A DNA stretch of 41,221 nucleotides from a virus. A program made the translations under genes and the position numbers. The notes under the pieces were generated by a model. It saw only the letters and a list, made by a program, of their open reading frames with translations. It had not been told where the DNA came from and did no database searches. Where the stretch lies: the IMG/VR virus record IMGVR_UViG_3300031228_000002, positions 1 to 41,221 of that record; one strand, 5' to 3'. Shown here piece after piece: positions 1 through 41,221 of this stretch (positions are counted from its first letter, which is position 1; the number at the start of each line of letters is the position of its first letter).

Positions 1-95
1 GGTCTTCAGTTGGTCGCCGATGGCGTCGGCGAGGGTGGAGAGGACGGCGACGGTGCGCGCGGTGTCCTTGAGGCTCATGTGTGGTCTCCTTGGGG
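1..95. repeat. Terminal direct repeat, left copy (assembly overlap of a circular or circularly permuted molecule)
   Basis: ggtcttcagttggtcgcc...gtggtctccttgggg is identical to 41127-41221. Positions 1-78 (minus) duplicate the 5' end of the CDS 40656-41204. Confidence 0.95.
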
Positions 96-96
96 T

Positions 97-125
97 GGGC
101 CGCCCCGATTCCCGCGGGGCGGCCC
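97..125 (-). terminator. Intra-operon hairpin (I-shaped terminator, attenuator or RNA stabiliser)
   Basis: Perfect 11-bp GC stem gggccgccccg / cggggcggccc with a 7-nt loop. It lies between the stop at 143 and the next early gene start (78, equivalent to 41204). No U tract. Confidence 0.45.
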
Positions 126-142
126 GTGGTGCGTGCGGTGGG

Positions 143-769
143 TCAGTTGACGCGGAAGCCGCCGCGGTCCTTGGCGTAGGTCAGGTAGGCGATCCAGCTG
201 GCCCACCACCCGATCTCGCCCTCGACGCGGGCACGGGTCGCGGCGGGCTGTACCCGCCAGGCGGCGAGGGCGGCCTCGCACTGCGCCGGGGTGACCAACC
301 ACCCGTCGTTCGATGAGAACTTGCCGACCGGGATGCCACGCACGGGCACCGGCTCGAAGGCGAGCGTGGCCTCGACTGCGGCAAGGTAGCCGCGGTCAGC
401 GTCGGTCAGCTCCGCCTCAGCCTTGGCCCGCGCGTCGCCCTCATAGTGGGCGGGGTCCTCGGGCCACTCGGTGAGGCCGAACTCCTCCAGGCGCGGGAAG
501 TGGGGCGCCTCCTCGCGGGTGAGCATCCTGAACGACGCCATCGCGTCGCAGCAGTGCGACATGCCCCAGATATTGAGACGGAAGTACGAGCGGTCGGCGT
601 CGTCGTACGCCTTCCATCCGGCCTTCCACGCCTTCTCGGCGGCCTCCCGCTCCTCGCCCTCGGGCAGCCTGTGCGGGGACGGGAGGGTCTTGACGTGGGC
701 GGCGGCTGCGGCGATGGCGGCCTTCTCCTCCTGGTCCCGCTCCTGCACGATGGTCATGTCGTAGCCCAT
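143..769 (-). CDS. Hypothetical early protein (208 aa)
   Basis: ORF track. ATG is preceded by GAAGGGAG. GC3 is high. No domain recognised. Confidence 0.75.
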   Translation of the reverse strand: MGYDMTIVQERDQEEKAAIAAAAAHVKTLPSPHRLPEGEEREAAEKAWKAGWKAYDDADRSYFRLNIWGMSHCCDAMASFRMLTREEAPHFPRLEEFGLTEWPEDPAHYEGDARAKAEAELTDADRGYLAAVEATLAFEPVPVRGIPVGKFSSNDGWLVTPAQCEAALAAWRVQPAATRARVEGEIGWWASWIAYLTYAKDRGGFRVN

Positions 770-809
770 GACGGGCTCCCTTCGGTGGTGGTGGATCAGG
801 TGGGAGTGG

Positions 810-1844
810 TCAGGCGGCGTTTCCGGTGAGGAGCGCGGTCATCTCCCGCAGTTGCGCGGCACCGGCCTGCGCGATGGGGAGGCCGTAGGACTGCTCGAAC
901 TCGGCGTCGAGGTTGTCGAGGCCGACCTTCGCGGCGGCGGCGCGCAACTGGTGCTCGGCGACATCCGCCTCGGACGGGCCCTCGGTGACGCTCTCCACCA
1001 CCACGGCGTCCACGACGCCGTCCTCGTCCGGCTGGTCACCGGCCGGTGCGGGCTTGGCGAGCTGCTGACCCCGGGCGATCAGATACGCGCCCAACTCCTG
1101 CGAGTCCTCGCCCACCTTCACCGTGGCGGCGAGGAGACCGGACGCGTTCGCCTGCCGGTACAGCTCCTTGACCACGGCCTGGTCGGTCGTCGTCCCGGCG
1201 GCGTCGGCGTGGGCCTGCTCAGGCGTGATGGTGTCTTCGCCCTGTTGCGGGCCGGGTGTGGCCCACTGGTCGGTCTGGCCGGGCTCGACACGGCGCAGCT
1301 GCTGCACCGGGGCCTCCACCGGGATCCCGTCCGCGTCAACGTTCGCCCCGAGCTCTTCCGGCGTATAGATCGTGCCCTGCAAGATCTCCGAGCAGGCGGC
1401 GCGCGCTACCTCGGTGATCGCCCGGGCCTTCAACATCGCGGCCGGGAAGTTCTTCCACGTGTCCTTGCCGGTCAGCCTTGCGGCCTGCGCCCGCTCGATC
1501 GTCCACACGACCTCGAAGGTGAAGTCGGGGTCATCGGCGCGGATGATCTGCGCGACCGCGCGCCGGTCGTCGCCGTTGACGCGCAGCTTGTGACCGGCCC
1601 GTCGGACGAGACCGGCGATCAGGTCAGCGGACGCGGTCGGCTTGCCGTTGATGACGTGGATCGACTGCACGGCGGTCAGCGGGGCGACGCCGAGTGTCTG
1701 CCCGTACGAGATGGCCCACAGCAGGTTGGCCGGCTTGCCCTGGTACTGCCGGGGCAGCAGGTCGGAGGCGGCCATGGCCTTGGCGTAGTCCATCTGTGCG
1801 GCGAGGGCGCCGGGTTCGAAGGTGGCGGGGAGATTGGTGGTCAC
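810..1844 (-). CDS. recT: RecT-family single-strand annealing recombinase (344 aa)
   Basis: The N-terminal half fits the RecT pattern (MDYAKAMAASDLLPRQYQGKPANLLWAISYGQTLGVAPLTAVQSIHVINGKPTASADL). GTG start in a GTGA overlap with the upstream stop. Confidence 0.85.
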   Translation of the reverse strand: MTTNLPATFEPGALAAQMDYAKAMAASDLLPRQYQGKPANLLWAISYGQTLGVAPLTAVQSIHVINGKPTASADLIAGLVRRAGHKLRVNGDDRRAVAQIIRADDPDFTFEVVWTIERAQAARLTGKDTWKNFPAAMLKARAITEVARAACSEILQGTIYTPEELGANVDADGIPVEAPVQQLRRVEPGQTDQWATPGPQQGEDTITPEQAHADAAGTTTDQAVVKELYRQANASGLLAATVKVGEDSQELGAYLIARGQQLAKPAPAGDQPDEDGVVDAVVVESVTEGPSEADVAEHQLRAAAAKVGLDNLDAEFEQSYGLPIAQAGAAQLREMTALLTGNAA

Positions 1845-1978
1845 TTGGTGCCTCCGTGGTGGTGGAGCAGGTTGAGGAGGTGGGTGATGCGGTGGCGGCC
1901 GTCGAGGGCGACGATCACGAGGAGGGCACCGAAGCCCCAGGCGAAGCAGGCGGCGGCAAGGATCTGGAGCCAGGTCAC
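1841..1978 (-). CDS. Small single-pass membrane protein (45 aa)
   Basis: GTG at 1978 overlaps the upstream stop (GTGA). Hydrophobic helix WLQILAAACFAWGFGALLVIVAL. Its stop overlaps the recT start. Confidence 0.5.
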   Translation of the reverse strand: MTWLQILAAACFAWGFGALLVIVALDGRHRITHLLNLLHHHGGTK

Positions 1979-3027
1979 GGCGTCACCTCGGCCCACTCGC
2001 CGCCGTTCGTGCGCTGGACGAGGCGGGAGTTCGGCCACATGACCTGGGAGCGGGCGAGCCGTTCCAGCGATGCGGCCAAGTCCGGCGAGGGGTCGAGCAC
2101 GCGCTGGCCGTACTCGTTGTCCGTCGCGATCCCGTACTCAATGGCGTCGGGCGTGGTCACCTCGGGCAGGTCGTGCGGCACAGGCCGGGGACGCGGCGTC
2201 GACTCGTGCCAGGAGGCGAGCAGGTCCCGGCCGCAGCGAGGGTGGACGCAGATGCCGCCGTCGGGCAGGTCGTCTGCGCTCACCGTGTGAAAGTCGGCGT
2301 ACCTGCTCACGGGGGCAGGCTTGTGGGCCAGGCAGTGCAGCAGTCGGCCGCGGTCCTGGCGGTAGCCCACAAGCCCGGTGGCGGCCAGGCGCTGCTCGTC
2401 GCCAGGGGGACCGATCTCCGTGGCCCCGGACCACTCTGTCCGGGGCCGGGTCTCGATGACCGCACCCGACGACGCGTGCAGGGCTTCCACGGTGAGCGAG
2501 TACCGGATCGGGTCCTCATCGACCGAGCGCGTCGCTCCGTCGCCAGACCGCATGCCCTCCCACACCGCCAGCACCGCACCGAGACCGACCGCGAACGCGT
2601 CCGTGTCCCAGTAGCCGGCCGCACGGCGGTAGGCCGGGTTCGTGACGCAGGCCGCCGGGTACTCCGAGCAGGCACACGCCCGGTCGTGGTAGTAGTCCGA
2701 CAGCGCACCGTTCCCCGCGTCGACCAGCGCGTCGAGCTGCTGCTCGGTGAGCTCGAGGGGCGGCGGGCCCTGCGCGTCGCCCGGCTCGGCGTGGCCAAGC
2801 GGCACCGGCAGCGCGCCCATCACGGCGACCGCGTCGGCCAGCGGGTCCTGCCCCTGGATGCCGTGCTCGGCCAACTCGGCCAGCGTCGCCATCACGAACT
2901 GCGGGCACGACGCCATGGCCTCCGGGGCATACAGACCACGACCCGTGCGCGTCACTGCGGCACGCACCCAGCGCATGCCGTCGAGCGTCGTCACACTGAT
3001 CGGATCACGGGGAGTCGGTGTCGTCAT
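1975..3027 (-). CDS. Hypothetical early protein (350 aa), Cys-containing, no recognisable domain
   Basis: ATG 3027 is in an ATGA overlap with the upstream stop. GC3 is high. The longer track ORF start at 3084 was rejected. Confidence 0.7.
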   Translation of the reverse strand: MTTPTPRDPISVTTLDGMRWVRAAVTRTGRGLYAPEAMASCPQFVMATLAELAEHGIQGQDPLADAVAVMGALPVPLGHAEPGDAQGPPPLELTEQQLDALVDAGNGALSDYYHDRACACSEYPAACVTNPAYRRAAGYWDTDAFAVGLGAVLAVWEGMRSGDGATRSVDEDPIRYSLTVEALHASSGAVIETRPRTEWSGATEIGPPGDEQRLAATGLVGYRQDRGRLLHCLAHKPAPVSRYADFHTVSADDLPDGGICVHPRCGRDLLASWHESTPRPRPVPHDLPEVTTPDAIEYGIATDNEYGQRVLDPSPDLAASLERLARSQVMWPNSRLVQRTNGGEWAEVTP

Positions 3028-3416
3028 GCCTTCACCGCCTGGCGGATGTAGTGCATGACCAACTCGTCCGCGAGAACCGCACACGAAACCCGAACCGCAA
3101 CCGGCCCGTCGTCACGCCTACCGCGCGGCAACTCGGCATGCAGCGTCCACACCGACAAGCCCTCGAACACGGGACTGCAGTGGATCTTGCCCTCCAGCGC
3201 GGTCAGCCACGGCCCGAGGTCGTCGACATCGGCGACCGTGACGAACACGCCGTCCGGACGAGGACTGATCGACGGGGCCGGGAGCGGGTGAGCGTCCAGG
3301 AACACGGCGAGAGCGAACTCGTTGTCCCGCTGGCGGATGCCCGACGTGGGAGCGACGGAGACGGGGGTCGTCTCGTCGAACAAGGAACGACCGGGAAGGT
3401 CAGTAGGCTGGGTCAC
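3024..3416 (-). CDS. Hypothetical early protein (130 aa)
   Basis: GTG start with GAGG 8 nt upstream. Its stop overlaps the next start. Confidence 0.65.
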   Translation of the reverse strand: MTQPTDLPGRSLFDETTPVSVAPTSGIRQRDNEFALAVFLDAHPLPAPSISPRPDGVFVTVADVDDLGPWLTALEGKIHCSPVFEGLSVWTLHAELPRGRRDDGPVAVRVSCAVLADELVMHYIRQAVKA

Positions 3417-3455
3417 GGTGACCTCGATTTCTGTGTGGGTTGAGGTGTGCCGATA

Positions 3456-3485
3456 GGGGTCGCCCCGTCCGACCGGGGTGGCCCC
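3456..3485 (-). terminator. Hairpin between the Xis-like gene and downstream early genes
   Basis: ggggtcgccccg / cggggtggcccc: a 12-bp stem with two mismatch or wobble positions and a 6-nt loop, inside an 81-nt gap. Confidence 0.4.
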
Positions 3486-3497
3486 TCTTACGTGGGG

Positions 3498-3701
3498 TCA
3501 GGCAGCGGCGCGCTGGGCGAGCCGGTCGCCGGCGGTCTTGGCCGACATCCACCGCTCGACATCGCGGACCGCGTAGAGGACTTCGCGTCCGACGCGGACG
3601 CCCTTGGGGCCAAGGCCGCGGTGGCGCATCTGCCTGATGGCGTGGGGGGTCTTACGGATGTGAGCCGCGAGTTCCTTCGTCGTCATGTACGGCGTATCCA
3701 T
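3498..3701 (-). CDS. Excisionase-like HTH protein (candidate Xis/RDF, 67 aa)
   Basis: From ATG 3701. TTKELAAHIRKTPHAIRQMRHRGLGPKGVRVGREVLYAVRDVERWM fits the HTH_17/MerR-type excisionase pattern. It lies next to the cro-like, cI-like and int genes. Confidence 0.6.
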   Translation of the reverse strand: MDTPYMTTKELAAHIRKTPHAIRQMRHRGLGPKGVRVGREVLYAVRDVERWMSAKTAGDRLAQRAAA

Positions 3702-3915
3702 GCCGTTCGCCTCCGTTCGTTTCCGGTTCGAGGTCCTGCACGGTGCAGCCGAGTTGGTTGGCGATTCGTGCGAGGACTTCGGGCTGAGGGTCGCTCTGGC
3801 CGCGTTCGATGCGGGAGAGGTGTGATGCAGAGACTTCGGCTGCGGTCGCGAAGTTGCGCAGGCCGTAGCCGCTGGTTTCGCGTCGCCTCCGGATCCCGGG
3901 TCCATCGGCCTTCAT
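3652..3915 (-). CDS. Cro-like Xre-family HTH regulator (87 aa), first gene of the early operon
   Basis: From ATG 3915. GYGLRNFATAAEVSASHLSRIERGQSDPQPEVLARIANQLGCTVQDL is an HTH_3 motif. It is divergent from the CI-like gene. Confidence 0.7.
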   Translation of the reverse strand: MKADGPGIRRRRETSGYGLRNFATAAEVSASHLSRIERGQSDPQPEVLARIANQLGCTVQDLEPETNGGERHGYAVHDDEGTRGSHP

Positions 3916-4118
3916 GGCGGAGACGATACGCAACGAACGGAAGGGATGCAAGGGGACGCGTTGGGATGGTTTCCGTTCGTGGCGGGGAGTGACGGCGGTG
4001 CTGCTTTCAGGTCACATTCCGGGGGTGCTCTCGCGCGCCGTGCAGGTCACCCTTACTCTGTTGCTGTTTGTTGCGCATCGTTGTGCGCATTTCGTTGACA
4101 GGAGAAGAGGCCACCCCC
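3916..4118. promoter_or_regulatory. Divergent cI-like / cro-like switch region with operator-like repeats
   Basis: A 10-bp inverted repeat acgaacggaa (3933-3942) / ttccgttcgt (3971-3980). Direct caggtcac at 4008-4015 and 4043-4050. TGCGCAT at 4072-4078 and 4084-4090. GC is lower than in the flanks. Confidence 0.6.
3923..3951 (-). promoter_or_regulatory. Candidate early promoter giving a leaderless cro-like mRNA
   Basis: On the minus strand: TTGCAT (3951-3946), a 17-nt spacer, TATCGT (3928-3923), then 7 nt to ATG 3915. Confidence 0.4.
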
Positions 4119-4526
4119 ATGAACCGCGACCCAGAAGCGTGGGCCCGGCTCGGCCGCGCACTCCGCTCCGCACGTGACCACCGAGGACTCACACAGCAAG
4201 AACTCGGAGAGATGGCCGGCACCTCCGGCCGCGCCGTCCAGGACGCAGAGGCCGGCACTGTGCCGAAAGCGCGCATGCCCTACACGCTCGGACGGATCGC
4301 GTCCGCACTCGGCTGGCCAGAGGGCGCCGTCGACGCGGTACTCGAAGGAGCAGCTCCGCCGGGTGAAGGGTGGCGCGATGTTCCGGCGCAGGCCGATGTT
4401 GAGGAGCGGTACGAGTCGATCCTCACGAACGCCATGGTGCGGGCGATGGAGGGGACGCCCGCTGCGGAGATCAAGAAGGCAACGAAGATTGCGTTGGACG
4501 AATTTCGCCGACAGGGCCTCTTGTGA
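4119..4526 (+). CDS. CI-like Xre-family repressor (135 aa)
   Basis: ATG 4119 follows GGAGAAGAGG. RGLTQQELGEMAGTSGRAVQDAEAG is an HTH. Plus strand, upstream of the integrase. Confidence 0.7.
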   Translation: MNRDPEAWARLGRALRSARDHRGLTQQELGEMAGTSGRAVQDAEAGTVPKARMPYTLGRIASALGWPEGAVDAVLEGAAPPGEGWRDVPAQADVEERYESILTNAMVRAMEGTPAAEIKKATKIALDEFRRQGLL

Positions 4527-4651
4527 AGACGTTCGGCGTACAACCTTCAACAATCCGTGCCAACGCATAGCGACCAAACGGTCACACAGCATATGCTCCC
4601 GCAACCGGAGCTAACCGCTCCAGGCAGCGTCTACGCGCGGGGAGCAGCAGC

Positions 4652-4855
4652 ATGCCCAACCCCAGAGTCTTCACCGCTAACCTCGGGCCCAAAGTCGCCG
4701 CGGTCACCACGCAAATTGATGGGGAACCTGCGGCGGTCATCAACACACAGGCCGCGTACGACATGACGCTCCGCCGCCAGGCGGCGTGGGCGCTCCTGTG
4801 CGTCGGCCTGGACGCCGGACTCATCCTCGGAGCGCTTCATGGGATACGTCGCTGA
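4652..4855 (+). CDS. Small membrane protein between repressor and integrase (67 aa)
   Basis: GGGGAGCAGCAGC precedes the ATG. C-terminal hydrophobic helix AAWALLCVGLDAGLILGALHGI. It overlaps the int start by 17 nt. Confidence 0.5.
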   Translation: MPNPRVFTANLGPKVAAVTTQIDGEPAAVINTQAAYDMTLRRQAAWALLCVGLDAGLILGALHGIRR

Positions 4856-6101
4856 CCGCTGGCACAAGACCCGGCCCGGGCCGGACGAGCCGGAGTGCGG
4901 GGAGCACAAGGGCCGGGTTGCCTCGAAGGCGCACGGCGTCGGCAAGCGATGGCAGGCCCGCTACGACGACCCGAACGGACGCGAGATCACCAGCCTCTGG
5001 GCCACCAAGGCTGAGGCAGAGCGGGAGATCAACAAACAGGAGTCGGCGAAGCAGTCCGGTTCCTGGCTCGACCCGAAAGCCGGACAGATCACGGTAGAAC
5101 GCTTCGCACTGGACAGCTGGCTCCCGGCTCAGAACATCAACGGGCGCTCTGAGGCCGAGTACCTCGGGGCACTCCGTCGCTATCTGTTCCCCGCATGGGG
5201 CAGTCGGCAGATCCGATCCATCAAGCCGTCCGAAGCCGGCGCCTGGCAACAGTCGCTGACCAGCGAGCACAACCTGTCTGGGCAGTACCCGAACCGTGTG
5301 GCCCGGTACGTTCGCGGCGTGTTCAAACTGGCCGTCATCGACCGCGTCATCGCTGTGTCCCCGTTCGAGCAGATCCCAGCGCCGACGCTTGTCGAGTCGA
5401 CAGTCCAGCCGCCGGACGTCGCCGAGGTGAGGCAGCTCATTGCGGCCGCGCACAAGCCGATGTGGGGTGCCCTCCTCGAGGTGACCGCGCTGACCGGACT
5501 GCGGTCGGGAGAGGTGCGCGGCCTGACCGTGGACCGGACCGACTTCCTGCGCCGCACCCTGCATGTCGAGCAGCAGCTCGTCCAGGAGAAGAAGGGCGCC
5601 ATGTACCTGGACAAGCTGAAGACCGGAGCGGGGCGCCGCGTGGTGCCGCTGACGCAGCGCGCGGTCGATGTCCTTGCCGCGCACCTGGCGACCTATCCGC
5701 CGCGTACCGATGGCGACTGGCCGGGGCTCGTGTTCGCGCTGCCGCTCGGGAAACCGATCCAGGAGTCGTCACTCGACTGGGCTATCAAGAACATCTGCCG
5801 CCGCGCCGGGGTGAAGCCGCGGCACTGGCACGAGCTGCGCCACCACTACGCCTCGGTGCTGATCGCCGGGGGTGAGAACCCGAAGGTGGTGCAGAAGCGG
5901 CTCGGGCACAAGGACGTGATGACCACGCTGCGGACGTATGCGCACCTGTTCGCGGAGGCGGAGGAGCAGACGCGATCCGTTCTGGATGCGGCGTGGGCGG
6001 TCCCGGGTGAGACTGGCTCGGAGGCGGAATCTCTTGAGCAGGGCGGAAGGATTCCGGAATCCCGGAGCGGAGAGGGCGATGTTGTGCAGCTCAGGGCATA
6101 G
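4839..6101 (+). CDS. int: Tyrosine integrase (420 aa)
   Basis: C-terminal catalytic motifs HELRHHYASVLIAGGENPKVVQKRLGHKDVMTTLRTYAHLF. Typical actinobacterial N-terminus MGYVADRW. Confidence 0.9.
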   Translation: MGYVADRWHKTRPGPDEPECGEHKGRVASKAHGVGKRWQARYDDPNGREITSLWATKAEAEREINKQESAKQSGSWLDPKAGQITVERFALDSWLPAQNINGRSEAEYLGALRRYLFPAWGSRQIRSIKPSEAGAWQQSLTSEHNLSGQYPNRVARYVRGVFKLAVIDRVIAVSPFEQIPAPTLVESTVQPPDVAEVRQLIAAAHKPMWGALLEVTALTGLRSGEVRGLTVDRTDFLRRTLHVEQQLVQEKKGAMYLDKLKTGAGRRVVPLTQRAVDVLAAHLATYPPRTDGDWPGLVFALPLGKPIQESSLDWAIKNICRRAGVKPRHWHELRHHYASVLIAGGENPKVVQKRLGHKDVMTTLRTYAHLFAEAEEQTRSVLDAAWAVPGETGSEAESLEQGGRIPESRSGEGDVVQLRA

Positions 6102-6416
6102 GCCGGGACATCACGCCTGGATGTTCCAGGCGGAGAGCGCATGACGAGGTCAGGGTGTCGGATCGGGTTTCACCTGGGGTTTCGTGTGTGACGACGTATC
6201 CCAACGCATCTAATGACGTCATCCGAACGGACGGAATTTCCCCGGAATCTGGCACCCGAGCGGAACGCTTCCGGAACGTCAGACACCCTCTGACCTCTGG
6301 AACATCCGCCCACGAGTCCCCAGGAAGCAACGCTGCTCCGACCCCCGTAGCGGGGTCGGAGCAAAAGCGACCGTTTGGGTACTGACTCGTGATCATGGTG
6401 CGCGAAGCGTGGCGGT
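6102..6416. other. attP-containing region (core not resolved)
   Basis: Non-coding and lower in GC, immediately 3' of int. Contains a cluster of CGGAA(T/C) repeats at 6222-6279 and the 10-bp palindrome atgacgtcat at 6213-6222. Confidence 0.5.
6335..6362 (+). terminator. Hairpin downstream of int
   Basis: Perfect 11-bp stem gctccgacccc / ggggtcggagc with a 6-nt loop. No U tract. Confidence 0.45.
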
Positions 6417-6659
6417 GTGTCCGTTCGCCGCACCCCCCTACCAGCGCACGTCATCGAGCGCCGAAGACTCCTCGGTCTCCGCATCGCGCAACTCCGGCGC
6501 GCCGCCGGCCTGTCCCAGGACCAGCTCGCCGAACGTGCCGGCCTCGAGCGCCGCAGTATCCAGCGCTACGAGAGCGGCGAGCGAGACCCCCGCTTCACGG
6601 ACCTCGTCCTCCTCGCCGAAGGGATCGGGACCACGGTCGAAGACCTCGTCTGCGAGTGA
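6417..6659 (+). CDS. Xre-family HTH regulator (80 aa)
   Basis: GTG start. LRIAQLRRAAGLSQDQLAERAGLERRSIQRYESGERDP is an HTH_3 motif. Confidence 0.7.
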   Translation: MSVRRTPLPAHVIERRRLLGLRIAQLRRAAGLSQDQLAERAGLERRSIQRYESGERDPRFTDLVLLAEGIGTTVEDLVCE

Positions 6660-6693
6660 GCCCCGGCCGGAGCTGGGGGCTGCCGGCCGGGGC
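6660..6693. terminator. Bidirectional hairpin between convergent genes
   Basis: Perfect 11-bp stem gccccggccgg / ccggccggggc with a 12-nt loop, directly after the stop at 6659. Confidence 0.55.
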
Positions 6694-6701
6694 TACCAGC
6701 G

Positions 6702-6733
6702 GGACGCCCTGCCCTGCTCGCCGTCGGGCGTCC
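6702..6733. terminator. Second hairpin between convergent genes
   Basis: 8-bp stem ggacgccc / gggcgtcc with a 16-nt loop. Confidence 0.35.
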
Positions 6734-6748
6734 TGCTTCACCGCACCC

Positions 6749-6931
6749 TCAGGCGCGGGGCTGGGGAGCGGGCGGCCAGGTGGCGCCCGAGTACTCGTGA
6801 TAGTGGCTGCCGTCGTGCCCGGACGCCCGGGTGCAGCAGCGGGCCGGCGCGTCCGGCTTGGCATCCCAGCAGAGCGCGAGACCGGCCGGCCGGACAGGCG
6901 GGGACTGAAGGTTCGGGTTCACGGCCCACAT
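6749..6931 (-). CDS. Small Cys/His-containing protein (60 aa), translationally coupled
   Basis: ATG 6931 shares 1 nt with the upstream TGA (TGATG). GC3 is high. Sequence MWAVNPNLQSPPVRPAGLALCWDAKPDAPARCCTRASGHDGSHYHEY. Confidence 0.55.
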   Translation of the reverse strand: MWAVNPNLQSPPVRPAGLALCWDAKPDAPARCCTRASGHDGSHYHEYSGATWPPAPQPRA

Positions 6932-7116
6932 CACGACGCCACCTCGATCGGCTTGAGTCCGCGCTCCTCGCGGCACGGGGCGCACGCGTACAGCAGGACG
7001 TCCGGACCGGAGTTCCGGACGACGGACTGCACCGGCAGGGCGGTCGCCGCGCGCCCGCCGTGTTGATGGCAGAACGGCTCTGGGCTGGGCGGTGGCTGGT
7101 CTGTACGCTCGTCCAT
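6931..7116 (-). CDS. Small Cys-containing protein (61 aa)
   Basis: ATG 7116 follows AGGGAGGG. GC3 is high. Motifs CHQHGG...YACAPC suggest a zinc-ribbon-like protein. Confidence 0.55.
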   Translation of the reverse strand: MDERTDQPPPSPEPFCHQHGGRAATALPVQSVVRNSGPDVLLYACAPCREERGLKPIEVAS

Positions 7117-7286
7117 GACGAGGCCCTCCCTACGGGTGTCGTCCATACCCCCGAGCCGGTCGCACGGCGGCGGGGGTCTTCGCTGCCCACCACCGTAGCG
7201 CGAGTGCGATAGGTGGCATAGGTGCGATAGGGCAACTGGGTGGACTGATCTCGCCTGGCCGACGCCCCCGGCTTAGCGTCCCGAGC
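7117..7286. promoter_or_regulatory. Divergent intergenic region with phased direct repeats
   Basis: gtgcgatagg at 7203-7212 and 7221-7230. ATAGG(T/G) at 7208, 7217 and 7226 (9-bp phase). TAGCGT lies 7 nt before ATG 7287, which may give a leaderless mRNA. Confidence 0.45.
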
Positions 7287-7526
7287 ATGGAGTGGCAGCC
7301 GGAGATTCCCAGGTGGCGGCAGGTGTATGCGCTGGTCGAGGAGCGCATCGACAGCGGGGTGTACCCGCCGGGTGAGCGGCTCCCCTCGGCGCTCGATCTG
7401 GTGGAGGAGTTCGGCATCTCCCCGGTGACCGCGCGCCGGGTGCTGCGCGAACTCCGTACGGCCGGGCTCGCCTACATGGAGCCGGGTATCGGCACGTTCG
7501 TGTCGAGGCTGCCGGAGAAGGACTGA
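7287..7526 (+). CDS. GntR-family winged-HTH protein, DNA-binding domain only (79 aa)
   Basis: WRQVYALVEERIDSGVYPPGERLPSALDLVEEFGISPVTARRVLRELRTAGLAYMEPGIGTFV fits the GntR N-terminal domain. There is no effector domain. Confidence 0.75.
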   Translation: MEWQPEIPRWRQVYALVEERIDSGVYPPGERLPSALDLVEEFGISPVTARRVLRELRTAGLAYMEPGIGTFVSRLPEKD

Positions 7527-7582
7527 CGGGCCGTGCGGCCGGGCTATGTTGTGGCCCTCACTGTCAGTTGAGGGGGGACCTC

Positions 7583-8119
7583 ATGCGCGCCCGTATCGCC
7601 ATCACCACCGTCGCCGTGCTCTTCGGCACGCTCACCGCCTGCGGAAGCGGAGACACCAGCAACCCCGCCCCGAAAGACGACACGCCGAAGGCGTCCGCCA
7701 CTCCCACAGGGGAGAGGCAGACCGGGGCCCTCGACGCCGAGGCCGTCGCCACAGAGCTTCAGAAGACGGTCCCGAGCCTGAAGGTGACCGTCGTCTACAC
7801 GGAAGCATCGGACCCGAACCACCAGCTCGGCCGCCCCGGCGGCTACACCAGCAAGGTCACATTCTCCGACTCCCGGATCCCGGCCAAGGAAGTCGAGTTC
7901 ACGGACGAGCACGACCTGACGCGGGGCGGGAGCGTCGAGGTGTTCGACACCGCAGCCGCGGCGGAGAAGCGCGCGGCGTACATCCGCAAGATCGGCGAGT
8001 CCATGCCGACGTTCGCCGAGTACGACTATGTGCAGGGCCCGGTGCTGCTGCGCGTCTCCAAGATCCTGACGCCCACGCAGGCGAAGGAGTACGAGCAGGC
8101 ACTCGCCGAGCTGAGCTGA
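7583..8119 (+). CDS. Secreted lipoprotein (178 aa)
   Basis: ATG 7583 follows GAGGGGGG. Signal peptide MRARIAITTVAVLFGTLTAC has an LTAC lipobox. Confidence 0.75.
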   Translation: MRARIAITTVAVLFGTLTACGSGDTSNPAPKDDTPKASATPTGERQTGALDAEAVATELQKTVPSLKVTVVYTEASDPNHQLGRPGGYTSKVTFSDSRIPAKEVEFTDEHDLTRGGSVEVFDTAAAAEKRAAYIRKIGESMPTFAEYDYVQGPVLLRVSKILTPTQAKEYEQALAELS

Positions 8120-8134
8120 GCCGGAACCACGACA

Positions 8135-8176
8135 GCGGCCCCGCCGCCCGGCGCACTGCCCGGGAAGCGGGGCCGC
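8135..8176. terminator. Bidirectional terminator between the lipoprotein gene and the holin gene
   Basis: 10-bp stem gcggccccgc / gcggggccgc with a 22-nt loop, between convergent stops at 8119 and 8182. Confidence 0.5.
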
Positions 8177-8181
8177 GGGCG

Positions 8182-8397
8182 TCAGGTCCCCAGACCGGCG
8201 CCGTCGGTCTGCCCTGTGCCCCGAGCGGCCAGCCCCTTCAGCAGCGACAGGACCGCCGCGGAGCCAGCCACCGTGAGCGCGGCGCCCCACTCGAACGTGA
8301 TGACGTTGAACGGCTCGGCGGCCACTGCCAGTGCGGCAAGCGTGGCCAGGAACGTCATGCCGACGCGCTCTCCAAGGTCCTTCAGGTACTCGCTCAT
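8182..8397 (-). CDS. Holin, r1t-like (71 aa)
   Basis: MSEYLKDLGERVGMTFLATLAALAVAAEPFNVITFEWGAALTVAGSAAVLSLLKGLA matches the actinophage r1t-holin pattern. Only the last 71 codons of the 274-aa track ORF are used. Confidence 0.7.
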   Translation of the reverse strand: MSEYLKDLGERVGMTFLATLAALAVAAEPFNVITFEWGAALTVAGSAAVLSLLKGLAARGTGQTDGAGLGT

Positions 8398-8405
8398 CTC
8401 TGCTC

Positions 8406-8999
8406 CTAGCTGGGGGTCATGCGGATGCCGGTGAGGGCCCGGGTGTTGAGCCACACCTTGGGGATGTCGGCCCCGTTGTTCGAGAACACCCGGGCGGCGA
8501 GTTGTACGTAGTCCGTGGTCCCGTTCATGAACCGGCCGCCGGCGGCCACCGTCTCTGTCGAGACGTCCGCCACGGGGATGTCGTCGTTGAACGAGTCGCG
8601 GCCCAGCAGGGTGGTGTTGTTCGCCCATATCTCCACGTGCCGGCCCTGCGGGTACGGGGAGGTGAGGCCGACTACGGGCCATGCCAGGGACGCGTTGAAC
8701 AGCCAGAACCCTGGCTCGCGTGGGTAGAACCGGGTGCCCGACAGTTCCACTGCGGCGTTGGTGTTGATCTGGAAGCCGTCGTCCAGGATCAGGTAGATGC
8801 CGGATCCGCTGGGCCACGTGTTGAGGTAGGTCGGTGACGAGACGCGCCAGGCTTTCGCGACGGACCGGGTGGTGATGCGGTCGTACTGGAACTGGACGTC
8901 GGTGTCGACCGCCAGGGCCAGGTCTTCCAGTGCCTGCGGTACGTCGGCGGGGTCCGCCGGGTTGGGCCAGGGGTAGTTGCGGTTCGGTGTGACGCCCAT
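8406..8999 (-). CDS. Tail fibre / receptor-binding protein, paralogue 3 (197 aa)
   Basis: N-terminus MGVTPNRNYPWPNPADPADVPQALEDLALAVDTDV is shared with 9142-9720 and 10443-11000. RBS AGGAGAGGTGA. Confidence 0.65.
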   Translation of the reverse strand: MGVTPNRNYPWPNPADPADVPQALEDLALAVDTDVQFQYDRITTRSVAKAWRVSSPTYLNTWPSGSGIYLILDDGFQINTNAAVELSGTRFYPREPGFWLFNASLAWPVVGLTSPYPQGRHVEIWANNTTLLGRDSFNDDIPVADVSTETVAAGGRFMNGTTDYVQLAARVFSNNGADIPKVWLNTRALTGIRMTPS

Positions 9000-9002
9000 G
9001 GC

Positions 9003-9131
9003 TCACCTCTCCTGTGGGATGCCCTCGCCCGGAGGGATGATCGTCTCCGGGTCCGGATAGGGGGGCGGCGACGGGGGCCCGTCGTCCGGCGCGGGATCGA
9101 TGGGGACCGGTTCGAAGTTCTGTTCGGGCAT
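9003..9131 (-). CDS. Proline-rich micro-ORF (42 aa) between fibre genes
   Basis: Not in the track (<60 aa). GGGGGAAACAG precedes the ATG. Sequence MPEQNFEPVPIDPAPDDGPPSPPPYPDPETIIPPGEGIPQER. GC3 is high and it fills the gap exactly. Confidence 0.4.
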   Translation of the reverse strand: MPEQNFEPVPIDPAPDDGPPSPPPYPDPETIIPPGEGIPQER

Positions 9132-9141
9132 CTGTTTCCCC

Positions 9142-9720
9142 CTAGAGCGGCAGCAGCCGGCTGATACGGCTGACGTTGAGCCGGGAGTTGAAGATGTTCA
9201 GGCTGGCGGCCGCATCGTGGGTGACGCGCACGGTTACGGTCTCGCCCCCCGCGATGACGATGTGCGGGACGATCAGCGAGAAGTACGTGACGGACTGCTG
9301 GTCCAGCGTCAGGCTCTTGGACGTGGGGATGGGGGCCGAAATTCCGTCCGACACGAACTCCAGGATCGCTTCCCGCGGGGTCGCGTCCGACGTGAAGCCG
9401 ATACCGACCGAGCACGTCAGCCAGTAGATCCCGGTGTCCTGGAAGACGATCTCCTCGGGGGCGATGGGCTCCCAGTACGCGTTGTTGTCGTACAGCTCGT
9501 CCGTCCACGTAACCAGCGTCGGAGTGAGCGGCGCTACGGCTTGGTTCGAGGAGCGGGAGAGGGAGACCGTGGGCGCGTTCAACGCCAGGGAGAACGCCCC
9601 GTTGATCGTCGCCACGTCGGCATCGACATCGGTCGCCAGATCCTCAACGGCCTGCCGAACGTCCTGAGCGTCGGGGTATTCCGGGTAGCGGTAGCCCCGG
9701 TTGGGCGTAGTGCCTGGCAT
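9142..9720 (-). CDS. Tail fibre / receptor-binding protein, paralogue 2 (192 aa)
   Basis: N-terminus MPGTTPNRGYRYPEYPDAQDVRQAVEDLATDVDADV. The C-terminus has a jelly-roll-like G(I/F)Y pattern. Confidence 0.65.
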   Translation of the reverse strand: MPGTTPNRGYRYPEYPDAQDVRQAVEDLATDVDADVATINGAFSLALNAPTVSLSRSSNQAVAPLTPTLVTWTDELYDNNAYWEPIAPEEIVFQDTGIYWLTCSVGIGFTSDATPREAILEFVSDGISAPIPTSKSLTLDQQSVTYFSLIVPHIVIAGGETVTVRVTHDAAASLNIFNSRLNVSRISRLLPL

Positions 9721-10446
9721 TCATGTCACCTCTCTGGCAACCACAAGATCGTATCCGAGGGTGCCCGCCGGACTCAGGACGGACCGCAACCCGACCCGCA
9801 TGTAGCCGGTGACCGGCGCGGTGACGGTCCCGGACAGGGTGGACAGCGGCGGCCGGAACGGCACGTTCGCGATGGAAGCGATCACCGTGTCCGGGCTGCT
9901 CGTCGTCGGGTACAGGTCGGTGCTGTTGGCGAACCACAGCCCGAGCAGCTCGGCATCCGCATCGGGCGTGACGCCCGGCTCGTAGGTGCCCCACGTGTAG
10001 GCGGACACCGAGTACTCCTGACCCGCGATCACAGGGAACGAGTTGGAGTAGACGATGCTGGTCGCGGTCGCGTCCGTCGTCTGCACTTCGAGGTAGAAGT
10101 CCCCGTCCACCGCAAGAGTGGTCGGCCCCGGGACGAGGGCCGCCGTGACCCCGGCCGCCTGGTACACGGTCCAGCCGGTCAACCCGTCCTCGAACGACGG
10201 GTTGAGGAGCTCGTTCGGACCGACGCCGGCGATCGCCCCGAGCGCGAGCCACGAGCCGCCTTGCTCGAGCAGCGCCACCAAGTCTCCCTCCACGATGTCC
10301 GCCCCGCGCAGGAAGGAAGCAGGGATCGACGTCCCCGCCACGTCCACGGTGAGGCTGTTCGGGGAGGCCGCAGTCACCGTGCCGGTGCGGATGCGGGCGC
10401 GCGGTCCGTCCTCACGGTCCAGTACCAGGGTTCGGAGCTGGTTCAT
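9721..10446 (-). CDS. Tail fibre protein with carbohydrate-binding-module-like domain (241 aa)
   Basis: ATG 10446 is in an ATGA overlap. NPSFEDGLTGWTVY is a CBM4/9-like start. The longer 349-aa track ORF was rejected. Confidence 0.6.
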   Translation of the reverse strand: MNQLRTLVLDREDGPRARIRTGTVTAASPNSLTVDVAGTSIPASFLRGADIVEGDLVALLEQGGSWLALGAIAGVGPNELLNPSFEDGLTGWTVYQAAGVTAALVPGPTTLAVDGDFYLEVQTTDATATSIVYSNSFPVIAGQEYSVSAYTWGTYEPGVTPDADAELLGLWFANSTDLYPTTSSPDTVIASIANVPFRPPLSTLSGTVTAPVTGYMRVGLRSVLSPAGTLGYDLVVAREVT

Positions 10447-11000
10447 GAGCGCGCCAGTTGGGCGACGTGCAGGTTGGACTGGTAGGTGGCCGATGCTCCG
10501 AGGGAGTTCCGCACCCGGGAGGTGAGCTGGTCGCCCTCGGTGAGGAACAGGTTCACGTTGTGGGTGGCGGCCTGGAGGGCGACCCCGGTCACGGCTGCGG
10601 AGTAGCCGCCCCACGTGCCCCGGTCGATGCCGTTGACGACCAGCTTCGTGCGGATGTCCGCGTTCGTGGCGCTGTTGCAGGCCGCCCAGATACACACCTG
10701 GTAGAAGCCTGTCTCCGGAATGACGATGGCGCCCAGCGTCGCGTCGTTCATGCCGACGCGGGTCTGCCACGAGTTCGTGGTGTAGGTGACGGTGAACTCG
10801 GCGGCCGCGGTGACCAGCCCGGACATTCGCATCTTGGAGCCGACCGGGTACAGCAGCGGCAGCGACTCAACGGTCAGGTTCTCTACGTCGGCATCGATCG
10901 CGTTCGCGAGATCGCGAATCTGGATGATGTCGGACGCGTCCTTCACCAGCGGAGGATCACACTCGGGGTACGGGTACTCCCGCAGAGGGGTTGTCTTCAC
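10443..11000 (-). CDS. Tail fibre / receptor-binding protein, paralogue 1 (185 aa)
   Basis: GTG 11000 follows GGAGGA. N-terminus KTTPLREYPYPECDPPLVKDASDIIQIRDLANAIDADV. Confidence 0.65.
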   Translation of the reverse strand: MKTTPLREYPYPECDPPLVKDASDIIQIRDLANAIDADVENLTVESLPLLYPVGSKMRMSGLVTAAAEFTVTYTTNSWQTRVGMNDATLGAIVIPETGFYQVCIWAACNSATNADIRTKLVVNGIDRGTWGGYSAAVTGVALQAATHNVNLFLTEGDQLTSRVRNSLGASATYQSNLHVAQLARS

Positions 11001-11003
11001 AGG

Positions 11004-12143
11004 TCAGTCCTCCACCATCTGCGGTACGGGAAGCGACGAGACGCCGCGGGAGACAAAGCTTTGAGGCGCGTCGACCACCAGCGGATACGTCAGCGTGTCG
11101 AGCACCTGGTTCTCTGTGAGGCCCTTGCAGGTGAGGCGCACGCAGTCGGACGGTTCCAGCGCATAGTCCGTGACCATCGTTCCGGACCACTGGGACACGA
11201 GCGCCACGCCGGCACGCAGCAGGGCGTCCGCATAGTCCGTCGCCTGCCCCTGCGTGAGAGGCGTCTGGACGCTCACCACCCGGGCCACCCGGCCGAACCG
11301 GCCGCCGAACCGGGTGGGCGACGAGCTGCCCGTGTCGCGCCGGGTGACGCGCACCGGGGGTGAGCCGTCGAACCGTTCGGAGATGACCGTCACCGAGTTC
11401 GCCACCCCGTCCCGGGACCGGTCCTGCGTGGCCGCGGTGAGCAGCCCGCGGGGACCGTCGCTGATGTCGAGCAGCGGCGCAACACCCTCGTACGCGTACG
11501 CCCGCACGGTGAACTCCCCGGTACCGAGGCAGTACCAGCGGGCGCCCAGGACCGCCGCCAAATCGTCCAGCGCCTGCCCCCGGTCCTCGTTGAACACGAG
11601 CTCGGACGGCACCGGCTGGTCGGGCGGCGCCAGCGTGAGATCGAACGTGGCCTGCGGGACCGCCTCCGAGATGATCGCCCGTATCTCGGTCAGGACAGAC
11701 CCGGGATTTTTCACCGTCCACGGCTGCTCGAACGGATACCCCAGGACGTCGGCCGCCAAGTCGTCCGCCTCTGCCGTGCACGTCGTGTCCTCGTTGCGGG
11801 TGACGTTCTGAACGCGCCCCTTGAACAGCGGGAACGTCTCCTCCGTCCCGTTGCCGTAGCGGATGCCGGCCCGGACGGAGAGGACCGCCGTGGACTCGGA
11901 CAGGGGGTCCGCCGCGGTGCGGGGGTAGAAGTCTCCGGGCAGCTCGAGGCGGAGACGTCGGGTCACCCTCGACTGAATGACCGCGCTCACGCTGCCCGTG
12001 GTGAGCGGGAGCGGGAGAACGGCCGGCGTTCCCTCCGGGGTGAGCGTCAGCGGGTTGCCGTCGATGTCCGTCGAGGTGACGTAGGCGACCACCTGATGGG
12101 GGCCGGTCAGCGCCTGCGCGTACTGCGCGCTACGAGTGAGCAT
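11004..12143 (-). CDS. Minor tail / baseplate hub-like protein (379 aa, DUF5047-like)
   Basis: Position in the tail-tip module and size. The family name is recalled from memory, not verified. Confidence 0.55.
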   Translation of the reverse strand: MLTRSAQYAQALTGPHQVVAYVTSTDIDGNPLTLTPEGTPAVLPLPLTTGSVSAVIQSRVTRRLRLELPGDFYPRTAADPLSESTAVLSVRAGIRYGNGTEETFPLFKGRVQNVTRNEDTTCTAEADDLAADVLGYPFEQPWTVKNPGSVLTEIRAIISEAVPQATFDLTLAPPDQPVPSELVFNEDRGQALDDLAAVLGARWYCLGTGEFTVRAYAYEGVAPLLDISDGPRGLLTAATQDRSRDGVANSVTVISERFDGSPPVRVTRRDTGSSSPTRFGGRFGRVARVVSVQTPLTQGQATDYADALLRAGVALVSQWSGTMVTDYALEPSDCVRLTCKGLTENQVLDTLTYPLVVDAPQSFVSRGVSSLPVPQMVED

Positions 12144-12793
12144 CAGAGAAGGACCGCTACCCAGTTGGTGCCGCTCAGGGTGCGGGCGGACATGGTCACC
12201 GGGGTGGGGAGCGCGGTCAGGCCGGCCCCGGATGTGGCGCTGCGCGCCGTGGTCACCGTCAGTCCGACGTTCAGGATCTCAGGGGCCGGTGCCCAGGACA
12301 GGTACCTGCCGAGGGTCGGGGCCGTGGTCCCGTTGGCCAGGAACGCCACCCAGTAGGCCCCGGCGGGCACCAGCACGGGGGTGGACCAGTTTGCCTGCCT
12401 GAATGCGGCCCCTCCGAAGTTGGCGGTCTGGTCTGCGGTCGATCGCAGTAGCGCCCCTGAACTGTCGTACAGACCGATGAAGTTTTGGCCGGCGGTGAGG
12501 CCCGACCCGGCGGCGGTCACGAGGTAGGCGACCGATGTCAGCGTCACCTCCTCTCGGATCATGAGGCGGATCATGTGCAGGATGCCGGTGGTCGGGGCCG
12601 CGGTGCTCATGCTGTGGCCCGGGTCGCCGGTCCACGCGATCGCATTGTGGTCGGCCGGAACGGTCTCCCCGATCGCGGGCGTGGCGGCGAGTTGCTCCTC
12701 TGCCGTGGTGAGCCGGGTGTCTTGGTCGGTGAAGGCAGCGTTCACGGGGACGTGCCACAGGGGGGTGCCGAACGGGATGGGTGTGTACGTCAT
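12143..12793 (-). CDS. Minor tail protein (216 aa)
   Basis: ORF track. 1-nt overlap with the next start. Lies in the tail-tip module. Confidence 0.6.
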   Translation of the reverse strand: MTYTPIPFGTPLWHVPVNAAFTDQDTRLTTAEEQLAATPAIGETVPADHNAIAWTGDPGHSMSTAAPTTGILHMIRLMIREEVTLTSVAYLVTAAGSGLTAGQNFIGLYDSSGALLRSTADQTANFGGAAFRQANWSTPVLVPAGAYWVAFLANGTTAPTLGRYLSWAPAPEILNVGLTVTTARSATSGAGLTALPTPVTMSARTLSGTNWVAVLL

Positions 12794-12795
12794 GA

Positions 12796-13641
12796 TCAGT
12801 CTCCAAATCCGCCTTCGCCGAAGCCACCTTCACCGAAGCCGGACTCACCGGGCGGGTCGGTGGTGGTGCAGTCGGCCAAGTCTTGATAGGTGCCGCCCGC
12901 TGCCGTCAGATCCGCGAAGGTGGGGAACACCTCTTGGACGTAGCACCAGGTCCCGCACGCGGTCCCCTGCTTCGGCCCGAGCGGCGCGTCCACAGTGACG
13001 TACGGGACGGTCCACAGCCGGTACGGCCGGCGCTGGTCCTGACTGATGTAGTCCCGGGGGATGTCGACCGGCTGGATCACGATGTCCACCTGGTCGTAGA
13101 CCAGCGGCAATTGCAGGAACAGCGGGCCCCCGGCGGTGATCAGCTCGTAGAACGCGAGATGCGCCGCCGGCGTGCGGGTCAGGACCCGGAAGGAGCCCTG
13201 ATGGTTCTTCCGCCGGTCGTACAGCGACGCGGCCGTCTCCGACCCGGCGATCGTGGGCGTGACCGCGTCCACGTTGTAGACGAGCTGGCCGAAGCCCAGC
13301 CACACCGTGGCCGGGTCGCCCTCTTCGCACGGCGCCGTGGGTGTCTCGCACGTCCCGGCCTCCACGTCCGCCCACGGGCGCAGCGGATCCCGGATCCACA
13401 CGTTGTCGATCGTGGTCTGGAACGGCCCAAGTTCGATCTCCGCCGTGTCCGGGGCCCCGTCCGCCCGGTAGTACACGTCCACGAAGTTGGGTGCCGTGGT
13501 GTCGTTGTAGACCGCCTGTTCACCCAGGAGCGGCACGTTCTGCAAGAACTCCCACGGACCTCCGGGGTCCAACGCTCGGTACAGGTTGGCGGAGGTCTGC
13601 GTCCCCGCCTCTCCGGTGAAATCCAGGAAGACTGTGATCAT
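12796..13641 (-). CDS. Distal tail protein-like minor tail protein (281 aa)
   Basis: ATG 13641 is in an ATGA overlap with the tape-measure stop. C-terminal repeat GESGFGEGGFGEGGFGD. Confidence 0.6.
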   Translation of the reverse strand: MITVFLDFTGEAGTQTSANLYRALDPGGPWEFLQNVPLLGEQAVYNDTTAPNFVDVYYRADGAPDTAEIELGPFQTTIDNVWIRDPLRPWADVEAGTCETPTAPCEEGDPATVWLGFGQLVYNVDAVTPTIAGSETAASLYDRRKNHQGSFRVLTRTPAAHLAFYELITAGGPLFLQLPLVYDQVDIVIQPVDIPRDYISQDQRRPYRLWTVPYVTVDAPLGPKQGTACGTWCYVQEVFPTFADLTAAGGTYQDLADCTTTDPPGESGFGEGGFGEGGFGD

Positions 13642-16058
13642 CAGTATCGCCACCCTTGCGCGCGGTCGCGCAGCACGCTGCGGTTCTCGCTCCGGACCCG
13701 GTAGTCAATGCGCTCGTCGAGACGCTGAGCCCCGATGAACACCTGGATCGGTGTGGGCGCATCCCCCGCAGGCGCGAGACGGAAGGAACCCATCCCGCCG
13801 GGTGCCGTGGCGTCCGCCAGAGCGGCCGTACGGGGGACGCTGCGAGCCATGGCGGCCACGGCATCGGTGAGGTCCGGCACGGTGGCCTTGATGCCCACGA
13901 TGAAGCCCTCCACCGTGTTCCGCCCGAGCTCCGCCATGACCCGGGACGGAGAGAAGATGTCGAGCACCCCGGCCGCCTTGTCCCGGATGGAATTAGCCAT
14001 GCCCGACACGGTGGACAGCAGGTCCCCCAGCCTGGATGTGATGCCGTCGATGAGGCCGCTGACGATGTTCCGGCCGGTTGAGTACAGCAGGTTGCGAGCG
14101 TTGACCAAAGTCCTGAGGATGCGGCCCGGCATGTCGGTGAAGACACTGATCACATTCCCGATCGACGTGCGGATCCGACCGGCAAGGTTGCCCACCTCGT
14201 TGATGAAACGAGTCACCCAGCGGATGGCCAGCCCGATGTTGTCCGCGATGTTTCTCCGGAAGTCGTTGAACTTCCTGAGGATCTCCCCGATCTTGGCCGC
14301 TGTCTCACGGGACATGGCGGCGATTCCCTTGACGTACTGAGAGTTCATGATCTCGGAGATCTTCCGGACCACCGGAATGACGATGTTCTGAAGGATGAAG
14401 TGCATCGCCTTCAGCGCCACGATCAGGACCTGAATAGCGGCCTTGGCAAATTCAATGGCGAAAGGCATCTGCTCACGGAAGATGACTGCCAGGTCCAGCA
14501 GGACCGGCCCCAGCTCCCTCAGGAGAGGGAGCAGCTCGGGCCCTATCTCGTTGATGAAGTCCCGGACGGGGGGACCGAGTTCCTCGATCACGGGGGCGAG
14601 CTGGACGAACGCCTCCTTCAGCAGAGGCAGCACGTTGTCCACGAGGTCCCCGGCGGTCTCCACCAGTTCCCGCAGAATAGTCTGGAACGCTTCCGACGCA
14701 GTCAGCCGCTCAAAGGCTGCGGACAAATCCTCCAGAATGAAAAACAGTGACCCGGCCTCGTCCGTCACGCCGCCGATAATGTTCTTGATGCCGCCGAAGA
14801 TGTTGCCGACGATCCGCCCGAGCTGCTGAACGATGTCAGCCGCCCCGTCGATATCCTTCTCCAACTCCCCCGTCTCGAAAGCCGTGTTCAAGCGCTCCGT
14901 CATCCGGTCGAATACACCGGCAACCTTCTCGGCGAACCGCTCCAACAACGGGCCGCCGGCTGCGGCGAGGAGACCCAGCGAAGCCACGATCTGCGCCGGT
15001 ATCCGCTCCATCGACTGGAGCGCGCGGGTGGCGTGGTCGATGGCCTTCCCCAGGATGCCCCGCTCGCCCAACTCGGCGGCCGTGGCGCCCGCTTCCTTTC
15101 CCGCGCGGTTGAAGCTGTCCGCCGTCGCATTCAAACCACGTCGCAGGTCCGGCATGACCGCATCCGTAAGCCGGTCCAGCGTGTCGGCGAACCCGTCGAA
15201 GAACCGCTGCTGCACCCCCTGCTGAAGCTTCCGCAGCTCCCCCCGCATCCCCCGGAGCTCCTCGACGAACTCCCGCGCGTTCGGGGCCAACCGCTTGAGC
15301 GACGCCTCGAGGTCCTCAGGCTTGACATCCGGGTCGAACGCATTCTCAATGGCGTCGCCCACACCAACCATGGCCAACTTGACCGTCCCGGCCGCCAGCC
15401 CCAGCGCCAGCATTCCGGTCACGGCCGCGGCGCCGGCGGGCGCCATGTTCTGGAGCGCCCCCACGATGCCCGCCAGGACGGGGATGACCGCGGCACCGGC
15501 CACGCCCAGCGCGCCGACCGTACCGACCAGCTTCCCGACGGAGCCGACCACACGCCCAACCGTGCTGCCCAGCCTGCCCAGGATGCCTGTGAGGCGCGTA
15601 GCGGAACGCTCTCCGTCCCGGTCGGGGTCGATCCGCGCAGGGACGACGACCGGGCGGGCAGAGTCGCTCAGATCGTCCGTCATCCGGGTCAGGTCCCGGC
15701 GGATGTTCCGCAACGAGTTCGCGCGGGCCAGCACCGCGGACACGTCGATGTCGGGAGACCCGGACTGCACCTGCGTGACGACGTCGTCCAGCGTCCGCCG
15801 GACCTGGTTGAGTGACTGGAGCTGGTTCAGGACCGCGGTCACGTCGACATCGTCGGCGCCCGCCTCGGCACGCCGGACCAGGGTGTTGAGCTGAGCCGTG
15901 ATCCGGGTGACCGCGCCCTGGGTCTGCATCACCGCGTTGACGTCAACGTCGTCCGCGTTGTTCTGCGCGGTCGTGATGATGCGGTTCAGGTCGCGTTCCA
16001 GTTCGGGGAGCGCGCCGGCCGCATTGATCAGGAGGTCGACTTCTGCTTGGTTGGCCAC
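13641..16058 (-). CDS. Tape measure protein (805 aa)
   Basis: Largest tail gene, with coiled-coil and Gly/Ala-rich TM-like segments. GTG start follows GAGGTGAGGG. It follows the chaperone pair. Confidence 0.85.
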   Translation of the reverse strand: MANQAEVDLLINAAGALPELERDLNRIITTAQNNADDVDVNAVMQTQGAVTRITAQLNTLVRRAEAGADDVDVTAVLNQLQSLNQVRRTLDDVVTQVQSGSPDIDVSAVLARANSLRNIRRDLTRMTDDLSDSARPVVVPARIDPDRDGERSATRLTGILGRLGSTVGRVVGSVGKLVGTVGALGVAGAAVIPVLAGIVGALQNMAPAGAAAVTGMLALGLAAGTVKLAMVGVGDAIENAFDPDVKPEDLEASLKRLAPNAREFVEELRGMRGELRKLQQGVQQRFFDGFADTLDRLTDAVMPDLRRGLNATADSFNRAGKEAGATAAELGERGILGKAIDHATRALQSMERIPAQIVASLGLLAAAGGPLLERFAEKVAGVFDRMTERLNTAFETGELEKDIDGAADIVQQLGRIVGNIFGGIKNIIGGVTDEAGSLFFILEDLSAAFERLTASEAFQTILRELVETAGDLVDNVLPLLKEAFVQLAPVIEELGPPVRDFINEIGPELLPLLRELGPVLLDLAVIFREQMPFAIEFAKAAIQVLIVALKAMHFILQNIVIPVVRKISEIMNSQYVKGIAAMSRETAAKIGEILRKFNDFRRNIADNIGLAIRWVTRFINEVGNLAGRIRTSIGNVISVFTDMPGRILRTLVNARNLLYSTGRNIVSGLIDGITSRLGDLLSTVSGMANSIRDKAAGVLDIFSPSRVMAELGRNTVEGFIVGIKATVPDLTDAVAAMARSVPRTAALADATAPGGMGSFRLAPAGDAPTPIQVFIGAQRLDERIDYRVRSENRSVLRDRAQGWRY

Positions 16059-16062
16059 GCCC

Positions 16063-16614
16063 TCACCTCGTTCCGGGGAGTGCGCGCGCCATAGCTTCGA
16101 GGTCCTCCGCGCTCATTCCCATATCGTCCCAGGCGGCCCCCGGGTCGTTTCCGTCCAGTGGGACGTCAAGCTGAGCGTCCAATTTGAACCGGTCTTCTGC
16201 GGAGGCGTTACGGGTGAGGATTGCGTATGTGGCTGCGCACCACTGGACCAATGTCACGTCCTGCGGTCGGACTCCGGCCAGCGTGAGTTGCCCCAGGAGC
16301 GTCGGGGAAAACGCCGCCACGGCGAGCCGGTACCCGATCCACCAGCGCTCATATCCGGTGATCTGGGCCAGCAGCGAATACGACGCGGGGGAGAGGTCGC
16401 GCACGCGTACCTCCCCGTCCAGCATTGCGTCTTGCACCCGCCACCTCTGCTCGCTGTCCAGGGCCGCGAGGAAGAGCCCGTCCACGGGGGTCACTTCCAA
16501 CACCTCCAGCCAGTCGGCAGCACTGCGATACGGGACTTCGTACAGTCGGCCGCCCAGCGTGAAGGGAAGCGGCGACCGGGAGAACGGCCGGCGGAGTACC
16601 TGGTCGTCAGACAC
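16063..16614 (-). CDS. Tail assembly chaperone, second ORF (183 aa)
   Basis: GTG start overlaps the upstream stop by 8 nt. Position immediately before the tape measure gene. Confidence 0.55.
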   Translation of the reverse strand: MSDDQVLRRPFSRSPLPFTLGGRLYEVPYRSAADWLEVLEVTPVDGLFLAALDSEQRWRVQDAMLDGEVRVRDLSPASYSLLAQITGYERWWIGYRLAVAAFSPTLLGQLTLAGVRPQDVTLVQWCAATYAILTRNASAEDRFKLDAQLDVPLDGNDPGAAWDDMGMSAEDLEAMARALPGTR

Positions 16615-16909
16615 TCTGCTTCGAGACGTCGGAGACGGTCATCTTCAACAGGGTCGGAACCGCCTCTCCGATGTCCGCGAAGGTGACCTCTCCGCTCATC
16701 CACCGGTCGCTCAGCGAATCCCAGGCAGCCCGGCCCAGGGATGTTTCCACGATGCGGCACAGGGTTTTGACGCTGCGCATAAGGTCGTCGCCCTTGGCGC
16801 GCAGCGTGGCCATGATGACTACGTGCTCTTCGGGGAGGGGGGCCGCGTCGTATTCGACGCCACCAATGGTGATCTTGTACGGGCGCTCTGTGTTGTCCAT
16901 AACGCTCAC
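16607..16909 (-). CDS. Tail assembly chaperone (100 aa)
   Basis: GTG 16909 follows GAGGAA. Size and position are typical of gpG-like chaperones. Confidence 0.6.
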   Translation of the reverse strand: MSVMDNTERPYKITIGGVEYDAAPLPEEHVVIMATLRAKGDDLMRSVKTLCRIVETSLGRAAWDSLSDRWMSGEVTFADIGEAVPTLLKMTVSDVSKQSV

Positions 16910-16910
16910 C

Positions 16911-17318
16911 CTATTCCTCGTGAATTCGGTAGCCCCGCGGGCGTGCGATTTCCTCCAACGCCCGGTCCAGGAAAGGGCGTGCTTTGGTCCCCGGGTGGTT
17001 TACGACGCGGGCGTAGACGATGCGCCCGTTCATCCGGAACCGGAGCGCCTTGGCCCGGCGCGGCCGGATGATGTGCGGCCTGGTGCCGTCGTTGACGAAC
17101 CCGGCGTAGGCCACGTTCGAGTACACGGTGATCCTCGGGCGCAGCGTGAAGAACCCGGTCCGCTTCGACTTGATCGACGCACGCAGCCGGCCGGTGTCAA
17201 CCGGAGCGAGGATCTTCGCCCGGTTCACCACCTGCCGTTCCGCCACCCTCAGTTCCCGCCGGCTCGCTTCGCTGAAGGTCCTCGTCAGCGCTGCCCGGTC
17301 CAGGTTCAGTCTGGCCAT
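16911..17318 (-). CDS. HK97 gp10-family head-tail joining protein (135 aa)
   Basis: AKILAPVDTGRLRASIKS ... YAGFVNDGT ... ARPFLDRALEE matches the gp10 family pattern. RBS GGGAGGTG. Confidence 0.75.
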   Translation of the reverse strand: MARLNLDRAALTRTFSEASRRELRVAERQVVNRAKILAPVDTGRLRASIKSKRTGFFTLRPRITVYSNVAYAGFVNDGTRPHIIRPRRAKALRFRMNGRIVYARVVNHPGTKARPFLDRALEEIARPRGYRIHEE

Positions 17319-17460
17319 CGTTCACCTCCCTCAGCAGTCCGGCGCGGATGAATCCCTGCGTCTGCTCGTCCCGTTCCGTGGTGAACTGCTCGCCCCGGTA
17401 GAGGGAGCCGAAGGAACGCGTCACCCGCACGGTGACGAGCTGGCTCTTTCGTCGCGCCAT
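17197..17460 (-). CDS. Small head-tail connector-region protein (87 aa), 3' end overlaps next gene by 122 nt
   Basis: ORF track. The N-terminal ~45 codons have high GC3. The overlapping tail has low GC3. Confidence 0.45.
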   Translation of the reverse strand: MARRKSQLVTVRVTRSFGSLYRGEQFTTERDEQTQGFIRAGLLREVNDGQTEPGPGSADEDLQRSEPAGTEGGGTAGGEPGEDPRSG

Positions 17461-17461
17461 G

Positions 17462-17977
17462 TCAGCCTCCGGGACTGCATCCGCAGTCGGTTTCGATGAT
17501 CACTTGCATGGTGCCGCCGATGCAGTTGCCGTCCGGGCCGACCGGCTCGTACACACCTGCGCGCGCGGGGAAGCCACCCTGCTGGGACAGGCCGGGCCAC
17601 GCGCAGCACAGCGCGTCATCCATGGCGTGGTGGTCCTCGTCCGCCTGAACCGCCAGCTCGTCCCACTGCGCCGCGGTGGGCGGCGCGGAGACGGTGCCCC
17701 ACGGCAGGCAGCGGATCACGCCCATCTCCAGCGTCACGACGCGGGACGCGGACAGGCAGCGGGCCTGAAGATCCTCCCGGGTGAACCGGCCCTCGACAGA
17801 GACGATCCGCACCCAGGCGAGACCGGTGCAGCACTCGTCCGTGTCCGTGCCCAGCGACGGGATCACCTCGGTCCCGTGGCGCAGCGAGATGACCCCCGGC
17901 ACCTCCGGCCGGGCGGTCAGCGCCGTACGGAAGCATTCGAGGAGCGACACCGCATGCTCCATGGCCCGGGTGCTCAT
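17462..17977 (-). CDS. Cys-rich head-tail connector-region protein (171 aa)
   Basis: ATG 17977 is in an ATGA overlap. The 289-aa track ORF start was rejected. Confidence 0.6.
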   Translation of the reverse strand: MSTRAMEHAVSLLECFRTALTARPEVPGVISLRHGTEVIPSLGTDTDECCTGLAWVRIVSVEGRFTREDLQARCLSASRVVTLEMGVIRCLPWGTVSAPPTAAQWDELAVQADEDHHAMDDALCCAWPGLSQQGGFPARAGVYEPVGPDGNCIGGTMQVIIETDCGCSPGG

Positions 17978-18768
17978 GAGGTGAACCTCGGCTGTCTGAT
18001 GTCCGGGGAGTAGACGCGCGGGCGCGAGGCGAGACGCTGCGGGTTCACGGACCGGATCCACAGGTCCACGTCCGCCACCCCGGTCAGCCCCTCCTCGAGG
18101 AAGCTGACCGGGTCGACCATCTCCACCTGAACCCCGTTGCGGGACAGCGATTGGAGCTGCCCGGGGAGTTGGCAGTCCCCGGCCCCGGTGCAGGCCTTGG
18201 CGAACTCGCACGCGAGACGGCCGGCCGCCAGCTCGCCGGCCGCCGGGAGTTCCTCGCCCGGCCGGTAGGTGACCGCGAACGCACCCACCGCGTCGTTGGC
18301 GAGGTCCATGTCCTGGCACTCGGGCCAGCACTCCCCGTCGATACGTACAAGGATCCGGCCGTTGTCGACCCGGTACGCGGACGAATCCAGGATCACCCCG
18401 TCGACCATGACCTCATCGACGCCGGCGGCCGGGGTGGGGAGCGGCACCTCGCACGACGCCCGGCAGGTGCACGAGCCTGCGCAGCCGCAGTTCCGCCACG
18501 TGCCCGTCCCGTCCACGTACGGGACCATCCACGCGCCCCACACAGCGGTCGCGGAAGGGGAGCCGACGGGGTAGGTCATGTAGCCGCCCCACGACTGGCA
18601 CCGCTGCCCGCACGGCCGCACCGTGACGGGGCACTGCGAGAACCGGCGGCCGGTGAGCGCGTCCAGAATCCCGGTCGCCCAGTCGGTCGCCGCCGTCTGG
18701 ACCGCCGGATCGTAGGTGTCCCAGTCTGGACAGCACCCGGTGTCGAGCGGCCATTCGCACGGCGCCAC
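17974..18768 (-). CDS. Head-to-tail adaptor-like protein, Cys-rich (264 aa)
   Basis: GTG follows AGGAAAGGGG. N-terminus APCEWPLDTGCCPDW resembles actinophage adaptors (recalled from memory). Confidence 0.55.
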   Translation of the reverse strand: MAPCEWPLDTGCCPDWDTYDPAVQTAATDWATGILDALTGRRFSQCPVTVRPCGQRCQSWGGYMTYPVGSPSATAVWGAWMVPYVDGTGTWRNCGCAGSCTCRASCEVPLPTPAAGVDEVMVDGVILDSSAYRVDNGRILVRIDGECWPECQDMDLANDAVGAFAVTYRPGEELPAAGELAAGRLACEFAKACTGAGDCQLPGQLQSLSRNGVQVEMVDPVSFLEEGLTGVADVDLWIRSVNPQRLASRPRVYSPDIRQPRFTS

Positions 18769-18834
18769 GGCGTCCCCTTTCCTGTGAGACGGGCCCCCGA
18801 CCGGGTGGGGTGGGGTCAGGGGCCCGCGTCCTGA

Positions 18835-19533
18835 CTAGACCGGAGTGGGCAGGTCCACACAGCCGCAAGCGGCCTCAGGCAGCGGCGCACTGGAGATCTC
18901 GAAGTGCTGGTGCTGCGTCGCCGTGATCGCCGTGTTGAGCGGTTCCAGCGTCGCCGGAGTCGTCGCGTCCCGGCGGACGTCGTACGGGCCGACACCCCAC
19001 TGCGACCCGGCGAACGTCCGGGCGTTGATGGTCACGGTGAGCGCCCCGTTCTGGACGACCTGCTCACCGAACTGGCCCTGCCCGACGAAGGGCCAGAGCC
19101 AGTACCCGTACTGCTCGAACCCCTCCGAGTCACATGCCTGGCCGGGGATGCCCGACCACAGCTCCATGGCGAACTTGCCGGTGCCGGTCACGGCGGAGTC
19201 GATGCGGTAGCCGACCGCCTCCGGGGTGGCGGCGTCGTTCATGACCAGCGGATCACCGGTCAAGAAGTTGACCAGGTCCGGGTCGACCTGGCACAGCACG
19301 ATCGACTGGCTGATCCACCGCAGCGCCGGGTCGGACTGGTCATCGATACAGAGCCGGCCGTTCGCATCCGGCTGCTGAATCTCCTCCGGGTCCTGATAGT
19401 TCGGCGTGCTGGTCACGGACACGTACCCCGTGGTGACGAGCGTCGAGCACTCGTCGAAGATCGGGGCACCGCACTCGTCCAGGCGAGTGAAGCGCGCGAT
19501 CCGGCCACGGGCCATTGAGGCGCACTGCGTCAT
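18835..19533 (-). CDS. Candidate major tail (tube) protein (232 aa)
   Basis: Called by elimination, because no tube gene lies between the gp10-like gene and the chaperones. It has a beta-rich pattern and is followed by a hairpin and a 66-nt gap. Confidence 0.4.
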   Translation of the reverse strand: MTQCASMARGRIARFTRLDECGAPIFDECSTLVTTGYVSVTSTPNYQDPEEIQQPDANGRLCIDDQSDPALRWISQSIVLCQVDPDLVNFLTGDPLVMNDAATPEAVGYRIDSAVTGTGKFAMELWSGIPGQACDSEGFEQYGYWLWPFVGQGQFGEQVVQNGALTVTINARTFAGSQWGVGPYDVRRDATTPATLEPLNTAITATQHQHFEISSAPLPEAACGCVDLPTPV

Positions 19534-19748
19534 GCGTCATCACCCTTCTGAGACTTGGAGCGGCGCGACCGGCCGCCGGTGTACTTGCGTGCCACGTCCG
19601 GGTGGACGAGGAAGGCGCGACCGCCCCGGATCGTGCGGACGTGATGCTTGTTCTCGCCGGCGTAGCGGGTCAGGAGCTCCGCCACCGCTTGTAGCGACTC
19701 GTCCGGGCCGGGAACGACTTCCGACCAGCCCTCGTAAAAGTTGCTCAT
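19530..19748 (-). CDS. Hypothetical structural-module protein with basic C-terminal tail (72 aa)
   Basis: ORF track. ATGA overlap with the next gene. GC3 is high. Confidence 0.6.
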   Translation of the reverse strand: MSNFYEGWSEVVPGPDESLQAVAELLTRYAGENKHHVRTIRGGRAFLVHPDVARKYTGGRSRRSKSQKGDDA

Positions 19749-19749
19749 G

Positions 19750-20634
19750 TCAGACCGCCGGGGTGATGTCGACGACCGCCGGAGCGGCCAGGGGGATCTC
19801 TATCGCGTGGACCACGGGGCAGGTCCACGTATGCGCGTACACCCGCTCCGCGAGGCCCATGTACTGGTTGAACGTCCGGTCCAGCGCTGAGCGCAGGTCG
19901 TCCTGCGCGATGATCCCGGACCGGCGGACCCACACCGGGGGCGTCATGAACGCCCACGCGCTCCCGGCTGCGGGGGCGACCCCCGCAGGGCCGGTGATGC
20001 CGTACCCGGCACCGAACGACCAGCGGGAGCCCAGCGGCGTCACGAGCGTGCCGGGGGACGGGGAGGCGGAGTCGGCCACGGTGACCAGCCCCGCGTACCG
20101 GGCGGCCGCGTACGCGGACGTGTTGACGTGGATGGTGCCCACGTACCCGTACTCCGAGTAGAACGACTCCTCCAGAGCGGCGATCGCAGCCCCCGCGCCA
20201 GCGACCGCCGGAACCACCGTGGTCACACCGGCTGTTCCGGTCAGGGACGGGTCGACCGCAGGTGCGGTGCCGCCCCACAGGGCCGCCTCTACCTGCGTCT
20301 GCTCGCCTCCGAGGAGACGGGAGCGGACGGAGCCGGACAGCTCTGCTTCCGTCCGGCCGACGATGCCGCACTGCCGAGTCGAGTACACCCAGTACGGCAC
20401 GGCCTCCATGAACGGCAGACCCTCGTCGAAGGTCTTCTCCGTCGCTTCAGCCGGGTCGCACAGCGCGTCGTACAGCCGGGACACGCCGCAGTCTGCGGCC
20501 GGGATCTGGAAGCCGGAGGCGATCTCCCGCTCGCCCAGGTCCTCCGTGAGCGTGGCCGCCCGGAACAGCCCGTAGCGGAGCGGCCCCGGCGGGGGTGCCT
20601 GCGCGAGCTGCGCGTTGTCGATGATCCGTGCCAT
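19750..20634 (-). CDS. HK97-fold capsid protein without delta domain (294 aa)
   Basis: The pattern can be aligned by eye to HK97 gp5: LSGSVRSRLLGGEQTQVEAALWGG; AIAALEESFYSEYGYVGTIHVNTSAY; GSAWAFMTPPVWVRR...LDRTFNQYMGLAERVYAHTW. Confidence 0.6.
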   Translation of the reverse strand: MARIIDNAQLAQAPPPGPLRYGLFRAATLTEDLGEREIASGFQIPAADCGVSRLYDALCDPAEATEKTFDEGLPFMEAVPYWVYSTRQCGIVGRTEAELSGSVRSRLLGGEQTQVEAALWGGTAPAVDPSLTGTAGVTTVVPAVAGAGAAIAALEESFYSEYGYVGTIHVNTSAYAAARYAGLVTVADSASPSPGTLVTPLGSRWSFGAGYGITGPAGVAPAAGSAWAFMTPPVWVRRSGIIAQDDLRSALDRTFNQYMGLAERVYAHTWTCPVVHAIEIPLAAPAVVDITPAV

Positions 20635-20654
20635 GCCCCCTCCCTTCTGTGGAG

Positions 20655-20689
20655 GGGCCCGCGCGCGCGGGGGACGTGCGCGCGGGCCC
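20655..20689 (-). terminator. Strong hairpin after the 606-aa capsid gene
   Basis: Perfect 12-bp stem gggcccgcgcgc / gcgcgcgggccc with an 11-nt loop. It sits between the stop at 20704 and the RBS GAAGGGAGGGGG of the next gene. Confidence 0.5.
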
Positions 20690-20703
20690 GTTCAGAAAGG
20701 GGG

Positions 20704-22524
20704 TTACGGGGCCGGGGCGGTGCAGGACAGGTTCGCCGCGCCGGTGACGCCCATGTTGCAGATGTCCGTGAGGGTGTAGAGCCGCTGGCCCTGGCACGGG
20801 AACAGCGTGGTGAAGCCCTCCTCCGCGAACAGGCTCGTGAACAGGTTCTGCTGCAGCGAGGCGGCGTCGTACACGTTGGTCAGCGTGACCACGTCCTGCC
20901 GGCCGACGACGACGGACCCGGCCGGGTAGGACAGGAAGCTGACGTCGTTCGGCAGCGCGGTCAGGTACGGCGGGGTGATGATGCCGCCCGGCTCCGTCGG
21001 GTCCAGCGCGCCACCGGTGATGAGACCGTCCTGCCACCCGCGCACGAACTGCACGCGCACGTTGCGGACGGAGAACATGCTGGCGATCTCCGCGTCGGTG
21101 ACGCTCAGCATATCGACGCCGTTGCGGCGGGAGAGGTCCGCGCGCATCTGCGCGAGGATCCACCACGGGTAGACGATCTCCACAGTCGAGTTCGGGTCCA
21201 TCATGAACTCGGCCCGGGTGTCCACGGCCGCCAGCTCTGCGGCGGCGAGGATGGCCGACGTGAAGCTGTCCGGCCCGGACGCGGGCGCGGGGATCGCGGT
21301 GGCTGCTCCGGCGCGGGCGATGATGTCGGCGATGATCCGGCGGTTCATCTCCTGCTCGAAGATGGCCAGCAAACCGTCGGTCCAGGCGTTGACGACCTCC
21401 GGGTACCCCTTGGCCTGGAGGAAGCTGACCCGAATGCAGAGGGCCATGACGTCGAGGCGTGCCTCTTCGAACTCCGGGCACGGCAGCTCGATGCACGTCT
21501 TCGGCGTGTCGGCGATGACGTCGGCCTCGGTGAGGAACGTGATGCCCGCAGACAGAGCTGCGGCATACATCGCCTGGAAGTTGATCTCATCGGTGTAGTT
21601 GACGCCACCGCGGCTGAGCGTGATGGACGGCAGGTCGAGGATGCCGACGCCCGCGGACCACTGGCGGCAGAGGTCGTAGTCGTTTTCGGAGGGGGCGCAC
21701 CATCCGGCGGCGGCGGTGAGGCTGGCCGTGCCGGCGTCGAGGTTGGCCTGCCACGTCTTGGCGAGGTTGCCGCCGTGGAGCCGGGTCTCATCGCGGGCGT
21801 AGGCGAGGACGGCCGGCCCGTTGCGCGGGTCGTCCACGACGAGGCGCTCGTCGCGGGTGCGGTGGAACTGCGCGATGGCGTGCCGGGCGCCCTTGCCGCC
21901 GCCGACCCGGCCGTACTGCGCGGCCGACGCGGTGAGCGCCTGGGAGATCTCGGTCAGGCCGTCGAACTCCTGGCCCGGCCGCTTGTCGACGTGTCCGGCG
22001 GCGTCGGTGGAGACGAACGCCCGGATGGTGGTTCCCTGCGCCCGCTGCGGGGTCTGTGCCGCCATGTCGGAGACGGAGGGGACGACCGGGGTGGACACGG
22101 TCTCGGTGGACGCCTGAACGCTGGTCGGCTCCACAACGGCCGCCGGTGGGGCGGCGGCAGGCTCCGGGGCCGCCGCGGGCGCCGGTGCGGCGGCGGGCTC
22201 GGGGAGCGGCTGGAGCGCGGCGAACGCGTCACGAGACGCCTGGGCGGTAGCGGCGGCCTCGGCACGGGCCTGGATCTCGTTCTGAATGGGCGCGATGCGA
22301 GCGGCGAGCTCCACCAGTTCCGCGAGCTGCTCGGGCTCGGGAGCCTCGATGGCAGAAAGTTCGTTGCCTCGGGTGCGGATGCGCTCGTGCTCGGCTGCCA
22401 GGGCGCCGTCGTCGAGCGCGGTCGGGTCGAACGGGGCGGGCTCGTTGCTGTCGAACTGGGCGACGGCACGAAGGGTCAGGGCGTCCCGGCGCGCCTGGGC
22501 GTTGCGGAGGATACGGCGGGGCAT
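20704..22524 (-). CDS. Capsid protein: coiled-coil scaffold/delta-like N-domain, Pro/Ala linker and HK97-like C-domain (606 aa)
   Basis: ATG 22524 follows GGGAGAA. C-terminus SFLSYPAGSVVVGRQDVVTLTNVYDAASLQQNLFTSLFAEEGFTTLF resembles the HK97 gp5 C-terminus. N-terminal ~190 aa are helical and PA-rich. Confidence 0.6.
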   Translation of the reverse strand: MPRRILRNAQARRDALTLRAVAQFDSNEPAPFDPTALDDGALAAEHERIRTRGNELSAIEAPEPEQLAELVELAARIAPIQNEIQARAEAAATAQASRDAFAALQPLPEPAAAPAPAAAPEPAAAPPAAVVEPTSVQASTETVSTPVVPSVSDMAAQTPQRAQGTTIRAFVSTDAAGHVDKRPGQEFDGLTEISQALTASAAQYGRVGGGKGARHAIAQFHRTRDERLVVDDPRNGPAVLAYARDETRLHGGNLAKTWQANLDAGTASLTAAAGWCAPSENDYDLCRQWSAGVGILDLPSITLSRGGVNYTDEINFQAMYAAALSAGITFLTEADVIADTPKTCIELPCPEFEEARLDVMALCIRVSFLQAKGYPEVVNAWTDGLLAIFEQEMNRRIIADIIARAGAATAIPAPASGPDSFTSAILAAAELAAVDTRAEFMMDPNSTVEIVYPWWILAQMRADLSRRNGVDMLSVTDAEIASMFSVRNVRVQFVRGWQDGLITGGALDPTEPGGIITPPYLTALPNDVSFLSYPAGSVVVGRQDVVTLTNVYDAASLQQNLFTSLFAEEGFTTLFPCQGQRLYTLTDICNMGVTGAANLSCTAPAP

Positions 22525-22638
22525 GGGTTCTCCCACGGCTCGATACGGACGGAATGATCACGTCACATCGATTGAGCCGGCCCGCAGCCAAGCGCCCGAT
22601 CATGCGGCACAGTCAGGATACGCCCGCGTCGAACGGGC

Positions 22639-22782
22639 CTACTTTTCGGCGGTGCGGGTGCCGCCCTTCTTCATGACCAACAGCTTGGACGCGCCCTCGC
22701 TCAGACCCGTGACCCGCTCACCGCCCGTGGTGACGACGGTGTACGTCTGCCGGGCGTTGCCCTTCCCGCATGCGCAAGGCAT
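22639..22782 (-). CDS. Small Cys-motif protein (47 aa)
   Basis: Not in the track. GGAGG lies 8 nt upstream. Sequence MPCACGKGNARQTYTVVTTGGERVTGLSEGASKLLVMKKGGTRTAEK. GC3 is very high. Confidence 0.55.
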   Translation of the reverse strand: MPCACGKGNARQTYTVVTTGGERVTGLSEGASKLLVMKKGGTRTAEK

Positions 22783-22785
22783 CGC

Positions 22786-23958
22786 TCATACCTCCAGTGC
22801 CGAAGTCGCCCACGACCACCGTGCGCGCGCTGTCTCATGATCGTAGGAGACCTGTGCCGGCTCCTCCGTCCCCTCCACCGGCGTGATGCCGAACGAGCCG
22901 ATGAACGTCCGCTGCGCCCCGCCCGAGAACGCCACACGCGCCCGAGGGACAGGGAAGCCGGGGGCGTTGACGCTGCACACCGCGATCAGCTCCAGCGCCC
23001 CGCCCACACGCCGCCAGTCACCCGACACCGGGGACGACCGGAACACCTCCACCGCCTCCGCCGTAGCCCCGGGCAGCATCCACCCGGACACCCAGATCCC
23101 GTACTCGTCCTCCCCGGCCACCACGCGGGCCACCGCGGCGGCCGGGTCGTCGTAGTGCTGCGCCGCGGCCTGGAACGCCAGGCGCGCGTCGGCGTGCCGG
23201 GGCCCGGCCACCAGCGTCCCGACCGGCACGGGGCCGCCTGTCGTCTGCTGCTCCCCGGTGTGGAAGTAGGCGTAGTTCGACAGCGACGCGGGGGCCGTGA
23301 CGCAACCAGGGAGCCCGATGTGGCACTGGCCCCACGGGGCGATGTGCCCGAACACGCGGCCGTCCTCCGTCACCGTGAGAGGCGTCACCCGGTCCAACTT
23401 CGGATCGGTGAACCACGTGAGCGGCGGCAGGACGGAGGTAGCGGGGGGAGCCGACGCGGTGAGGGCAAAGGCCGTCAGCGAGGTGCTGTACTCGTCCCAG
23501 TCGGCGTACCCGTCCGGCGCCACCGCGTCCGCCATCGGATCGGCAGGCTGCGGGTCCAGCGTCAGGGACACGTCCGCGAACGCAGGCACCGCGACCAGCG
23601 TCGCCCCGGCCACGCGCCACTGCGTGAGGACGATCCGCTCGTCCTCGTCCATGACGTACTCGATGTCGTCCAGGTCGACGGACGGGCCGATGACGCCGGC
23701 CTCCAACTGCTCGATGACGCCCGAGGACCATTCGGCGGAGTCGAGCATCGAGCCGGTGGCGAGGACCATGCCGTCGGCGAACCGGATGGTCTCGATGCGG
23801 CCGACGACGATTGACCCGCCGTGTCCGTCGTCGCTGCGTTCCTGGAACGCGAGCGGCAGGGGCAGGCTGCGGGATGCGGCCCCGGCGGGGTCGAGGATCC
23901 GTCCGTCGCCGGTCGGCACGCCCATGCGGGCCAGCACGGCGCTCCAAGTCCTAGGCAT
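22786..23958 (-). CDS. Capsid maturation (prohead) protease (390 aa)
   Basis: ATG 23958 follows AAGGAGAA. Position between the MuF-like and capsid genes. The N-terminal half resembles actinophage prohead proteases. Confidence 0.65.
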   Translation of the reverse strand: MPRTWSAVLARMGVPTGDGRILDPAGAASRSLPLPLAFQERSDDGHGGSIVVGRIETIRFADGMVLATGSMLDSAEWSSGVIEQLEAGVIGPSVDLDDIEYVMDEDERIVLTQWRVAGATLVAVPAFADVSLTLDPQPADPMADAVAPDGYADWDEYSTSLTAFALTASAPPATSVLPPLTWFTDPKLDRVTPLTVTEDGRVFGHIAPWGQCHIGLPGCVTAPASLSNYAYFHTGEQQTTGGPVPVGTLVAGPRHADARLAFQAAAQHYDDPAAAVARVVAGEDEYGIWVSGWMLPGATAEAVEVFRSSPVSGDWRRVGGALELIAVCSVNAPGFPVPRARVAFSGGAQRTFIGSFGITPVEGTEEPAQVSYDHETARARWSWATSALEV

Positions 23959-24319
23959 CGGAGTTCTCCTTGTCATAGTGGTCCAACTGGGCGCGCAGAG
24001 AGTTCACGCAGCTGCGTAGCTCCGCGCACTTGACCAGCGCATCGCCGAGGTTTTGCTCAGCCTCCGCCAGATCGGCTTCCAGCTTTCGACGCGGCGTGTT
24101 GTTCAGGCTGTCAGGCAGCAGCGATGCCGTGGATACTTCCAAGGCTGCGGCAACAGCAGTAAGGTCGGCCAACGTGAACGCTCGCCGTCCCTTCTCCGCC
24201 GCTGACACAGCCTGACGGCTCCATGGCTTGGTCATAGCCGCACCCAACTGCGCCTGCGACAGGCCAGCAGCCTCACGGAGCCGAGCCACCTTGGAACCAA
24301 CGATCTCTTCTGGGGTCAC
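23951..24319 (-). CDS. Xre-family HTH protein with C-terminal coiled coil (122 aa), compositionally atypical
   Basis: GTG 24319 is in a GTGA overlap with the MuF stop. ARLREAAGLSQAQLGAAMTKPWSRQAVSAAEKG is an HTH. About 36 of 122 codons end in A/T, against very few in the flanking genes. Confidence 0.65.
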   Translation of the reverse strand: MTPEEIVGSKVARLREAAGLSQAQLGAAMTKPWSRQAVSAAEKGRRAFTLADLTAVAAALEVSTASLLPDSLNNTPRRKLEADLAEAEQNLGDALVKCAELRSCVNSLRAQLDHYDKENSDA

Positions 24320-25110
24320 GGTCTCTGCCTGTCTGTCCAGTCCAGCTCTTCGCCCAGCACCACCGGTAGCAGGGAGCACCGGCAGTTGATCACCTCGTTC
24401 GCCGGGCCCGTCGGATCCCCGGGGAACAGGAGTGGCGCCCCGCCCACGATGAACGGCTCCATGAGCAGCGTGCGTTGCCGGTCCGCCTCATTGTGCGTCT
24501 TGCGGGTCCGGCGGTCGTCCGTCGCGAGCCACACCTTGAACGGCGCCACGTCCCCCCGGTCCTCAGCGTCCAGCATTGCCGAGCGGAACACCCCCGCGTT
24601 CACCGCTGCGATCGTCTCCGTGCGCGCCACCGTGCGCGCCCGGTGCGGCCACCGTTCTGACCCGGTGGCGGTGAGGACGGTCTCCACACGGGCGGCCAGG
24701 TCCGGGATGCTCTCGCCCTCACGCAGGCCCCTCTCCAACTCGGCGACGATCAGCGCGTACACCTCGTCCGGTAGGCGCACCAGCCGGTTGCCCACGCTGT
24801 TGAGGTAGTCGGCCACCCACGGATCGCCCACGGGGTCACGGCCACGCACCCGTTGAGCAGCGTCCCGCAGCACCCCGCCGACGGTCGGGACGATCTCCAC
24901 GTCCACTTCGTCGGTCCAGAACGCCTGATGATCCGACACCCGGCCCGGGTCGACCCCACCGCCGCGCAGCACGTCGGGGCGCACCCGGTCGAGGAAGCGG
25001 GTCATGGACCGGAACCAGCGCCGGGCCACCGTGGCCTCCCCCTGGCGGATGAACGCCTGTGCGCGCAGCCGCTGCGGCAGCCGGTCGTCGTCCGGGACCG
25101 GGCTGGTCAC
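24316..25110 (-). CDS. MuF-like / SPP1 gp7-family head morphogenesis protein (264 aa)
   Basis: RTETIAAVNAG ... DDRRTRKTHNEADRQ ... VINCRCSLLP motifs. GTGA overlap with the portal stop. Confidence 0.8.
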   Translation of the reverse strand: MTSPVPDDDRLPQRLRAQAFIRQGEATVARRWFRSMTRFLDRVRPDVLRGGGVDPGRVSDHQAFWTDEVDVEIVPTVGGVLRDAAQRVRGRDPVGDPWVADYLNSVGNRLVRLPDEVYALIVAELERGLREGESIPDLAARVETVLTATGSERWPHRARTVARTETIAAVNAGVFRSAMLDAEDRGDVAPFKVWLATDDRRTRKTHNEADRQRTLLMEPFIVGGAPLLFPGDPTGPANEVINCRCSLLPVVLGEELDWTDRQRP

Positions 25111-26918
25111 CGGCTGCGCCGCAACGCGTCGGCGAGCGTGGCCGGATCATGGGGCTTCCGCTCGGACAGAAGTCGGTAGGTGTACGACGTGAGAGTCATG
25201 TCGAGCCACTCCACCGGCACGCGGAACCCCTCAGCCACGCGGTCGACAAGCGTGAACGACCCCTCCAGCAACGGTGCGACGTCCGTCACCGGGATCACCG
25301 TGTGCAGCTCGTGCTTGGGCGTGGACGCGAACTGGCCCCGGTACTGGCGGGTGAGGAGGCGGCCGCCGGCGCGCGACAGGGCGTCGAACACCACGAGCTC
25401 GGCGGCGGCCACGAGCCCGGCCGGGACGTCGCCTTCGGTGTCCGGCTCCGCGCGCGACGTCGACGGCCCGGCGGCCGGCGTACCCGGCTCCAGCTCGGGC
25501 GCCCCCTCGATGGTCTCGTCGGAGACGCCAGCGGCCGCCGGGGCGATCTCGAACCCGAACAGTGCCTGCCCGACCTTCGGGTCGGCGGCCAGCGTCGGCG
25601 CGCCGATCACGATCCGCTCCAGGCGGCGGAGTTGGATCTCGTCCTCGGAGGGGATCGCGTCGTCGGGGATGCCGGACGCGGCGCGCCGGTAGTCGTCGGA
25701 GATCAGGCCGAGGTCGTACAGGTGGTCCAGGTCCTCAGTCTCACCGGGGCGCTGGACGATCGCGGAGGTGTCCCAGGCAAGGACGTACCGCTCCGGATCC
25801 TGCACGCCCATGGCTTCGAGGACGGGCCGGTACCAGTGCTCGGTGACCGCGTCCGCGATCCGGTCCAACAGGGGCTCGATGAAGATCTGGTAGGTGTCCT
25901 CGGAGATCTGCCACGCGGTCCAGTGGTTCGACTCGGCCTGTGTCCCCTCGGCCACGGGCTTGGGCATGTCGAGCGTGGCGGCCAGCCGGGACAGGGCGTC
26001 ACGGCGCAGCTCGGTGATCGCGGCGTCCATGGCCGTGGAGATGTCGAGGTGCTGGATCTGGCCGATGTACTCGCCCGGGATCTGGAGGACGATCGGCACC
26101 TGCGCGGATGCCTGACCGGGGTCGGAGAGGGATGCCTCCATGGCTTCCATGATGAAGAGCATGATGGCCTGCGCCACGGACTCGGCGTCGCCCTGCGGGA
26201 AGTCGATCTCCTGCGGGACCATCAGGAGGCCGTTGGCCGCGAGGCGGGAGTCGAGGCGGGCCGCGAGGTTCTGTGACGCCTTCTCGATCTCCCGCAGCGG
26301 TACGAGCGCCGGGCGCACCGCGCTGGTGGCCTGGGCCTGCTTGGCCGGGTGCGGCTTCCACACGCGGATCAGCCGGTCGTTGGGGCCCAGTTCGACGGGC
26401 AGCATCGTCTTGGGGTCGGTGTACGTCCACCGGTCGCCCTTGGGCTTCATCTCGTCGCCGGACAGCACGAGCCACTCATCAGGCTGCAGCACCCCACCCC
26501 GGGCCGGGCGGGGGCGGATGACGATGAAGCTCTCGCCGGGGATCTGCCAGTGGGTGGCGATGAGCTCTTGCATCTGCGCGCGCTGCGCCTGCCCGCCGAA
26601 CGCCAGGGCGGCTGCTGCCTGGGCCTGCTTGTTGTCGGTGGGCCCGGCGACCTTCCCGGTCTCCGGGTCCGTCTCAGCGGCGTACAGGTCCGCCTTGGAC
26701 ACGGCGTTGGCGATCCACTGGACCGGCGCCGACAGTTCGCCCACGGTGTCGTAGAAGTACCAGGCGTCTCGCTGCCAGCCCTGCGTCCCGGAGGCCTTAC
26801 GGGACGTGGCCAGCGCCCGCACACCAGGCCCGGACAAGGGCATGGCGGCGGCCATCACCGCCCGGGGTGCCTGGCTCGGTTCCGTGCGGGGGCCCCTCAG
26901 CCGGTCCAGTACGCCCAT
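25107..26918 (-). CDS. Portal protein (603 aa)
   Basis: Size and position after the terminase. WQRDAWYFYDTVGELSAPVQWIANAVSKADLY is a portal-like N-domain. Confidence 0.85.
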   Translation of the reverse strand: MGVLDRLRGPRTEPSQAPRAVMAAAMPLSGPGVRALATSRKASGTQGWQRDAWYFYDTVGELSAPVQWIANAVSKADLYAAETDPETGKVAGPTDNKQAQAAAALAFGGQAQRAQMQELIATHWQIPGESFIVIRPRPARGGVLQPDEWLVLSGDEMKPKGDRWTYTDPKTMLPVELGPNDRLIRVWKPHPAKQAQATSAVRPALVPLREIEKASQNLAARLDSRLAANGLLMVPQEIDFPQGDAESVAQAIMLFIMEAMEASLSDPGQASAQVPIVLQIPGEYIGQIQHLDISTAMDAAITELRRDALSRLAATLDMPKPVAEGTQAESNHWTAWQISEDTYQIFIEPLLDRIADAVTEHWYRPVLEAMGVQDPERYVLAWDTSAIVQRPGETEDLDHLYDLGLISDDYRRAASGIPDDAIPSEDEIQLRRLERIVIGAPTLAADPKVGQALFGFEIAPAAAGVSDETIEGAPELEPGTPAAGPSTSRAEPDTEGDVPAGLVAAAELVVFDALSRAGGRLLTRQYRGQFASTPKHELHTVIPVTDVAPLLEGSFTLVDRVAEGFRVPVEWLDMTLTSYTYRLLSERKPHDPATLADALRRSR

Positions 26919-27208
26919 CAGTCACCTTCCCTGGTGGCGAGCCACCCGCTCACGTACGACGCCGCGAGAGCGAGCGTCACGGCCTGGTATCCCATGGTCT
27001 CGCCCCAGGCCCACCACGCGGCGGCGCCGGCCGCGCCGACGTACATGGACATGCACCACGGGCAGGTCACCCAGTAGGCGGTCATGGAGTCGGGGCCGAA
27101 GCGTTCCATGATCCAGATGCGGGGTCGGTCAAGGATGCGGTCGGCGGTGAGCAGCCGTGTCACCCGGGCGACGGTGAGGAGGGTCAGGGCCACGGTGAGT
27201 GCGCTCAT
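26918..27208 (-). CDS. DUF1360-like membrane protein (96 aa)
   Basis: From ATG 27208. LLTVARVTRLLTADRILDRPR ... CPWCMSMYVGAAGAAAWW pattern. 1-nt overlap with the portal start. Confidence 0.6.
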   Translation of the reverse strand: MSALTVALTLLTVARVTRLLTADRILDRPRIWIMERFGPDSMTAYWVTCPWCMSMYVGAAGAAAWWAWGETMGYQAVTLALAASYVSGWLATREGD

Positions 27209-27215
27209 GCGGATA

Positions 27216-28670
27216 TCATCCCGCACCGGCCTTGCGGCGCCGTTCTCTTGCCTGCCGTGCCCGCTCCAGCGGGTGCACAGTCCCGGCTGCGCCGCGCATG
27301 CCGCCGCGCTGGTGGGGTGCGGCAATCGCGGCCTCGCCCCGGTCGTACAGTTTCACGTGCCGGGCCACGGCGTGCACGAGCGCGTCGACCCGGTCGGGGC
27401 TGTCGCTGTGCTCTTCGGGGATCCAGGTGCACATCTGGTCTTCGAGCTCGTGGAACTCTTCGGCGTGCACCGTGCGGTGCTGCTCGTACCGGGCCGCGAT
27501 CGGCTGCGCCCGCAGCTTCTTGCCCTGGCTCGCGTTGACCCGCTCCACGGGCATGGGGCCCTTGTTGCCCCGGTCCTTCCACACGGACCTGAGAGCCGCT
27601 TCGATCCAGTCCTTCCCGCCGTTGTCCTCCACGACGACCGTGGCGGCACCCCAGCGGGCCAGCATGTCGAAGGCGCGGTTGCCTGCCCGGTTCGGGGAGA
27701 GCTGCTCGGACTGGTCGTCCAGGACGTAGTCCCGGCCGTCCACGCCACGGGCCACGACGACGAGACCGGTCTCGTCCCCCTTACCGGTGCCGGCCGGGTC
27801 CATGCCGACCGTGACCGTGCGGAACTCGGGCAGCGGCTGCGCGGGGTCGTGGTGGATGATGTCGGCCCGCTTCCACAGGGCGCCCGGCAGGTCGTCCAGG
27901 ACGACGGCGTGGAGCTCCTGCGCGCCGAGCGTCGTGCCCTCGTACTTGGCCACGACGGCGCGGCGGAAGGTGGGGGCGAGGTTGTGGAGGTTGTCGTAGG
28001 TCGAGCCGCGGACGACCGCGGTCATCTCGTCCTTCAACAGGGCCTTGATCAGGGGCAGGGGCCGGGGTGTGGTGGTGATGCAGATCCGGGGGTGATCGCC
28101 GAGGCGCATGCCGAGTTGCAGCATGTCCCAGGCGTACTGGAGCCGCCGCCAGGACGCGAGTTCGTCCAACCAGCCGTAGTGGTGCTGGGGTCCGCGGAGC
28201 CGGTCTGGTTCGTCGGCGGAGTAGCAGATCTGGATGGCGCCGTTGGGGTAGGTGAGGCGGCGTTTGGACGGCTCGTACAGGGGCCGGAAGGTGGCGGGGG
28301 CGCAGGCCATGATCCCGGACTCGCCCTCGACGAGGATGTCCCGGGTGTCGGCCGCCGTGGGTCCGACGAGCGCCCCGCGCTCCAGGTTCCGGGCCATGGA
28401 GATCGCCCACTCGGCGCCGGTGCGAGTCTTGCCCCAGCCTCGGCCGGCGAGGGCGAGCCACACGTCCCACAGGTCGCCTTCGGGGGGCCGTTGGTCGGCT
28501 CGCGAGTGCGCCCCTGTGCGGCCGGGGTGGGGGCGGCCGTCGCACTGGGGGTCGGGGCAGAGCCAGGGGACGCGGCCGGACTCGCGGTCCTGGACCATCC
28601 GTTCGAGGGCGGCGTCGACCCGGAGGAGTTCGTCCGGCGAGAGTGCCGACAGCTCTGCCCGGCTGATCAC
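27216..28670 (-). CDS. terL: Terminase large subunit (484 aa)
   Basis: GTG 28670 is in a GTGA overlap with the TerS stop. Walker A-like LAGRGWGKT. Nuclease-domain pattern VGMDPAGTGKGDETGLVVV ... DRVDALVHAV. Confidence 0.9.
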   Translation of the reverse strand: MISRAELSALSPDELLRVDAALERMVQDRESGRVPWLCPDPQCDGRPHPGRTGAHSRADQRPPEGDLWDVWLALAGRGWGKTRTGAEWAISMARNLERGALVGPTAADTRDILVEGESGIMACAPATFRPLYEPSKRRLTYPNGAIQICYSADEPDRLRGPQHHYGWLDELASWRRLQYAWDMLQLGMRLGDHPRICITTTPRPLPLIKALLKDEMTAVVRGSTYDNLHNLAPTFRRAVVAKYEGTTLGAQELHAVVLDDLPGALWKRADIIHHDPAQPLPEFRTVTVGMDPAGTGKGDETGLVVVARGVDGRDYVLDDQSEQLSPNRAGNRAFDMLARWGAATVVVEDNGGKDWIEAALRSVWKDRGNKGPMPVERVNASQGKKLRAQPIAARYEQHRTVHAEEFHELEDQMCTWIPEEHSDSPDRVDALVHAVARHVKLYDRGEAAIAAPHQRGGMRGAAGTVHPLERARQARERRRKAGAG

Positions 28671-29140
28671 TGCGCCTCCAGGCGCTCCAGGTTGGCCAGC
28701 ACCTTCTCGAGGAGTCCGGCTTCCTTGCCCTCGGCCTTCATGCGCAGCGCGGCTTCCTGGGCCTTCGTGGCGGCGGAGAACGCCTGGGTCCACCGCACCG
28801 ACGGGTCGGTGTTGGTGGCCTCGAACTCGGTGAGCCGGTTGGCCAGATGATCAAGCAGTCGCTCGGACAGTTCGAGGTGCCGGCCACGGACGCGGCGCAG
28901 CTCGTCGGCGTGACCGTCGGTGCTGGCGGTTTCCATGTGCCGGTCATAGGCCAGGACTCGGGCGCCCCACTCGTTCCGGCTGGACCACTGGCCGACCACG
29001 GTGGTGGATTTGTCCAGCTCCTGTGCCACCTTGCGCACGGTGCGTGAGGGGCCCAGATTCAGGTACACCCGGAAGGCTTCGTAGGCGGGCGTCGACTCTT
29101 CGTCCCGGCGTGTCCAGGGGTAGGGCTCGTCCGTCGTCAT
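28667..29140 (-). CDS. terS: Terminase small subunit (157 aa)
   Basis: AYEAFRVYLNLGPSRTVRKVAQELDKSTTVVGQWSSRNEWGARVLAYD is an HTH typical of actinophage TerS. RBS GGGAGGG. Confidence 0.75.
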   Translation of the reverse strand: MTTDEPYPWTRRDEESTPAYEAFRVYLNLGPSRTVRKVAQELDKSTTVVGQWSSRNEWGARVLAYDRHMETASTDGHADELRRVRGRHLELSERLLDHLANRLTEFEATNTDPSVRWTQAFSAATKAQEAALRMKAEGKEAGLLEKVLANLERLEAQ

Positions 29141-29149
29141 CGGCCCTCC

Positions 29150-29407
29150 CTACTTGATCCACACTGCTGCGAGGGCGCCCAGTACGGTGACCGCCGCCCC
29201 TCCCAGTATGGCCGTGAGCCACGCGGGCAGCTGGCGGGACTTGAGGGCGTTCATGTCGGTACGCAGCTCGGACACGTCGTCCTTCACGTCGGTCATGTCG
29301 CCCTGGACCTCTGCCAGGGCCCGGCCGTGGGCGCGCTGCTCCTGGTAGATGTCCCACAGGGACACAAACACCCCGTTGTTCGGGCCCGAGTCGGGGACGG
29401 TGGTCAC
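29150..29407 (-). CDS. Tail-anchored membrane protein of the lysis cassette (85 aa; holin- or lysis-accessory-like)
   Basis: GTG 29407 is in a GTGA overlap with the endolysin stop. Coiled-coil N-terminus and C-terminal TM LPAWLTAILGGAAVTVLGALAAVWI. Confidence 0.55.
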   Translation of the reverse strand: MTTVPDSGPNNGVFVSLWDIYQEQRAHGRALAEVQGDMTDVKDDVSELRTDMNALKSRQLPAWLTAILGGAAVTVLGALAAVWIK

Positions 29408-30348
29408 GACTGCAGTCTCCCCGCGAGCGCGTCGAGAACGGCCGGGACGACGAGGCGGGACACCTCCGTCGCGACGGCCTTGATCTGTGCCTGGGTCAGG
29501 CCGGTCGTGGCCAGGGCGTCGAGCTTGCGATCCATCGAGGCGACGCGCTTTTCGATCGCGCGGACCTTGCTGGTGGTGCCGTAGATGTGGGTGCCGAGGG
29601 CCCAGTAGTGGCCGGGGTTGTTCGGGTTGGGGTCCCAGTCGGCGGCGTCCTGCGGGGCTTTCCATATGCCGTCGCGGGTGGCGAGCCGGCGGATGTCGTC
29701 GTCGGTCAGGGCCATTTCGTCCTCCTCGGGCGGGGTTGGTTCGGCGGGGCGCCCGAGCTGGAAGCCGACGAGTGCCCGCATGTCGTCGTGGCCCGGGTAG
29801 CCGGGCCCCAGCGGGTCGATCTTCCCGGGCTGCCATTCCGCGTGGGCGAGCACGGACCGCTCGGACCAGCCGTGCGCTTCGCAGATCGCTGCGGCCGCCT
29901 TGACCATGGCGTCGATCTGGGCGGCCGGCCAAGGGTCTTTTCCGTTGCCGAGGTTGATGCACTCGAAGCCGTAGAAGTGCCGGTTGCCGTCGGTGTCCGC
30001 CTGGTTGTCGGGCGGGAGTTCGCGCTCGTCGATGATGGCGCGCAGCACGTCGCCGTCGCCGGACCCGGCGTGGTTCGCGCGGCCGTTGCCGACGAGGTGA
30101 ATCGTTCCTGCCTTGTCGATGACGCCGTGGCAGAGGGGGCCGGGGAGGGAGGCGTGGCCGTTGTAGCAGAGCTCGACGGACGAGGCGGTGCCGGTCGTCA
30201 CGGTGTGGTGGAGCATGACGCCGTGTGCGGGGCCCCAGGGGCCTTTGTCGTTGCGGTTGTGGGTGCGCCACGACCGGTGCTCGACAACGCGTAGGCCCTT
30301 TGACCGCAGGGCCCTCAGGAGTTGATCCGCGTTGAGCGGAGTCGCCAT
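29404..30348 (-). CDS. Endolysin, N-acetylmuramoyl-L-alanine amidase (Amidase_2/PGRP-like) with C-terminal domain (314 aa)
   Basis: HGVMLHHTV ... HLVGNGRANHAG ... FYGFECIN ... VLAHAEW is an amidase_2 pattern. First gene of the late operon. Confidence 0.8.
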   Translation of the reverse strand: MATPLNADQLLRALRSKGLRVVEHRSWRTHNRNDKGPWGPAHGVMLHHTVTTGTASSVELCYNGHASLPGPLCHGVIDKAGTIHLVGNGRANHAGSGDGDVLRAIIDERELPPDNQADTDGNRHFYGFECINLGNGKDPWPAAQIDAMVKAAAAICEAHGWSERSVLAHAEWQPGKIDPLGPGYPGHDDMRALVGFQLGRPAEPTPPEEDEMALTDDDIRRLATRDGIWKAPQDAADWDPNPNNPGHYWALGTHIYGTTSKVRAIEKRVASMDRKLDALATTGLTQAQIKAVATEVSRLVVPAVLDALAGRLQS

Positions 30349-30417
30349 GGTGTGCCCCCTGTCTGTCCGTTGGGCAATACCCTACGCCGACCTGCGATTG
30401 TGCCGTCGGGGCGTGAC

Positions 30418-30456
30418 GAAGCCCCTGCCGTGGGGGATCGGTTCGGCAGGGGCTTC
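30418..30456 (-). terminator. Strong hairpin at the early/late boundary
   Basis: Perfect 13-bp stem gaagcccctgccg / cggcaggggcttc with a 13-nt loop, in the 209-nt gap upstream of the endolysin gene. Confidence 0.55.
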
Positions 30457-30487
30457 GGGCCCGAGTAGCGCCGCAGCCAGCGAGCGC

Positions 30488-30541
30488 GGGTGGGATGGGT
30501 GCAGGCTACTGCGGGGGTGGGATGGGTGCAGGCTACTGCGG
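30488..30541. repeat. Perfect 27-bp tandem duplication (x2, plus a partial third start)
   Basis: gggtgggatgggtgcaggctactgcgg at 30488-30514 and 30515-30541, non-coding. Confidence 0.95.
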
Positions 30542-30557
30542 GGGTGTGACAGCGGGG

Positions 30558-30887
30558 CTACGGCCGCCACTCGTCCCGGTAGTCGGGGTGGTCGGCGTAG
30601 GGCAGGAGCTCGAGTGGGAGCAGTGTGGCCGCTAGGTCGTAGGAGTCGTGTCCGGCGTTGATGGCGTCTTCGATCTGCTTCAGCCGCTTCCGCTTGGCGT
30701 CGACTTCGGCGAGGACGCGGGCCGGGGGCCATGCTGAGCGGCGCCACTCAGGCGGCTGGACCGTGTCCTCAACCCACTGACCTTGGATCATGCGGCGGGT
30801 GGTCGTCGTCCGCTTCAACGCGGTCTCGGCCTCTCGCTGCTCTTCGTCGAGGCGGGTCCGCAGGAACTGCACCATGTCGTCGCTCAT
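30558..30887 (-). CDS. DUF6221-like protein (109 aa)
   Basis: FLRTRLDEEQREAE ... PPARVLAEVDAKRKRLKQI pattern. RBS GAGAGGA. Confidence 0.6.
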   Translation of the reverse strand: MSDDMVQFLRTRLDEEQREAETALKRTTTTRRMIQGQWVEDTVQPPEWRRSAWPPARVLAEVDAKRKRLKQIEDAINAGHDSYDLAATLLPLELLPYADHPDYRDEWRP

Positions 30888-30902
30888 GGGGTCATCCTCT
30901 CG

Positions 30903-30998
30903 TCAGTGGCTGTGTGCCGGGTAGTGGCCGCCGCAGCGCGGGCAGTACGGCAGGGGCTGCTGTTCGAAGCCGAGGGCGGCGAGGAGGCGCAGGATCAT
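30903..30998 (-). CDS. Possible micro-ORF with CxxC (31 aa)
   Basis: Not in the track. GAGGAGGTGA lies upstream. Sequence MILRLLAALGFEQQPLPYCPRCGGHYPAHSH. It fills the gap. Confidence 0.3.
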   Translation of the reverse strand: MILRLLAALGFEQQPLPYCPRCGGHYPAHSH

Positions 30999-31005
30999 TG
31001 CTCGG

Positions 31006-31632
31006 TCACCTCCTCACTGTCTGGTGTCGGTGTGCTTCGGCGGGGTCGTGGACGACGGCCCCGGCTTGGCCGATGGGCTCTACACGGAACCCCTCTCGGG
31101 GCCCCTCTTCCGGCTCGTTGTTGGTGTTGGCGTTGGCGGCTGAGCTGCACAAACAACGCTCCAAGAGGGGCGCGCCATCGGGGAGCGGGGCGCCGGGGAT
31201 GTCGGCCATGTGGACGCCGGGCCCGTTGCCGTGGGGGGTGCGCACCCCGGCCCGGACCCGGATGCCCGCGTCGTCGAGGAGTGCCCGCACGGTCTTTGTG
31301 TCGGGGAGTCCGGTGGCCTGTTGGAGTCGGGTGAGGAGGACGTGGTGGCCGCCTGTGCCGAGGGTGCGGAGGTGCTCGGCGATGTCGACGGCGGGCTCGT
31401 CGTCGGGCTGCTCCTCGGCGGCGGGGGCGCGGCGGTCGGCGTACCAGCTGCGGGCCTTTCGCACGGTGCCCGTGGCGAGCAGCCCGGCCACGAAGTAGCC
31501 GACCTCCGGCACCGCGTAGACGACTCCCCCGGCCGCGCCTGCGAGGACGACGGCGACGCATCCGCCAGCGGCCTTGCTGAGCTGCTCCGGCTCAGGCGGC
31601 TCAGTGGGCTGAGCCTCGGGCTCAGTGGTCAT
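31006..31632 (-). CDS. Membrane-anchored protein with C-terminal DNA-binding-like domain (208 aa)
   Basis: ATG 31632 is in an ATGA overlap. Hydrophobic segment GGCVAVVLAGAAGGVVYAVPEVGYFVAGLLATG. The 354-aa track start was rejected. Confidence 0.6.
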   Translation of the reverse strand: MTTEPEAQPTEPPEPEQLSKAAGGCVAVVLAGAAGGVVYAVPEVGYFVAGLLATGTVRKARSWYADRRAPAAEEQPDDEPAVDIAEHLRTLGTGGHHVLLTRLQQATGLPDTKTVRALLDDAGIRVRAGVRTPHGNGPGVHMADIPGAPLPDGAPLLERCLCSSAANANTNNEPEEGPREGFRVEPIGQAGAVVHDPAEAHRHQTVRR

Positions 31633-32138
31633 GCCAGCACCCCGTAGACGACGCTGCCGGTCCAGTTCGCTGCCTGCGCCAGCGGCACCGCGGCTGCTCC
31701 GGCGATCCCGGCCGACGTGCCGAGGCAGATGCCGCACCAGGCGCCCATCTTGAGATCGCGGCCGTAGCGGGAGGCTTTGACCGCGGCGAGCATGCCGACG
31801 GTGAGGAGGAGGACGAGGGCGCCGCCGGTCTGGGTGAGGGGCAGGTAGGTGCCTCCCCCGGCGGAGGTGCCGGCCTGGGTGCCGACGCCCCAGACCAATG
31901 CGACGTCGCCGAGCCAGTTGGAGATCCAGAGGACGCCGTCGGCGATCCAGCCGATGAGGCCGCCGACGGTGAGGATGGTGAGGACGCCGTAGGCCCAGGC
32001 GGCGAGGAACGGGAGCAGGGTGCCTGCGTAGCCGATCGGGTTGGTGGTGAGTGCTTTGGTGCCGGGCCACCAGGTGACGAGGTAGCGGACGAGGAGGGCG
32101 AGGCCGACGGTGACGCCGCCGATGGTGACGATGGTCAT
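31629..32138 (-). CDS. Polytopic membrane protein (169 aa)
   Basis: ORF track. At least 4-5 hydrophobic helices. Confidence 0.7.
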   Translation of the reverse strand: MTIVTIGGVTVGLALLVRYLVTWWPGTKALTTNPIGYAGTLLPFLAAWAYGVLTILTVGGLIGWIADGVLWISNWLGDVALVWGVGTQAGTSAGGGTYLPLTQTGGALVLLLTVGMLAAVKASRYGRDLKMGAWCGICLGTSAGIAGAAAVPLAQAANWTGSVVYGVLA

Positions 32139-32145
32139 GGGGTCC

Positions 32146-32286
32146 TCAGTGGAGGAGGGCTACGCCGAGGGCGGCGAGGGCGAGGATCAGGGTGGTGGTG
32201 CCGAGGGTGAGGGGCAGGTCGCGGCGGGCGATGTGGGAGAGGCCGCAGAACCCGCCGACCATGGCGAGCAGGAACAGGAGCCACAT
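32146..32286 (-). CDS. Small two-helix membrane protein (46 aa)
   Basis: Not in the track. ATG shares 1 nt with the upstream TGA. Sequence MWLLFLLAMVGGFCGLSHIARRDLPLTLGTTTLILALAALGVALLH. Confidence 0.45.
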   Translation of the reverse strand: MWLLFLLAMVGGFCGLSHIARRDLPLTLGTTTLILALAALGVALLH

Positions 32287-33242
32287 CAGCGGGCCTGCCG
32301 TGCTTCTCGGAGGTACCGCTTCGCGGTGGCGGGGCTGACGCTCAGGGTTTCGGCGACCTGGCTGGAGGTGAGCCCGGGGTCCTGAGCCAGGAGCTCAGCG
32401 ACCTGAGCCACGGCCTTGGCGCGCTGAGCCGACTGGGCGTTGAGGTGCGCGGAGAACCCGAACGCCTGGGCCTGTGGCTCGTCGTGTTGGGCCGGGGGGT
32501 CAGATGCTGCGACCTGCGATGACGTGATCAACAGGGGGGCGGTGTGAGCCTGGGGCGCAGCCGGTTGGGCGTGGGGCTCAGCCATGGTCTGAGCCGCGGG
32601 CTCATCGGGTTGAGCCTGCGGGGCCGGCGCGGCGGTGAGGGCGATCGGGGTGCGGCGGTTGATCGTGGCGCGCTTCTCCATCCGCTCGAGGGCGACCTCG
32701 AAGTCGGCGTCGTCGCGGGCGAGCGTGATGCGGGACTCGGCGCGGATGCGGGCGATCTCGGCGTCGGCGGCGCGGTCGAGTTGCTCCAGCTGGGCGTGAT
32801 GGAGGCGGGCGGTGTACTCGGAGTCGCGCATCACGTCGTGGATCTCGGCGAGCTGCTGCTCGGTGAGGGCGGCCGGGTCGCGCAGTGAGGCGAGGGCGAA
32901 CGTGGCGACGGCCTTGCCGACGAGGACGACGAACGGCCCGGCGACAGCTTGCGCCCTGCTCGTCTCGTCGATGCCGTGGAGGACGAGGAGGAACCCGACG
33001 CCGCAGGCGATCAGCCATCCGACAGCCGGGGCGACCCACGTCCTCCCGCAGATGGTGATGCGCCGGTACTCGGCCCACATGACGGTGATCCAGCCGATGT
33101 CACCGGCGACGGCGACGGAGAGGCCGAAGGGGCCGGAGTTCATGAGGTCGGTGATGGCGTAGCCGGACCAGATGAGGGAGAGGCCGGCGAGCACGTAGGC
33201 GCCGTAGAGGATCGGCGGCTGGCGGAAGTTCGGGGTCTTCAC
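32286..33242 (-). CDS. Membrane protein (4 TM, DUF2637-like) with coiled coil and C-terminal HTH (318 aa)
   Basis: GTG follows GGAGGGAG. N-terminal TM helices. C-terminus TSSQVAETLSVSPATAKRYLREARQ is HTH-like. Confidence 0.65.
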   Translation of the reverse strand: MKTPNFRQPPILYGAYVLAGLSLIWSGYAITDLMNSGPFGLSVAVAGDIGWITVMWAEYRRITICGRTWVAPAVGWLIACGVGFLLVLHGIDETSRAQAVAGPFVVLVGKAVATFALASLRDPAALTEQQLAEIHDVMRDSEYTARLHHAQLEQLDRAADAEIARIRAESRITLARDDADFEVALERMEKRATINRRTPIALTAAPAPQAQPDEPAAQTMAEPHAQPAAPQAHTAPLLITSSQVAASDPPAQHDEPQAQAFGFSAHLNAQSAQRAKAVAQVAELLAQDPGLTSSQVAETLSVSPATAKRYLREARQAR

Positions 33243-33269
33243 GGTGCTCCCTCCGGAGCGGGGGATGGG

Positions 33270-33307
33270 GCCGCGCCCGAGCGGCGGTGGGGTTGCTCGG
33301 GCGCGGC
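33270..33307 (-). terminator. Intra-operon hairpin
   Basis: Perfect 13-bp stem gccgcgcccgagc / gctcgggcgcggc with a 12-nt loop, in a 75-nt gap. Confidence 0.5.
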
Positions 33308-33317
33308 GGTCGGGGTG

Positions 33318-33479
33318 TCAGCGGCGGTGCGCGTCCTGTTTGGCGAGCTGGGCGCGGACGTCGGTGGCGGCCTCGTAGTCGCCGGCGCAGTCGGCCGGTG
33401 TGGCCGGGGCGTCGACGATGGGGTTCGGCCGGGGGGTGCGGTCCGGGGCGGGCGCGGGCTCGTACGTGGGGGTGTCCAT
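33318..33479 (-). CDS. Small hypothetical protein (53 aa)
   Basis: ATG 33479 shares 1 nt with the upstream stop. Sequence MDTPTYEPAPAPDRTPRPNPIVDAPATPADCAGDYEAATDVRAQLAKQDAHRR. Confidence 0.45.
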   Translation of the reverse strand: MDTPTYEPAPAPDRTPRPNPIVDAPATPADCAGDYEAATDVRAQLAKQDAHRR

Positions 33480-33790
33480 CACACGCCTCCCGCCGCTGCG
33501 CGCAGCTGGAGGGCGACCTCGCCCGCGGTGTCCCGCGGGCGGAGTTCGGGGAGCACGGCCACGGCGCGCTGCGCCGCCTGCTCGGCGACGATCTCGGGGA
33601 GGCCGGCGCACACCTGCTCGTACCCGGCGTCGAGCGCTTCGGTGAGCACGGGCGGGGTGCAGGTCTGGAACGGCTGCTCGGTCTCGAGGTGGTGGGCGGC
33701 GGCGAGGAGGAGGCGGTGCGCCCATGTGGGCTCGGACAGGATGCGCGCGAGTAATGCGTCGAGCGGGTGGGGCTCTGTACGGTTGCTCAT
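33479..33790 (-). CDS. Hypothetical protein, first gene of the second minus-strand operon (103 aa)
   Basis: ATG 33790 lies 6 nt after AGGAGGA. The 187-aa track start was rejected. Confidence 0.6.
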   Translation of the reverse strand: MSNRTEPHPLDALLARILSEPTWAHRLLLAAAHHLETEQPFQTCTPPVLTEALDAGYEQVCAGLPEIVAEQAAQRAVAVLPELRPRDTAGEVALQLRAAAGGV

Positions 33791-33929
33791 GGTCATTCCT
33801 CCTGGTGATGCAGGTGGATGGCTGGCCCCGACCGGAGGTGCGAACTCTGGCCGGGGCCGTTCTGTTGACGCACTGCAAGACTGGCAGAACTTCTGGACAA
33901 ACGTCAAGAAGTTCGGGGAGGATGTGGCC
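33791..33929. promoter_or_regulatory. Divergent intergenic control region
   Basis: TTGACG hexamers on both strands (33865-33870 plus; 33907-33902 minus). Inverted repeat gaacttct (33887-33894) / agaagttc (33907-33914). Lower GC. Confidence 0.45.
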
Positions 33930-34355
33930 GTGCCCAAGAACCCTGAACACGAGGGGAGCCCCCGCTTGTTGACCATCAGCCAGATCGCGGAGGAGCACGG
34001 GGTCAGCCGCACGTCCGTACACACGTACCGACGCGGCGGCACCTTCCCTCAGCCAGTGCAGGTGGAAGGCACCACGAAGCTCCGGTACCGCGCTGACGAG
34101 GTGGCCGCATGGTTCGCGGCGAACCCGAAGCAGCAGGGGAAGCGGACAGACCTCACCCCTACCGACCAGCAAGGAGGGCCAGCAGTGGCCGAACAGACCG
34201 TGGCGCAGCCGTTGAGTGCTGACGCCCGCGCGATCCTGGGGATCGTCTGGAAGTGGATCGAGAGCGCCAACGACGGCTACGGGTCGGACGTGGGCGACTT
34301 GCAAGGCGACTTGGAGCGAGCGGGGTACGGGCCACCGGCGTCAGACGAGGAGTAG
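33930..34355 (+). CDS. HTH_17/excisionase-like DNA-binding protein with acidic C-terminal domain (141 aa)
   Basis: GTG 33930 lies 7 nt after GGGGAGGA. LLTISQIAEEHGVSRTSVHTYRRGGTFPQPV ... RYRADEVAAWF. It is the only plus-strand gene in the early region. Confidence 0.65.
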   Translation: MPKNPEHEGSPRLLTISQIAEEHGVSRTSVHTYRRGGTFPQPVQVEGTTKLRYRADEVAAWFAANPKQQGKRTDLTPTDQQGGPAVAEQTVAQPLSADARAILGIVWKWIESANDGYGSDVGDLQGDLERAGYGPPASDEE

Positions 34356-34370
34356 TGCCCGTGCAGCAGC

Positions 34371-34399
34371 AAGCCCCCGGCCGTGGTGGTCGGGGGCTT
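34371..34399. terminator. Bidirectional terminator between convergent genes
   Basis: 9-bp stem aagcccccg / cgggggctt with an 11-nt loop, between the stops at 34355 and 34414. Confidence 0.5.
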
Positions 34400-34413
34400 C
34401 GTCGTGCCTGGGG

Positions 34414-34665
34414 TCAGCGGGCGTCGGGCTGCTCCTCGGTGGCCGGCTCGTCGTCCCACACGATCTCGGTGGCGCCGCCGTGTCCGTGGACGGCTTCGGC
34501 GTCGGCCATGGAGTCCCAGAACACGATCGACGGGCGCGGCCCGAGCCATCGGACGGAGGCGGTGCCGTCGGGCCAGCGGACGCCGACGGCCACGGTGCCG
34601 GTACCGGAGACGCCGGACACGTCGTGGTGGCGCTGAAGGTGGAAGCGGCGCGGCAGCGCGGTCAT
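34414..34665 (-). CDS. Hypothetical protein (83 aa)
   Basis: ATG 34665 shares 1 nt with the upstream stop. Last gene of the first early operon. Confidence 0.6.
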   Translation of the reverse strand: MTALPRRFHLQRHHDVSGVSGTGTVAVGVRWPDGTASVRWLGPRPSIVFWDSMADAEAVHGHGGATEIVWDDEPATEEQPDAR

Positions 34666-34931
34666 CAGTTGCCCTCCATGGAGCCGGTGCACTTGCGGTG
34701 AGCGAGGTAGCGGCTGTACGGCTCCTCGCACTTGAAGCAGCCGGGGCCTTCGAGTGTGAGGAGGTTCTCGTGGTCGAGGAGGGCCGGGCCAGCGGGCTCG
34801 CCTGCGTTGAGGCGGCGAATCATGTCGTCACCCACGCGGTGCATGGTGAGGATGGTCCAGAGGTGTTCGCCGGGCCCAGGGTCCGCCAGCTCGGCGTGGA
34901 CCTTGGTTGCGGGTACGGGGACTTGGGTCAT
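34665..34931 (-). CDS. Hypothetical protein (88 aa)
   Basis: ATG 34931 follows AGGAGACCGAG. Contains CFKCEEPYSRYLAHRKC. Confidence 0.6.
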   Translation of the reverse strand: MTQVPVPATKVHAELADPGPGEHLWTILTMHRVGDDMIRRLNAGEPAGPALLDHENLLTLEGPGCFKCEEPYSRYLAHRKCTGSMEGN

Positions 34932-35439
34932 CTCGGTCTCCTGTTTCGGGGTCATCGGCGGCCGCGGTTTCGGTTGAGGGCGCGGCGGGTGGCGCGGTTC
35001 GGGCGGGGTGTCGGGGTGTCGTCGTCGGGGGTGACGGTTTCGACGACGACGAGGCGGGTGTCCCATGTGGTGCCGGGGCGCGGGGGGTGCCGGTCTCCAC
35101 GGCGTCCCACCGGTCCCAGTCGTTCTCGGATACGCGGGCCACGCACCCGCCGCCGGGCCAGAGCGTGCCGCCCCTGGGCCAGTCGGCGAACTGGTCAAGC
35201 ACTTCGCGGAGGGTGGCGGCCAGCTCGTCGCGGCGCTCCTCGAGGGCGCGGTACTGCTCGGCCAGCAAGTCGACAGCCCGCTCGGCCTTCGCGGCACGGG
35301 CGGTGGCCGACGCGAACGCGGCGTCGGCGTTGCGCAGTTGGCGGGCGAGCTCGGTCTCCTCGGCGGCAGCCAGCTGCTCATACAGGGCGTCGAGGGCGTC
35401 GTCGGTGATGGTGTTGGCGGTGTGGCGCTGTGCGGTCAC
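34828..35439 (-). CDS. Coiled-coil early protein; literal ORF 203 aa, but the coding signal switches frame near 35082-35087 (true end probably 34952)
   Basis: GTG 35439 is in a GTGA overlap. The N-terminal ~125 codons have high GC3. After that, high GC3 moves to the -1 frame, which ends at 34952. Confidence 0.5.
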   Translation of the reverse strand: MTAQRHTANTITDDALDALYEQLAAAEETELARQLRNADAAFASATARAAKAERAVDLLAEQYRALEERRDELAATLREVLDQFADWPRGGTLWPGGGCVARVSENDWDRWDAVETGTPRAPAPHGTPASSSSKPSPPTTTPRHPARTAPPAAPSTETAAADDPETGDRDDPSPRTRNQGPRRAGGPWARRTPLDHPHHAPRG

Positions 35440-35702
35440 AGGTAGGTCCCCTTCACGGTGATGGTGTCGACGGGTTTGGCGGGGGTCAGGTTGTGGAGGT
35501 CGCGGAACGCCTGCTCGTCCTCACGGATGCGGGCGGTCAGGATGGCGGCGGCGTCCTGCGCGGCTGTGGCGGCATGGACGGAGTGCGGCCGGGCCGCCTG
35601 CTCGGCACGAACAGCGCGGCGGCGGGGCGGGTACAGGAAGTGCCCGAGCGGCAGGCTGGCTATGACCGCGATCAGGGCGACGAACGCGACGACGGCGGTC
35701 AT
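35436..35702 (-). CDS. N-terminally anchored small membrane protein (88 aa)
   Basis: ATGA overlap. Hydrophobic N-terminus MTAVVAFVALIAVIASLPLG. Confidence 0.6.
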   Translation of the reverse strand: MTAVVAFVALIAVIASLPLGHFLYPPRRRAVRAEQAARPHSVHAATAAQDAAAILTARIREDEQAFRDLHNLTPAKPVDTITVKGTYL

Positions 35703-36127
35703 GAGGCGAGGGCCATCGGCTCGGATGCCCCGTCGCGGGCTTCACGGCGCTGCTGGCGCGCTGCCCGGCGTTCGGCGGACGCCTGGGCCTTCGCGTCCGT
35801 GCACGGCCCGCACGGGGTCTCGCGGTATTTCAGGTGCTCGCGGTATGCCGGGTCGCTGCCGCACGGCTGGCGGATGCGGCCCTCGTGGTCGAGCCACCAG
35901 CCGCGGCCGCGGTGGAGTTGGAGCCGTTCGGTGGCGGTGAGCCCACCCCACGTGCCCCACTGCTCATGCTCGTCGATGGCCCAGGTCTGGCAGGCGGCGA
36001 GGAGCGGGCAGGCGTGGCAGAGTGCCTTGGCGGCCTGTTCGTCGTCGTGCTCGCGGGACCAGAAGAGAGCGGCGGTGTCGGGGGTGCAGGAGGGGCGGCC
36101 GGTGGTGAGGAAGTCGGGCAGGTGCAT
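35699..36127 (-). CDS. whiB: WhiB-like protein fused to a CGS-x3-Y-x2-H...C-x2-C module (142 aa)
   Basis: ATG 36127 follows GAGAGGA. C-x(n)-CHACPLLAAC ... GTWGGLTATER is a WhiB pattern. The 246-aa track start was rejected. Confidence 0.7.
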   Translation of the reverse strand: MHLPDFLTTGRPSCTPDTAALFWSREHDDEQAAKALCHACPLLAACQTWAIDEHEQWGTWGGLTATERLQLHRGRGWWLDHEGRIRQPCGSDPAYREHLKYRETPCGPCTDAKAQASAERRAARQQRREARDGASEPMALAS

Positions 36128-36177
36128 GGCCGGTCCTCTCGGGAGGGGTGGCGGGTGGGTGTGGTGTGCTTGGGCTG

Positions 36178-36208
36178 GGGACGGCCGCGGGTCCAGCGCG
36201 GCCGTCCC
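36178..36208 (-). terminator. Intra-operon hairpin
   Basis: Perfect 12-bp stem gggacggccgcg / cgcggccgtccc with a 7-nt loop, after the stop at 36217. Confidence 0.5.
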
Positions 36209-36216
36209 GTCGGCGC

Positions 36217-36612
36217 TCACGAGGCGGGGGTGTCGGCGGGCTTGGCGTTTGCGAGCTTCAGCAGGACGGCGGCGTGACAGTGGTCGGGCTCGCCCGGCTG
36301 GGGAAGCGGGCAGGTACAGGCGAGGTCCTTGCCGCGCAGAGCGTGGAGTTCGGCCAGGACGCGGCGCCGGTCGAGGACCTGGCGCCCGACACGGTAGGTC
36401 TCCTCGAACCAGCCGCCTTCGGTGCCGACGCGAAGCCACTCGGCGTAGCTGTCGGCGCAGGCGCGGTGCGGCTCACTCCACTCCGCCTCGATGGCCTGCT
36501 GAATGGTGAACGGGTTCCCGAACCGGCTGGGCCGACTGACGATCACGCAGTTCTCGGGCTTGCGCCAGCCCTTGGTGCGCTTGCGCTGGATACGGACGGG
36601 CTTGTCGGTCAT
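36217..36612 (-). CDS. DUF4326-like protein (131 aa)
   Basis: ATG 36612. RIQRKRTKGWRKPENCVIVSRPSRFGNPF ... RGKDLACTCPL ... CHAAVLL pattern. Confidence 0.7.
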   Translation of the reverse strand: MTDKPVRIQRKRTKGWRKPENCVIVSRPSRFGNPFTIQQAIEAEWSEPHRACADSYAEWLRVGTEGGWFEETYRVGRQVLDRRRVLAELHALRGKDLACTCPLPQPGEPDHCHAAVLLKLANAKPADTPAS

Positions 36613-36619
36613 CGGGTTC

Positions 36620-36648
36620 TTCTCCTTCGGTGGGTGGGTGCCGGTCAG
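36620..36648 (-). repeat. Gene-junction repeat, copy A
   Basis: ttctccttcggtgggtgggtgccggtcag. It contains the TGA of the upstream gene and the SD of the downstream gene. Confidence 0.9.
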
Positions 36649-37100
36649 TCGCGGCCGGTGAACTGGCGCATGGACTCGACGGCCATCTCGTAGAGGCTTC
36701 GCACGCCGATGAGGAGCGCGTCCGCGTCCCGCTCGGTGCGGACGTTGGCGATGGCGTCGAAGAGGGCGTAGGCCGTATCCCGCTGGCCGTTCATCCAAGC
36801 GGTGGAGAACTGGGCGGCGAACCGAGGTCCGGCAGGCACCTCGTTGGCGTCCGCGGGCAGTCCGGCCCGGAGGGCGATGAGCCCGAAGCCGTCGGCGGTC
36901 GGCGCCTGGCGCCTCGCGTTCATGGCGATGCTCTCGGCGAGGGCGGCACAGAGCGCTGCGGTGGGTGTGAGTCCTCGCAGGATCATCGGCTTGAGCATGT
37001 TGAGGCCGGTCTGGGGGTTGCCGGTCATGCCGTGCGCGAGGGCCGCCATGATCGTCTCGGAGTCGTCGGGGAGCGGTTCGGTCGGGATCGGATTCGTCAT
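36645..37100 (-). CDS. Hypothetical protein (151 aa)
   Basis: ATG 37100 follows the GAAGGAGAA of junction repeat B. Its stop lies inside repeat A. Confidence 0.65.
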   Translation of the reverse strand: MTNPIPTEPLPDDSETIMAALAHGMTGNPQTGLNMLKPMILRGLTPTAALCAALAESIAMNARRQAPTADGFGLIALRAGLPADANEVPAGPRFAAQFSTAWMNGQRDTAYALFDAIANVRTERDADALLIGVRSLYEMAVESMRQFTGRD

Positions 37101-37103
37101 GAC

Positions 37104-37140
37104 TTCTCCTTCGGTGGGTGGGTGCCGGTCAGGCGGCGGG
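37104..37140 (-). repeat. Gene-junction repeat, copy B
   Basis: ttctccttcggtgggtgggtgccggtcaggcggcggg, identical over 37 nt to copy C. Confidence 0.9.
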
Positions 37141-37446
37141 AGGCTTGGGCTGCATGTCGAGCAGGGCGCGGATGACGGCGCGGACCGCGGAGGCAGACTG
37201 CCGGGACGGGAAGCGGGCCACGTGGGCTGCGAGGACCTTCCATGCGTCTCGCTCGTCACGGCGGGCCAGCCAGCCGACGAGGCAGCGTTCGTGGACGAGG
37301 CCGTCGAGGGTCTTGGCCATCCGGCCGTCGTATTCGGTGTGGCAGTGAGGGCAGTCGGGGAGCCCGTAGGGGGCGCCGTGCTCGTCGCGTCCGCCGTCGT
37401 CGGACGGGTCGATGGTGATCTCAGGTAGGTCGAGGGTGATGCGCAT
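37129..37446 (-). CDS. Hypothetical protein with CPHC motif (105 aa)
   Basis: ATG 37446 follows the GAAGGAGAA of repeat C. Its stop lies inside repeat B. The 308-aa track start was rejected. Confidence 0.65.
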   Translation of the reverse strand: MRITLDLPEITIDPSDDGGRDEHGAPYGLPDCPHCHTEYDGRMAKTLDGLVHERCLVGWLARRDERDAWKVLAAHVARFPSRQSASAVRAVIRALLDMQPKPPAA

Positions 37447-37449
37447 CGT

Positions 37450-37486
37450 TTCTCCTTCGGTGGGTGGGTGCCGGTCAGGCGGCGGG
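37450..37486 (-). repeat. Gene-junction repeat, copy C
   Basis: Same 37-mer as copy B. Here it is entirely non-coding, because the upstream gene stops at 37499 with TAA. Confidence 0.9.
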
Positions 37487-37498
37487 GGTGGTGGGTGG

Positions 37499-38077
37499 TT
37501 ACGCGGCAGGAACAGCAGCAGGGGCGGGCACGGTCGACCCGGTCGTGCGGAGCCGGCGGTCGGCGTCCGTGTTGGCGTACCGGCAGGCGTCGCACGCCTT
37601 CTCGCCGTTGCGCCGGTGCTTCTGGTAGCCGGGGCGGGTGCCGCATGCGACGGGTCGCCCCTTGGCCTTCGCCCGGGAGGCTGCTTTGACCTTCCGAATC
37701 CTCGCGTTGTGCGCGGCCCGACACGCGTCGTCGACCGGTTCACCCCAGCGGATGTGCCGCTCGTAGGCGCCGGCCGTGCCGCATGGGGAGAGCGGCTTCC
37801 CGCCGGTGCGGCGCCGCGCCTGCTGGGGCACCGGGCCGCGACGCTTCTTCGCCAAGGCGGCCCGCTGCTTCGGCGACAGGCCGCCACGGATACCGGCACG
37901 GCTCTCAGCGCGTTCGTTCTTCTCCTCGGTAAGCGCTGCCTCGAGGCATGCTCCGCGTACCGGGCAAGCGGCACAGAACTTGCGCGCCTCGCGCAACTCG
38001 TCGCCCGTCTCGGCGAGGAACAGATCGGGGTCGGCCGTGGCGCACGCGGCGCCACGCTGCCAGTCGCTGCGGGACAT
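37499..38077 (-). CDS. whiB: WhiB-like protein fused to two CGT-x3-Y-x2-H-x3-GE-x2-C-x2-C modules (192 aa)
   Basis: WQRGAACATADPDLFLAETGDELREARKFCAACPVRGACLEAAL is a WhiB pattern. C-terminal modules CGTAGAYERHIRWGEPVDDACRAA and CGTRPGYQKHRRNGEKACDACRYA. Confidence 0.8.
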   Translation of the reverse strand: MSRSDWQRGAACATADPDLFLAETGDELREARKFCAACPVRGACLEAALTEEKNERAESRAGIRGGLSPKQRAALAKKRRGPVPQQARRRTGGKPLSPCGTAGAYERHIRWGEPVDDACRAAHNARIRKVKAASRAKAKGRPVACGTRPGYQKHRRNGEKACDACRYANTDADRRLRTTGSTVPAPAAVPAA

Positions 38078-38093
38078 CAGGTCTCCTTCGGGG

Positions 38094-38873
38094 TCAGGCG
38101 GCGCAGTGGGTGTGGGTGGTGCGGCCGGGGCGGGGGACCATGCGTTCGTGGCAGCGGGCGCAGCGGATGAAGTCGGCGGGCTGCTGCTCGTGGTGGTCTT
38201 GTTCTTGGGGGGAGTCGATCTTTTGGGCTTCGGGAGCGCCCACTACCTGAGGTTTGAAGATCACCCCGGCCCCGTCATGGGAAAGCTCTTGGGTAATACC
38301 TGGGTTGTTCGGGTCGCGGGGGCCCGAACCATTCGGGTCGCGGGGGCCCGAACCCATACGGGTCGCGGGGGCCCGAACTTCTTCCGGCGCCGGGTCCTCA
38401 AGTTCGGGTCGCGGTCCCCCGAACTGGTTCGGGTCGCGGTCCCCCGAACTTTCGGTGGGCTCCTGCCACGGCGCGGGGCTCTTCCCGGACGGCCGGCGGC
38501 TGCTCTTCAGCGACGACTCGGCGGCTCCCCAGTCGGGCGACGGGTCGACCATGAGGACGTACAGGGTGGGCTTCCCGCGCCGCTGCTCGCCCTTCACGAG
38601 GATCACTCCGGCGGCGATGGCGGCGTTGATGTAGCGGCGGGCGTCCTTCTCGCTGGCGCCCGATGCCTTCGCGATGTCCTGGATCCGGATCGGCTTGTCC
38701 GGGAAGCGGAGTTCACCGTTGGCGTTGGCCATGGCGCGCACGGCGTAGAGCAGGGTGAGGAAGCCGCGCCGCAGGGCGGTGGGCATCTCTCGTGACCAGC
38801 GCCATGCGAGGGCGTTCCCGTACGCGTTGGGGACGCTCCCGGCGGCGCGGGTGGCCTGCTCGTCTGTGCTCAA
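38094..38873 (-). CDS. Winged-helix replication-initiator-like protein with internal repeats (259 aa)
   Basis: TTG 38873 follows ACGGAGA; the alternative start is ATG 38786. N-terminal wHTH-like LLYAVRAMANANGELRFPDKPIRIQDIAKASGASEKDARRYINAAIAAGVILV. C-terminal CxxC...HC. Confidence 0.6.
   Translation of the reverse strand: MSTDEQATRAAGSVPNAYGNALAWRWSREMPTALRRGFLTLLYAVRAMANANGELRFPDKPIRIQDIAKASGASEKDARRYINAAIAAGVILVKGEQRRGKPTLYVLMVDPSPDWGAAESSLKSSRRPSGKSPAPWQEPTESSGDRDPNQFGGPRPELEDPAPEEVRAPATRMGSGPRDPNGSGPRDPNNPGITQELSHDGAGVIFKPQVVGAPEAQKIDSPQEQDHHEQQPADFIRCARCHERMVPRPGRTTHTHCAA
38307..38449. repeat. Five 23-bp iteron-like repeats (candidate origin of replication) inside the initiator-like gene
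   Basis: (g/a)t(t/a)cgggtcgcgg(ggg/tcc)cccgaac at 38307, 38331, 38356, 38402 and 38427. Each has inverted ends GTTCGGG...CCCGAAC. Confidence 0.6.
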
Positions 38874-38961
38874 GGCGGGTCTCCGTCGTCGGCGTGGTGC
38901 GGGGGTCGTCGTCCGGGGCGGGGCTCGGGGCCGGCCGCCCCGGACGGTCCTGCGGGGAGGG

Positions 38962-39297
38962 TCAGCTGAGGTCGGGCACGACGAGCCAGCCGGGCTCGCG
39001 CGGCGGGATGCCGAGTGCCGACGCGGCAGCGAGCAGGGTCTTGTTCCACGCCTCGTACTGCTCGGGCAGGTACGAGTACGGCGTGACCACCTCGAACTTG
39101 CCGAGGTCCACCGAGGTGGAGTGGGTGACGAGGAACGTCATGTCCTCGTCGTAGTGGCCGGCGTTCAGGTAGCCGACGTCCACGCCGTGCTGCTCGTTGT
39201 GGCGCTGGAGCTGGGTGTCGAGGTCGTCCAGGTCGCCGGGGTGGGTGTCCGGAATCTGGAAGCCGTAGGCGAAGTAGGTGGAGTGGTACATGCCCAT
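38962..39297 (-). CDS. Hypothetical protein (111 aa)
   Basis: ATG 39297 shares 1 nt with the upstream TGA. The 155-aa track start was rejected. Confidence 0.6.
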   Translation of the reverse strand: MGMYHSTYFAYGFQIPDTHPGDLDDLDTQLQRHNEQHGVDVGYLNAGHYDEDMTFLVTHSTSVDLGKFEVVTPYSYLPEQYEAWNKTLLAAASALGIPPREPGWLVVPDLS

Positions 39298-39518
39298 CAG
39301 AGTTGTCCGTTCTTGTAGGCGTCGGCCGCGTCGGCGGCCTGCTGTGCGATGGCCTGCTCGGCGCACGTCTTGTGTGCTGGGCTGCGCTTCGAGTCGCGGA
39401 GGTACGTGAACCGGCCGCAGTACCGGCACGGCCTCGGAGTCGAGGACCAGTGCGACCGGTCCGACCAGTCAAGGAGTCCGGACTCCGGCAACGGGGACGG
39501 CCGCGGCCGGCGGGTCAC
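39297..39518 (-). CDS. Small zinc-ribbon-like protein (73 aa)
   Basis: GTG is in a GTGA overlap. CRYCGRFTYLRDSKRSPAHKTCAEQ. Confidence 0.6.
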   Translation of the reverse strand: MTRRPRPSPLPESGLLDWSDRSHWSSTPRPCRYCGRFTYLRDSKRSPAHKTCAEQAIAQQAADAADAYKNGQL

Positions 39519-40411
39519 GCTGCCTCGTCCCGCGTGCGGTCGCGGCGCTGCCCGGTGTGGATCTCCTGCACGATCGTGCGGACCGTGGACAGAGCCATGT
39601 CGAGCCGCTCGGCGATCTCCTCCGGCTCACGGCCGAACGCGGCAAGGTGGGCGATCTCCTGGCGCCGCAGAGCCGCCAGCTCGTTCCGCTTCAGCTCCCG
39701 CTCGGCGGCGGCCGGGTCGAACATCGGGTCGTCGATGTGACCCATGTCCTCCCACCACAGCGGGTCGGGCCACTGCCGGTCGGCCGCCCACTGCCGGGTG
39801 CGGGCGGCCAACCACGGCGGAATGCCGTGGTCTTCCGGCCGCTGGTCACGCAGGTCCGTGTAGCAGTCGGCGACCGCACGGGACGTGGGCCGGTACACCT
39901 CGGTCTGCTGCGTGATCCGCCAGACGGTCGTCTTCGCCACCCCGATACGGGGCGCGAGGCTCCGCATCGGGAACCCGACCGCGGCCAAGGCACGGATCCG
40001 GCGGACGGAGCCGACAGCGCTGACCATGCCGGGAGTGACCGAGTCCGCGGTGACCGCCAGGATCTTCGCGGCCGTGTCCGGGCGGGTGCGCTTCTTCCGC
40101 CGGATCTTCGGGCTGAGGTCGTACACGAAGCCGGTGACCGTGGCCGTGTACAACCCGGTCCGTTCCGCGATCACCTCGTACGACAGGCCGGCCGCGTTCA
40201 GAGCGAGGAGGTGCTGGCGTACGGGCTCGGCGTCCACGAGGGGCTGCCAGGTGCCGTATCCGATCTTGCGGTAGCGGGTGCGCTGGTAGGCGGCGATGTA
40301 GTCGCGGCACGGCTGGCACTTGCACTTGTGGTACTTGGCGCGGGACAGGGTGCCGTGGTCGGGCAGGGGGCGGTGGCCGGCGGCGCGGGTCTCGGTGGCG
40401 GTCTGCGTCAC
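39515..40411 (-). CDS. Multi-HTH DNA-binding protein (298 aa)
   Basis: GTG is in a GTGA overlap. N-terminal HGTLSRAKYHKCKCQPCRDY module. Internal HTH-like segments. C-terminus EEIAERLDMALSTVRTIVQEI resembles sigma region 4. Confidence 0.65.
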   Translation of the reverse strand: MTQTATETRAAGHRPLPDHGTLSRAKYHKCKCQPCRDYIAAYQRTRYRKIGYGTWQPLVDAEPVRQHLLALNAAGLSYEVIAERTGLYTATVTGFVYDLSPKIRRKKRTRPDTAAKILAVTADSVTPGMVSAVGSVRRIRALAAVGFPMRSLAPRIGVAKTTVWRITQQTEVYRPTSRAVADCYTDLRDQRPEDHGIPPWLAARTRQWAADRQWPDPLWWEDMGHIDDPMFDPAAAERELKRNELAALRRQEIAHLAAFGREPEEIAERLDMALSTVRTIVQEIHTGQRRDRTRDEAA

Positions 40412-40659
40412 GGCTTCACCTCGGCGCGCATCGCCGGGCCCTTGCGCGGAGCCTGCGGCTTCGGCTGCTCCCGGTTGAGGCGCTCACGCAGGGCGGCGAT
40501 CTCCTGATCCTTCGCCTCCAACTGCACGACCAGGCGGCCGACGACGCGCTTCGCGGACTCCTTCTCTTCGCGCTCCTCCTGGAGCCAGTCCGCGTACAGG
40601 GAGGCGCGGGCCTCAGCGGTACGGCGCCGGGCAAACACCCAGTCCGTGAGCCAGCTCAT
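40408..40659 (-). CDS. Coiled-coil protein (83 aa)
   Basis: ATG 40659 is in an ATGA overlap. The 110-aa track start was rejected. Confidence 0.55.
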   Translation of the reverse strand: MSWLTDWVFARRRTAEARASLYADWLQEEREEKESAKRVVGRLVVQLEAKDQEIAALRERLNREQPKPQAPRKGPAMRAEVKP

Positions 40660-41204
40660 GCGCGGGCCCCCGCCCCGGGCTGCGCGGGCAGTACGGCAGC
40701 GGCCGGCCCGGCAGGCAGCGGCAGCGCGCCCGTTCGCCACGCCTCGCCGATCGCGGCCTTCCCCTCATCCGGGACGGTCAGTCGCGTGTACGCCGCGCGG
40801 CCCTGCATCACGACGCCAGGCACCTCGTGGATGACGCCCGACTCGGGGTCGGCCCACTCGGCTGTACCAGCGGCCGTGAGCGCGGCGAGCACCTTCTTCT
40901 GGAACCCGGGCTTCACCTCGGTGACGAACCGGCGGGTGATCTCGCTGCCGTAGTTCTCAAGGACCCAGGTGGTGAACTTGTCGGGGTCGGTGACGGCGGC
41001 GGTGGGCTTGGGCTGGACGAGGCTCACGGTGCCGACGTCGGTGCTGTCGTCGAGGCTGACGGTGATCTTCTGGGTTCCGGTCTCGGCCTTGGCCTCCCGC
41101 AGGCCGGCTTCCAGTTCCTTCTTCGCGGTCTTCAGTTGGTCGCCGATGGCGTCGGCGAGGGTGGAGAGGACGGCGACGGTGCGCGCGGTGTCCTTGAGGC
41201 TCAT
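40656..41204 (-). CDS. Hypothetical early protein (182 aa)
   Basis: ORF track. AAGGAGA RBS. Its 5' end is duplicated at 1-78 by the terminal overlap. Confidence 0.7.
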   Translation of the reverse strand: MSLKDTARTVAVLSTLADAIGDQLKTAKKELEAGLREAKAETGTQKITVSLDDSTDVGTVSLVQPKPTAAVTDPDKFTTWVLENYGSEITRRFVTEVKPGFQKKVLAALTAAGTAEWADPESGVIHEVPGVVMQGRAAYTRLTVPDEGKAAIGEAWRTGALPLPAGPAAAVLPAQPGAGARA

Positions 41205-41221
41205 GTGTGGTCTCCTTGGGG
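41127..41221. repeat. Terminal direct repeat, right copy
   Basis: Identical to 1-95. Confidence 0.95.

Follow-up and report, generated by a model that had tools for sequence, protein, structure and literature searches.

A candidate secondary regulatory cassette with a predicted antisense RNA beside the putative attP of a temperate actinophage

It is somewhat more probable than not that the region between the lysis genes and the putative attP of this temperate actinophage is a conserved cassette for secondary regulation, laid out in the manner of the P22 immI region or 'ant moron' and carrying one variable piece of cargo. Judged from its recurrence in other phages, the core of the region is a conserved control cassette, not loose accessory cargo. 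The initial annotation, which had described a lysogeny-side accessory island, was only partly supported, and had missed what appears to be an antisense RNA element lying over the start of one of the small genes.

Gene order and the variable cargo

The window, meaning the whole stretch of 41,221 nucleotides that was analysed, is a complete, circularly assembled 41-kb high-GC genome of a temperate, Streptomyces-type phage. The region lies outside the virion and replication modules, as had been proposed, between the lysis genes and the putative attP and int; the putative attP itself (6102-6416) is a 315-bp non-coding sequence of lower GC that adjoins int. A separate divergent CI-like/Cro-like switch is found at 3652-4526, beside the early operon and on the other side of int, with the CI-like protein encoded at 4116-4526; its presence led us to discard the GntR/mini1 pair as a candidate for the main immunity switch. 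The features referred to below are as follows.

6417-6659, + strand: xre, encoding an 80-aa Cro/CI-type helix-turn-helix (HTH) protein, convergent with the mini-protein operon and adjoining the putative attP
6659-6694: hairpin between the convergent xre and mini2 genes, a 12-nt perfect inverted repeat with a 12-nt loop
6749-6931, - strand: mini2, encoding a 60-aa Cys/His mini-protein, its start overlapping the mini1 stop
6931-7116, - strand: mini1, encoding a 61-aa zinc-finger-like protein with C16-x2-H19 and C45-x2-C48
7104-7109, + strand: TACGCT, predicted antisense -10 of TAnnnT type, embedded in mini1 codons 3-5
7115-7184, + strand: predicted cis-antisense RNA of about 68 nt, a two-hairpin element over the mini1 ribosome site
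7117-7143, + strand: 5' hairpin of the predicted antisense RNA, presenting the anti-Shine-Dalgarno sequence CCCTCCC at 7125-7131
7148-7176, + strand: predicted antisense terminator stem, with its tail at 7177-7184
7191-7196, - strand: TACGGT, the predicted -10 of the mini1 operon, facing the antisense promoter
7204-7231: three 9-bp direct repeats (GTGCGATAGG, TGGCATAGG and TGCGATAGG), candidate operators for GntR that overlie the -35/spacer of the mini1 promoter
7274-7279, + strand: TAGCGT, predicted gntR -10, 7 nt before the ATG
7287-7526, + strand: gntR, encoding a 79-aa GntR winged-helix DNA-binding domain alone
7583-8119, + strand: lipoprotein gene, encoding 178 aa with an LTAC lipobox, a disordered linker and an alpha/beta domain of about 125 aa
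8129-8182: hairpin separating the lipoprotein gene from the convergent holin-like gene that closes the late operon, with 23-nt arms that are 83% complementary

The original gene calls and motifs (five ORFs, the Cys-rich motifs, the TGATG overlap and the LTAC lipobox) were all confirmed, as were the hairpins flanking the region on both sides; that between xre and mini2 is a probable bidirectional terminator. All five ORFs have coding-type composition, with GC3 values of 0.83-0.91 (0.83 for xre and 0.89 for mini2) against about 0.5 at codon position 2. The product of xre matches HTH_3 (54.8 bits) and HTH_31 (55.1 bits), both at 1e-14, and a homologue of about 80 aa occupies the equivalent place in many loci.

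Searches with the nucleotide sequence of the region against 50,697 phage records (megablast and blastn) gave no match. The gene order, by contrast, is repeated in many loci with differing integrases: lysis genes, optional cargo, gntR divergent from mini1 and a second Cys-rich gene, xre and int. The divergent GntR and mini-protein core, usually accompanied by Xre, is conserved in this position across some 40-60 phage contigs, the integrases of which are of differing tyrosine or serine types. Hence the term 'accessory' does not fit the core, and among these genes only the lipoprotein varies.

On this comparative evidence the lipoprotein, downstream of gntR, is the only part that behaves as variable cargo. 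Its signal peptide, MRARIAITTVAVLFGTLTAC, fits the lipobox pattern [LVI][ASTVI][GAS]C, such that lipidation is predicted, and the lipobox Cys20 is invariant in 67 homologues; an alternative TTG start lies at 7568. The 172 homologues detected have no Pfam family, and whilst the core of the AF2 model has a pLDDT above 93, fold matches in the PDB and BFVD were weak, the best being a PknH sensor domain (E 0.036, TM 0.37) and a Corynebacterium phage lipoprotein (E 0.038). Among the mini1 loci the gene is otherwise present only in a sister phage, L003. The family is widespread in actinomycetes and mostly chromosomal, being found in ordinary chromosomal contexts such as L052.

It had been suggested that the region is a prophage-expressed defence or superinfection-exclusion island, with a lipoprotein that stops DNA from being injected and a mini-protein pair that acts in defence under the control of Xre and GntR. 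The position is compatible with this, as genes expressed in lysogens do lie between lysis genes and attP, and the P22 ant moron carries sieA (PMC2629481); furthermore, the lipoprotein gene is predicted to share its transcript, from a leaderless promoter, with that of a probable lysogenic repressor, pairs of GntR and lipoprotein genes recur at the equivalent position in L051 and L054, and the fold bears the slight resemblance to a phage lipoprotein mentioned above. Like the exclusion lipoproteins Ltp, Llp and Cor, moreover, the protein is prophage-borne and has a signal peptide and lipobox. However, it has no sequence similarity or convincing fold link to any of these, and belongs to no Pfam, PHROG or PADLOC family; nor does its frequency in ordinary chromosomes suit such a role. 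No defence-system model in PADLOC-DB was matched by mini1, mini2, gntR or the lipoprotein, and xre had generic HTH hits only. The mini-protein core, being conserved rather than accessory, also appears to be kept off rather than expressed. An exclusion island is thus rather unlikely, and the reading as a regulatory cassette is preferred in what follows.

The gntR gene and its candidate operators

The sole Pfam match of the gntR product is PF00392 (61.8 bits against a cut-off of 27, E 5e-17, residues 11-72), and its nearest solved structures are the DNA-binding domains of YvoA/NagR, with AraR a further relative in the PDB. It therefore resembles GntR regulators with a HutC/YvoA-type DNA-binding domain in matching the winged-helix domain over its full length, but ends at residue 79 and so lacks the C-terminal effector-binding or oligomerisation domain that defines the FadR, HutC/UTRA, MocR and YtrA subfamilies, YtrA being the shortest subfamily known. 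This had been taken to indicate truncation; as the length is uniform at 75-83 aa in 32 loci, this is a stable family rather than the result of decay, for which 'domain-only GntR-like protein' is the most fitting name. In GntR proteins, dimerisation normally depends on the C-terminal domain, and its absence here counts against the mechanism proposed below.

Across all classes of GntR found in these loci, the sequence TA(G/C)(C/G)GT is followed after 6-7 nt by the start codon. The corresponding TAGCGT in the window would imply that gntR is translated from a leaderless mRNA.

The ATAGG repeats recognised earlier in the divergent region are present, as is the duplication of GTGCGATAGG (7204-7213 and 7222-7231), but the positions given for the repeats (7208, 7217 and 7226) were one base early, and should read 7209, 7218 and 7227. 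Only one copy of the phased triple is present in the window, and none arose in 100 shuffles. Across loci the sequence of the tandem repeats differs between GntR identity classes, with their position retained; since repeat sequence varies with the class of GntR, the repeats are probably GntR operators. These candidates are direct repeats, whereas palindromes are usual for GntR regulators; L051 and L054, which have a full-length GntR+UTRA protein in the equivalent position, have palindromic sites.

A predicted antisense RNA over the mini1 start

The conserved element over the start of mini1 is read as a cis-antisense RNA of about 68 nt, a prediction based on the combination of a covarying two-hairpin structure, G·U pairs specific to the antisense strand, a T-rich tail and an upstream TAnnnT hexamer. 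In the window, where the element is present in a single copy, the antisense fold has a minimum free energy of -38.3 kcal/mol and a z score of -3.05, against +0.23 for the sense strand. In an alignment of 69 distinct sequences, 98.1% of 1032 cells were paired, with compensatory change in eight of the 15 pairs; slid controls reached at most 58%, and none of 500 shuffles reached the observed values of all five measures, although the shuffle and Wilcoxon statistics overstate independence because the sequences are related. Where a cell would be an A·C mismatch on the sense strand, the antisense strand has a G·U pair. In all, 173 G·U pairs are found in the antisense folds and 70 in the sense folds, and of 76 sequences, 55 fold more stably as the antisense strand. 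The 8-nt tail following the hairpin is 56% T, and a T-rich tail is found on the antisense strand only; that in the window, TCTTCGCT, corresponds to a weak U-tract. Where the element is found in co-directional operons, there is no antisense gene that the terminator might serve.

Conservation extends into the coding sequence. In 74 distinct leaders, the bases at +8 (A), +12 (T) and +13 (A) show 98-100% conservation, irrespective of the protein encoded downstream, whilst all three occur together in 0.3% of background ORFs, and they coincide exactly with the T, A and T of the antisense TAnnnT. All of the 32 mini1 genes have T as the last base of codon 4, though the amino acid varies (P, R, T, L, D or H). 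In L135 the start codon is shifted by 3 nt, yet the TA is at the canonical distance from the leader. On the sense strand, a TAnnnT hexamer is present in the equivalent place across all of the leader alignments.

No conserved -35 was found upstream of the antisense -10, and a generic promoter and terminator scan, tuned to the E. coli consensus, returned nothing relevant in this region. A search of both strands of 6000-8400 against Rfam produced no hit at E <= 10, leaving the element at 7100-7190 without a family. The first nhmmer profile under-called the element, as approximately 20 of 26 loci lacking a profile hit were found to carry it on inspection.

The same signals might instead represent a portable sense 5' leader and no functional antisense RNA, composed of a stabilising hairpin or RNase III site and a hairpin sequestering the ribosome binding site, with the +8, +12 and +13 bases reflecting the context for translation initiation. 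The element does lie in the sense 5' untranslated region, immediately 3' of a near-consensus sense -10 (TAGAAT and similar), and the Shine-Dalgarno sequence falls within the second hairpin on the sense strand too; the missing -35 also suits this explanation. That both the G·U pairs and fold stability favour the antisense strand, that the T-rich tail is specific to it, and that the invariant bases match the TAnnnT hexamer and maintain their spacing from the leader in L135 make a purely sense function unlikely. The hairpin loop together with CGAC could also be interpreted as an ECF-sigma-type promoter (AAC-N16-CGAC), but the AAC is absent from the window's own loop and the covarying stem would be left unexplained. 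A hammerhead ribozyme, considered on the basis of CUGAnGA-like strings, was discarded, as its core motifs do not occur in the required order.

The arrangement predicted at mini1 is not peculiar to that gene. The same module is found in front of HNH and GIY-YIG nucleases, and of Bro-N-GIY-YIG proteins, in over 100 other contigs of actinophages in IMG/VR and is also present in the isolated phages LilSpotty, BlingBling and Archis, usually as a single copy per genome; it fronts homing endonucleases within structural operons, and in LilSpotty gp83 it falls inside the annotated CDS. A tentative interpretation, which we rate as slightly less likely than not, is that these represent an 'antisense-gated start module' that is complete in itself and portable. 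In phages of Streptomyces, Mycobacterium and Gordonia it would have become joined to unrelated genes, serving as a general restraint on those dangerous when leaky, and here it would also be placed under a mini-GntR in an immI-like secondary lysogeny switch. Its parts would be, in order, a sense promoter, a hairpin doubling as the antisense terminator, a Shine-Dalgarno hairpin, the start codon and about four codons with an embedded antisense promoter; its cargo would comprise homing nucleases, the Bro-N-GIY-YIG fusion and zinc-finger mini-proteins.

Partial parallels exist in other phages. The SAS/ESAS elements of Cluster K mycobacteriophages consist of a conserved motif just 5' of the start codons in some genes only, with inverted repeats lying farther upstream, and are thus likewise start-adjacent nucleotide elements of a subset of actinophage genes; they differ in sequence and are present in many copies per genome, whereas the usually single-copy module reaches into the ORF and carries strand-specific signals of RNA structure. 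The free-standing homing endonuclease genes of T4 have their own cis elements limiting translation, through sense-strand hairpins and promoter choice, and so resemble the HNH and GIY-YIG genes fronted by the module as selfish nuclease genes under restriction in cis; we know of no antisense RNA at the T4 genes.

The mini-proteins and a proposed scheme

The 61-aa start of mini1 is borne out by the family alignment, and the TGATG overlap, in which the mini1 stop and mini2 start share base 6931, suggests translational coupling of the two genes. Neither protein stands alone, as had been supposed when they were first described as matching nothing recognisable: the mini1 family comprises 91 clusters at 50% identity with invariant C-x2-H...C-x2-C ligands, whilst mini2, which is missing from the contig's own called proteins, has homologues (P0010 and P0011) at 70-77% identity and the family invariants C21, W22, C32, G38, H39, G41, H43, H45 and Y47. 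The AF2 model of mini1 (pLDDT 77.6) has a beta-hairpin knuckle, two strands and a helix; the slightly acidic protein is not hydrophobic, and the prediction is of a soluble zinc finger rather than a membrane peptide.

Searches of Pfam, NCBIfam, PHROGs and PADLOC assigned no family to mini1, mini2 or the lipoprotein, sub-threshold hits being limited to AHH (E 0.16) and phrog_33110 (E 8e-4), and Foldseek comparison of the mini1 model with the PDB gave nothing below E 0.7. In these searches neither mini-protein showed homology to known antirepressors, toxins or characterised families, and Ant, KilAC and Bro-N antirepressor domains were not found in them. Literature searches for the mini-proteins and for the motif strings found no description.

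The location of mini1 recalls that of P2 Ogr, likewise encoded between late genes and attP, and a small, predicted zinc-binding protein acting as a late-gene activator would be expected to be tightly repressed. Nevertheless, mini1 had no hit at E <= 1 to Pfam, including Ogr_Delta (PF04606), the ligand pattern of which is C-x2-C-x22-C-x4-C against C-x2-H-x25-C-x2-C in mini1, and its slight acidity does not favour the comparison. A role for mini1 as a recombination directionality factor was dismissed, since members of its family are found alongside tyrosine and serine integrases that are unrelated to one another; in addition, the early operon contains a separate Xis-like HTH ORF. Both roles are considered very unlikely.

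In the scheme we prefer for the cassette, the domain-only GntR protein would be made from a leaderless mRNA shared with the lipoprotein, as the conserved -10 and its spacing suggest, and would act as a repressor by binding the three 9-bp repeats over the -35/spacer of the divergent mini1 promoter, in keeping with the co-variation of repeats and GntR class. A constitutive cis-antisense RNA, to which the conserved -10, covarying hairpins, strand-specific G·U pairs and T-rich tail point, would start roughly opposite the mini1 start codon, present an anti-Shine-Dalgarno sequence in its 5' hairpin loop and end at an intrinsic terminator just before the operators. Repressor and antisense RNA together would silence the coupled mini1 and mini2 genes for as long as sense transcripts do not outnumber the antisense RNA. 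We think it most probable that the mini-proteins are small effectors that bind other proteins, whether antirepressor-like or inhibitory in some other way, and that leaky expression of them would do harm, a role we infer solely from the double gating and from the homing nucleases that keep company with the module. The lipoprotein would be captured host-type cargo, and may alter the cell surface of lysogens. Some mini1 homologues, in the Eklok group and L005-L012, have neither GntR nor the antisense module, which argues against this scheme.

The closest precedent in layout is P22 immI, where two repressors, sar RNA, ant and sieA are contained in one moron (PMC2629481). Both are second regulatory regions, far from the CI/Cro switch and near the late genes; in both, a small repressor gene is divergent from a small-protein operon (here gntR from mini1, with repression suggested by the operator-like repeats), a small cis-antisense RNA, here predicted on strong comparative sequence evidence, covers the ribosome-binding site, and surface or exclusion cargo is carried in the same moron, which in P22 includes a superinfection-exclusion gene at a position analogous to the region described here (PMC2629481). 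There is no sequence homology between them. The P22 repressor is a ribbon-helix-helix protein rather than a GntR winged helix, the gated proteins here are 60-aa predicted zinc-binding proteins with hypothetical antirepressor activity rather than the Ant protein of about 300 aa, and the predicted antisense promoter is embedded in the opening codons of the gene that it would regulate.

In E. coli, symE is similarly held off by LexA, SymR RNA and Lon, a transcriptional repressor and a cis-antisense RNA opposite the 5' end of the gene acting on one small protein (PMC1891008). This likeness raises an alternative in which mini1, alone or with mini2, is the toxin of a type I toxin-antitoxin or abortive infection system, neutralised by the cis-antisense RNA and released by prophage loss or infection stress. 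The combination of small ORF, antisense RNA overlapping the translation initiation region and transcriptional repressor is indeed the symE/SymR layout (PMC1891008), and nucleases are gated by the same module elsewhere. The two loci differ in that symE is chromosomal and under LexA control, and SymE has an AbrB fold and promotes RNA cleavage, whilst the phage cassette has no sign of SOS control or toxicity. Type I toxins, the mRNAs of which are neutralised by cis-antisense RNAs, are small and usually hydrophobic; mini1 is not hydrophobic, and the module fronts ordinary homing endonucleases in structural operons rather than addiction modules. We therefore doubt that the pair is a toxin.

The module corrects start-codon annotation, as in LilSpotty gp83. 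Should the prediction hold, it would also provide a compact regulatory part for high-GC hosts, and the antisense RNA would constitute a new and widespread cis-antisense family in actinobacteriophages that is not represented in Rfam. This group of phages would gain a second, immI-like control region, together with two new families of predicted zinc-binding mini-proteins as candidate lysogeny effectors. If true, a complete post-transcriptional 'off-switch' travels with the first few codons of a gene and can be attached to different genes, which would bear on the means by which phages live with selfish nucleases and other hazardous cargo.

Genome layout and composition of the island

The window is a whole metagenomic contig of 41,221 bp, with a GC content of around 70%. 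An exact 95-bp direct repeat at its termini (1-95 and 41127-41221) indicates that it was assembled circularly and represents a complete phage genome of about 41.1 kb. Nearly all genes lie on the minus strand, from the early region by way of the structural genes to a holin-like gene that ends at 8182; the plus-strand exceptions include int, xre, gntR and the lipoprotein gene. The canonical CI-like/Cro-like switch candidates are on the far side of int from the island.

Genes of the lysogeny region
~3498-3700, minus: Xis-like (excisionase-like) HTH ORF, heading the early operon
3652-3951, minus: Cro-like HTH ORF, divergent from the CI-like ORF
4068/4116-4526, plus: CI-like HTH ORF, primary switch candidate
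4839-6101, plus: tyrosine integrase (int)
6417-6659, plus: xre
6749-6931, minus: mini2
6931-7116, minus: mini1
7287-7526, plus: gntR
7583-8119, plus: lipoprotein gene

A 67-aa ORF (4652-4855) overlaps the start of int. The non-coding interval between int and xre contains a perfect 12-nt inverted repeat at 6334-6363 (TGCTCCGACCCC / GGGGTCGGAGCA, then AAAAG), a possible int terminator or attP component. ARAGORN calls a tRNA-His (955-1041, 87 nt) and a tRNA-Ser (41005-41097, 93 nt), both of which fall within long ORFs of high GC3, on the same or the opposite strand, and may be false positives.

The island does lie where the initial annotation placed it, with the putative attP on one side and the late operon's end on the other, and the observations of that annotation are confirmed: all five ORFs have coding-type GC3 (0.83-0.91), the two mini-genes are joined by a TGATG overlap and encode Cys/His motifs, the lipoprotein has its LTAC lipobox, GTGCGATAGG is duplicated, and hairpins flank the island on both sides. 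The three ATAGG repeats also exist, each one base later than reported, at 7209, 7218 and 7227. The annotation's interpretation is only partly supported. The GntR protein, a winged helix with no other domain, was described as truncated, but short GntR proteins of 75-83 aa were found in 32 of 32 loci examined, representing a stable domain-only family rather than a remnant. Neither are the Cys-rich mini-proteins without matches, as had been thought.

No family in Pfam, NCBIfam or PADLOC was identified for mini1, mini2 or the lipoprotein, while xre encodes a Cro/CI-type HTH protein. Among 1.84 billion representatives, mini1 forms 91 clusters at 50% identity; its close homologues are in metagenomes and two Streptomyces genomes, it occurs in 45 IMG/VR contigs, and gp27 of the Eklok/Ignacio group of Streptomyces phages is a match to it. 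The slightly acidic protein has four invariant residues (C16, H19, C45 and C48). In an AlphaFold model (pLDDT 77.6), the C-x2-H motif sits on a beta-hairpin knuckle and the C-x2-C motif begins a helix, a predicted fold that is treble-clef-like, with no significant neighbour in the PDB. The rarer mini2 family keeps the pattern CW-x9-C-x5-GH-x-G-x-H-x-H-x-Y. This gene has no 100% match among the contig's called proteins in the public protein collection, where mini1 and the lipoprotein are present; it was overlooked by automatic annotation.

What had been regarded as a loose accessory island is an arrangement that recurs across loci, with the order lysin/holin, variable small genes, short GntR (<), mini1 (>), second Cys-rich mini-gene (>), Xre (<) and integrase. 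The second mini-gene belongs to one of several unrelated families, and the integrase is of tyrosine or serine type. A 37.6 kb sister phage (L003) has the whole island in unchanged order, and its integrase differs. The lipoprotein alone is truly variable, being found at no other mini1 locus than that of this sister phage. Its family (172 matches, no Pfam domain) is common in Streptomyces, Lentzea, Amycolatopsis and Kitasatospora; one homologue (L052) has an ordinary chromosomal context, whilst those in two phage or prophage loci (L051 and L054) follow a full-length GntR+UTRA gene at the same genome position. Only for the lipoprotein might the suggested role in defence or superinfection exclusion still hold, and there as speculation.

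In these two loci, from another phage lineage, the island position (L054 432-3050; L051 3945-6540) holds an Xre, a 55-aa Cys-rich ORF, a 134-aa resolvase-N-like protein, the GntR+UTRA gene and the lipoprotein homologue, with TGTTCTAG(N)ACA-type palindromes in the divergent region. Some mini1 homologues (L005-L010, L012, and L001/L002 from Eklok and Ignacio) have neither the short GntR nor the antisense module described below. Upstream of them lies an Xre-type protein of 280-426 aa, in many cases accompanied by a DUF6879 protein, and different tandem repeats (GAGAATCA, GAGAAACAC, GAGCAATC) stand in front of a leader that is short or missing, an arrangement that looks like an alternative solution to the control of mini1.

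The divergent region and a predicted antisense RNA

Comparison of the gntR-mini1 spacers of many loci revealed that the proteins are all far less conserved than the ~70 nt upstream of mini1.

Features of the divergent region
7104-7109, plus: predicted antisense -10, TACGCT
~7115-7117, plus: predicted antisense RNA start
7117-7143, plus: predicted antisense 5' hairpin
7148-7176, tail to 7184, plus: predicted antisense terminator
7196-7191: predicted sense -10 of mini1, TACGGT, facing the antisense -10
7204-7231: candidate operators, over the sense -35/spacer of the mini1 promoter
7274-7279: TAGCGT before gntR (ATG at 7287)

Every gntR compared has TA(G/C)(C/G)GT 6-7 nt upstream of its start codon, a hexamer and spacing that constitute a putative leaderless-mRNA signature. 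The mini1 promoter -10 is in every case immediately preceded by two or three tandem 9-10-bp direct repeats, whose sequence varies with GntR identity class (CCTATCGCA, CCTAGCTAC, GCGGTAGAC, GCGGTAAGG and others), as predicted by operator-repressor co-evolution. The phased ATAGG triple is unique in the window and was absent from all 100 shuffles.

The conserved element, single-copy in the window and without a match in Rfam, consists of two hairpins, the first GC-rich and the second with the Shine-Dalgarno (SD) sequence, plus the start codon and the first codons. Across 69 distinct sequences, two helices are supported on the strand antisense to mini1 (the window plus strand): 98.1% of 1032 cells are paired, with compensatory changes in 8 of 15 pairs, whereas none of 500 shuffles reached all five measures and slid controls attained at most 58%. 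Where the sense strand would have an A·C mismatch, the antisense strand has a G·U pair; the antisense folds contain 173 G·U pairs against 70 in the sense folds, and in 55 of 76 sequences the antisense fold is the more stable. On the antisense strand, T makes up 56% of the 8 nt that follow the hairpin. In the window, plus-strand RNA 7115-7184 (70 nt) folds at -38.3 kcal/mol (z -3.05), compared with a z of +0.23 for the sense leader.

Of 74 distinct elements, 98-100% have A at +8, T at +12 and A at +13 of the downstream ORF (TAnnnT on the antisense strand), a combination present in 0.3% of background ORFs; conservation in the ORF ends by +14. The third base of mini1 codon 4 is T in 32 of 32 cases, even though the encoded residue varies among P, R, T, L, D and H. 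At one locus where the start codon has shifted 3 nt (L135), the TA retains its canonical distance to the leader, not to the start codon. The most fitting reading of the element is a predicted cis-antisense RNA, which would start around the complement of the mini1 start codon and end at the terminator. In each of the three structural classes, an anti-SD (CUCC) would lie in the 5' hairpin loop or next to it.

The module in front of other genes

Exact matches to the antisense core pattern number 113 in IMG/VR, of which only ~7 are chance matches lacking the hairpin. Around half of the elements are upstream of mini1. One group of the others retains the island context (short GntR, Xre and Int nearby) but precedes other Cys-rich proteins of 60-125 aa or a DUF6415 protein; the second is inserted in co-directional structural or early operons, upstream of HNH_3, HNH, GIY-YIG, Bro-N-GIY-YIG and MUG113/T5orf172 proteins. 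The module appears to be portable. In the second group there is no antisense gene for a terminator to serve, which argues that the transcript originates inside the module. Nuclease genes behind the module (within L056-L167) are free-standing, in unrelated actinophages, and each of these modules has its own near-consensus sense -10 (TAGAAT, TAAAAT or GATAAT) ~10 nt upstream of the hairpin.

Three isolated phages carry the module: Mycobacterium phage LilSpotty and Gordonia phages BlingBling (gp75) and Archis. In LilSpotty (L168), the hairpin, GGAGTCGAC and an ATG at L168:1555 fall inside the 5' part of the annotated CDS of gp83 (1398-2105), an HNH endonuclease, so the true start is probably ~157 nt downstream of that annotated. 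None of the 14-nt motif strings turned up in the papers searched.

Proposed working of the cassette

In the prophage, a leaderless gntR-lipoprotein transcript would yield the mini-repressor, which would sit on the three direct repeats and switch off the mini1 promoter, whilst a constitutive antisense RNA would pair with the SD and start codon of any mini1 mRNA that escapes. The combination of repressor and antisense RNA should make the coupled expression of mini1 and mini2 threshold-like, these being made only once sense transcription exceeds the antisense pool. The sequences themselves show the conserved anatomy, covariation, strand bias and operator co-variation; we infer transcription, binding and, above all, the role of the mini-proteins. 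The predicted zinc-binding, the slight acidity of mini1 and a gating module shared with nucleases tentatively suggest small protein-binding effectors, harmful if leaky and antirepressor-like or otherwise inhibitory, although this is rather doubtful.

The nearest architecture is the P22 immI or 'ant moron', with two repressors, the sar antisense RNA, ant and the neighbouring cargo gene sieA (PMC2629481); for a repressor combined with a 5'-overlapping antisense RNA, symE/SymR is closest (PMC1891008). The likeness is one of layout: the cassette has no homology to either system and membership in neither is claimed, against which it also counts that mini1 is no membrane peptide. The island appears, as judged from comparative sequence, to be a conserved regulatory cassette under double gating that carries a single cargo gene, and following it led to an apparently undescribed antisense 'start module' that is widespread in actinophages.

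Follow-up and report, generated by a model that had tools for sequence, protein, structure and literature searches.

The locus and its question

Why should a gene for a predicted DNA-binding protein lie between two head genes of a phage, how long has it been there, and what might its product do? The gene is found in the window, that is, the whole stretch of viral DNA that was analysed (41,221 nucleotides). The features discussed below are the following.

22786..23958, minus strand: capsid maturation (prohead) protease gene, downstream neighbour; matches phrog_859 and phrog_18402 'head maturation protease'
23951..23971, minus strand: right junction, with the AAGGAG Shine-Dalgarno sequence (23966-23971), a 7-nt spacer, the protease ATG (23956-23958) and the cassette TAG (23951-23953)
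23951..24319, minus strand: cassette gene, read from GTG to TAG, for a 122-aa Xre-type protein whose HTH domain precedes a C-terminal heptad helix (ORF and translation, Pfam, dN/dS)
23960..24094, minus strand: residues 76-120, one helix of 45 residues whose hydrophobic positions recur at 3-4 spacing, presumably a dimerising coiled coil (AF2 and heptad register)
24125..24298, minus strand: HTH_31/HTH_3 domain, residues 8-65 (Pfam match; five AF2 helices over residues 3-67; Foldseek)
24194..24217, minus strand: predicted recognition helix, residues 35-42 (RQAVSAAE), in KPWSRQAVSAAEKGRRAFT (helix 3 of the AF2 model)
24316..24319, minus strand: left junction, GTGA, formed by the GTG start of the cassette and the overlapping TGA stop of MuF (sequence)
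24316..25110, minus strand: MuF-like head morphogenesis gene, 264 aa, upstream neighbour (Pfam Phage_Mu_F, E=2.7e-12)

A small Xre-type protein

An earlier, sequence-only reading had described a 122-aa ORF with an HTH motif and a C-terminal coiled-coil-like helix, and Pfam, the AlphaFold2 (AF2) model and the heptad register confirm it, on the minus strand. In the window the ORF could also be read as a 142-aa protein from a GTG at 24379, but this reading is excluded because the orthologues in L002 and L096 have an in-frame stop just 5' of the same GTG. With Pfam membership judged by gathering cut-off, the protein scores 38.9 bits against HTH_31 (cut-off 27, E=1.1e-9) and 36.7 bits against HTH_3 (cut-off 23). 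The AF2 model, with a mean pLDDT of 87.5, has short helices at residues 3-17, 22-28, 35-42, 50-60 and 64-67, and the pLDDT of the helix 76-120 is 93-96 in its core. Hydrophobic residues occupy 11 of the 13 a/d positions of this helix in one heptad register and at most 7 in every other, and four orthologues, one of them P0046 at 44% identity, show no variation at L84, A87, L91, L95, L101 and L108. Foldseek superposes the model on the restriction-modification (R-M) controllers C.BclI and C.AhdI with a probability of 1.00 and an rmsd of 1.1-1.2 Å over 62-64 columns, and on the DNA-binding domain of BldD with a TM-score of 0.83 (normalised to the target); a fold search of BFVD returned nothing beyond generic phage Xre proteins. 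As modelled, a canonical Xre/lambda-repressor-like domain makes up the first part of the product and a five-heptad helix the second, and the protein is predicted to bind DNA in a sequence-specific manner. The model and the Foldseek matches bear out the expectation of a DNA-binding fold and not a scaffold. A scaffolding or essential head-assembly protein is ruled out by the Xre fold and because most relatives that share the MuF, protease and capsid genes do not have this gene.

The protein resembles the small Xre dimers with a helical tail (SinR, ClgR, the R-M controllers and the DNA-binding domain of BldD) in the five-helix Xre fold (rmsd 1.1-2.3 Å) and in the arrangement of HTH and helical tail, but it differs in sequence scores far below the family cut-offs and in the absence of their partner genes and contexts. 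BldD is rejected (24.1 bits against an NCBIfam equivalog cut-off of 250), since only its DNA-binding domain superposes and not the c-di-GMP-binding C-terminal domain, and so is RstR (26.6 bits against 80). The HipB-type antitoxin and DicA lie far below cut-off or at the generic Xre level. R-M controller (C) proteins and CapH give weak profile scores, and neither R-M genes nor a CapP protease and CBASS operon adjoin the gene in the window or in L001.

Junctions at a split fusion

The translational-coupling geometry proposed earlier is confirmed by the GTGA overlap with MuF and by a stop 8 nt inside the protease gene, and through these shared start and stop regions the cassette is embedded in the late head operon. 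There is zero non-coding space at either junction, the overlaps being 4 nt and 8 nt long. The cassette TAG lies within ATGCCTAG, in protease codons 2-3, if the protease starts at ATG 23958; its ORF is open from ATG 23976, but the start at 23958 is likely, because an AAGGAG Shine-Dalgarno sequence stands 7 nt upstream and because it agrees with the alignment with relatives. Scans with a sigma-70-like consensus and a relaxed TTGNNN-N16-19-TANNNT pattern found no promoter within 500 nt upstream in five orthologous loci, although a missing match is weak evidence because actinobacterial promoters are diverse. No same-strand terminator-like site was found for the cassette, no Rfam family was found in the window, and the direct or inverted repeats at 23600-24700 are only short ones consistent with chance. 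A transposon-like or homing insertion is ruled out, since flanking repeats are absent and the cassette of the window contains no endonuclease.

The two flanking genes correspond to halves of one longer protein. In the phrog_859 fusion profile, which has 807 positions, the MuF gene aligns to 114-296 and the protease gene to 376-751, and in cultured relatives MuF and protease form one fused polypeptide, as in Gordonia phage NHagos gp9 (805 aa) and Arthrobacter phage Odyssey395 gp26 (887 aa). A tblastn search with the protease gave matches in 859 actinophage records, to genes annotated as capsid maturation proteases or as MuF-protease fusions, all relatives of the protease among cultured phages being below 45% identity. 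The flanks of the cassette are homologous to the two halves of these actinobacteriophage fusions and stand in the same order after the portal gene, whereas in the window each half is a gene of its own and a cassette stands between the two. In the lineage of the window the fusion is thus split at its domain boundary, with the cassette at the split point. MuF and protease are in the identical frame, but four stop codons intervene, and therefore a fused product is not made by simple read-through.

A hypervariable slot between MuF and protease

Among 20 sequenced relatives with both flanking genes (MuF 64-76% and protease 63-71% identical in amino acids), only two carry the HTH cassette; it is missing from the other 18 (loci L003 and L007-L023), and this synteny comparison bears out the accessory nature suggested earlier. 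Orthologues are present in the window, in L001 (a prophage of Streptomyces sp. NPDC088090, GCA_044900705.1), in L002, in L096 and in the P0046 group, and each of these five occurrences lies in the slot, P0046 being a 44%-identical orthologue at the same junctions in a second lineage. Across 21 loci, at least nine unrelated small gene families are found between identical junctions. Each occupant has its start overlapping the stop codon of MuF ((A/G)TGA), ends in protease codons 2-3, and carries the ribosome-binding site of the protease in its own last codons; the (A/G)TGA junction after the conserved GACTGGACAGACAGGCAGGACCC is also present in relatives with different cassettes, and GATGNCTAGGACNTGGAG at the right junction is common to six of six aligned loci, whatever the cassette. 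The occupants are single genes of 49-161 aa, up to three in a row, without regulatory signals of their own. Besides the HTH gene they include a 49-aa MDLATYHLIHGWP ORF, transmembrane peptides and an HNH_3 endonuclease (E=9e-17), HNH genes filling the slot in L010 and L019-22. In L011 the occupant is an Acb2/Tad1 hairpin gene (E=2.5e-16), and another gene of this type directly follows the protease in L092; the idea of an anti-defence neighbourhood gains support from both. Since the same junctions enclose unrelated genes, the slot is hypervariable, and the HTH gene is one accessory cassette among the many small ones that are interchanged there in a temperate actinobacterial phage lineage. Neither a megablast search with 22000-27000 nor a tblastn search with the HTH protein gave a match among 50,697 GenBank phages.

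How the cassettes are exchanged can be glimpsed in the flanking DNA: conservation over the first 60 nt of the protease gene is 0.80, against a per-locus gene average of about 0.69-0.73, which lends weak support to an exchange that may have been mediated by the flanks. Classical morons of lambdoid and HK97-like phages (the Juhala/Hendrix concept) are autonomous units with a promoter and a terminator, expressed from the prophage. The cassette is like them in being an extra, polymorphic gene between conserved late genes, with a composition unlike that of its flanks, but unlike them in that no promoter or terminator was detected and in being stitched into the operon by codon overlaps. Acb2, for its part, is encoded beside capsid genes. 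The slot also resembles phage defence and anti-defence hotspots, as a fixed site between core genes at which unrelated small genes swap, the Acb2/Tad1 hairpin gene among the alternatives; it differs from them in lying inside the head-morphogenesis operon, exactly at the MuF-protease split. The hotspots of P2 and P4 are hypervariable accessory, defence and anti-defence sites of phages (PMC9122126).

Deviant composition without recent arrival

The sequence-only reading had counted about 36 A/T-ending codons among the 122 of the gene and noted a lower local GC; codon counts and GC/GC3 windows confirm both, the number being exactly 36 and the local GC 0.63 against about 0.71-0.72. GC3 is 0.70 in the cassette gene and 0.88-0.93 in eight flanking head and packaging genes, and not one of 5228 windows of 122 codons (21 confident genes) is as low, the minimum being 0.73. 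However, the phage's own regulatory genes have a similar GC3 (Xre at 3652-3951, 0.69; Xre at 4068-4526, 0.74), and therefore the cassette stands apart from the structural genes around it but not from the genome at large.

The claim of a recent insertion, which had been built on this pattern, does not hold. Values of dS among four orthologues of the gene are 0.7-1.1, and those of the flanking genes are alike; dN/dS is 0.10-0.14 against the orthologues of L001 and L002; and the 44%-identical P0046 stands at the same junctions. The low-GC3 contrast with the flanks is also present in L001, L002 and L096, and each of four orthologues has 34-37 A/T-ending codons, only about half of these positions being common to the window and L001. 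Substitution rates indicate that the gene is real and functional and under strong purifying selection, while the codon counts point to a low GC3 that is a maintained state and not the mark of an un-ameliorated import. Judged by this divergence, the cassette is an accessory gene that has been kept for long.

Relatives in integrative elements and in other head modules

Outside the orthologues, the best matches to the HTH belong to longer regulators (155-205 aa) of actinomycete integrative (AICE-like) elements, with 55-65% identity across residues 3-70 and E-values as low as 1.6e-15. Both AGLSQAQLG, in helix 2, and KPWSRQAVSAAEKGRRAFT, with the recognition helix, are identical to those of the integrative-element regulator P0006. 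KPWSRQAVSAAEKGRRAFT is invariant across 15 family members, an invariance that is partly one of ascertainment, since one set of relatives had been found by words, the second search for relatives being free of that bias. Invariance of the recognition helix is also in part a family-wide structural feature. The long-form genes adjoin an integrase or serine recombinase gene and are divergent from an HTH_17 gene and a Prim-Pol replication operon, with Prim-Pol/D5_N and FtsK/SpoIIIE among their neighbours; these contexts fit the AICE gene set as described (PMC2440964). The cassette shares with the long forms an actinobacterial mobile-element setting and a sub-genomic GC3 (0.75-0.82 there, 0.70 here). 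In contrast, it lacks their 4-aa loop (LGAY-type) and their C-terminal domain of about 90-130 aa, in place of which it has one 45-residue heptad helix, the long forms aligning over only 40-77% of the cassette protein; nor does it adjoin an integrase gene, a divergent replication operon or the family promoter. Probably, then, the cassette is a stripped-down copy of a repressor used by other mobile elements.

Short relatives of the cassette protein recur in head modules of unrelated phages, and the earlier remark that transcription regulators are not expected here cannot be upheld. One of them, P0057 of L178, has a TTGTCA-N17-TGTCATACT promoter directly before its start, within the head module, and is followed by an HNH gene; its GC3 is 0.68 against 0.92-0.95 in the flanks. 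Another, P0056, lies in a reverse-oriented island among head genes. Taken as a whole, the earlier interpretation was right about an accessory gene, a DNA-binding fold, a late operon and an anti-defence neighbourhood, and wrong about a recent insertion and an unexpected regulator.

The closeness to integrative-element regulators bears on a first possible function, in which the protein would imitate the Xre controller of a host defence operon (an R-M C-protein or CapH) and keep that operon repressed. The best matches listed among solved structures are indeed the R-M controllers C.BclI and C.AhdI, the PADLOC profiles 'Control_protein' and capH match with E=2.9e-6 and E=4.8e-5, respectively (capH with 2e-5 for P0046), and in L011 the slot is filled by a sponge gene of the anti-CBASS type. 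However, such matches are weak and of a generic Xre-domain kind, the integrative-element regulators are much closer, and CapH is absent among the 50 Foldseek matches listed; we regard imitation of a defence controller as highly improbable.

What the protein may act on

A promoter/operator, TTGTCAA-N13-TGTCATGCT-N6-GACAC, is conserved 5' of eight long-form genes and of P0057, L087 and L097 being among the loci that have such an operator. In the window the family operator has 0 and 1 matches where 0.5 and 2.9 are expected by chance, and TGTCATGCTG, TGTCA-N11-TGACA and GTGTC-N11-GACAC are absent from it or at chance level. In IMG/VR the family promoter has 115 exact matches, of which only that in L243 is then followed by a family Xre gene; the operator is therefore essentially not a phage feature, and the remaining matches are most likely chance or unrelated sequences, many of them in lower-GC contigs.

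These counts weigh on the idea that the protein is made late as a Cro-like shut-off, repressing early or lysogeny promoters of the phage itself and so sharpening the late phase. The phage is temperate and has a possible target in the divergent Xre/Xre, HTH_17 and integrase module at 3498-6101; the GC3 of the cassette matches that of the phage's own regulators, and encoding in the late operon would give the right timing. Yet a gene missing from 18 of 20 syntenic relatives is therefore no core element of a circuit, the sequences of the phage's own Xre genes, viewed without formal alignment, have no evident similarity to it, and the family operator, the sole type of site searched, was not found in the window. 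A role in self-regulation thus seems unlikely.

We favour, tentatively and with a probability of roughly 0.4, a late-expressed, truncated repressor mimic that acts on other mobile elements. The protein would be made late, with the head proteins, by translational coupling, and would form a coiled-coil dimer; it lacks the C-terminal domain of the long forms (about 100 aa) and would be constitutively active. It would bind TTGTCAA-N13-TGTCATGCT-N6-GACAC operators on co-resident AICEs, or on other elements with that immunity, and hold off their early genes while the phage multiplies, head assembly presumably having no need of it. This proposal draws on an HTH whose DNA-reading helices are identical to those of AICE-like regulators, yet with a matching operator absent from the phage, and on the counter-defence theme of the slot, with its Acb2/Tad1-type genes in L011 and L092. 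Against it, the operator specificity is deduced from identity of the HTH sequence, late expression is poor timing for blocking the induction of another element, and we know of no harm done to phages by AICEs. The short relative in L178 has its own promoter, so that members of the family may act in lysogens rather than late, and the slot cassettes are so heterogeneous that location tells little about function.

The L178 relative leads to another possibility, that of an exclusion or immunity moron expressed in lysogens from a weak internal prophage promoter, whose product would repress incoming phages or elements with a matching operator. The family promoter and low GC3 of P0057 within a head module, the reverse-oriented island of P0056, and the classical moron traits of presence/absence polymorphism and deviant composition are consistent with it; the group of the window, however, has no intergenic space and no match to a promoter or terminator, though the latter is weak evidence given how diverse actinobacterial promoters are. 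For the cassette of the window we hold expression in lysogens to be decidedly unlikely.

The problem of timing would be solved if the protein were delivered at injection: its helix and the MuF/portal/protease neighbourhood would load it into the procapsid, and it would be ejected with the DNA as a ready repressor or DNA-end binder, before transcription of the phage. In T4, the small prohead core proteins gp67 and gp68 are encoded between portal and protease. The cassette lies between the genes of two internal head proteins and would be co-translated with them, and proteins with a MuF domain are known to carry effectors that the virion delivers (PMC5512222). But the HNH endonuclease, the Acb2-type sponge and the membrane peptides found in the slot need no packaging, so that position alone is no evidence, and among the short relatives one has a promoter of its own and another lies in a reverse-oriented island. 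We therefore consider packaging as cargo very unlikely. A bolder extension of the repressor mimic, equally hard to credit, would make the truncated AICE-regulator copy an inter-element weapon, made with the head proteins, possibly capsid-loaded and ejected, that clamps resident operators shut regardless of inducing signals; the split point would then be a dedicated plug-in site for counter-defence cargo needing no regulatory DNA.

Significance

Neither the product of the gene, a small and presumably dimeric Xre protein, nor its place, a variable accessory position of a late operon, is out of the ordinary. What distinguishes the locus is how cleanly the slot is defined, unrelated cassettes being swapped between identical overlapping-codon junctions at the split of a fusion. 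As one occupant belongs to the anti-CBASS/anti-Thoeris sponge family, the slot is a cheap, high-yield site at which to look for new counter-defence genes of actinobacterial phages. The steady low GC3 seen here is a caution that deviant codon usage is no proof of recent transfer. Moreover, a DNA-reading head common to AICE regulators, in a phage from which the operator is absent, offers a concrete instance, open to testing, in which one mobile element may repress another.

An overlap-coupled gene within the head operon

The HTH cassette, an ORF of 122 residues with an Xre-type helix-turn-helix, is embedded in the head operon between the genes for a MuF-like protein and the prohead protease.

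Genes of the head module
27216-28793 (-), terminase large subunit
26918-27325 (-), 135-aa ORF between terminase and portal, with predicted membrane-like segments (…WVTCPWCMSMYVG…)
25107-26918 (-), portal
24316-25110 (-), MuF-like protein
23951-24319 (-), HTH cassette, 122 aa, GTG start, TAG stop
22786-23958 (-), prohead protease
22639-22782 (-), 47-aa ORF (…KKGGTRTAEK) between protease and major capsid gene, GC3 0.89
20704-22536 (-), major capsid protein

The last two bases of its GTG are shared with the MuF stop codon (GTGA, 24316-24319), its TAG (23951-23953) falls within ATGCCTAG, 8 nt inside the protease gene, and its last codons contain the protease Shine-Dalgarno sequence, AAGGAG, 7 nt upstream of the ATG at 23958. 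Within the operon, no expression signals of its own were detectable. A reading of 142 residues is open in the window, but the soil orthologues L002 and L096 rule it out: directly upstream of the same GTG, each has a stop codon in frame.

The HTH protein belongs to the Xre HTH superfamily, with Pfam matches to HTH_31 (38.9 bits) and HTH_3 (36.7 bits) that both exceed the cut-offs. The AlphaFold2 model (pLDDT 87.5) has a five-helix Xre fold at residues 3-67 and one helix over residues 76-120; by Foldseek, the N-terminal domain superposes on C.BclI, C.AhdI, the BldD DNA-binding domain, ClgR and P22 c2 with an rmsd of 1.1-2.3 Å. In one heptad register the helix is hydrophobic at 11 of 13 a/d positions, six of which are invariant even in an orthologue of 44% identity. 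We infer that the protein dimerises through this helix; it would work like a small dimeric repressor. It lacks the defining features of BldD, RstR, C-protein and CapH, as well as those of a scaffolding protein. That it mimics the regulator of a defence operon, such as C-protein or CapH, is very improbable, the matches being weak and generic only.

A hypervariable slot at a split fusion

Relatives were fetched from genomes and IMG/VR with the protease as query. Eighteen loci keep synteny with the window in MuF (64-76% amino acid identity) and protease (63-71%) but have no HTH gene; since most relatives are without it, the HTH cassette is dispensable for the head module, an accessory gene whose slot is hypervariable in content. 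The commonest occupant, in 12 loci (L007:1133-1282, L009:3855-4007 and ten more), is a conserved ORF of 49-50 residues, MDLATYHLIHGWP.IPTDPEE.L.MVTQNEL.LDQDLLLYLWARSE, with no Pfam match and a GC3 like that of structural genes (0.90-0.94), except in L018 (0.78); it may have been the slot's original occupant, or may be a small factor in head assembly. Five loci (L010:3364-3849, L019:2932-3411 and L020-L022) carry an HNH_3/zf-His_Me homing-type endonuclease of 159-161 residues (E=9e-17), whose start overlaps the MuF stop and which lies upstream of the conserved 49-residue ORF. The slot holds an Acb2/Tad1-hairpin (PF24729) gene in L011 (3793-4020, E=2.5e-16), transmembrane peptides in L017 and L018, and four more unrelated small ORFs. 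PF24729 is a family of anti-CBASS/anti-Thoeris nucleotide sponges; another member directly follows the protease in L092 (3623-3847, E=4.6e-14).

In a DNA alignment the junctions are identical regardless of the cassette, with a conserved ...GACTGGACAGACAGGCAGGACCC followed by (A/G)TGA on the left and GATGNCTAGGACNTGGAG on the right. The unrelated cassettes have acidic '...E-x-S-D-G*' tails in common because each carries the GGAG of the protease in its last codons. No transposon-like repeats were found flanking the HTH cassette, and conservation of the DNA close to the junctions exceeds the gene average only slightly.

Among cultured relatives, a single polypeptide comprises both MuF and protease, as confirmed for Gordonia phage NHagos gp9 (805 aa) and Arthrobacter phage Odyssey395 gp26 (887 aa), and the two window proteins match positions 114-296 and 376-751 of the 807-position profile phrog_859. 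In the lineage of the window this fusion has been split at a domain boundary, with the break now serving as an insertion site. The terminase/portal gap may be another accessory slot: its 135-residue ORF overlaps the terminase 3' end as called, and a 100-residue gene stands at the matching position in the Streptomyces prophage L001. Small genes akin to the 47-residue ORF occur in L091 and L092 (…PKGGTRKAV…), and the protease/capsid gap also holds a small gene in NHagos (gp10) and Odyssey395 (gp27).

Deviant composition as a steady state

The sequence-only reading was accurate in its description of overlaps, HTH, helix and composition. GC3 is 0.70 in the HTH cassette as compared to 0.88-0.93 in neighbouring genes, 36 of its 122 codons end in A/T, local GC is 0.63, and none of the 122-codon windows across 21 confident genes is as low in GC3. 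The proposal that this composition marks a recent insertion, however, does not hold. Three orthologues lie between MuF and protease, in the prophage of Streptomyces sp. NPDC088090 (L001, 79% identity) and in two soil metagenome contigs (L002, 85%; L096, 84%), and the dS of the HTH gene (0.69-1.08) equals that of MuF (0.94-0.97) and protease (0.70-0.81). Moreover, all four copies keep 34-37 A/T-ending codons (GC3 0.69-0.72), and a distant orthologue, P0046 (135 aa, 44% identity), has the same ...SDG tail and the same junctions in the slot of another lineage, where MuF and protease are 67-68% identical to those of the window. A dN/dS of 0.10-0.14 shows that the HTH cassette is under selection as a coding gene; its product has a DNA-binding fold and a heptad helix.

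Of the A/T-ending positions in the window copy and L001, only 18 are common to both, while 18 are found in one copy alone and 19 in the other; gains have offset losses, and low GC3 is therefore being maintained. GC3 is the same in the phage's own regulators (0.69 and 0.74), and long-form relatives elsewhere reach 0.75-0.82. Most economically, this is read as the weak codon bias usual in regulatory genes and not as leftover foreign composition. Across window 20704-26918 and L001:7393-13553, MuF, HTH and protease are 66-79% identical, as against only 43-50% for portal and capsid, so that these three genes may be exchanged as one block.

A DNA-reading head held in common with AICE-like regulators

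An exhaustive HMMER search with the HTH protein gave 595 cluster representatives at E<1e-3; matches below 1e-30 were confined to its own cluster. The nearest relatives outside it are actinobacterial Xre proteins of 155-205 residues (the long form), 55-65% identical over residues 3-70. The three whose genomic context was checked (P0006, P0013 and P0010) all lie in integrated elements with a tyrosine integrase or serine recombinase, an HTH_17 gene and a Prim-Pol/D5_N replication protein; an FtsK/SpoIIIE-type protein is found in two. In each, the Xre gene either points away from the HTH_17 and primase operon or adjoins the integrase, and the same neighbours surround several metagenomic relatives. 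Such a set of genes characterises actinomycete integrative and conjugative elements, in which an integrase and a GntR- or XRE-family regulator are universal (PMC2440964). The HTH protein is identical to P0006 in helix 2 (AGLSQAQLG) and in the recognition-helix stretch (KPWSRQAVSAAEKGRRAFT), but the phage form lacks a 4-residue loop and the entire C-terminal domain.

Eight long-form genes are preceded by a conserved promoter/operator, TTGTCAA-N13-TGTCATGCT-N6-GACA(C), with an inverted GTGTC/GACAC repeat overlapping the -10 region.

Long-form promoter/operator sites
L087:7941-7990
L089:7944-7990
L090:7947-7990
L097:2936-2985
L098, L104, L118 and L119

The site looks autoregulatory and common to many soil actinobacterial elements. 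In IMG/VR a family gene almost never follows the motif (1 of 115 exact matches), and the window has no such site. Control of the phage's own early region by the HTH protein is unlikely.

We prefer, tentatively and with a probability of about 0.4, a model in which the HTH protein is a truncated, signal-blind repressor mimic. Translational coupling would bring about its late co-expression with the head genes; its operator specificity would resemble that of the AICE regulators; and, blind to signal, it would repress in trans other mobile elements bearing the family operator. MuF proteins are known effector carriers (PMC5512222), which favours a DNA-binding protein packaged in the virion and then ejected; we nevertheless regard this as decidedly doubtful.

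With a length of about 41 kb, the window represents a temperate phage or prophage whose lysogeny module (3498-6659) has reduced GC3 (0.69-0.81) throughout.

Lysogeny module and tRNA calls
3498-3905 (-), HTH_17 ORF
3652-3951 (-), second Xre gene, overlapping the HTH_17 ORF
4068-4526 (+), Xre gene, divergent from the second
4767-6101 (+), tyrosine integrase
6393-6659 (+), third Xre gene
955-1041 (-), ARAGORN tRNA-His call, 87 nt, inside a long high-GC3 ORF
41005-41097 (+), ARAGORN tRNA-Ser call, 93 nt, inside a long high-GC3 ORF

Both tRNA calls are probably false positives; Rfam found no tRNA at the gathering threshold, and the tRNA-His call is of atypical length. An exclusion moron expressed in the lysogen is a somewhat less likely role for the HTH protein than early-region control. 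Classical morons have an autonomous transcription unit, which the HTH cassette lacks.

Short relatives in other head modules

A transcription regulator had been thought unexpected among head genes, which is wrong for this family, since the short relatives P0057 and P0056 also occur in head modules. P0057 (L178; 108 aa, HTH and helix; GC3 0.68 vs 0.92-0.95) has a Phage_portal gene on one side and, on the other, an HNH gene that precedes Peptidase_S78 protease and HK97-type capsid genes, in a head module unrelated to that of the window. It has its own TTGTCA-N17-TGTCATACT promoter immediately upstream of the ATG, and its start is probably leaderless, 6 nt past a -10-like TCATACT. At L178:6001-6974 it overlaps the 216-residue HNH (PF01844) gene by 4 nt; a second HNH follows the capsid gene. 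P0056 (116 aa) lies in another phage with a gene for a 152-residue Rv1352-like membrane or secreted protein, in a reverse-oriented two-gene island among head genes (L180:3544-4376) whose layout resembles that of classical morons. The mode of expression, too, differs between phages.

The HTH cassette differs from the long-form AICE regulators in lacking their C-terminal domain, context and promoter. Both the small dimeric repressor that its product would be and the phage accessory-gene hotspot in which it sits are of known kinds; new in detail are the overlap-coupled, cleanly bounded slot at the MuF-protease split, with an Acb2/Tad1-type alternative occupant, the DNA-reading head common to the HTH protein and AICE regulators, and the demonstration that a deviant GC3 is here a steady state.

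Follow-up and report, generated by a model that had tools for sequence, protein, structure and literature searches.

A repeated gene-junction sequence in the early operon of a Streptomyces phage as a candidate translation adaptor and recombination linker

Phage genomes frequently swap single genes, and how they do so without loss of expression is a question of long standing. For conserved 'linkers', the classical proposal, there are to our knowledge few concrete examples, the PeSLs of T4-type phages being the best of them. The question is raised again by a repeat, here called M, that lies between early genes in a 41,221-nt stretch of viral DNA (the window). In its first-pass annotation the repeat was described as stoperator-like or like a start-associated sequence (SAS), with a boundary for recombination given as an alternative.

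An exact search of the window finds TTCTCCTTCGGTGGGTGGGTGCCGGTCAG at 36620-36648, 37104-37132 and 37450-37478, all on the minus strand. No fourth match to this 29-mer was found in the window with up to 3 mismatches allowed, and 100 shuffles gave 0 chance matches. The last two copies are identical over 37 nt (37104-37140 and 37450-37486). By the gene map, the copies occupy short minus-strand gaps at 36613-36644 (32 nt), 37101-37128 (28 nt) and 37447-37498 (52 nt), which separate the consecutive minus-strand genes 36217-36612, 36645-37100, 37129-37446 and 37499-38077, and all copies, in the window and in relatives alike, stand in the sense orientation. Specifically, M is laid out as (CCC GCC GCC) TGA, CCGG CACCCACCCACC and GAAGGAGAA, and the ATG follows after 3-7 nt. 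Taken over all copies in the window and the relatives, the distance from its end to the ATG or GTG is 3-9 nt, and in all three window copies GAAGGAG, the Shine-Dalgarno sequence (SD) of the next gene, lies 5-9 nt ahead of the ATG.

Copy 1 (36620..36648, minus strand; CTGACCGGCACCCACCCACCGAAGGAGAA then gaacccgATG) ends gene 36645-37100 with its TGA, and its SD serves the DUF4326 gene 36217-36612. Copy 2 (37104..37140, minus strand; CCC GCC GCC TGA CCGGCACCCACCCACC GAAGGAGAA then gtcATG) provides gene 37129-37446 with its last three codons (Pro-Ala-Ala) and its stop, and gene 36645-37100 with its SD. Copy 3 (37450..37486, minus strand), identical to copy 2, provides the SD of gene 37129-37446, and its TGA is not used as a stop, lying beyond the WhiB gene's own TAA (37499-37501). 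On all of these points of number, placement, SD and stop codons our analysis agrees with the first-pass annotation. The further argument made there, that M is not a conserved protein tail, is right in that the third TGA is non-coding, but it is weaker than stated because this TGA is in frame with the TAA and Pro-Ala-Ala codons precede both. The stretch at 37487..37501 (minus strand; (CCT GCC GCG) TAA CCACCCACCACC) is a remnant of the native WhiB 3' junction and is laid out like M, with Pro-Ala-Ala, a stop and a C-rich spacer; in the related contigs L002, L005 and L134 the spacer of this junction leads directly into an SD (GGAGGA) without M. The repeat is confined to non-structural early genes, where it precedes genes of different families, and no copy was found among the late genes of the window. 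Canonical copies number only 1-3 per genome, a small number for a regulatory code of general use, the window having three within 0.9 kb and, in addition, two diverged ones.

The diverged copies are recognised by the left part of the repeat, GCCGCCTGACC, which recurs exactly at 808-818 and 38092-38102. With these it has 4 exact copies where 0.18 would be expected, and each of them lies at a gene end on the minus strand. The junction at 770..818 (minus strand; GCCGCCTGACC ACTCCCACCTGATCCACCACCACC GAAGGGAG cccgtcATG) separates the RecT gene from gene 143-769, and that at 38078..38102 (minus strand; GCCGCCTGACC-CCGAAGGAGACctgATG, without the C-rich core) separates gene 38094-38873 from the WhiB gene 37499-38077. 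In relatives the latter position carries CCCGCCGCCTGA, a 26-nt C-rich spacer and AAGGAG, behind differing upstream genes. Both junctions had been listed as relatives of M in the first-pass annotation (770-812 and 38078-38100) and are retained. The C-rich core by itself is not enriched, with 14 matches against 11.9 expected at up to 2 mismatches, and for this reason neither the 27-nt tandem repeat (30484-30546) nor the late junction at 18803-18820, both proposed as further members, was kept in a wider 'CACC-core family'. A third, at 36141-36170, belongs to a different, hairpin type of junction; however, a clear right half of M stands at this place in L132, and from this sequence the two are plausibly related.

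Relatives were sought in two ways. A metagenome collection was scanned once with an exact 19-mer of M, and a second set was obtained by way of the WhiB protein, without use of the motif. About ten metagenomic phage contigs bear M, between at least 10 unrelated gene pairs, with at least 10 different genes following the repeat and at least 7 different genes ahead of it. Approximately 36 nt (CCGCCGCCTGACCGGCACCCACCCACCGAAGGAGAA) are identical in L002, L055, L056, L071, L084, L085 and L079 and nearly identical in L001 and L064. The sequence of copy 1 through ATGAC recurs before other genes in L079, L056, L002 and L064, and the order WhiB-TAA-spacer-M is found in L071, L084 and L085 with different genes behind. 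The invariance of the central 19 positions among contigs found with the pattern is by construction, since the search preset them, and only the flanks and the relatives found by protein are unbiased. In these flanks, positions -14 to -1, +19 and +20 are 75-100% conserved, conservation collapses at +21, and it thus ends 3-8 nt short of the start codon. The homologous coding DNA adjoining M is only 77-89% identical and the spacer from the WhiB TAA to M carries indels, while M itself is unchanged. Among the relatives found through WhiB, drifted copies are present in L132 (four; WhiB 66% identical) and L133 (one; 52%), and M is therefore an old element that has been maintained. L132 has a g151-M-DUF4326 module that is 97.5%/90% identical to that of the window, yet its M is 4 nt shorter, so the exact length is not essential, and distant relatives have lost the left half of M or carry another sequence in its place. 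Since a single metagenome (Ga0299914) is the source of most contigs with M, part of the perfect identity may reflect recent common descent or gene conversion and not selection; in L055 and L079 some of the DNA flanking M agrees with the window at 96-99% identity. Cultured relatives gave only chance matches when 50,697 phage records were searched by megablast with the region and by blastn with M, and the terminase is <50% identical to that of any cultured phage. Judged by sequence, M appears to belong, as a module, to a clade of temperate Streptomyces phages that are uncultured.

These relatives place M at the left border of a variable gene slot, the right border of which is a conserved hairpin, H. 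The slot lies between two conserved neighbours, both WhiB-like, a 192-aa protein on the left (37499..38077, minus strand; Pfam Whib E = 2.6e-15) and a 142-aa protein on the right (35699..36127, minus strand; Pfam Whib E = 2.4e-15), and its content varies between DUF4326, methyltransferase and various ORFan genes. In the window it holds three stacked cassettes, in the order WhiB-M-g105-M-g151-M-DUF4326-H-WhiB. The gene g105 (105 aa; 37129..37446, minus strand) has no family match, M on both sides, and homologues of 74-89% identity in many Streptomyces genomes. The gene g151 (151 aa; 36645..37100, minus strand) likewise has no family match and M on both sides; homologues are present in Streptomyces genomes, a search of IMG/VR for relatives found none, and g151 followed by M is seen in L079, with a different gene behind, and in L132. 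The DUF4326 gene (131 aa; 36217..36612, minus strand; Pfam E = 4e-20) lies between copy 1 and H, a position taken in relatives by a DNA methyltransferase or unrelated ORFs. That M travels with DUF4326 was rejected, as 16 other viral contigs carrying DUF4326 are without M and H, and tandem gene duplication was rejected because the three cassette proteins fall into separate clusters. The H-type junction (36128..36216, minus strand), before the WhiB gene 35699-36127, consists of a 12-bp G+C hairpin (36178-36208) and a conserved flank, CAGCCCAAGCACACCACAC (36158-36177), behind which follow a C-rich leader and the SD of this WhiB gene. The junction folds with -40.3 kcal/mol (z = -2.3), and its hairpin has no T-tract. 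Block 36158-36232 is 90-100% identical in L002, L055, L064, L071 and L079 while its flanks change, and H-like copies occur in L132, L134, L138 and L142.

The slot reads WhiB-M-DUF4326-H-WhiB in L085, WhiB-M-(239 aa)-H-WhiB in L084, M-methyltransferase-H-WhiB in L001, M-(66-87 aa ORFs)-H in L055, L064 and L056, and g151-M-(269 aa) in L079. L085 is the exact M-by-M deletion form of the window slot, its left flank being similar to the left flank of copy 3 (80%) and its right flank to the right flank of copy 1 (81%). Moreover, every relative shows a break in homology at M, although this is only partly diagnostic because the breakpoints of phage mosaics coincide with gene boundaries in any case. 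The end of contig L090 falls on the very nucleotide at which L079 parts from the window, which is what a branch of the assembly graph at a polymorphic joint would produce. Thus it is the alternative reading of the first-pass annotation, a recombination boundary, that is best supported.

What M might contribute at the level of RNA was considered through its folding. Shuffled sequences fold as well as M RNA (z = +0.55, +1.14 and -0.55), and the same holds for M with its flanks on either strand, on which ground a riboswitch, attenuator or terminator was rejected. Rfam gave no match at E <= 1 in 33000-41221, and a promoter scan of 33500-41221 gave 0 sigma-70-like sites with the E. coli consensus, which may miss Streptomyces promoters; M has no TANNNT-like -10 element. 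A terminator scan gave two terminator-like matches, both on the wrong strand and at chance level. Extension of the frames by eye spoke against read-through or frameshifting at UGA-C, copy 2 giving no fusion to the downstream ORF and copy 1 meeting an early stop. M is, however, predicted to be accessible. For the three window genes, opening of positions -20 to +12 costs 7.7-9.0 kcal/mol against a median of 15.3, which ranks them 1, 3 and 8 of 65, although these ranks are not independent because the three copies share one sequence. In the relatives the predicted cost is 7.2 kcal/mol for 10 M-preceded genes and 12.6 for 108 others (Mann-Whitney p = 1.7e-5). The pairing of the M SD with the anti-SD is average (ranks 29-31 of 65), and the idea of a 'strong SD' was rejected accordingly. 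Matches to the 19-mer in a genome collection came almost all from unrelated organisms, and thus could not be used as relatives, and were taken as a test of convergence; of 48 distinct cases in such unrelated bacteria, 38 have an open start codon 3-11 nt downstream of the 19-mer, compared with 22% under the null.

We propose, with moderate confidence, that M is a portable junction which acts as a ribosome-binding adaptor and as a patch of homology for cassette exchange. Along the mRNA it would first close the upstream gene with its final codons and stop (Pro-Ala-Ala-TGA), then add an unstructured spacer of 16 nt that is poor in G (CCGGCACCCACCCACC), and lastly present an SD (GAAGGAG) of average strength at 5-9 nt from the start codon that follows. 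With a spacer that is predicted to be unable to fold on itself, and so keeps the SD open, any gene placed behind M would have an accessible ribosome-binding site, at which ribosomes may either bind afresh or carry on from the nearby stop codon, and this accessibility probably raises translation. The presence of the same 29-37 (up to about 45) bp at several non-allelic junctions and in co-occurring relatives would make M a patch of homology, at which single-gene cassettes may be deleted, inserted or swapped, with H as the other border of the exchanged slot. Recombination would then probably take place within M itself, and the enzyme is plausibly the phage's own RecT-like single-strand annealing protein (810..1844, minus strand; Pfam RecT E = 1.9e-5, PHROG 561 E = 6e-55). 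Published minima for pairing are 23-27 bp with Redβ and 31-34 bp with RecA (PMC3945230), and the identical length of M, 29-37 bp, is above the minimum of RecT/Redβ-type recombinases.

The conservation of M can also be read in other ways. As its SD is only average, something besides SD strength must be conserved, and M might be recognised in trans, by a small RNA or by an RNA-binding protein of the phage or host, which would co-ordinate translation of the accessory early genes. Such a factor was proposed for SAS, whose anatomy M matches, and its specificity could explain why bases beside the SD that cannot pair with 16S rRNA (CCACC upstream and, in the commonest subtype, AAGAACC downstream) are invariant and persist in the distant L132 and L133. 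We nevertheless consider this unlikely, given that no candidate factor was found, that a genome has only 1-3 canonical copies, that distant relatives dispense with the left half or replace it and a 4-nt deletion in the core is tolerated, that accessibility alone explains the G-poor composition, and that similar leaders occur in unrelated bacteria which cannot share a phage factor. It is very unlikely, in our opinion, that M is a passive scar of recent duplication or recombination with no function beyond an ordinary SD. The three genes it separates are unrelated, which speaks against tandem gene duplication, and M is perfect beside DNA of 77-85% identity and beside an indel-bearing spacer. It is also recognisable in L132 and L133 although their WhiB proteins are only 66% and 52% identical, and M-preceded genes are consistent outliers in accessibility. 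What a scar would account for is that letter-perfect copies derive mostly from a single metagenome, and the 96-99% identity of flanking DNA in L055 and L079 does indicate that some events are very recent.

More improbable still is the stoperator- or operator-like site of the first-pass annotation, where a phage DNA-binding protein would block transcription of the early operon in lysogens. The phage does encode several HTH proteins (4212-4526, 6417-6659, 39515-40411 and 32286-33242), of which the products of 4212-4526 and 6417-6659 are candidate repressors, and M is asymmetric, orientation-locked and intergenic and overlaps stop codons, as do the stoperators of L5 (PMC6550527). However, true stoperators number 20-30 per genome, on both arms and including promoter operators (PMC6550527), whereas M has 3 canonical and 2 diverged copies, at ribosome-binding positions inside one early operon with 0 promoter-like sites near. 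A DNA site would not need a fixed short distance to the start codon, and repressor sites co-vary with the repressor in heteroimmune phages, whereas M is identical where neighbouring genes differ by 10-25%. The least credence is given to M's C-rich tract as an RNase E cleavage site that would divide the polycistronic early transcript, with H protecting the 3' end, as a Rho loading patch that would impose polarity where upstream translation fails, or as a recombination-stimulating antisense G-quadruplex (GGTGGGTGGGTGCCGG). Actinobacterial RNase E and Rho prefer C-rich, unpaired RNA, and M is C-rich and unstructured, with a stable hairpin lacking a T-tract at the opposite end of the slot. Against this, no data point specifically to cleavage or termination, a Rho site would be expected to exceed 16 nt, no more than two G3 runs are present on the antisense strand, and neither the conservation of the SD nor its halt just before the ATG would be accounted for.

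Of the readings considered, the portable junction is thus the one we prefer, and it would mean that a translation-initiation region can be both an expression adaptor and a recombination linker. M is a defined, short, letter-perfect junction bordering a variable slot in temperate phages and prophages of Streptomyces, and the cargo of this slot (methyltransferases, DUF4326 proteins and ORFans) is typical of candidates for counter-defence. Streptomyces genomes with a related prophage include GCA_030816995.1 and CP109417.1. If our proposal is true, M would be a simple marker for accessory-gene hotspots in actinophage genomes and a compact ribosome-binding module, insensitive to context, with which operons could be engineered in high-G+C Streptomyces, and it would suggest a testable function for the SAS of mycobacteriophages. 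A wider hypothesis, which we regard as possible and put forward tentatively, is that M and H form a gene-cassette exchange system of temperate actinophages, in which RecT would excise, capture and stack single accessory genes via M linkers of 29-45 bp, possibly through circular intermediates, the open ribosome-binding site of M would secure expression, and such repeats would be general in the early regions of Streptomyces phages. In function such a system would correspond to integron cassettes or to the PeSLs of T4, with a translation signal as its basis in place of a promoter. A TGACCAACCACACCCCG...ACAGGAG pair of junction repeats is found in a prophage of Streptomyces sp. NBC_01511 (L135), and lineage-specific repeats of this kind would, if the hypothesis is true, make junction modules general in these regions.

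Among known systems, the SAS of cluster K mycobacteriophages (Pope et al. 2011) have a 13-bp consensus, GGGATAGGAGCCC, with 11-19 copies per genome in the non-structural half (PMC3203893). The likeness to SAS drawn by the first-pass annotation is well founded as regards anatomy. SAS and M are both asymmetric and in one orientation a short distance upstream of starts (3-7 bp for SAS), mostly ATG; both combine an SD core with conserved flanking bases unable to pair with 16S rRNA; both sometimes contain the upstream stop codon, serve non-structural genes only, belonging to different families (at least 10 downstream gene families for M), and are kept across related phages, for M as drifted copies in L132 and L133. 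The function of SAS is likewise unproven (PMC3203893). However, their sequences are unrelated (GGGATAGGAGCCC versus ...CACCCACCCACCGAAGGAGAA), M is 29-37 nt long with 1-3 (up to 5) copies per genome against 13 nt and 11-19 copies for SAS, and it has no ESAS-type 17-bp inverted repeat upstream. Furthermore, M is tied to a variable gene slot and mosaic breakpoints, which are not reported for SAS. Because the sequence differs and the 3 canonical and 2 diverged copies lie in one operon, M is an analogue of SAS and not a member. Stoperators of cluster A phages (L5, Bxb1) share with M their asymmetry, orientation with transcription, location in short gaps and occasional overlap with stop codons (PMC6550527); they are, in contrast, 13 bp long, with 20-30 sites genome-wide, promoter operators among them, and proven repressor binding (PMC6550527), against 29-37 nt in one operon for M.

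In its role, M is closer to elements that border exchanged genes. The linkers of the modular theory for lambdoid phages are also short conserved module borders enabling exchange between diverged temperate phages (De Paepe et al. 2014, PMC3945230), and the M phage, like those with Rad52-like relaxed recombination, has its own single-strand annealing protein, identities of ~25 bp being usable (PMC3945230). M differs in being a letter-perfect translation-initiation region repeated within one genome, and the exchanged unit is a single small gene where that of lambdoid phages is a functional module. The promoter-early stem-loop (PeSL) cassettes of T4-type phages (Arbiol et al. 2010, PMC2839356; Comeau et al. 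2014, PMC4122927) offer the nearest parallel of function. Like M, they are concentrated in hyperplastic regions rich in small ORFans, the genes they flank are present, absent or replaced between close relatives, deletion forms correspond to exchange between the copies on either side, and a stem-loop belongs to the system; the slot maps and the flank test have M bounding insertions, deletions and replacements of slot genes in the same manner. A PeSL, however, is about 100 nt long against 30-45 nt for M, has a strong sigma-70-like early promoter where M has none (0 sites, E. coli consensus), and contains its stem-loop, whereas the hairpin H is separate, at the other border of the slot. Mini-circles have been demonstrated for PeSLs, and the hosts and recombination machinery differ, that of the M phage being RecT-type. 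Taken together, these comparisons suggest that M resembles SAS in its anatomy and PeSL linkers in its probable role.

The stretch of 41,221 nt has a G+C content of 69.7%, and its bases 1-95 recur exactly as bases 41127-41221, and the contig is therefore either terminally redundant or circular, its unique length being 41,126 nt. Its genes, almost all encoded on the minus strand, include those for a tyrosine integrase (4839-6101), a RecT-like annealing protein (810-1844), a large terminase (27216-28670), an amidase endolysin (29404-30348) and two WhiB-like regulators (35699-36127 and 37499-38077), and by this content it is a temperate actinophage. No cultured close relative was found with megablast, which gave chance matches only, and the terminase is less than 50% identical to that of every cultured phage. 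Homologues of two genes of the region discussed here are common in Streptomyces genomes, and a prophage of Streptomyces sp. V1I6 holds a related WhiB gene and a hairpin element (H, see below), making Streptomyces the most likely host.

The junction repeat, M, is present as three exact 29-mer copies starting at 36620, 37104 and 37450 (copies 1, 2 and 3), with copies 2 and 3 the same over 37 nt; no further match was found in the window at up to three mismatches, and none in 100 shuffles. On the coding strand M reads (CCC GCC GCC) TGA CCGG CACCCACCCACC GAAGGAGAA, followed by 3-7 nt and then ATG, and it occupies the gaps between the genes at 37499-38077 (WhiB), 37129-37446 (g105, 105 aa), 36645-37100 (g151, 151 aa) and 36217-36612 (DUF4326). 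These copies, and the use of the TGA as the actual stop codon of g105 and g151, are as described in the first-pass annotation, which had also taken the TGA of copy 3 as non-coding and argued from this that M is not a conserved protein tail. The WhiB gene does end earlier, at a TAA; however, TAA and TGA are in frame with each other, Pro-Ala-Ala codons stand ahead of both, and since the region thus reads as two tandem units of Pro-Ala-Ala-stop plus C-rich spacer, the argument is weakened, although not reversed.

Diverged relatives of M had been proposed at the RecT junction (770-812) and at 38078-38100, and the left part of M, GCCGCCTGACC, is indeed exact at both junctions (808-818 and 38092-38102); in total it has four copies where 0.18 are expected, each on the minus strand and at a gene end. 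The C-rich core alone is not enriched (14 occurrences against 11.9 expected at up to two mismatches), and for this reason we do not accept as members a late junction (18803-18820) and a 27-nt tandem repeat (30484-30546; 2.3 copies, 97% matches) that had also been proposed. The tandem repeat and then a hairpin (gaagcccctgccg...cggcaggggcttc, ~30417-30455) lie in a 209-nt non-coding gap (30349-30557) between genes 30558-30887 and 29404-30348, which is probably an operon boundary or regulatory region; GCACCCATCCCACCC of this gap has merely a loose likeness to the M core.

The left part of M, CCCGCCGCCTGA, forms the end of g105, gene 38094-38873 and RecT in the window, and of the unrelated genes c11, c5 and c102 in relatives. 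The G-poor leader thus extends into the final codons of the gene upstream, and unrelated proteins consequently share a Pro-Ala-Ala end. The termini of RecT, g105, the 259-aa product of gene 38094-38873, c11, c5 and c102 are Pro/Cys/Asn-Ala-Ala-stop, all encoded by GCCGCCTGA (808-818, 37127-37137 and 38092-38102 in the window; relatives L084, L071, L085, L002 and L056), and their C-terminal Ala-Ala is similar to the end of the SsrA degradation tag. Gene 38094-38873, which has a weak HTH-like match, also contains five iteron-like units of ~25 nt (38308-38450; three TTCGGGTCGCGGGGGCCCGAAC and two GTTCGGGTCGCGGTCCCCCGAAC), each partly palindromic, with a similar repeat block in L084 (5774-5823); the block looks like a replication origin within an initiator gene, as in lambda O.

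Scanning three public collections with the exact 19-mer CACCCACCCACCGAAGGAG yielded the true relatives L001, L002 (= L069), L055, L056, L064/L068, L071, L079, L084 and L085, although most of them, and most perfect M copies, come from one metagenome (Ga0299914). In all of this set, where the 19 central positions are fixed by the search pattern, the motif runs beyond these to ~36 nt, CCGCCGCCTGACCGG...GAAGGAGAA. In the flanks, conservation is 75-100% at positions -14 to -1 and +19/+20, fades upstream from about -15 and drops abruptly at +21, 3-8 nt ahead of the start codon. Nearly every contig has a different gene downstream of M (DUF4326, a DNA methyltransferase, ORFs of 239, 212, 269, 87, 87 and 66 aa), and the upstream gene likewise varies. 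Neighbour genes homologous to those of the window have a DNA identity of only 77-89%, and the short spacer from the WhiB TAA to M shows substitutions and indels, whereas M itself shows none.

Because the search had set the 19 central bases, relatives were sampled a second time, independently of the motif, through the WhiB protein. L132, with 66% identity in WhiB, contains four drifted M-like junctions along with three H-like hairpins: the junction gccTGAccggcacccaccgaaggagaagaaccaATG lies between a g151 homologue and DUF4326, and ...ccacaccacccacccaccgaaggagaagaccATG and ...ccggcacccacccatcgaaggagaagaaccgATG each follow an H-like hairpin. L133 (WhiB 52% identical) retains ...gaccacccaccgaaggagaagacccgATG, and behind the same WhiB gene L002, L005 and L134 show a like layout in other sequence (TAA/TGA ccacccgc(c/a)accaccaccGGAGGA...ATG). 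These drifted and variant junctions indicate that M is one version, in sequence, of a wider style of junction (stop, C/A-rich G-poor spacer, Shine-Dalgarno (SD) sequence). M has been kept across considerable divergence, the best-conserved part being around the SD (CCACCGAAGGAGAAGA). In L132 the g151-M-DUF4326 module is 97.5% and 90% identical to the window while WhiB is only 66% identical, which argues that the module itself has been exchanged; its M is shorter by 4 nt, probably through slippage in the CACC repeat. More distant Streptomyces prophages have the same junction style with their own repeats. L135 (Streptomyces sp. NBC_01511, CP109417.1), which has a g105 homologue, carries TGACCAACCACACCCCG...ACAGGAG twice, in a near-identical junction pair at 3307-3501 (TGAccaaccacaccccgcctacacaggagcacgccGTG and TGAccaaccacaccccgacccaacaggagaaacccGTG), a hint that repeated junctions specific to a lineage are common in the early operons of Streptomyces phages.

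In the relatives, gene calls and protein clusters delimit a variable slot with M as its left border and H as its right. H is likewise conserved and non-coding; it is made up of a 12-bp G+C hairpin (36178-36208) and the flank CAGCCCAAGCACACCACAC, and folds at -40 kcal/mol (z = -2.3). The H block (36158-36232) is 90-100% identical in five relatives (L002, L055, L064, L071 and L079) with differing flanks; L132, L134, L138 and L142 also carry H, and several carriers are Streptomyces prophages. The hairpin has no T-tract, is followed by CCAGCC(C/A)AGCACACCAC, and may act in termination or attenuation, in stabilising a 3' end or as a site of processing; hairpins of the H type with CCAGCC(A)AGCACA behind them are widespread.

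The slot is arranged as WhiB-M-g105-M-g151-M-DUF4326-H-WhiB in the window, WhiB-M-DUF4326-H-WhiB in L085, WhiB-M-(239 aa)-H-WhiB in L084, M-methyltransferase-H-WhiB in L001, M-(small ORF)-H in L055, L064 and L056, and g151-M-(269 aa) in L079. In L085, the left flank of M matches that of copy 3 (80%) and the right flank that of copy 1 (81%) of the window, which is, at the sequence level, the product expected of exchange between two M copies. L071 and L084 have only the left flank in common with the window, and L002 only the right. L079 begins 92 nt ahead of M; it agrees with the window at 99% identity through ...GAAGGAGAAGAACCCGATGAC and is unrelated beyond. An independent assembly, L090 (ENA ERZ27256897 k141_3187009), is identical to the window over 36.6-40 kb (WhiB-M-g105-M-g151-M) and ends at ...GAAGGAGAAGAACCCGATGAC, the exact nucleotide of the window/L079 divergence, which is how an assembly graph behaves at a polymorphic joint. 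Contigs breaking at M suggest cassette polymorphism within the sampled populations. Phage breakpoints tend toward gene borders in any case, which limits the weight of those at M.

On the RNA, the sense strand of M is unstructured (z = +0.55, +1.14 and -0.55 for the copies against shuffles). M has no Rfam match, and a promoter scan gave no promoter-like site in its region. Accessibility was computed as the free energy needed to open positions -20 to +12 within their native surroundings (-70 to +50). In the window, the three genes behind M rank 1, 3 and 8 of 65 (7.7-9.0 kcal/mol, the median being 15.3), the copies not being independent for this ranking; in the relatives, the median is 7.2 kcal/mol for 10 genes that follow M and differ in coding sequence, and 12.6 kcal/mol for 108 others (Mann-Whitney p = 1.7e-5). 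SD:anti-SD pairing is average (ranks 29-31 of 65), and the distinctive trait of M is, as modelled, accessibility rather than SD strength. The 19-mer was also checked for convergence in unrelated bacteria (Gemmatimonadota, other Actinomycetota, Proteobacteria): an open start codon follows it at 3-11 nt in 38 of 48 distinct cases, the null being 22%. In MAGs of Longimicrobiales and other Gemmatimonadota (records L010-L012, L014, L019, L020, L023, L027, L030-L032, L034-L037, L039-L041, L043 and L058) it lies within a conserved ~60-nt leader (ccggagcg.agcccgggacgcaac.ggagag.agaacccaCACCCACCCACCGAAGGAGgtgaac.cATGacctggaacggc...) with several copies per genome, an unrelated multi-copy gene family or leader.

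The comparisons show M to be a conserved stop-spacer-SD module, locked in orientation, at the borders of cassettes, and its predicted accessibility is high. We propose that its G-poor spacer would keep the ribosome-binding site, set 17-21 nt after the stop codon, open whatever gene follows, and that ribosomes binding anew or re-initiating there would allow a newly acquired gene to be expressed in the early operon. Identical copies at non-allelic junctions, in one genome, in co-infecting relatives or in resident prophages, could be used in homologous exchange by which cassettes are deleted, inserted or swapped. Efficient pairing is reported to need at least 23-27 bp for Redβ and 31-34 bp for RecA (PMC3945230); the 29-37 bp identity of M (up to ~45 bp in a subtype reaching ATGAC) is above the former and about the latter, and the phage encodes RecT. 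A letter-perfect M would be explained by frequent exchange combined with selection on the translation signal. A less likely alternative is that a trans-acting factor recognises M.

The repeat observation of the first-pass annotation holds as a whole, and its interpretation is partly supported: of its readings, that of M as a recombination boundary sequence fares best, and the likeness to start-associated sequences (SAS) is borne out by the anatomy of M. Stoperators are 13-bp repressor-bound sites, 20-30 genome-wide and some in promoters (PMC6550527), and M differs from them in number, distribution and promoter association; the stoperator reading is not supported. Nearest in anatomy are the SAS of cluster K mycobacteriophages, which are asymmetric, in one orientation, 3-7 bp before starts, combine an SD with conserved non-pairing bases, and lie within the non-structural genome half ahead of genes of different families (PMC3203893). 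However, M is not a member, having another sequence, greater length, far fewer copies and no ESAS inverted repeat. Nearest in genomic role are the PeSLs of T4-type phages, conserved stop-to-ATG intergenic modules of hyperplastic regions that mediate modular shuffling (PMC2839356), although M lacks their promoter and stem-loop. M belongs with these known conserved junction or linker sequences, as a new version.

Follow-up and report, generated by a model that had tools for sequence, protein, structure and literature searches.

Locus and gene content

The stretch of DNA analysed here, which is called the window throughout, is 41,221 bp long with about 70% GC and looks like the genome of a temperate Streptomyces siphophage, in which nearly all genes are carried by the minus strand (Table 1). 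RecT, an integrase and a repressor are encoded by the phage. The early operon seems to pass position 1 and to resume from position 41221, leading from excise over RecT and a gene at 143-769 to a gene at 40656-41204 and onward; since it crosses the ends, the window is probably the phage genome in circularly permuted form, and not an integrated prophage having attL and attR at its ends. The gene under study is located in this early operon, between a 111-aa ORF on one side and a WhiB gene on the other, and it encodes a 259-aa protein with a high GC3 of 0.85. Five 23-nt units of the form GTTCGGG-N9-CCCGAAC (in gene orientation), each having 7-bp inverted ends, are found within it.

Table 1. Features of the window discussed in the text; iteron copies are numbered in gene order.
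Feature	Coordinates	Strand	Remarks
RecT	810-1844
Excise	3498-3701
XRE-type regulators	3652-3951 and 4068-4526
Tyrosine integrase	4839-6101	plus
Portal	25107-26918
Large terminase	27216-28793		longest ORF; GC3-adjusted start gives 27216-28670
Small terminase	28667-29140
Endolysin	29404-30348
WhiB genes	37499-38077 and 35699-36220
259-aa initiator-like protein gene	38094-38873	minus	from the ORF list; TTG start; homologues begin MSTDEQ
C-terminal small Cys/His module	38097-38177	minus	aa 233-259; AF2 block with pLDDT 71-84, short strands
Relatively low-GC tract	38187-38306		directly after copy 5; candidate DNA-unwinding region
Iteron copy 5	38307-38329	minus	GTTCGGGCCCCCGCGACCCGAAC; frame +1 = GSGPRDPN
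Iteron copy 4	38331-38353	minus	GTTCGGGCCCCCGCGACCCGAAT; frame +1 = GSGPRDPN
Iteron copy 3	38356-38378	minus	GTTCGGGCCCCCGCGACCCGTAT; frame 0 = VRAPATRM
Iteron copy 2	38402-38424	minus	GTTCGGGGGACCGCGACCCGAAC, DNA identical to copy 1; frame +2 = QFGGPRPEL
Iteron copy 1	38427-38449	minus	GTTCGGGGGACCGCGACCCGAAC; frame +1 = SSGDRDPN
N-terminal winged-helix DNA-binding domain	38499-38837	minus	aa 13-125; AF2 block with pLDDT 75-91
Ser74 codon	38652-38654	minus	residue just before the recognition helix; candidate specificity determinant

Some other features were noticed during the survey of the window. ARAGORN called a tRNA-His at 955-1041 (minus strand, 87 nt) and a tRNA-Ser at 41005-41097 (plus strand, 93 nt), and both are probably false positives because they lie inside well-supported ORFs, namely RecT and the phrog_11955 gene at 40656-41204. 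An element of about 30 nt occurs three times, at 36620-36649, 37104-37133 and 37450-37479 in plus strand coordinates, and reads on the minus strand as CTGACCGGCACCCACCCACCGAAGGAGAA. Its copies stand directly 5′ of the start codons of three successive early genes of the minus strand, which start at 36612, 37100 and 37446; the element includes a Shine-Dalgarno sequence and is similar to the "start-associated sequences" known from some actinophages. A 27-nt tandem duplicate GCG(C/G)GGGTGGGATGGGTGCAGGCTACT is present at 30484-30537, in the gap that separates the endolysin gene from its upstream neighbour, in perfect register and with 96% identity, and may have a role in regulation or packaging. 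No match to the region was obtained by megablast in the phage collection.

Distribution and conservation of the repeat units

The five starts, the spacings of 24, 25, 46 and 25 nt on the plus strand and the inverted ends agree exactly with the sequence-only reading of this DNA made earlier, whose description of the spacing as about two helical turns has to be corrected, 24-25 bp being about 2.3 turns. All five units lie within the minus strand ORF, where they begin at gene nucleotides 424, 449, 495, 520 and 544 (0-based from the first base of the start codon) and fall successively in the reading frames 1, 2, 0, 1 and 1. When the 41 kb window was searched with TTCGGGTCGCGGNNNCCCGAAC allowing up to three mismatches, only the five units and one reverse-strand self-match were returned; shuffled sequences gave an expectation of 0.12 matches, and none of 100 shuffles reached 6.

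For comparison, 90 related loci were collected from genomes and viral contigs, to which the phages OnionKnight and Chymera were added. At least four units are present in 81 of the 84 distinct homologous genes (40-96% amino-acid identity). Most of these genes have five units at the positions and in the frames of the window gene, the commonest spacing being 25/46/25/24 or 36/46/25/24. Copy 5 is the best conserved across the relatives, and the right arm of copy 3 is degenerate in nearly all of them. When each locus was searched with its own consensus, 288 sites were found in the gene and none outside it in 717 kb of flanks. In Chymera gp45 (33% identity) and in the remote members P0183 and P0185 a different palindromic repeat occupies the same linker.

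It may be asked whether the repeats are a mere reflection of a repetitive low-complexity linker with no function as DNA, a doubt that the sequence-only reading had raised itself, and the encoded segment is indeed disordered and rich in Gly, Pro and Asp. Four observations contradict this explanation, which is given practically no weight here. Firstly, a single unit is translated in three different frames into three unrelated peptides (SSGDRDPN, QFGGPRPEL and VRAPATRM, then GSGPRDPN twice). Secondly, the central 9 nt have 30 different consensus forms between genes, with a mean identity of 0.888 within a gene versus 0.568 between genes, and the centres being nearly uniform within a gene and varied between genes, the array evolves in concert across all three frames. 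Thirdly, certain copies are inverted, each being the exact reverse complement of the copy beside it (copy 1 in L016, L017, L020 and OnionKnight; copy 4 in L019). Fourthly, the usual coding signature vanishes inside the repeats, where third codon positions are conserved like first and second ones: the mean pairwise nucleotide identity at codon positions 1/2/3 in 61 genes is 0.72/0.80/0.58 in the N-domain and flat in both parts of the iteron, with 0.88/0.83/0.81 in the arms and 0.60/0.62/0.61 in the centres. Selection acts on the repeats as DNA; they are phage-specific and confined to this gene, and their sequence co-varies with residue 74 of the encoded protein as described below. They are almost certainly functional DNA sites.

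A subfamily of longer proteins (340-516 aa; L027, L029, L070, L076, L083 and L089) has the iteron GTTCGGTCCACAG..., which contains GTCCACA. The motif matches the DnaA box of Streptomyces, TTGTCCACA, at 7 of 9 positions; this likeness may be due to chance.

Architecture and family of the encoded protein

The 259-aa protein was modelled by AlphaFold2 (AF2) with 26 homologues. In the N-terminal domain the helix-turn-helix is formed by helices 64-71 and 75-88, followed by wing strands 91-94 and 104-107. Residues 139-232 are disordered (pLDDT below 50) and include the approximately 142-190 stretch encoded by the iterons, which places the repeats inside a linker as had been proposed from the letters alone. 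The small C-terminal module has four residues, C238, C241, H254 and C257, which are invariant in the 26 homologues, and this invariance suggests that the module is probably a zinc ribbon; a host replication factor may be contacted there.

The model was searched by Foldseek, and its matches agree with the model on the winged-helix N-terminus that the sequence-only reading had suspected. Against the PDB, the top matches are MarR-type winged helices, together with the RepA_N initiators 5kbj, 4pql and 4pt7 (E about 1e-3 to 5e-3 overall and about 4e-3 for the three RepA structures, the winged-helix fold being generic). Against BFVD, phage HTH proteins were found at E 1e-5 to 1e-3, some of which are named replication protein O (phage Min27), lambda O N-terminal domain or replication initiator; those named O have E about 2e-4 and low TM-scores, half of the model being disordered. 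Profile searches gave little for the window protein and the 26 members: Pfam returned only FaeA and HTH_36 below threshold, NCBIfam nothing relevant to the 259-aa protein, neither of the two an O-family match, and RepA_N (PF06970) was not matched at E up to 0.05-0.1 in the 26 members. The PDB, searched by sequence with the family profile, gave PefI alone at E = 1.

The family has 240 homologues in Streptomyces prophages and phages, and those of OnionKnight (gp46) and Chymera (gp45) are both annotated "hypothetical protein". When 1.84 billion representative proteins were searched exhaustively by HMM, just 70 clusters were obtained, which indicates a small and isolated family. The PHROG matches of the window protein are marginal (phrog_270 at E 0.0019, the "O-like" phrog_391 at E 0.0068), and 12 of the 26 close homologues match phrog_391 "replication initiation O-like" with a best E of 2.3e-6. 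Two of the 70 clusters, the distant P0183 and P0185, have the complete architecture together with palindromic iterons of their own. Their N-domains match 9-11 PHROG families at E down to 1e-9 (P0183 versus phrog_391, E 1.8e-9), nearly all of them annotated as replication initiator, O-like, primosomal or DnaD-like; the 15 families matched by distant members comprise 10 of replication initiators or loaders and one regulator, these PHROG names being annotations and not functions established by test.

The plasmid collection gave a single match, a stand-alone N-domain homologue of 127 aa with 36% identity (L093, 4971-5354 of plasmid CP109187.1 of S. cellulosae), located near a transfer-protein gene. 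The linker, the iterons and the zinc ribbon are all missing from it, and several similar proteins of about 125 aa are known (P0174-P0186). Being an N-domain only and standing beside a transfer gene, it was set aside as uninformative about replication.

Probable recognition of the repeats by the protein

Iteron types were sorted against residue 74 in 61 genes, with attention to iteron positions 8-9 and 15-16. Asp at residue 74 accompanies GG..xC iterons in 29 genes, Arg accompanies CC..GG iterons in 13, and Ser, Asn or Ala accompany ..GA iterons in 17; the exceptions are two genes having Asp with ..GA iterons. When the iteron-encoded columns are excluded, residue 74 is the top column for mutual information with these positions. 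On a neighbour-joining tree from the rest of the protein, it changes at 11 of the 12 inferred switches of iteron class, and its parsimony coupling of 0.92 ranks first among 141 variable columns (median 0.33). The symmetric positions 8/16 and 9/15 change together, giving G-C, C-G and T-A types, as expected if a dimer reads the two half-sites. From this co-variation it is very probable that the repeats are read by the protein which they help to encode.

A control of the co-variation on WhiB was uninformative because the WhiB columns are hypervariable. Another candidate reader was the neighbouring 298-aa multi-HTH gene, which is present at only 5 of 60 related loci and so cannot be the general binder.

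Two genomes carry two prophages each having the gene with different iteron classes, CCACCGCGG versus GGACACACC in Streptomyces boetiae (L018 and L048) and GGACCGCGA versus CCACAGAGG in S. boncukensis (L015 and L038). With n = 2 genomes, this fits orthogonal specificities of co-resident elements.

The dyads might also act as hairpins in mRNA or in single-stranded DNA, by translational pausing, RNA stability or a single-strand initiation signal, and not as binding sites in the duplex. A GC-rich stem of 7-9 bp is possible in each unit, positions 8/16 occur in three Watson-Crick types (G-C 141, C-G 65, T-A 46), and copy 2 folds better than its shuffles (z = -3.5). Against this, the whole region as RNA is no more stable than shuffles (z = -1.18), and copies 3 and 4 are no better than theirs (z = 0.10 and -0.04). 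The outer arms of these two copies are unpaired across the relatives (Watson-Crick fraction 0.2-0.5), GAAC...GAAC variants break the pairing, and the stem sequence is nearly invariant instead of freely co-varying. Dyad symmetry is equally expected of a dimer binding site, and the unpaired centre is the part that changes in concert and follows a protein residue, which indicates sequence-specific recognition by a protein. A reading by RNA structure was rejected on the stability of the block and the lost pairing of the outer arms, and the hairpin explanation as a whole is very improbable.

Evidence for a proposed origin of replication

We consider that the 143-bp block, with its five dyad-symmetric sites inside the gene of their putative binding protein, is the replication origin of the phage, with a probability of about 0.7. 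The sequence-only reading had proposed an origin in the style of lambda O and ori, and this is well supported by the selection on the repeats as DNA, the co-variation with residue 74 and the PHROG initiator matches of distant members. That reading had also seen no recognisable polymerase, helicase or primase in the genome, and about 46 ORFs of the window, when scanned, indeed yielded no polymerase, helicase, primase or loader; the 259-aa protein is the only candidate initiator. No P-like helicase-loader partner was found in the phage.

The protein might instead be a transcription regulator which binds within its own gene, for autoregulation or as a block of the early operon, and has no role in replication. 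MarR-type repressors are its closest fold, 7 of 26 members match phrog_2030 "transcriptional regulator" at E about 0.002, and any binding inside the gene would necessarily affect its transcription. However, five or six tandem dyads spread over 140 bp of coding linker are unlike known repressor arrangements, and the promoter regions have no sites. The PHROG families of the distant members (10 of 15 initiators or loaders against one regulator) point the other way too, and the phage would be left with neither an identifiable initiator nor an identifiable origin. Autoregulation and origin function can moreover coexist, and a purely regulatory role is unlikely.

Another explanation takes the array for a centromere-like site of parS type with a winged-helix centromere binder, or for a packaging site recognised by terminase. 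TubR-like winged-helix binders are among the weak fold matches (Foldseek rank 42), and type III centromeres are typically tandem arrays of sites. But no ParA, TubZ or ParM motor gene is nearby, and the phage, which has integrase, excise and repressor, integrates, so that partition is not needed. The terminase genes lie 9 kb away in a context of their own, and the PHROG links favour replication initiators; both roles have very little chance of being right.

For the origin, a possible site of unwinding is offered by the tract next to copy 5. The GC content of 38199-38298 is 0.56 versus the window mean of 0.697, which is in the lowest 0.64% of 100-nt windows, and a dip to a mean of 0.53-0.65 is found at the equivalent place in 61 homologous genes; the tract is still above 50% GC (about 53-60%) and also codes for partly conserved protein. 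DnaA boxes (YYVTCCACA) were searched in the window and found at two distant sites, fewer than the chance expectation, with none at the repeats. The GC skew has no switch at the repeat position and is uninformative here, since nearly all genes are on one strand. The modest depth of the GC dip, the lack of DnaA boxes and of a P-like partner, the generic fold and the weak sequence links of the window protein to characterised initiators count against an origin.

For the working of this origin we infer physical binding, origin firing, a site of unwinding and a role of the C-terminus, in the following manner. After induction or infection the early operon would make the 259-aa protein, whose N-terminal winged-helix dimers would bind each 23-bp site at the core CGGGnn-N5-nnCCCG, and Ser74, standing just before the recognition helix, may read iteron positions 8-9 and 15-16. 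Once bound, the dimers would as an array distort the DNA and open the adjacent lower-GC tract. The C-terminal Cys/His module may then recruit the host helicase, primase or loader, a step which is proposed because the phage encodes no replication enzymes. The protein stretch encoded by the iterons would serve as a disordered linker, with whatever sequence the DNA sites happen to give in three frames.

A wider but less probable reading is that the family represents a self-contained one-gene replicon of Streptomyces phages. In such a replicon, specificity and origin would co-diversify through a residue-74 code (Asp, Arg and Ser/Asn against positions 8-9/15-16), and the host replisome would be recruited by a minimal zinc ribbon with no helicase loader from the phage. 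If this is true, there would be dozens of mutually orthogonal replicons, perhaps through competition or incompatibility of co-resident prophages, and the route of initiation would be one not described for actinobacterial phages.

Value of the analysis

1. For temperate Streptomyces phages there is practically no annotation of origins and initiators, and the gene of this family is called "hypothetical protein" in OnionKnight, in Chymera and in hundreds of prophages. A candidate origin and its candidate initiator are provided here on one fragment of less than 800 bp, which is directly testable.

2. Across the whole family, such loci can be found by one rule, which asks for a dyad repeat array where the linker of a winged-helix/zinc-ribbon protein is encoded. 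About 30 natural iteron variants are available for the candidate one-residue specificity code, which, if validated, may provide orthogonal compact replicons for the genetic tools of Streptomyces.

3. The locus is an unusually clean case of a DNA code overriding a protein code, where one site is read in three frames within one protein.

Comparison with known systems

The literature was searched, though not exhaustively, and no account was found that describes this family or reports iterons within a gene of a Streptomyces phage. The theta plasmid pWTY27 of Streptomyces replicates by repAB and iterons, which its Rep binds specifically (PMC3583192). Replicons of this type have the host genus in common with the window phage, and their proteins have no detectable homology to the 259-aa protein.

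The RepA_N plasmids of Firmicutes (pSK41, pTZ2162, pAD1) and the RepA of Vibrio PLE resemble the present system through the fold matches 5kbj, 4pql and 4pt7. Many RepA_N plasmids reportedly have their iterons in the central part of repA itself. In RepA_N initiators the N-terminal winged helix binds semi-palindromic direct repeats, which converge on a poly-A tract, and the host machinery is recruited by a C-terminal domain that is specific to the host (PMC7145576). The window protein differs by having no PF06970 match, GC-rich iterons, a host of another phylum and another C-terminal domain. With the DnaD-like and phage "replication initiation protein" PHROGs (phrog_391, 270, 1032, 186 and 8102) the likeness lies in the N-terminal winged helix of P0183 and P0185, at E 1e-5 to 1e-9, whereas the window protein reaches these families only at E 0.002-0.007.

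In lambdoid phages, including the Stx phages, the centre of the initiator gene is occupied by tandem O iterons with an AT-rich tract after them, and the iterons are bound by dimers of O through its N-terminal domain; the segment encoded by the iterons is a linker, and extra iterons lengthen O (PMC7466680). The window gene is alike in having the putative binding sites inside the gene of the DNA-binding protein, where they encode the linker, and in its proposed reliance on the host replisome. Its protein gave weak matches to PHROG "O-like" and BFVD "replication protein O" entries, but no significant direct sequence match to lambda O. Lambda iterons are 19-bp and bent by A-tracts, whereas the present units are 23 bp and GC-rich with arms of 7-9 bp, and their five copies are read in three frames. 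The tract called AT-rich in lambda is here merely relatively low in GC (about 55%). The C-terminus is not a P-type loader-binding domain but a 27-aa CxxC...HxxC module, and the gene downstream encodes WhiB in place of a P-like helicase loader. What is new is probably an unannotated member of the known class having the origin inside the initiator gene, which is distinguished by three details: the translation of one site in three frames, the C-terminus of probable zinc-ribbon type and the correlation of specificity with a single residue.
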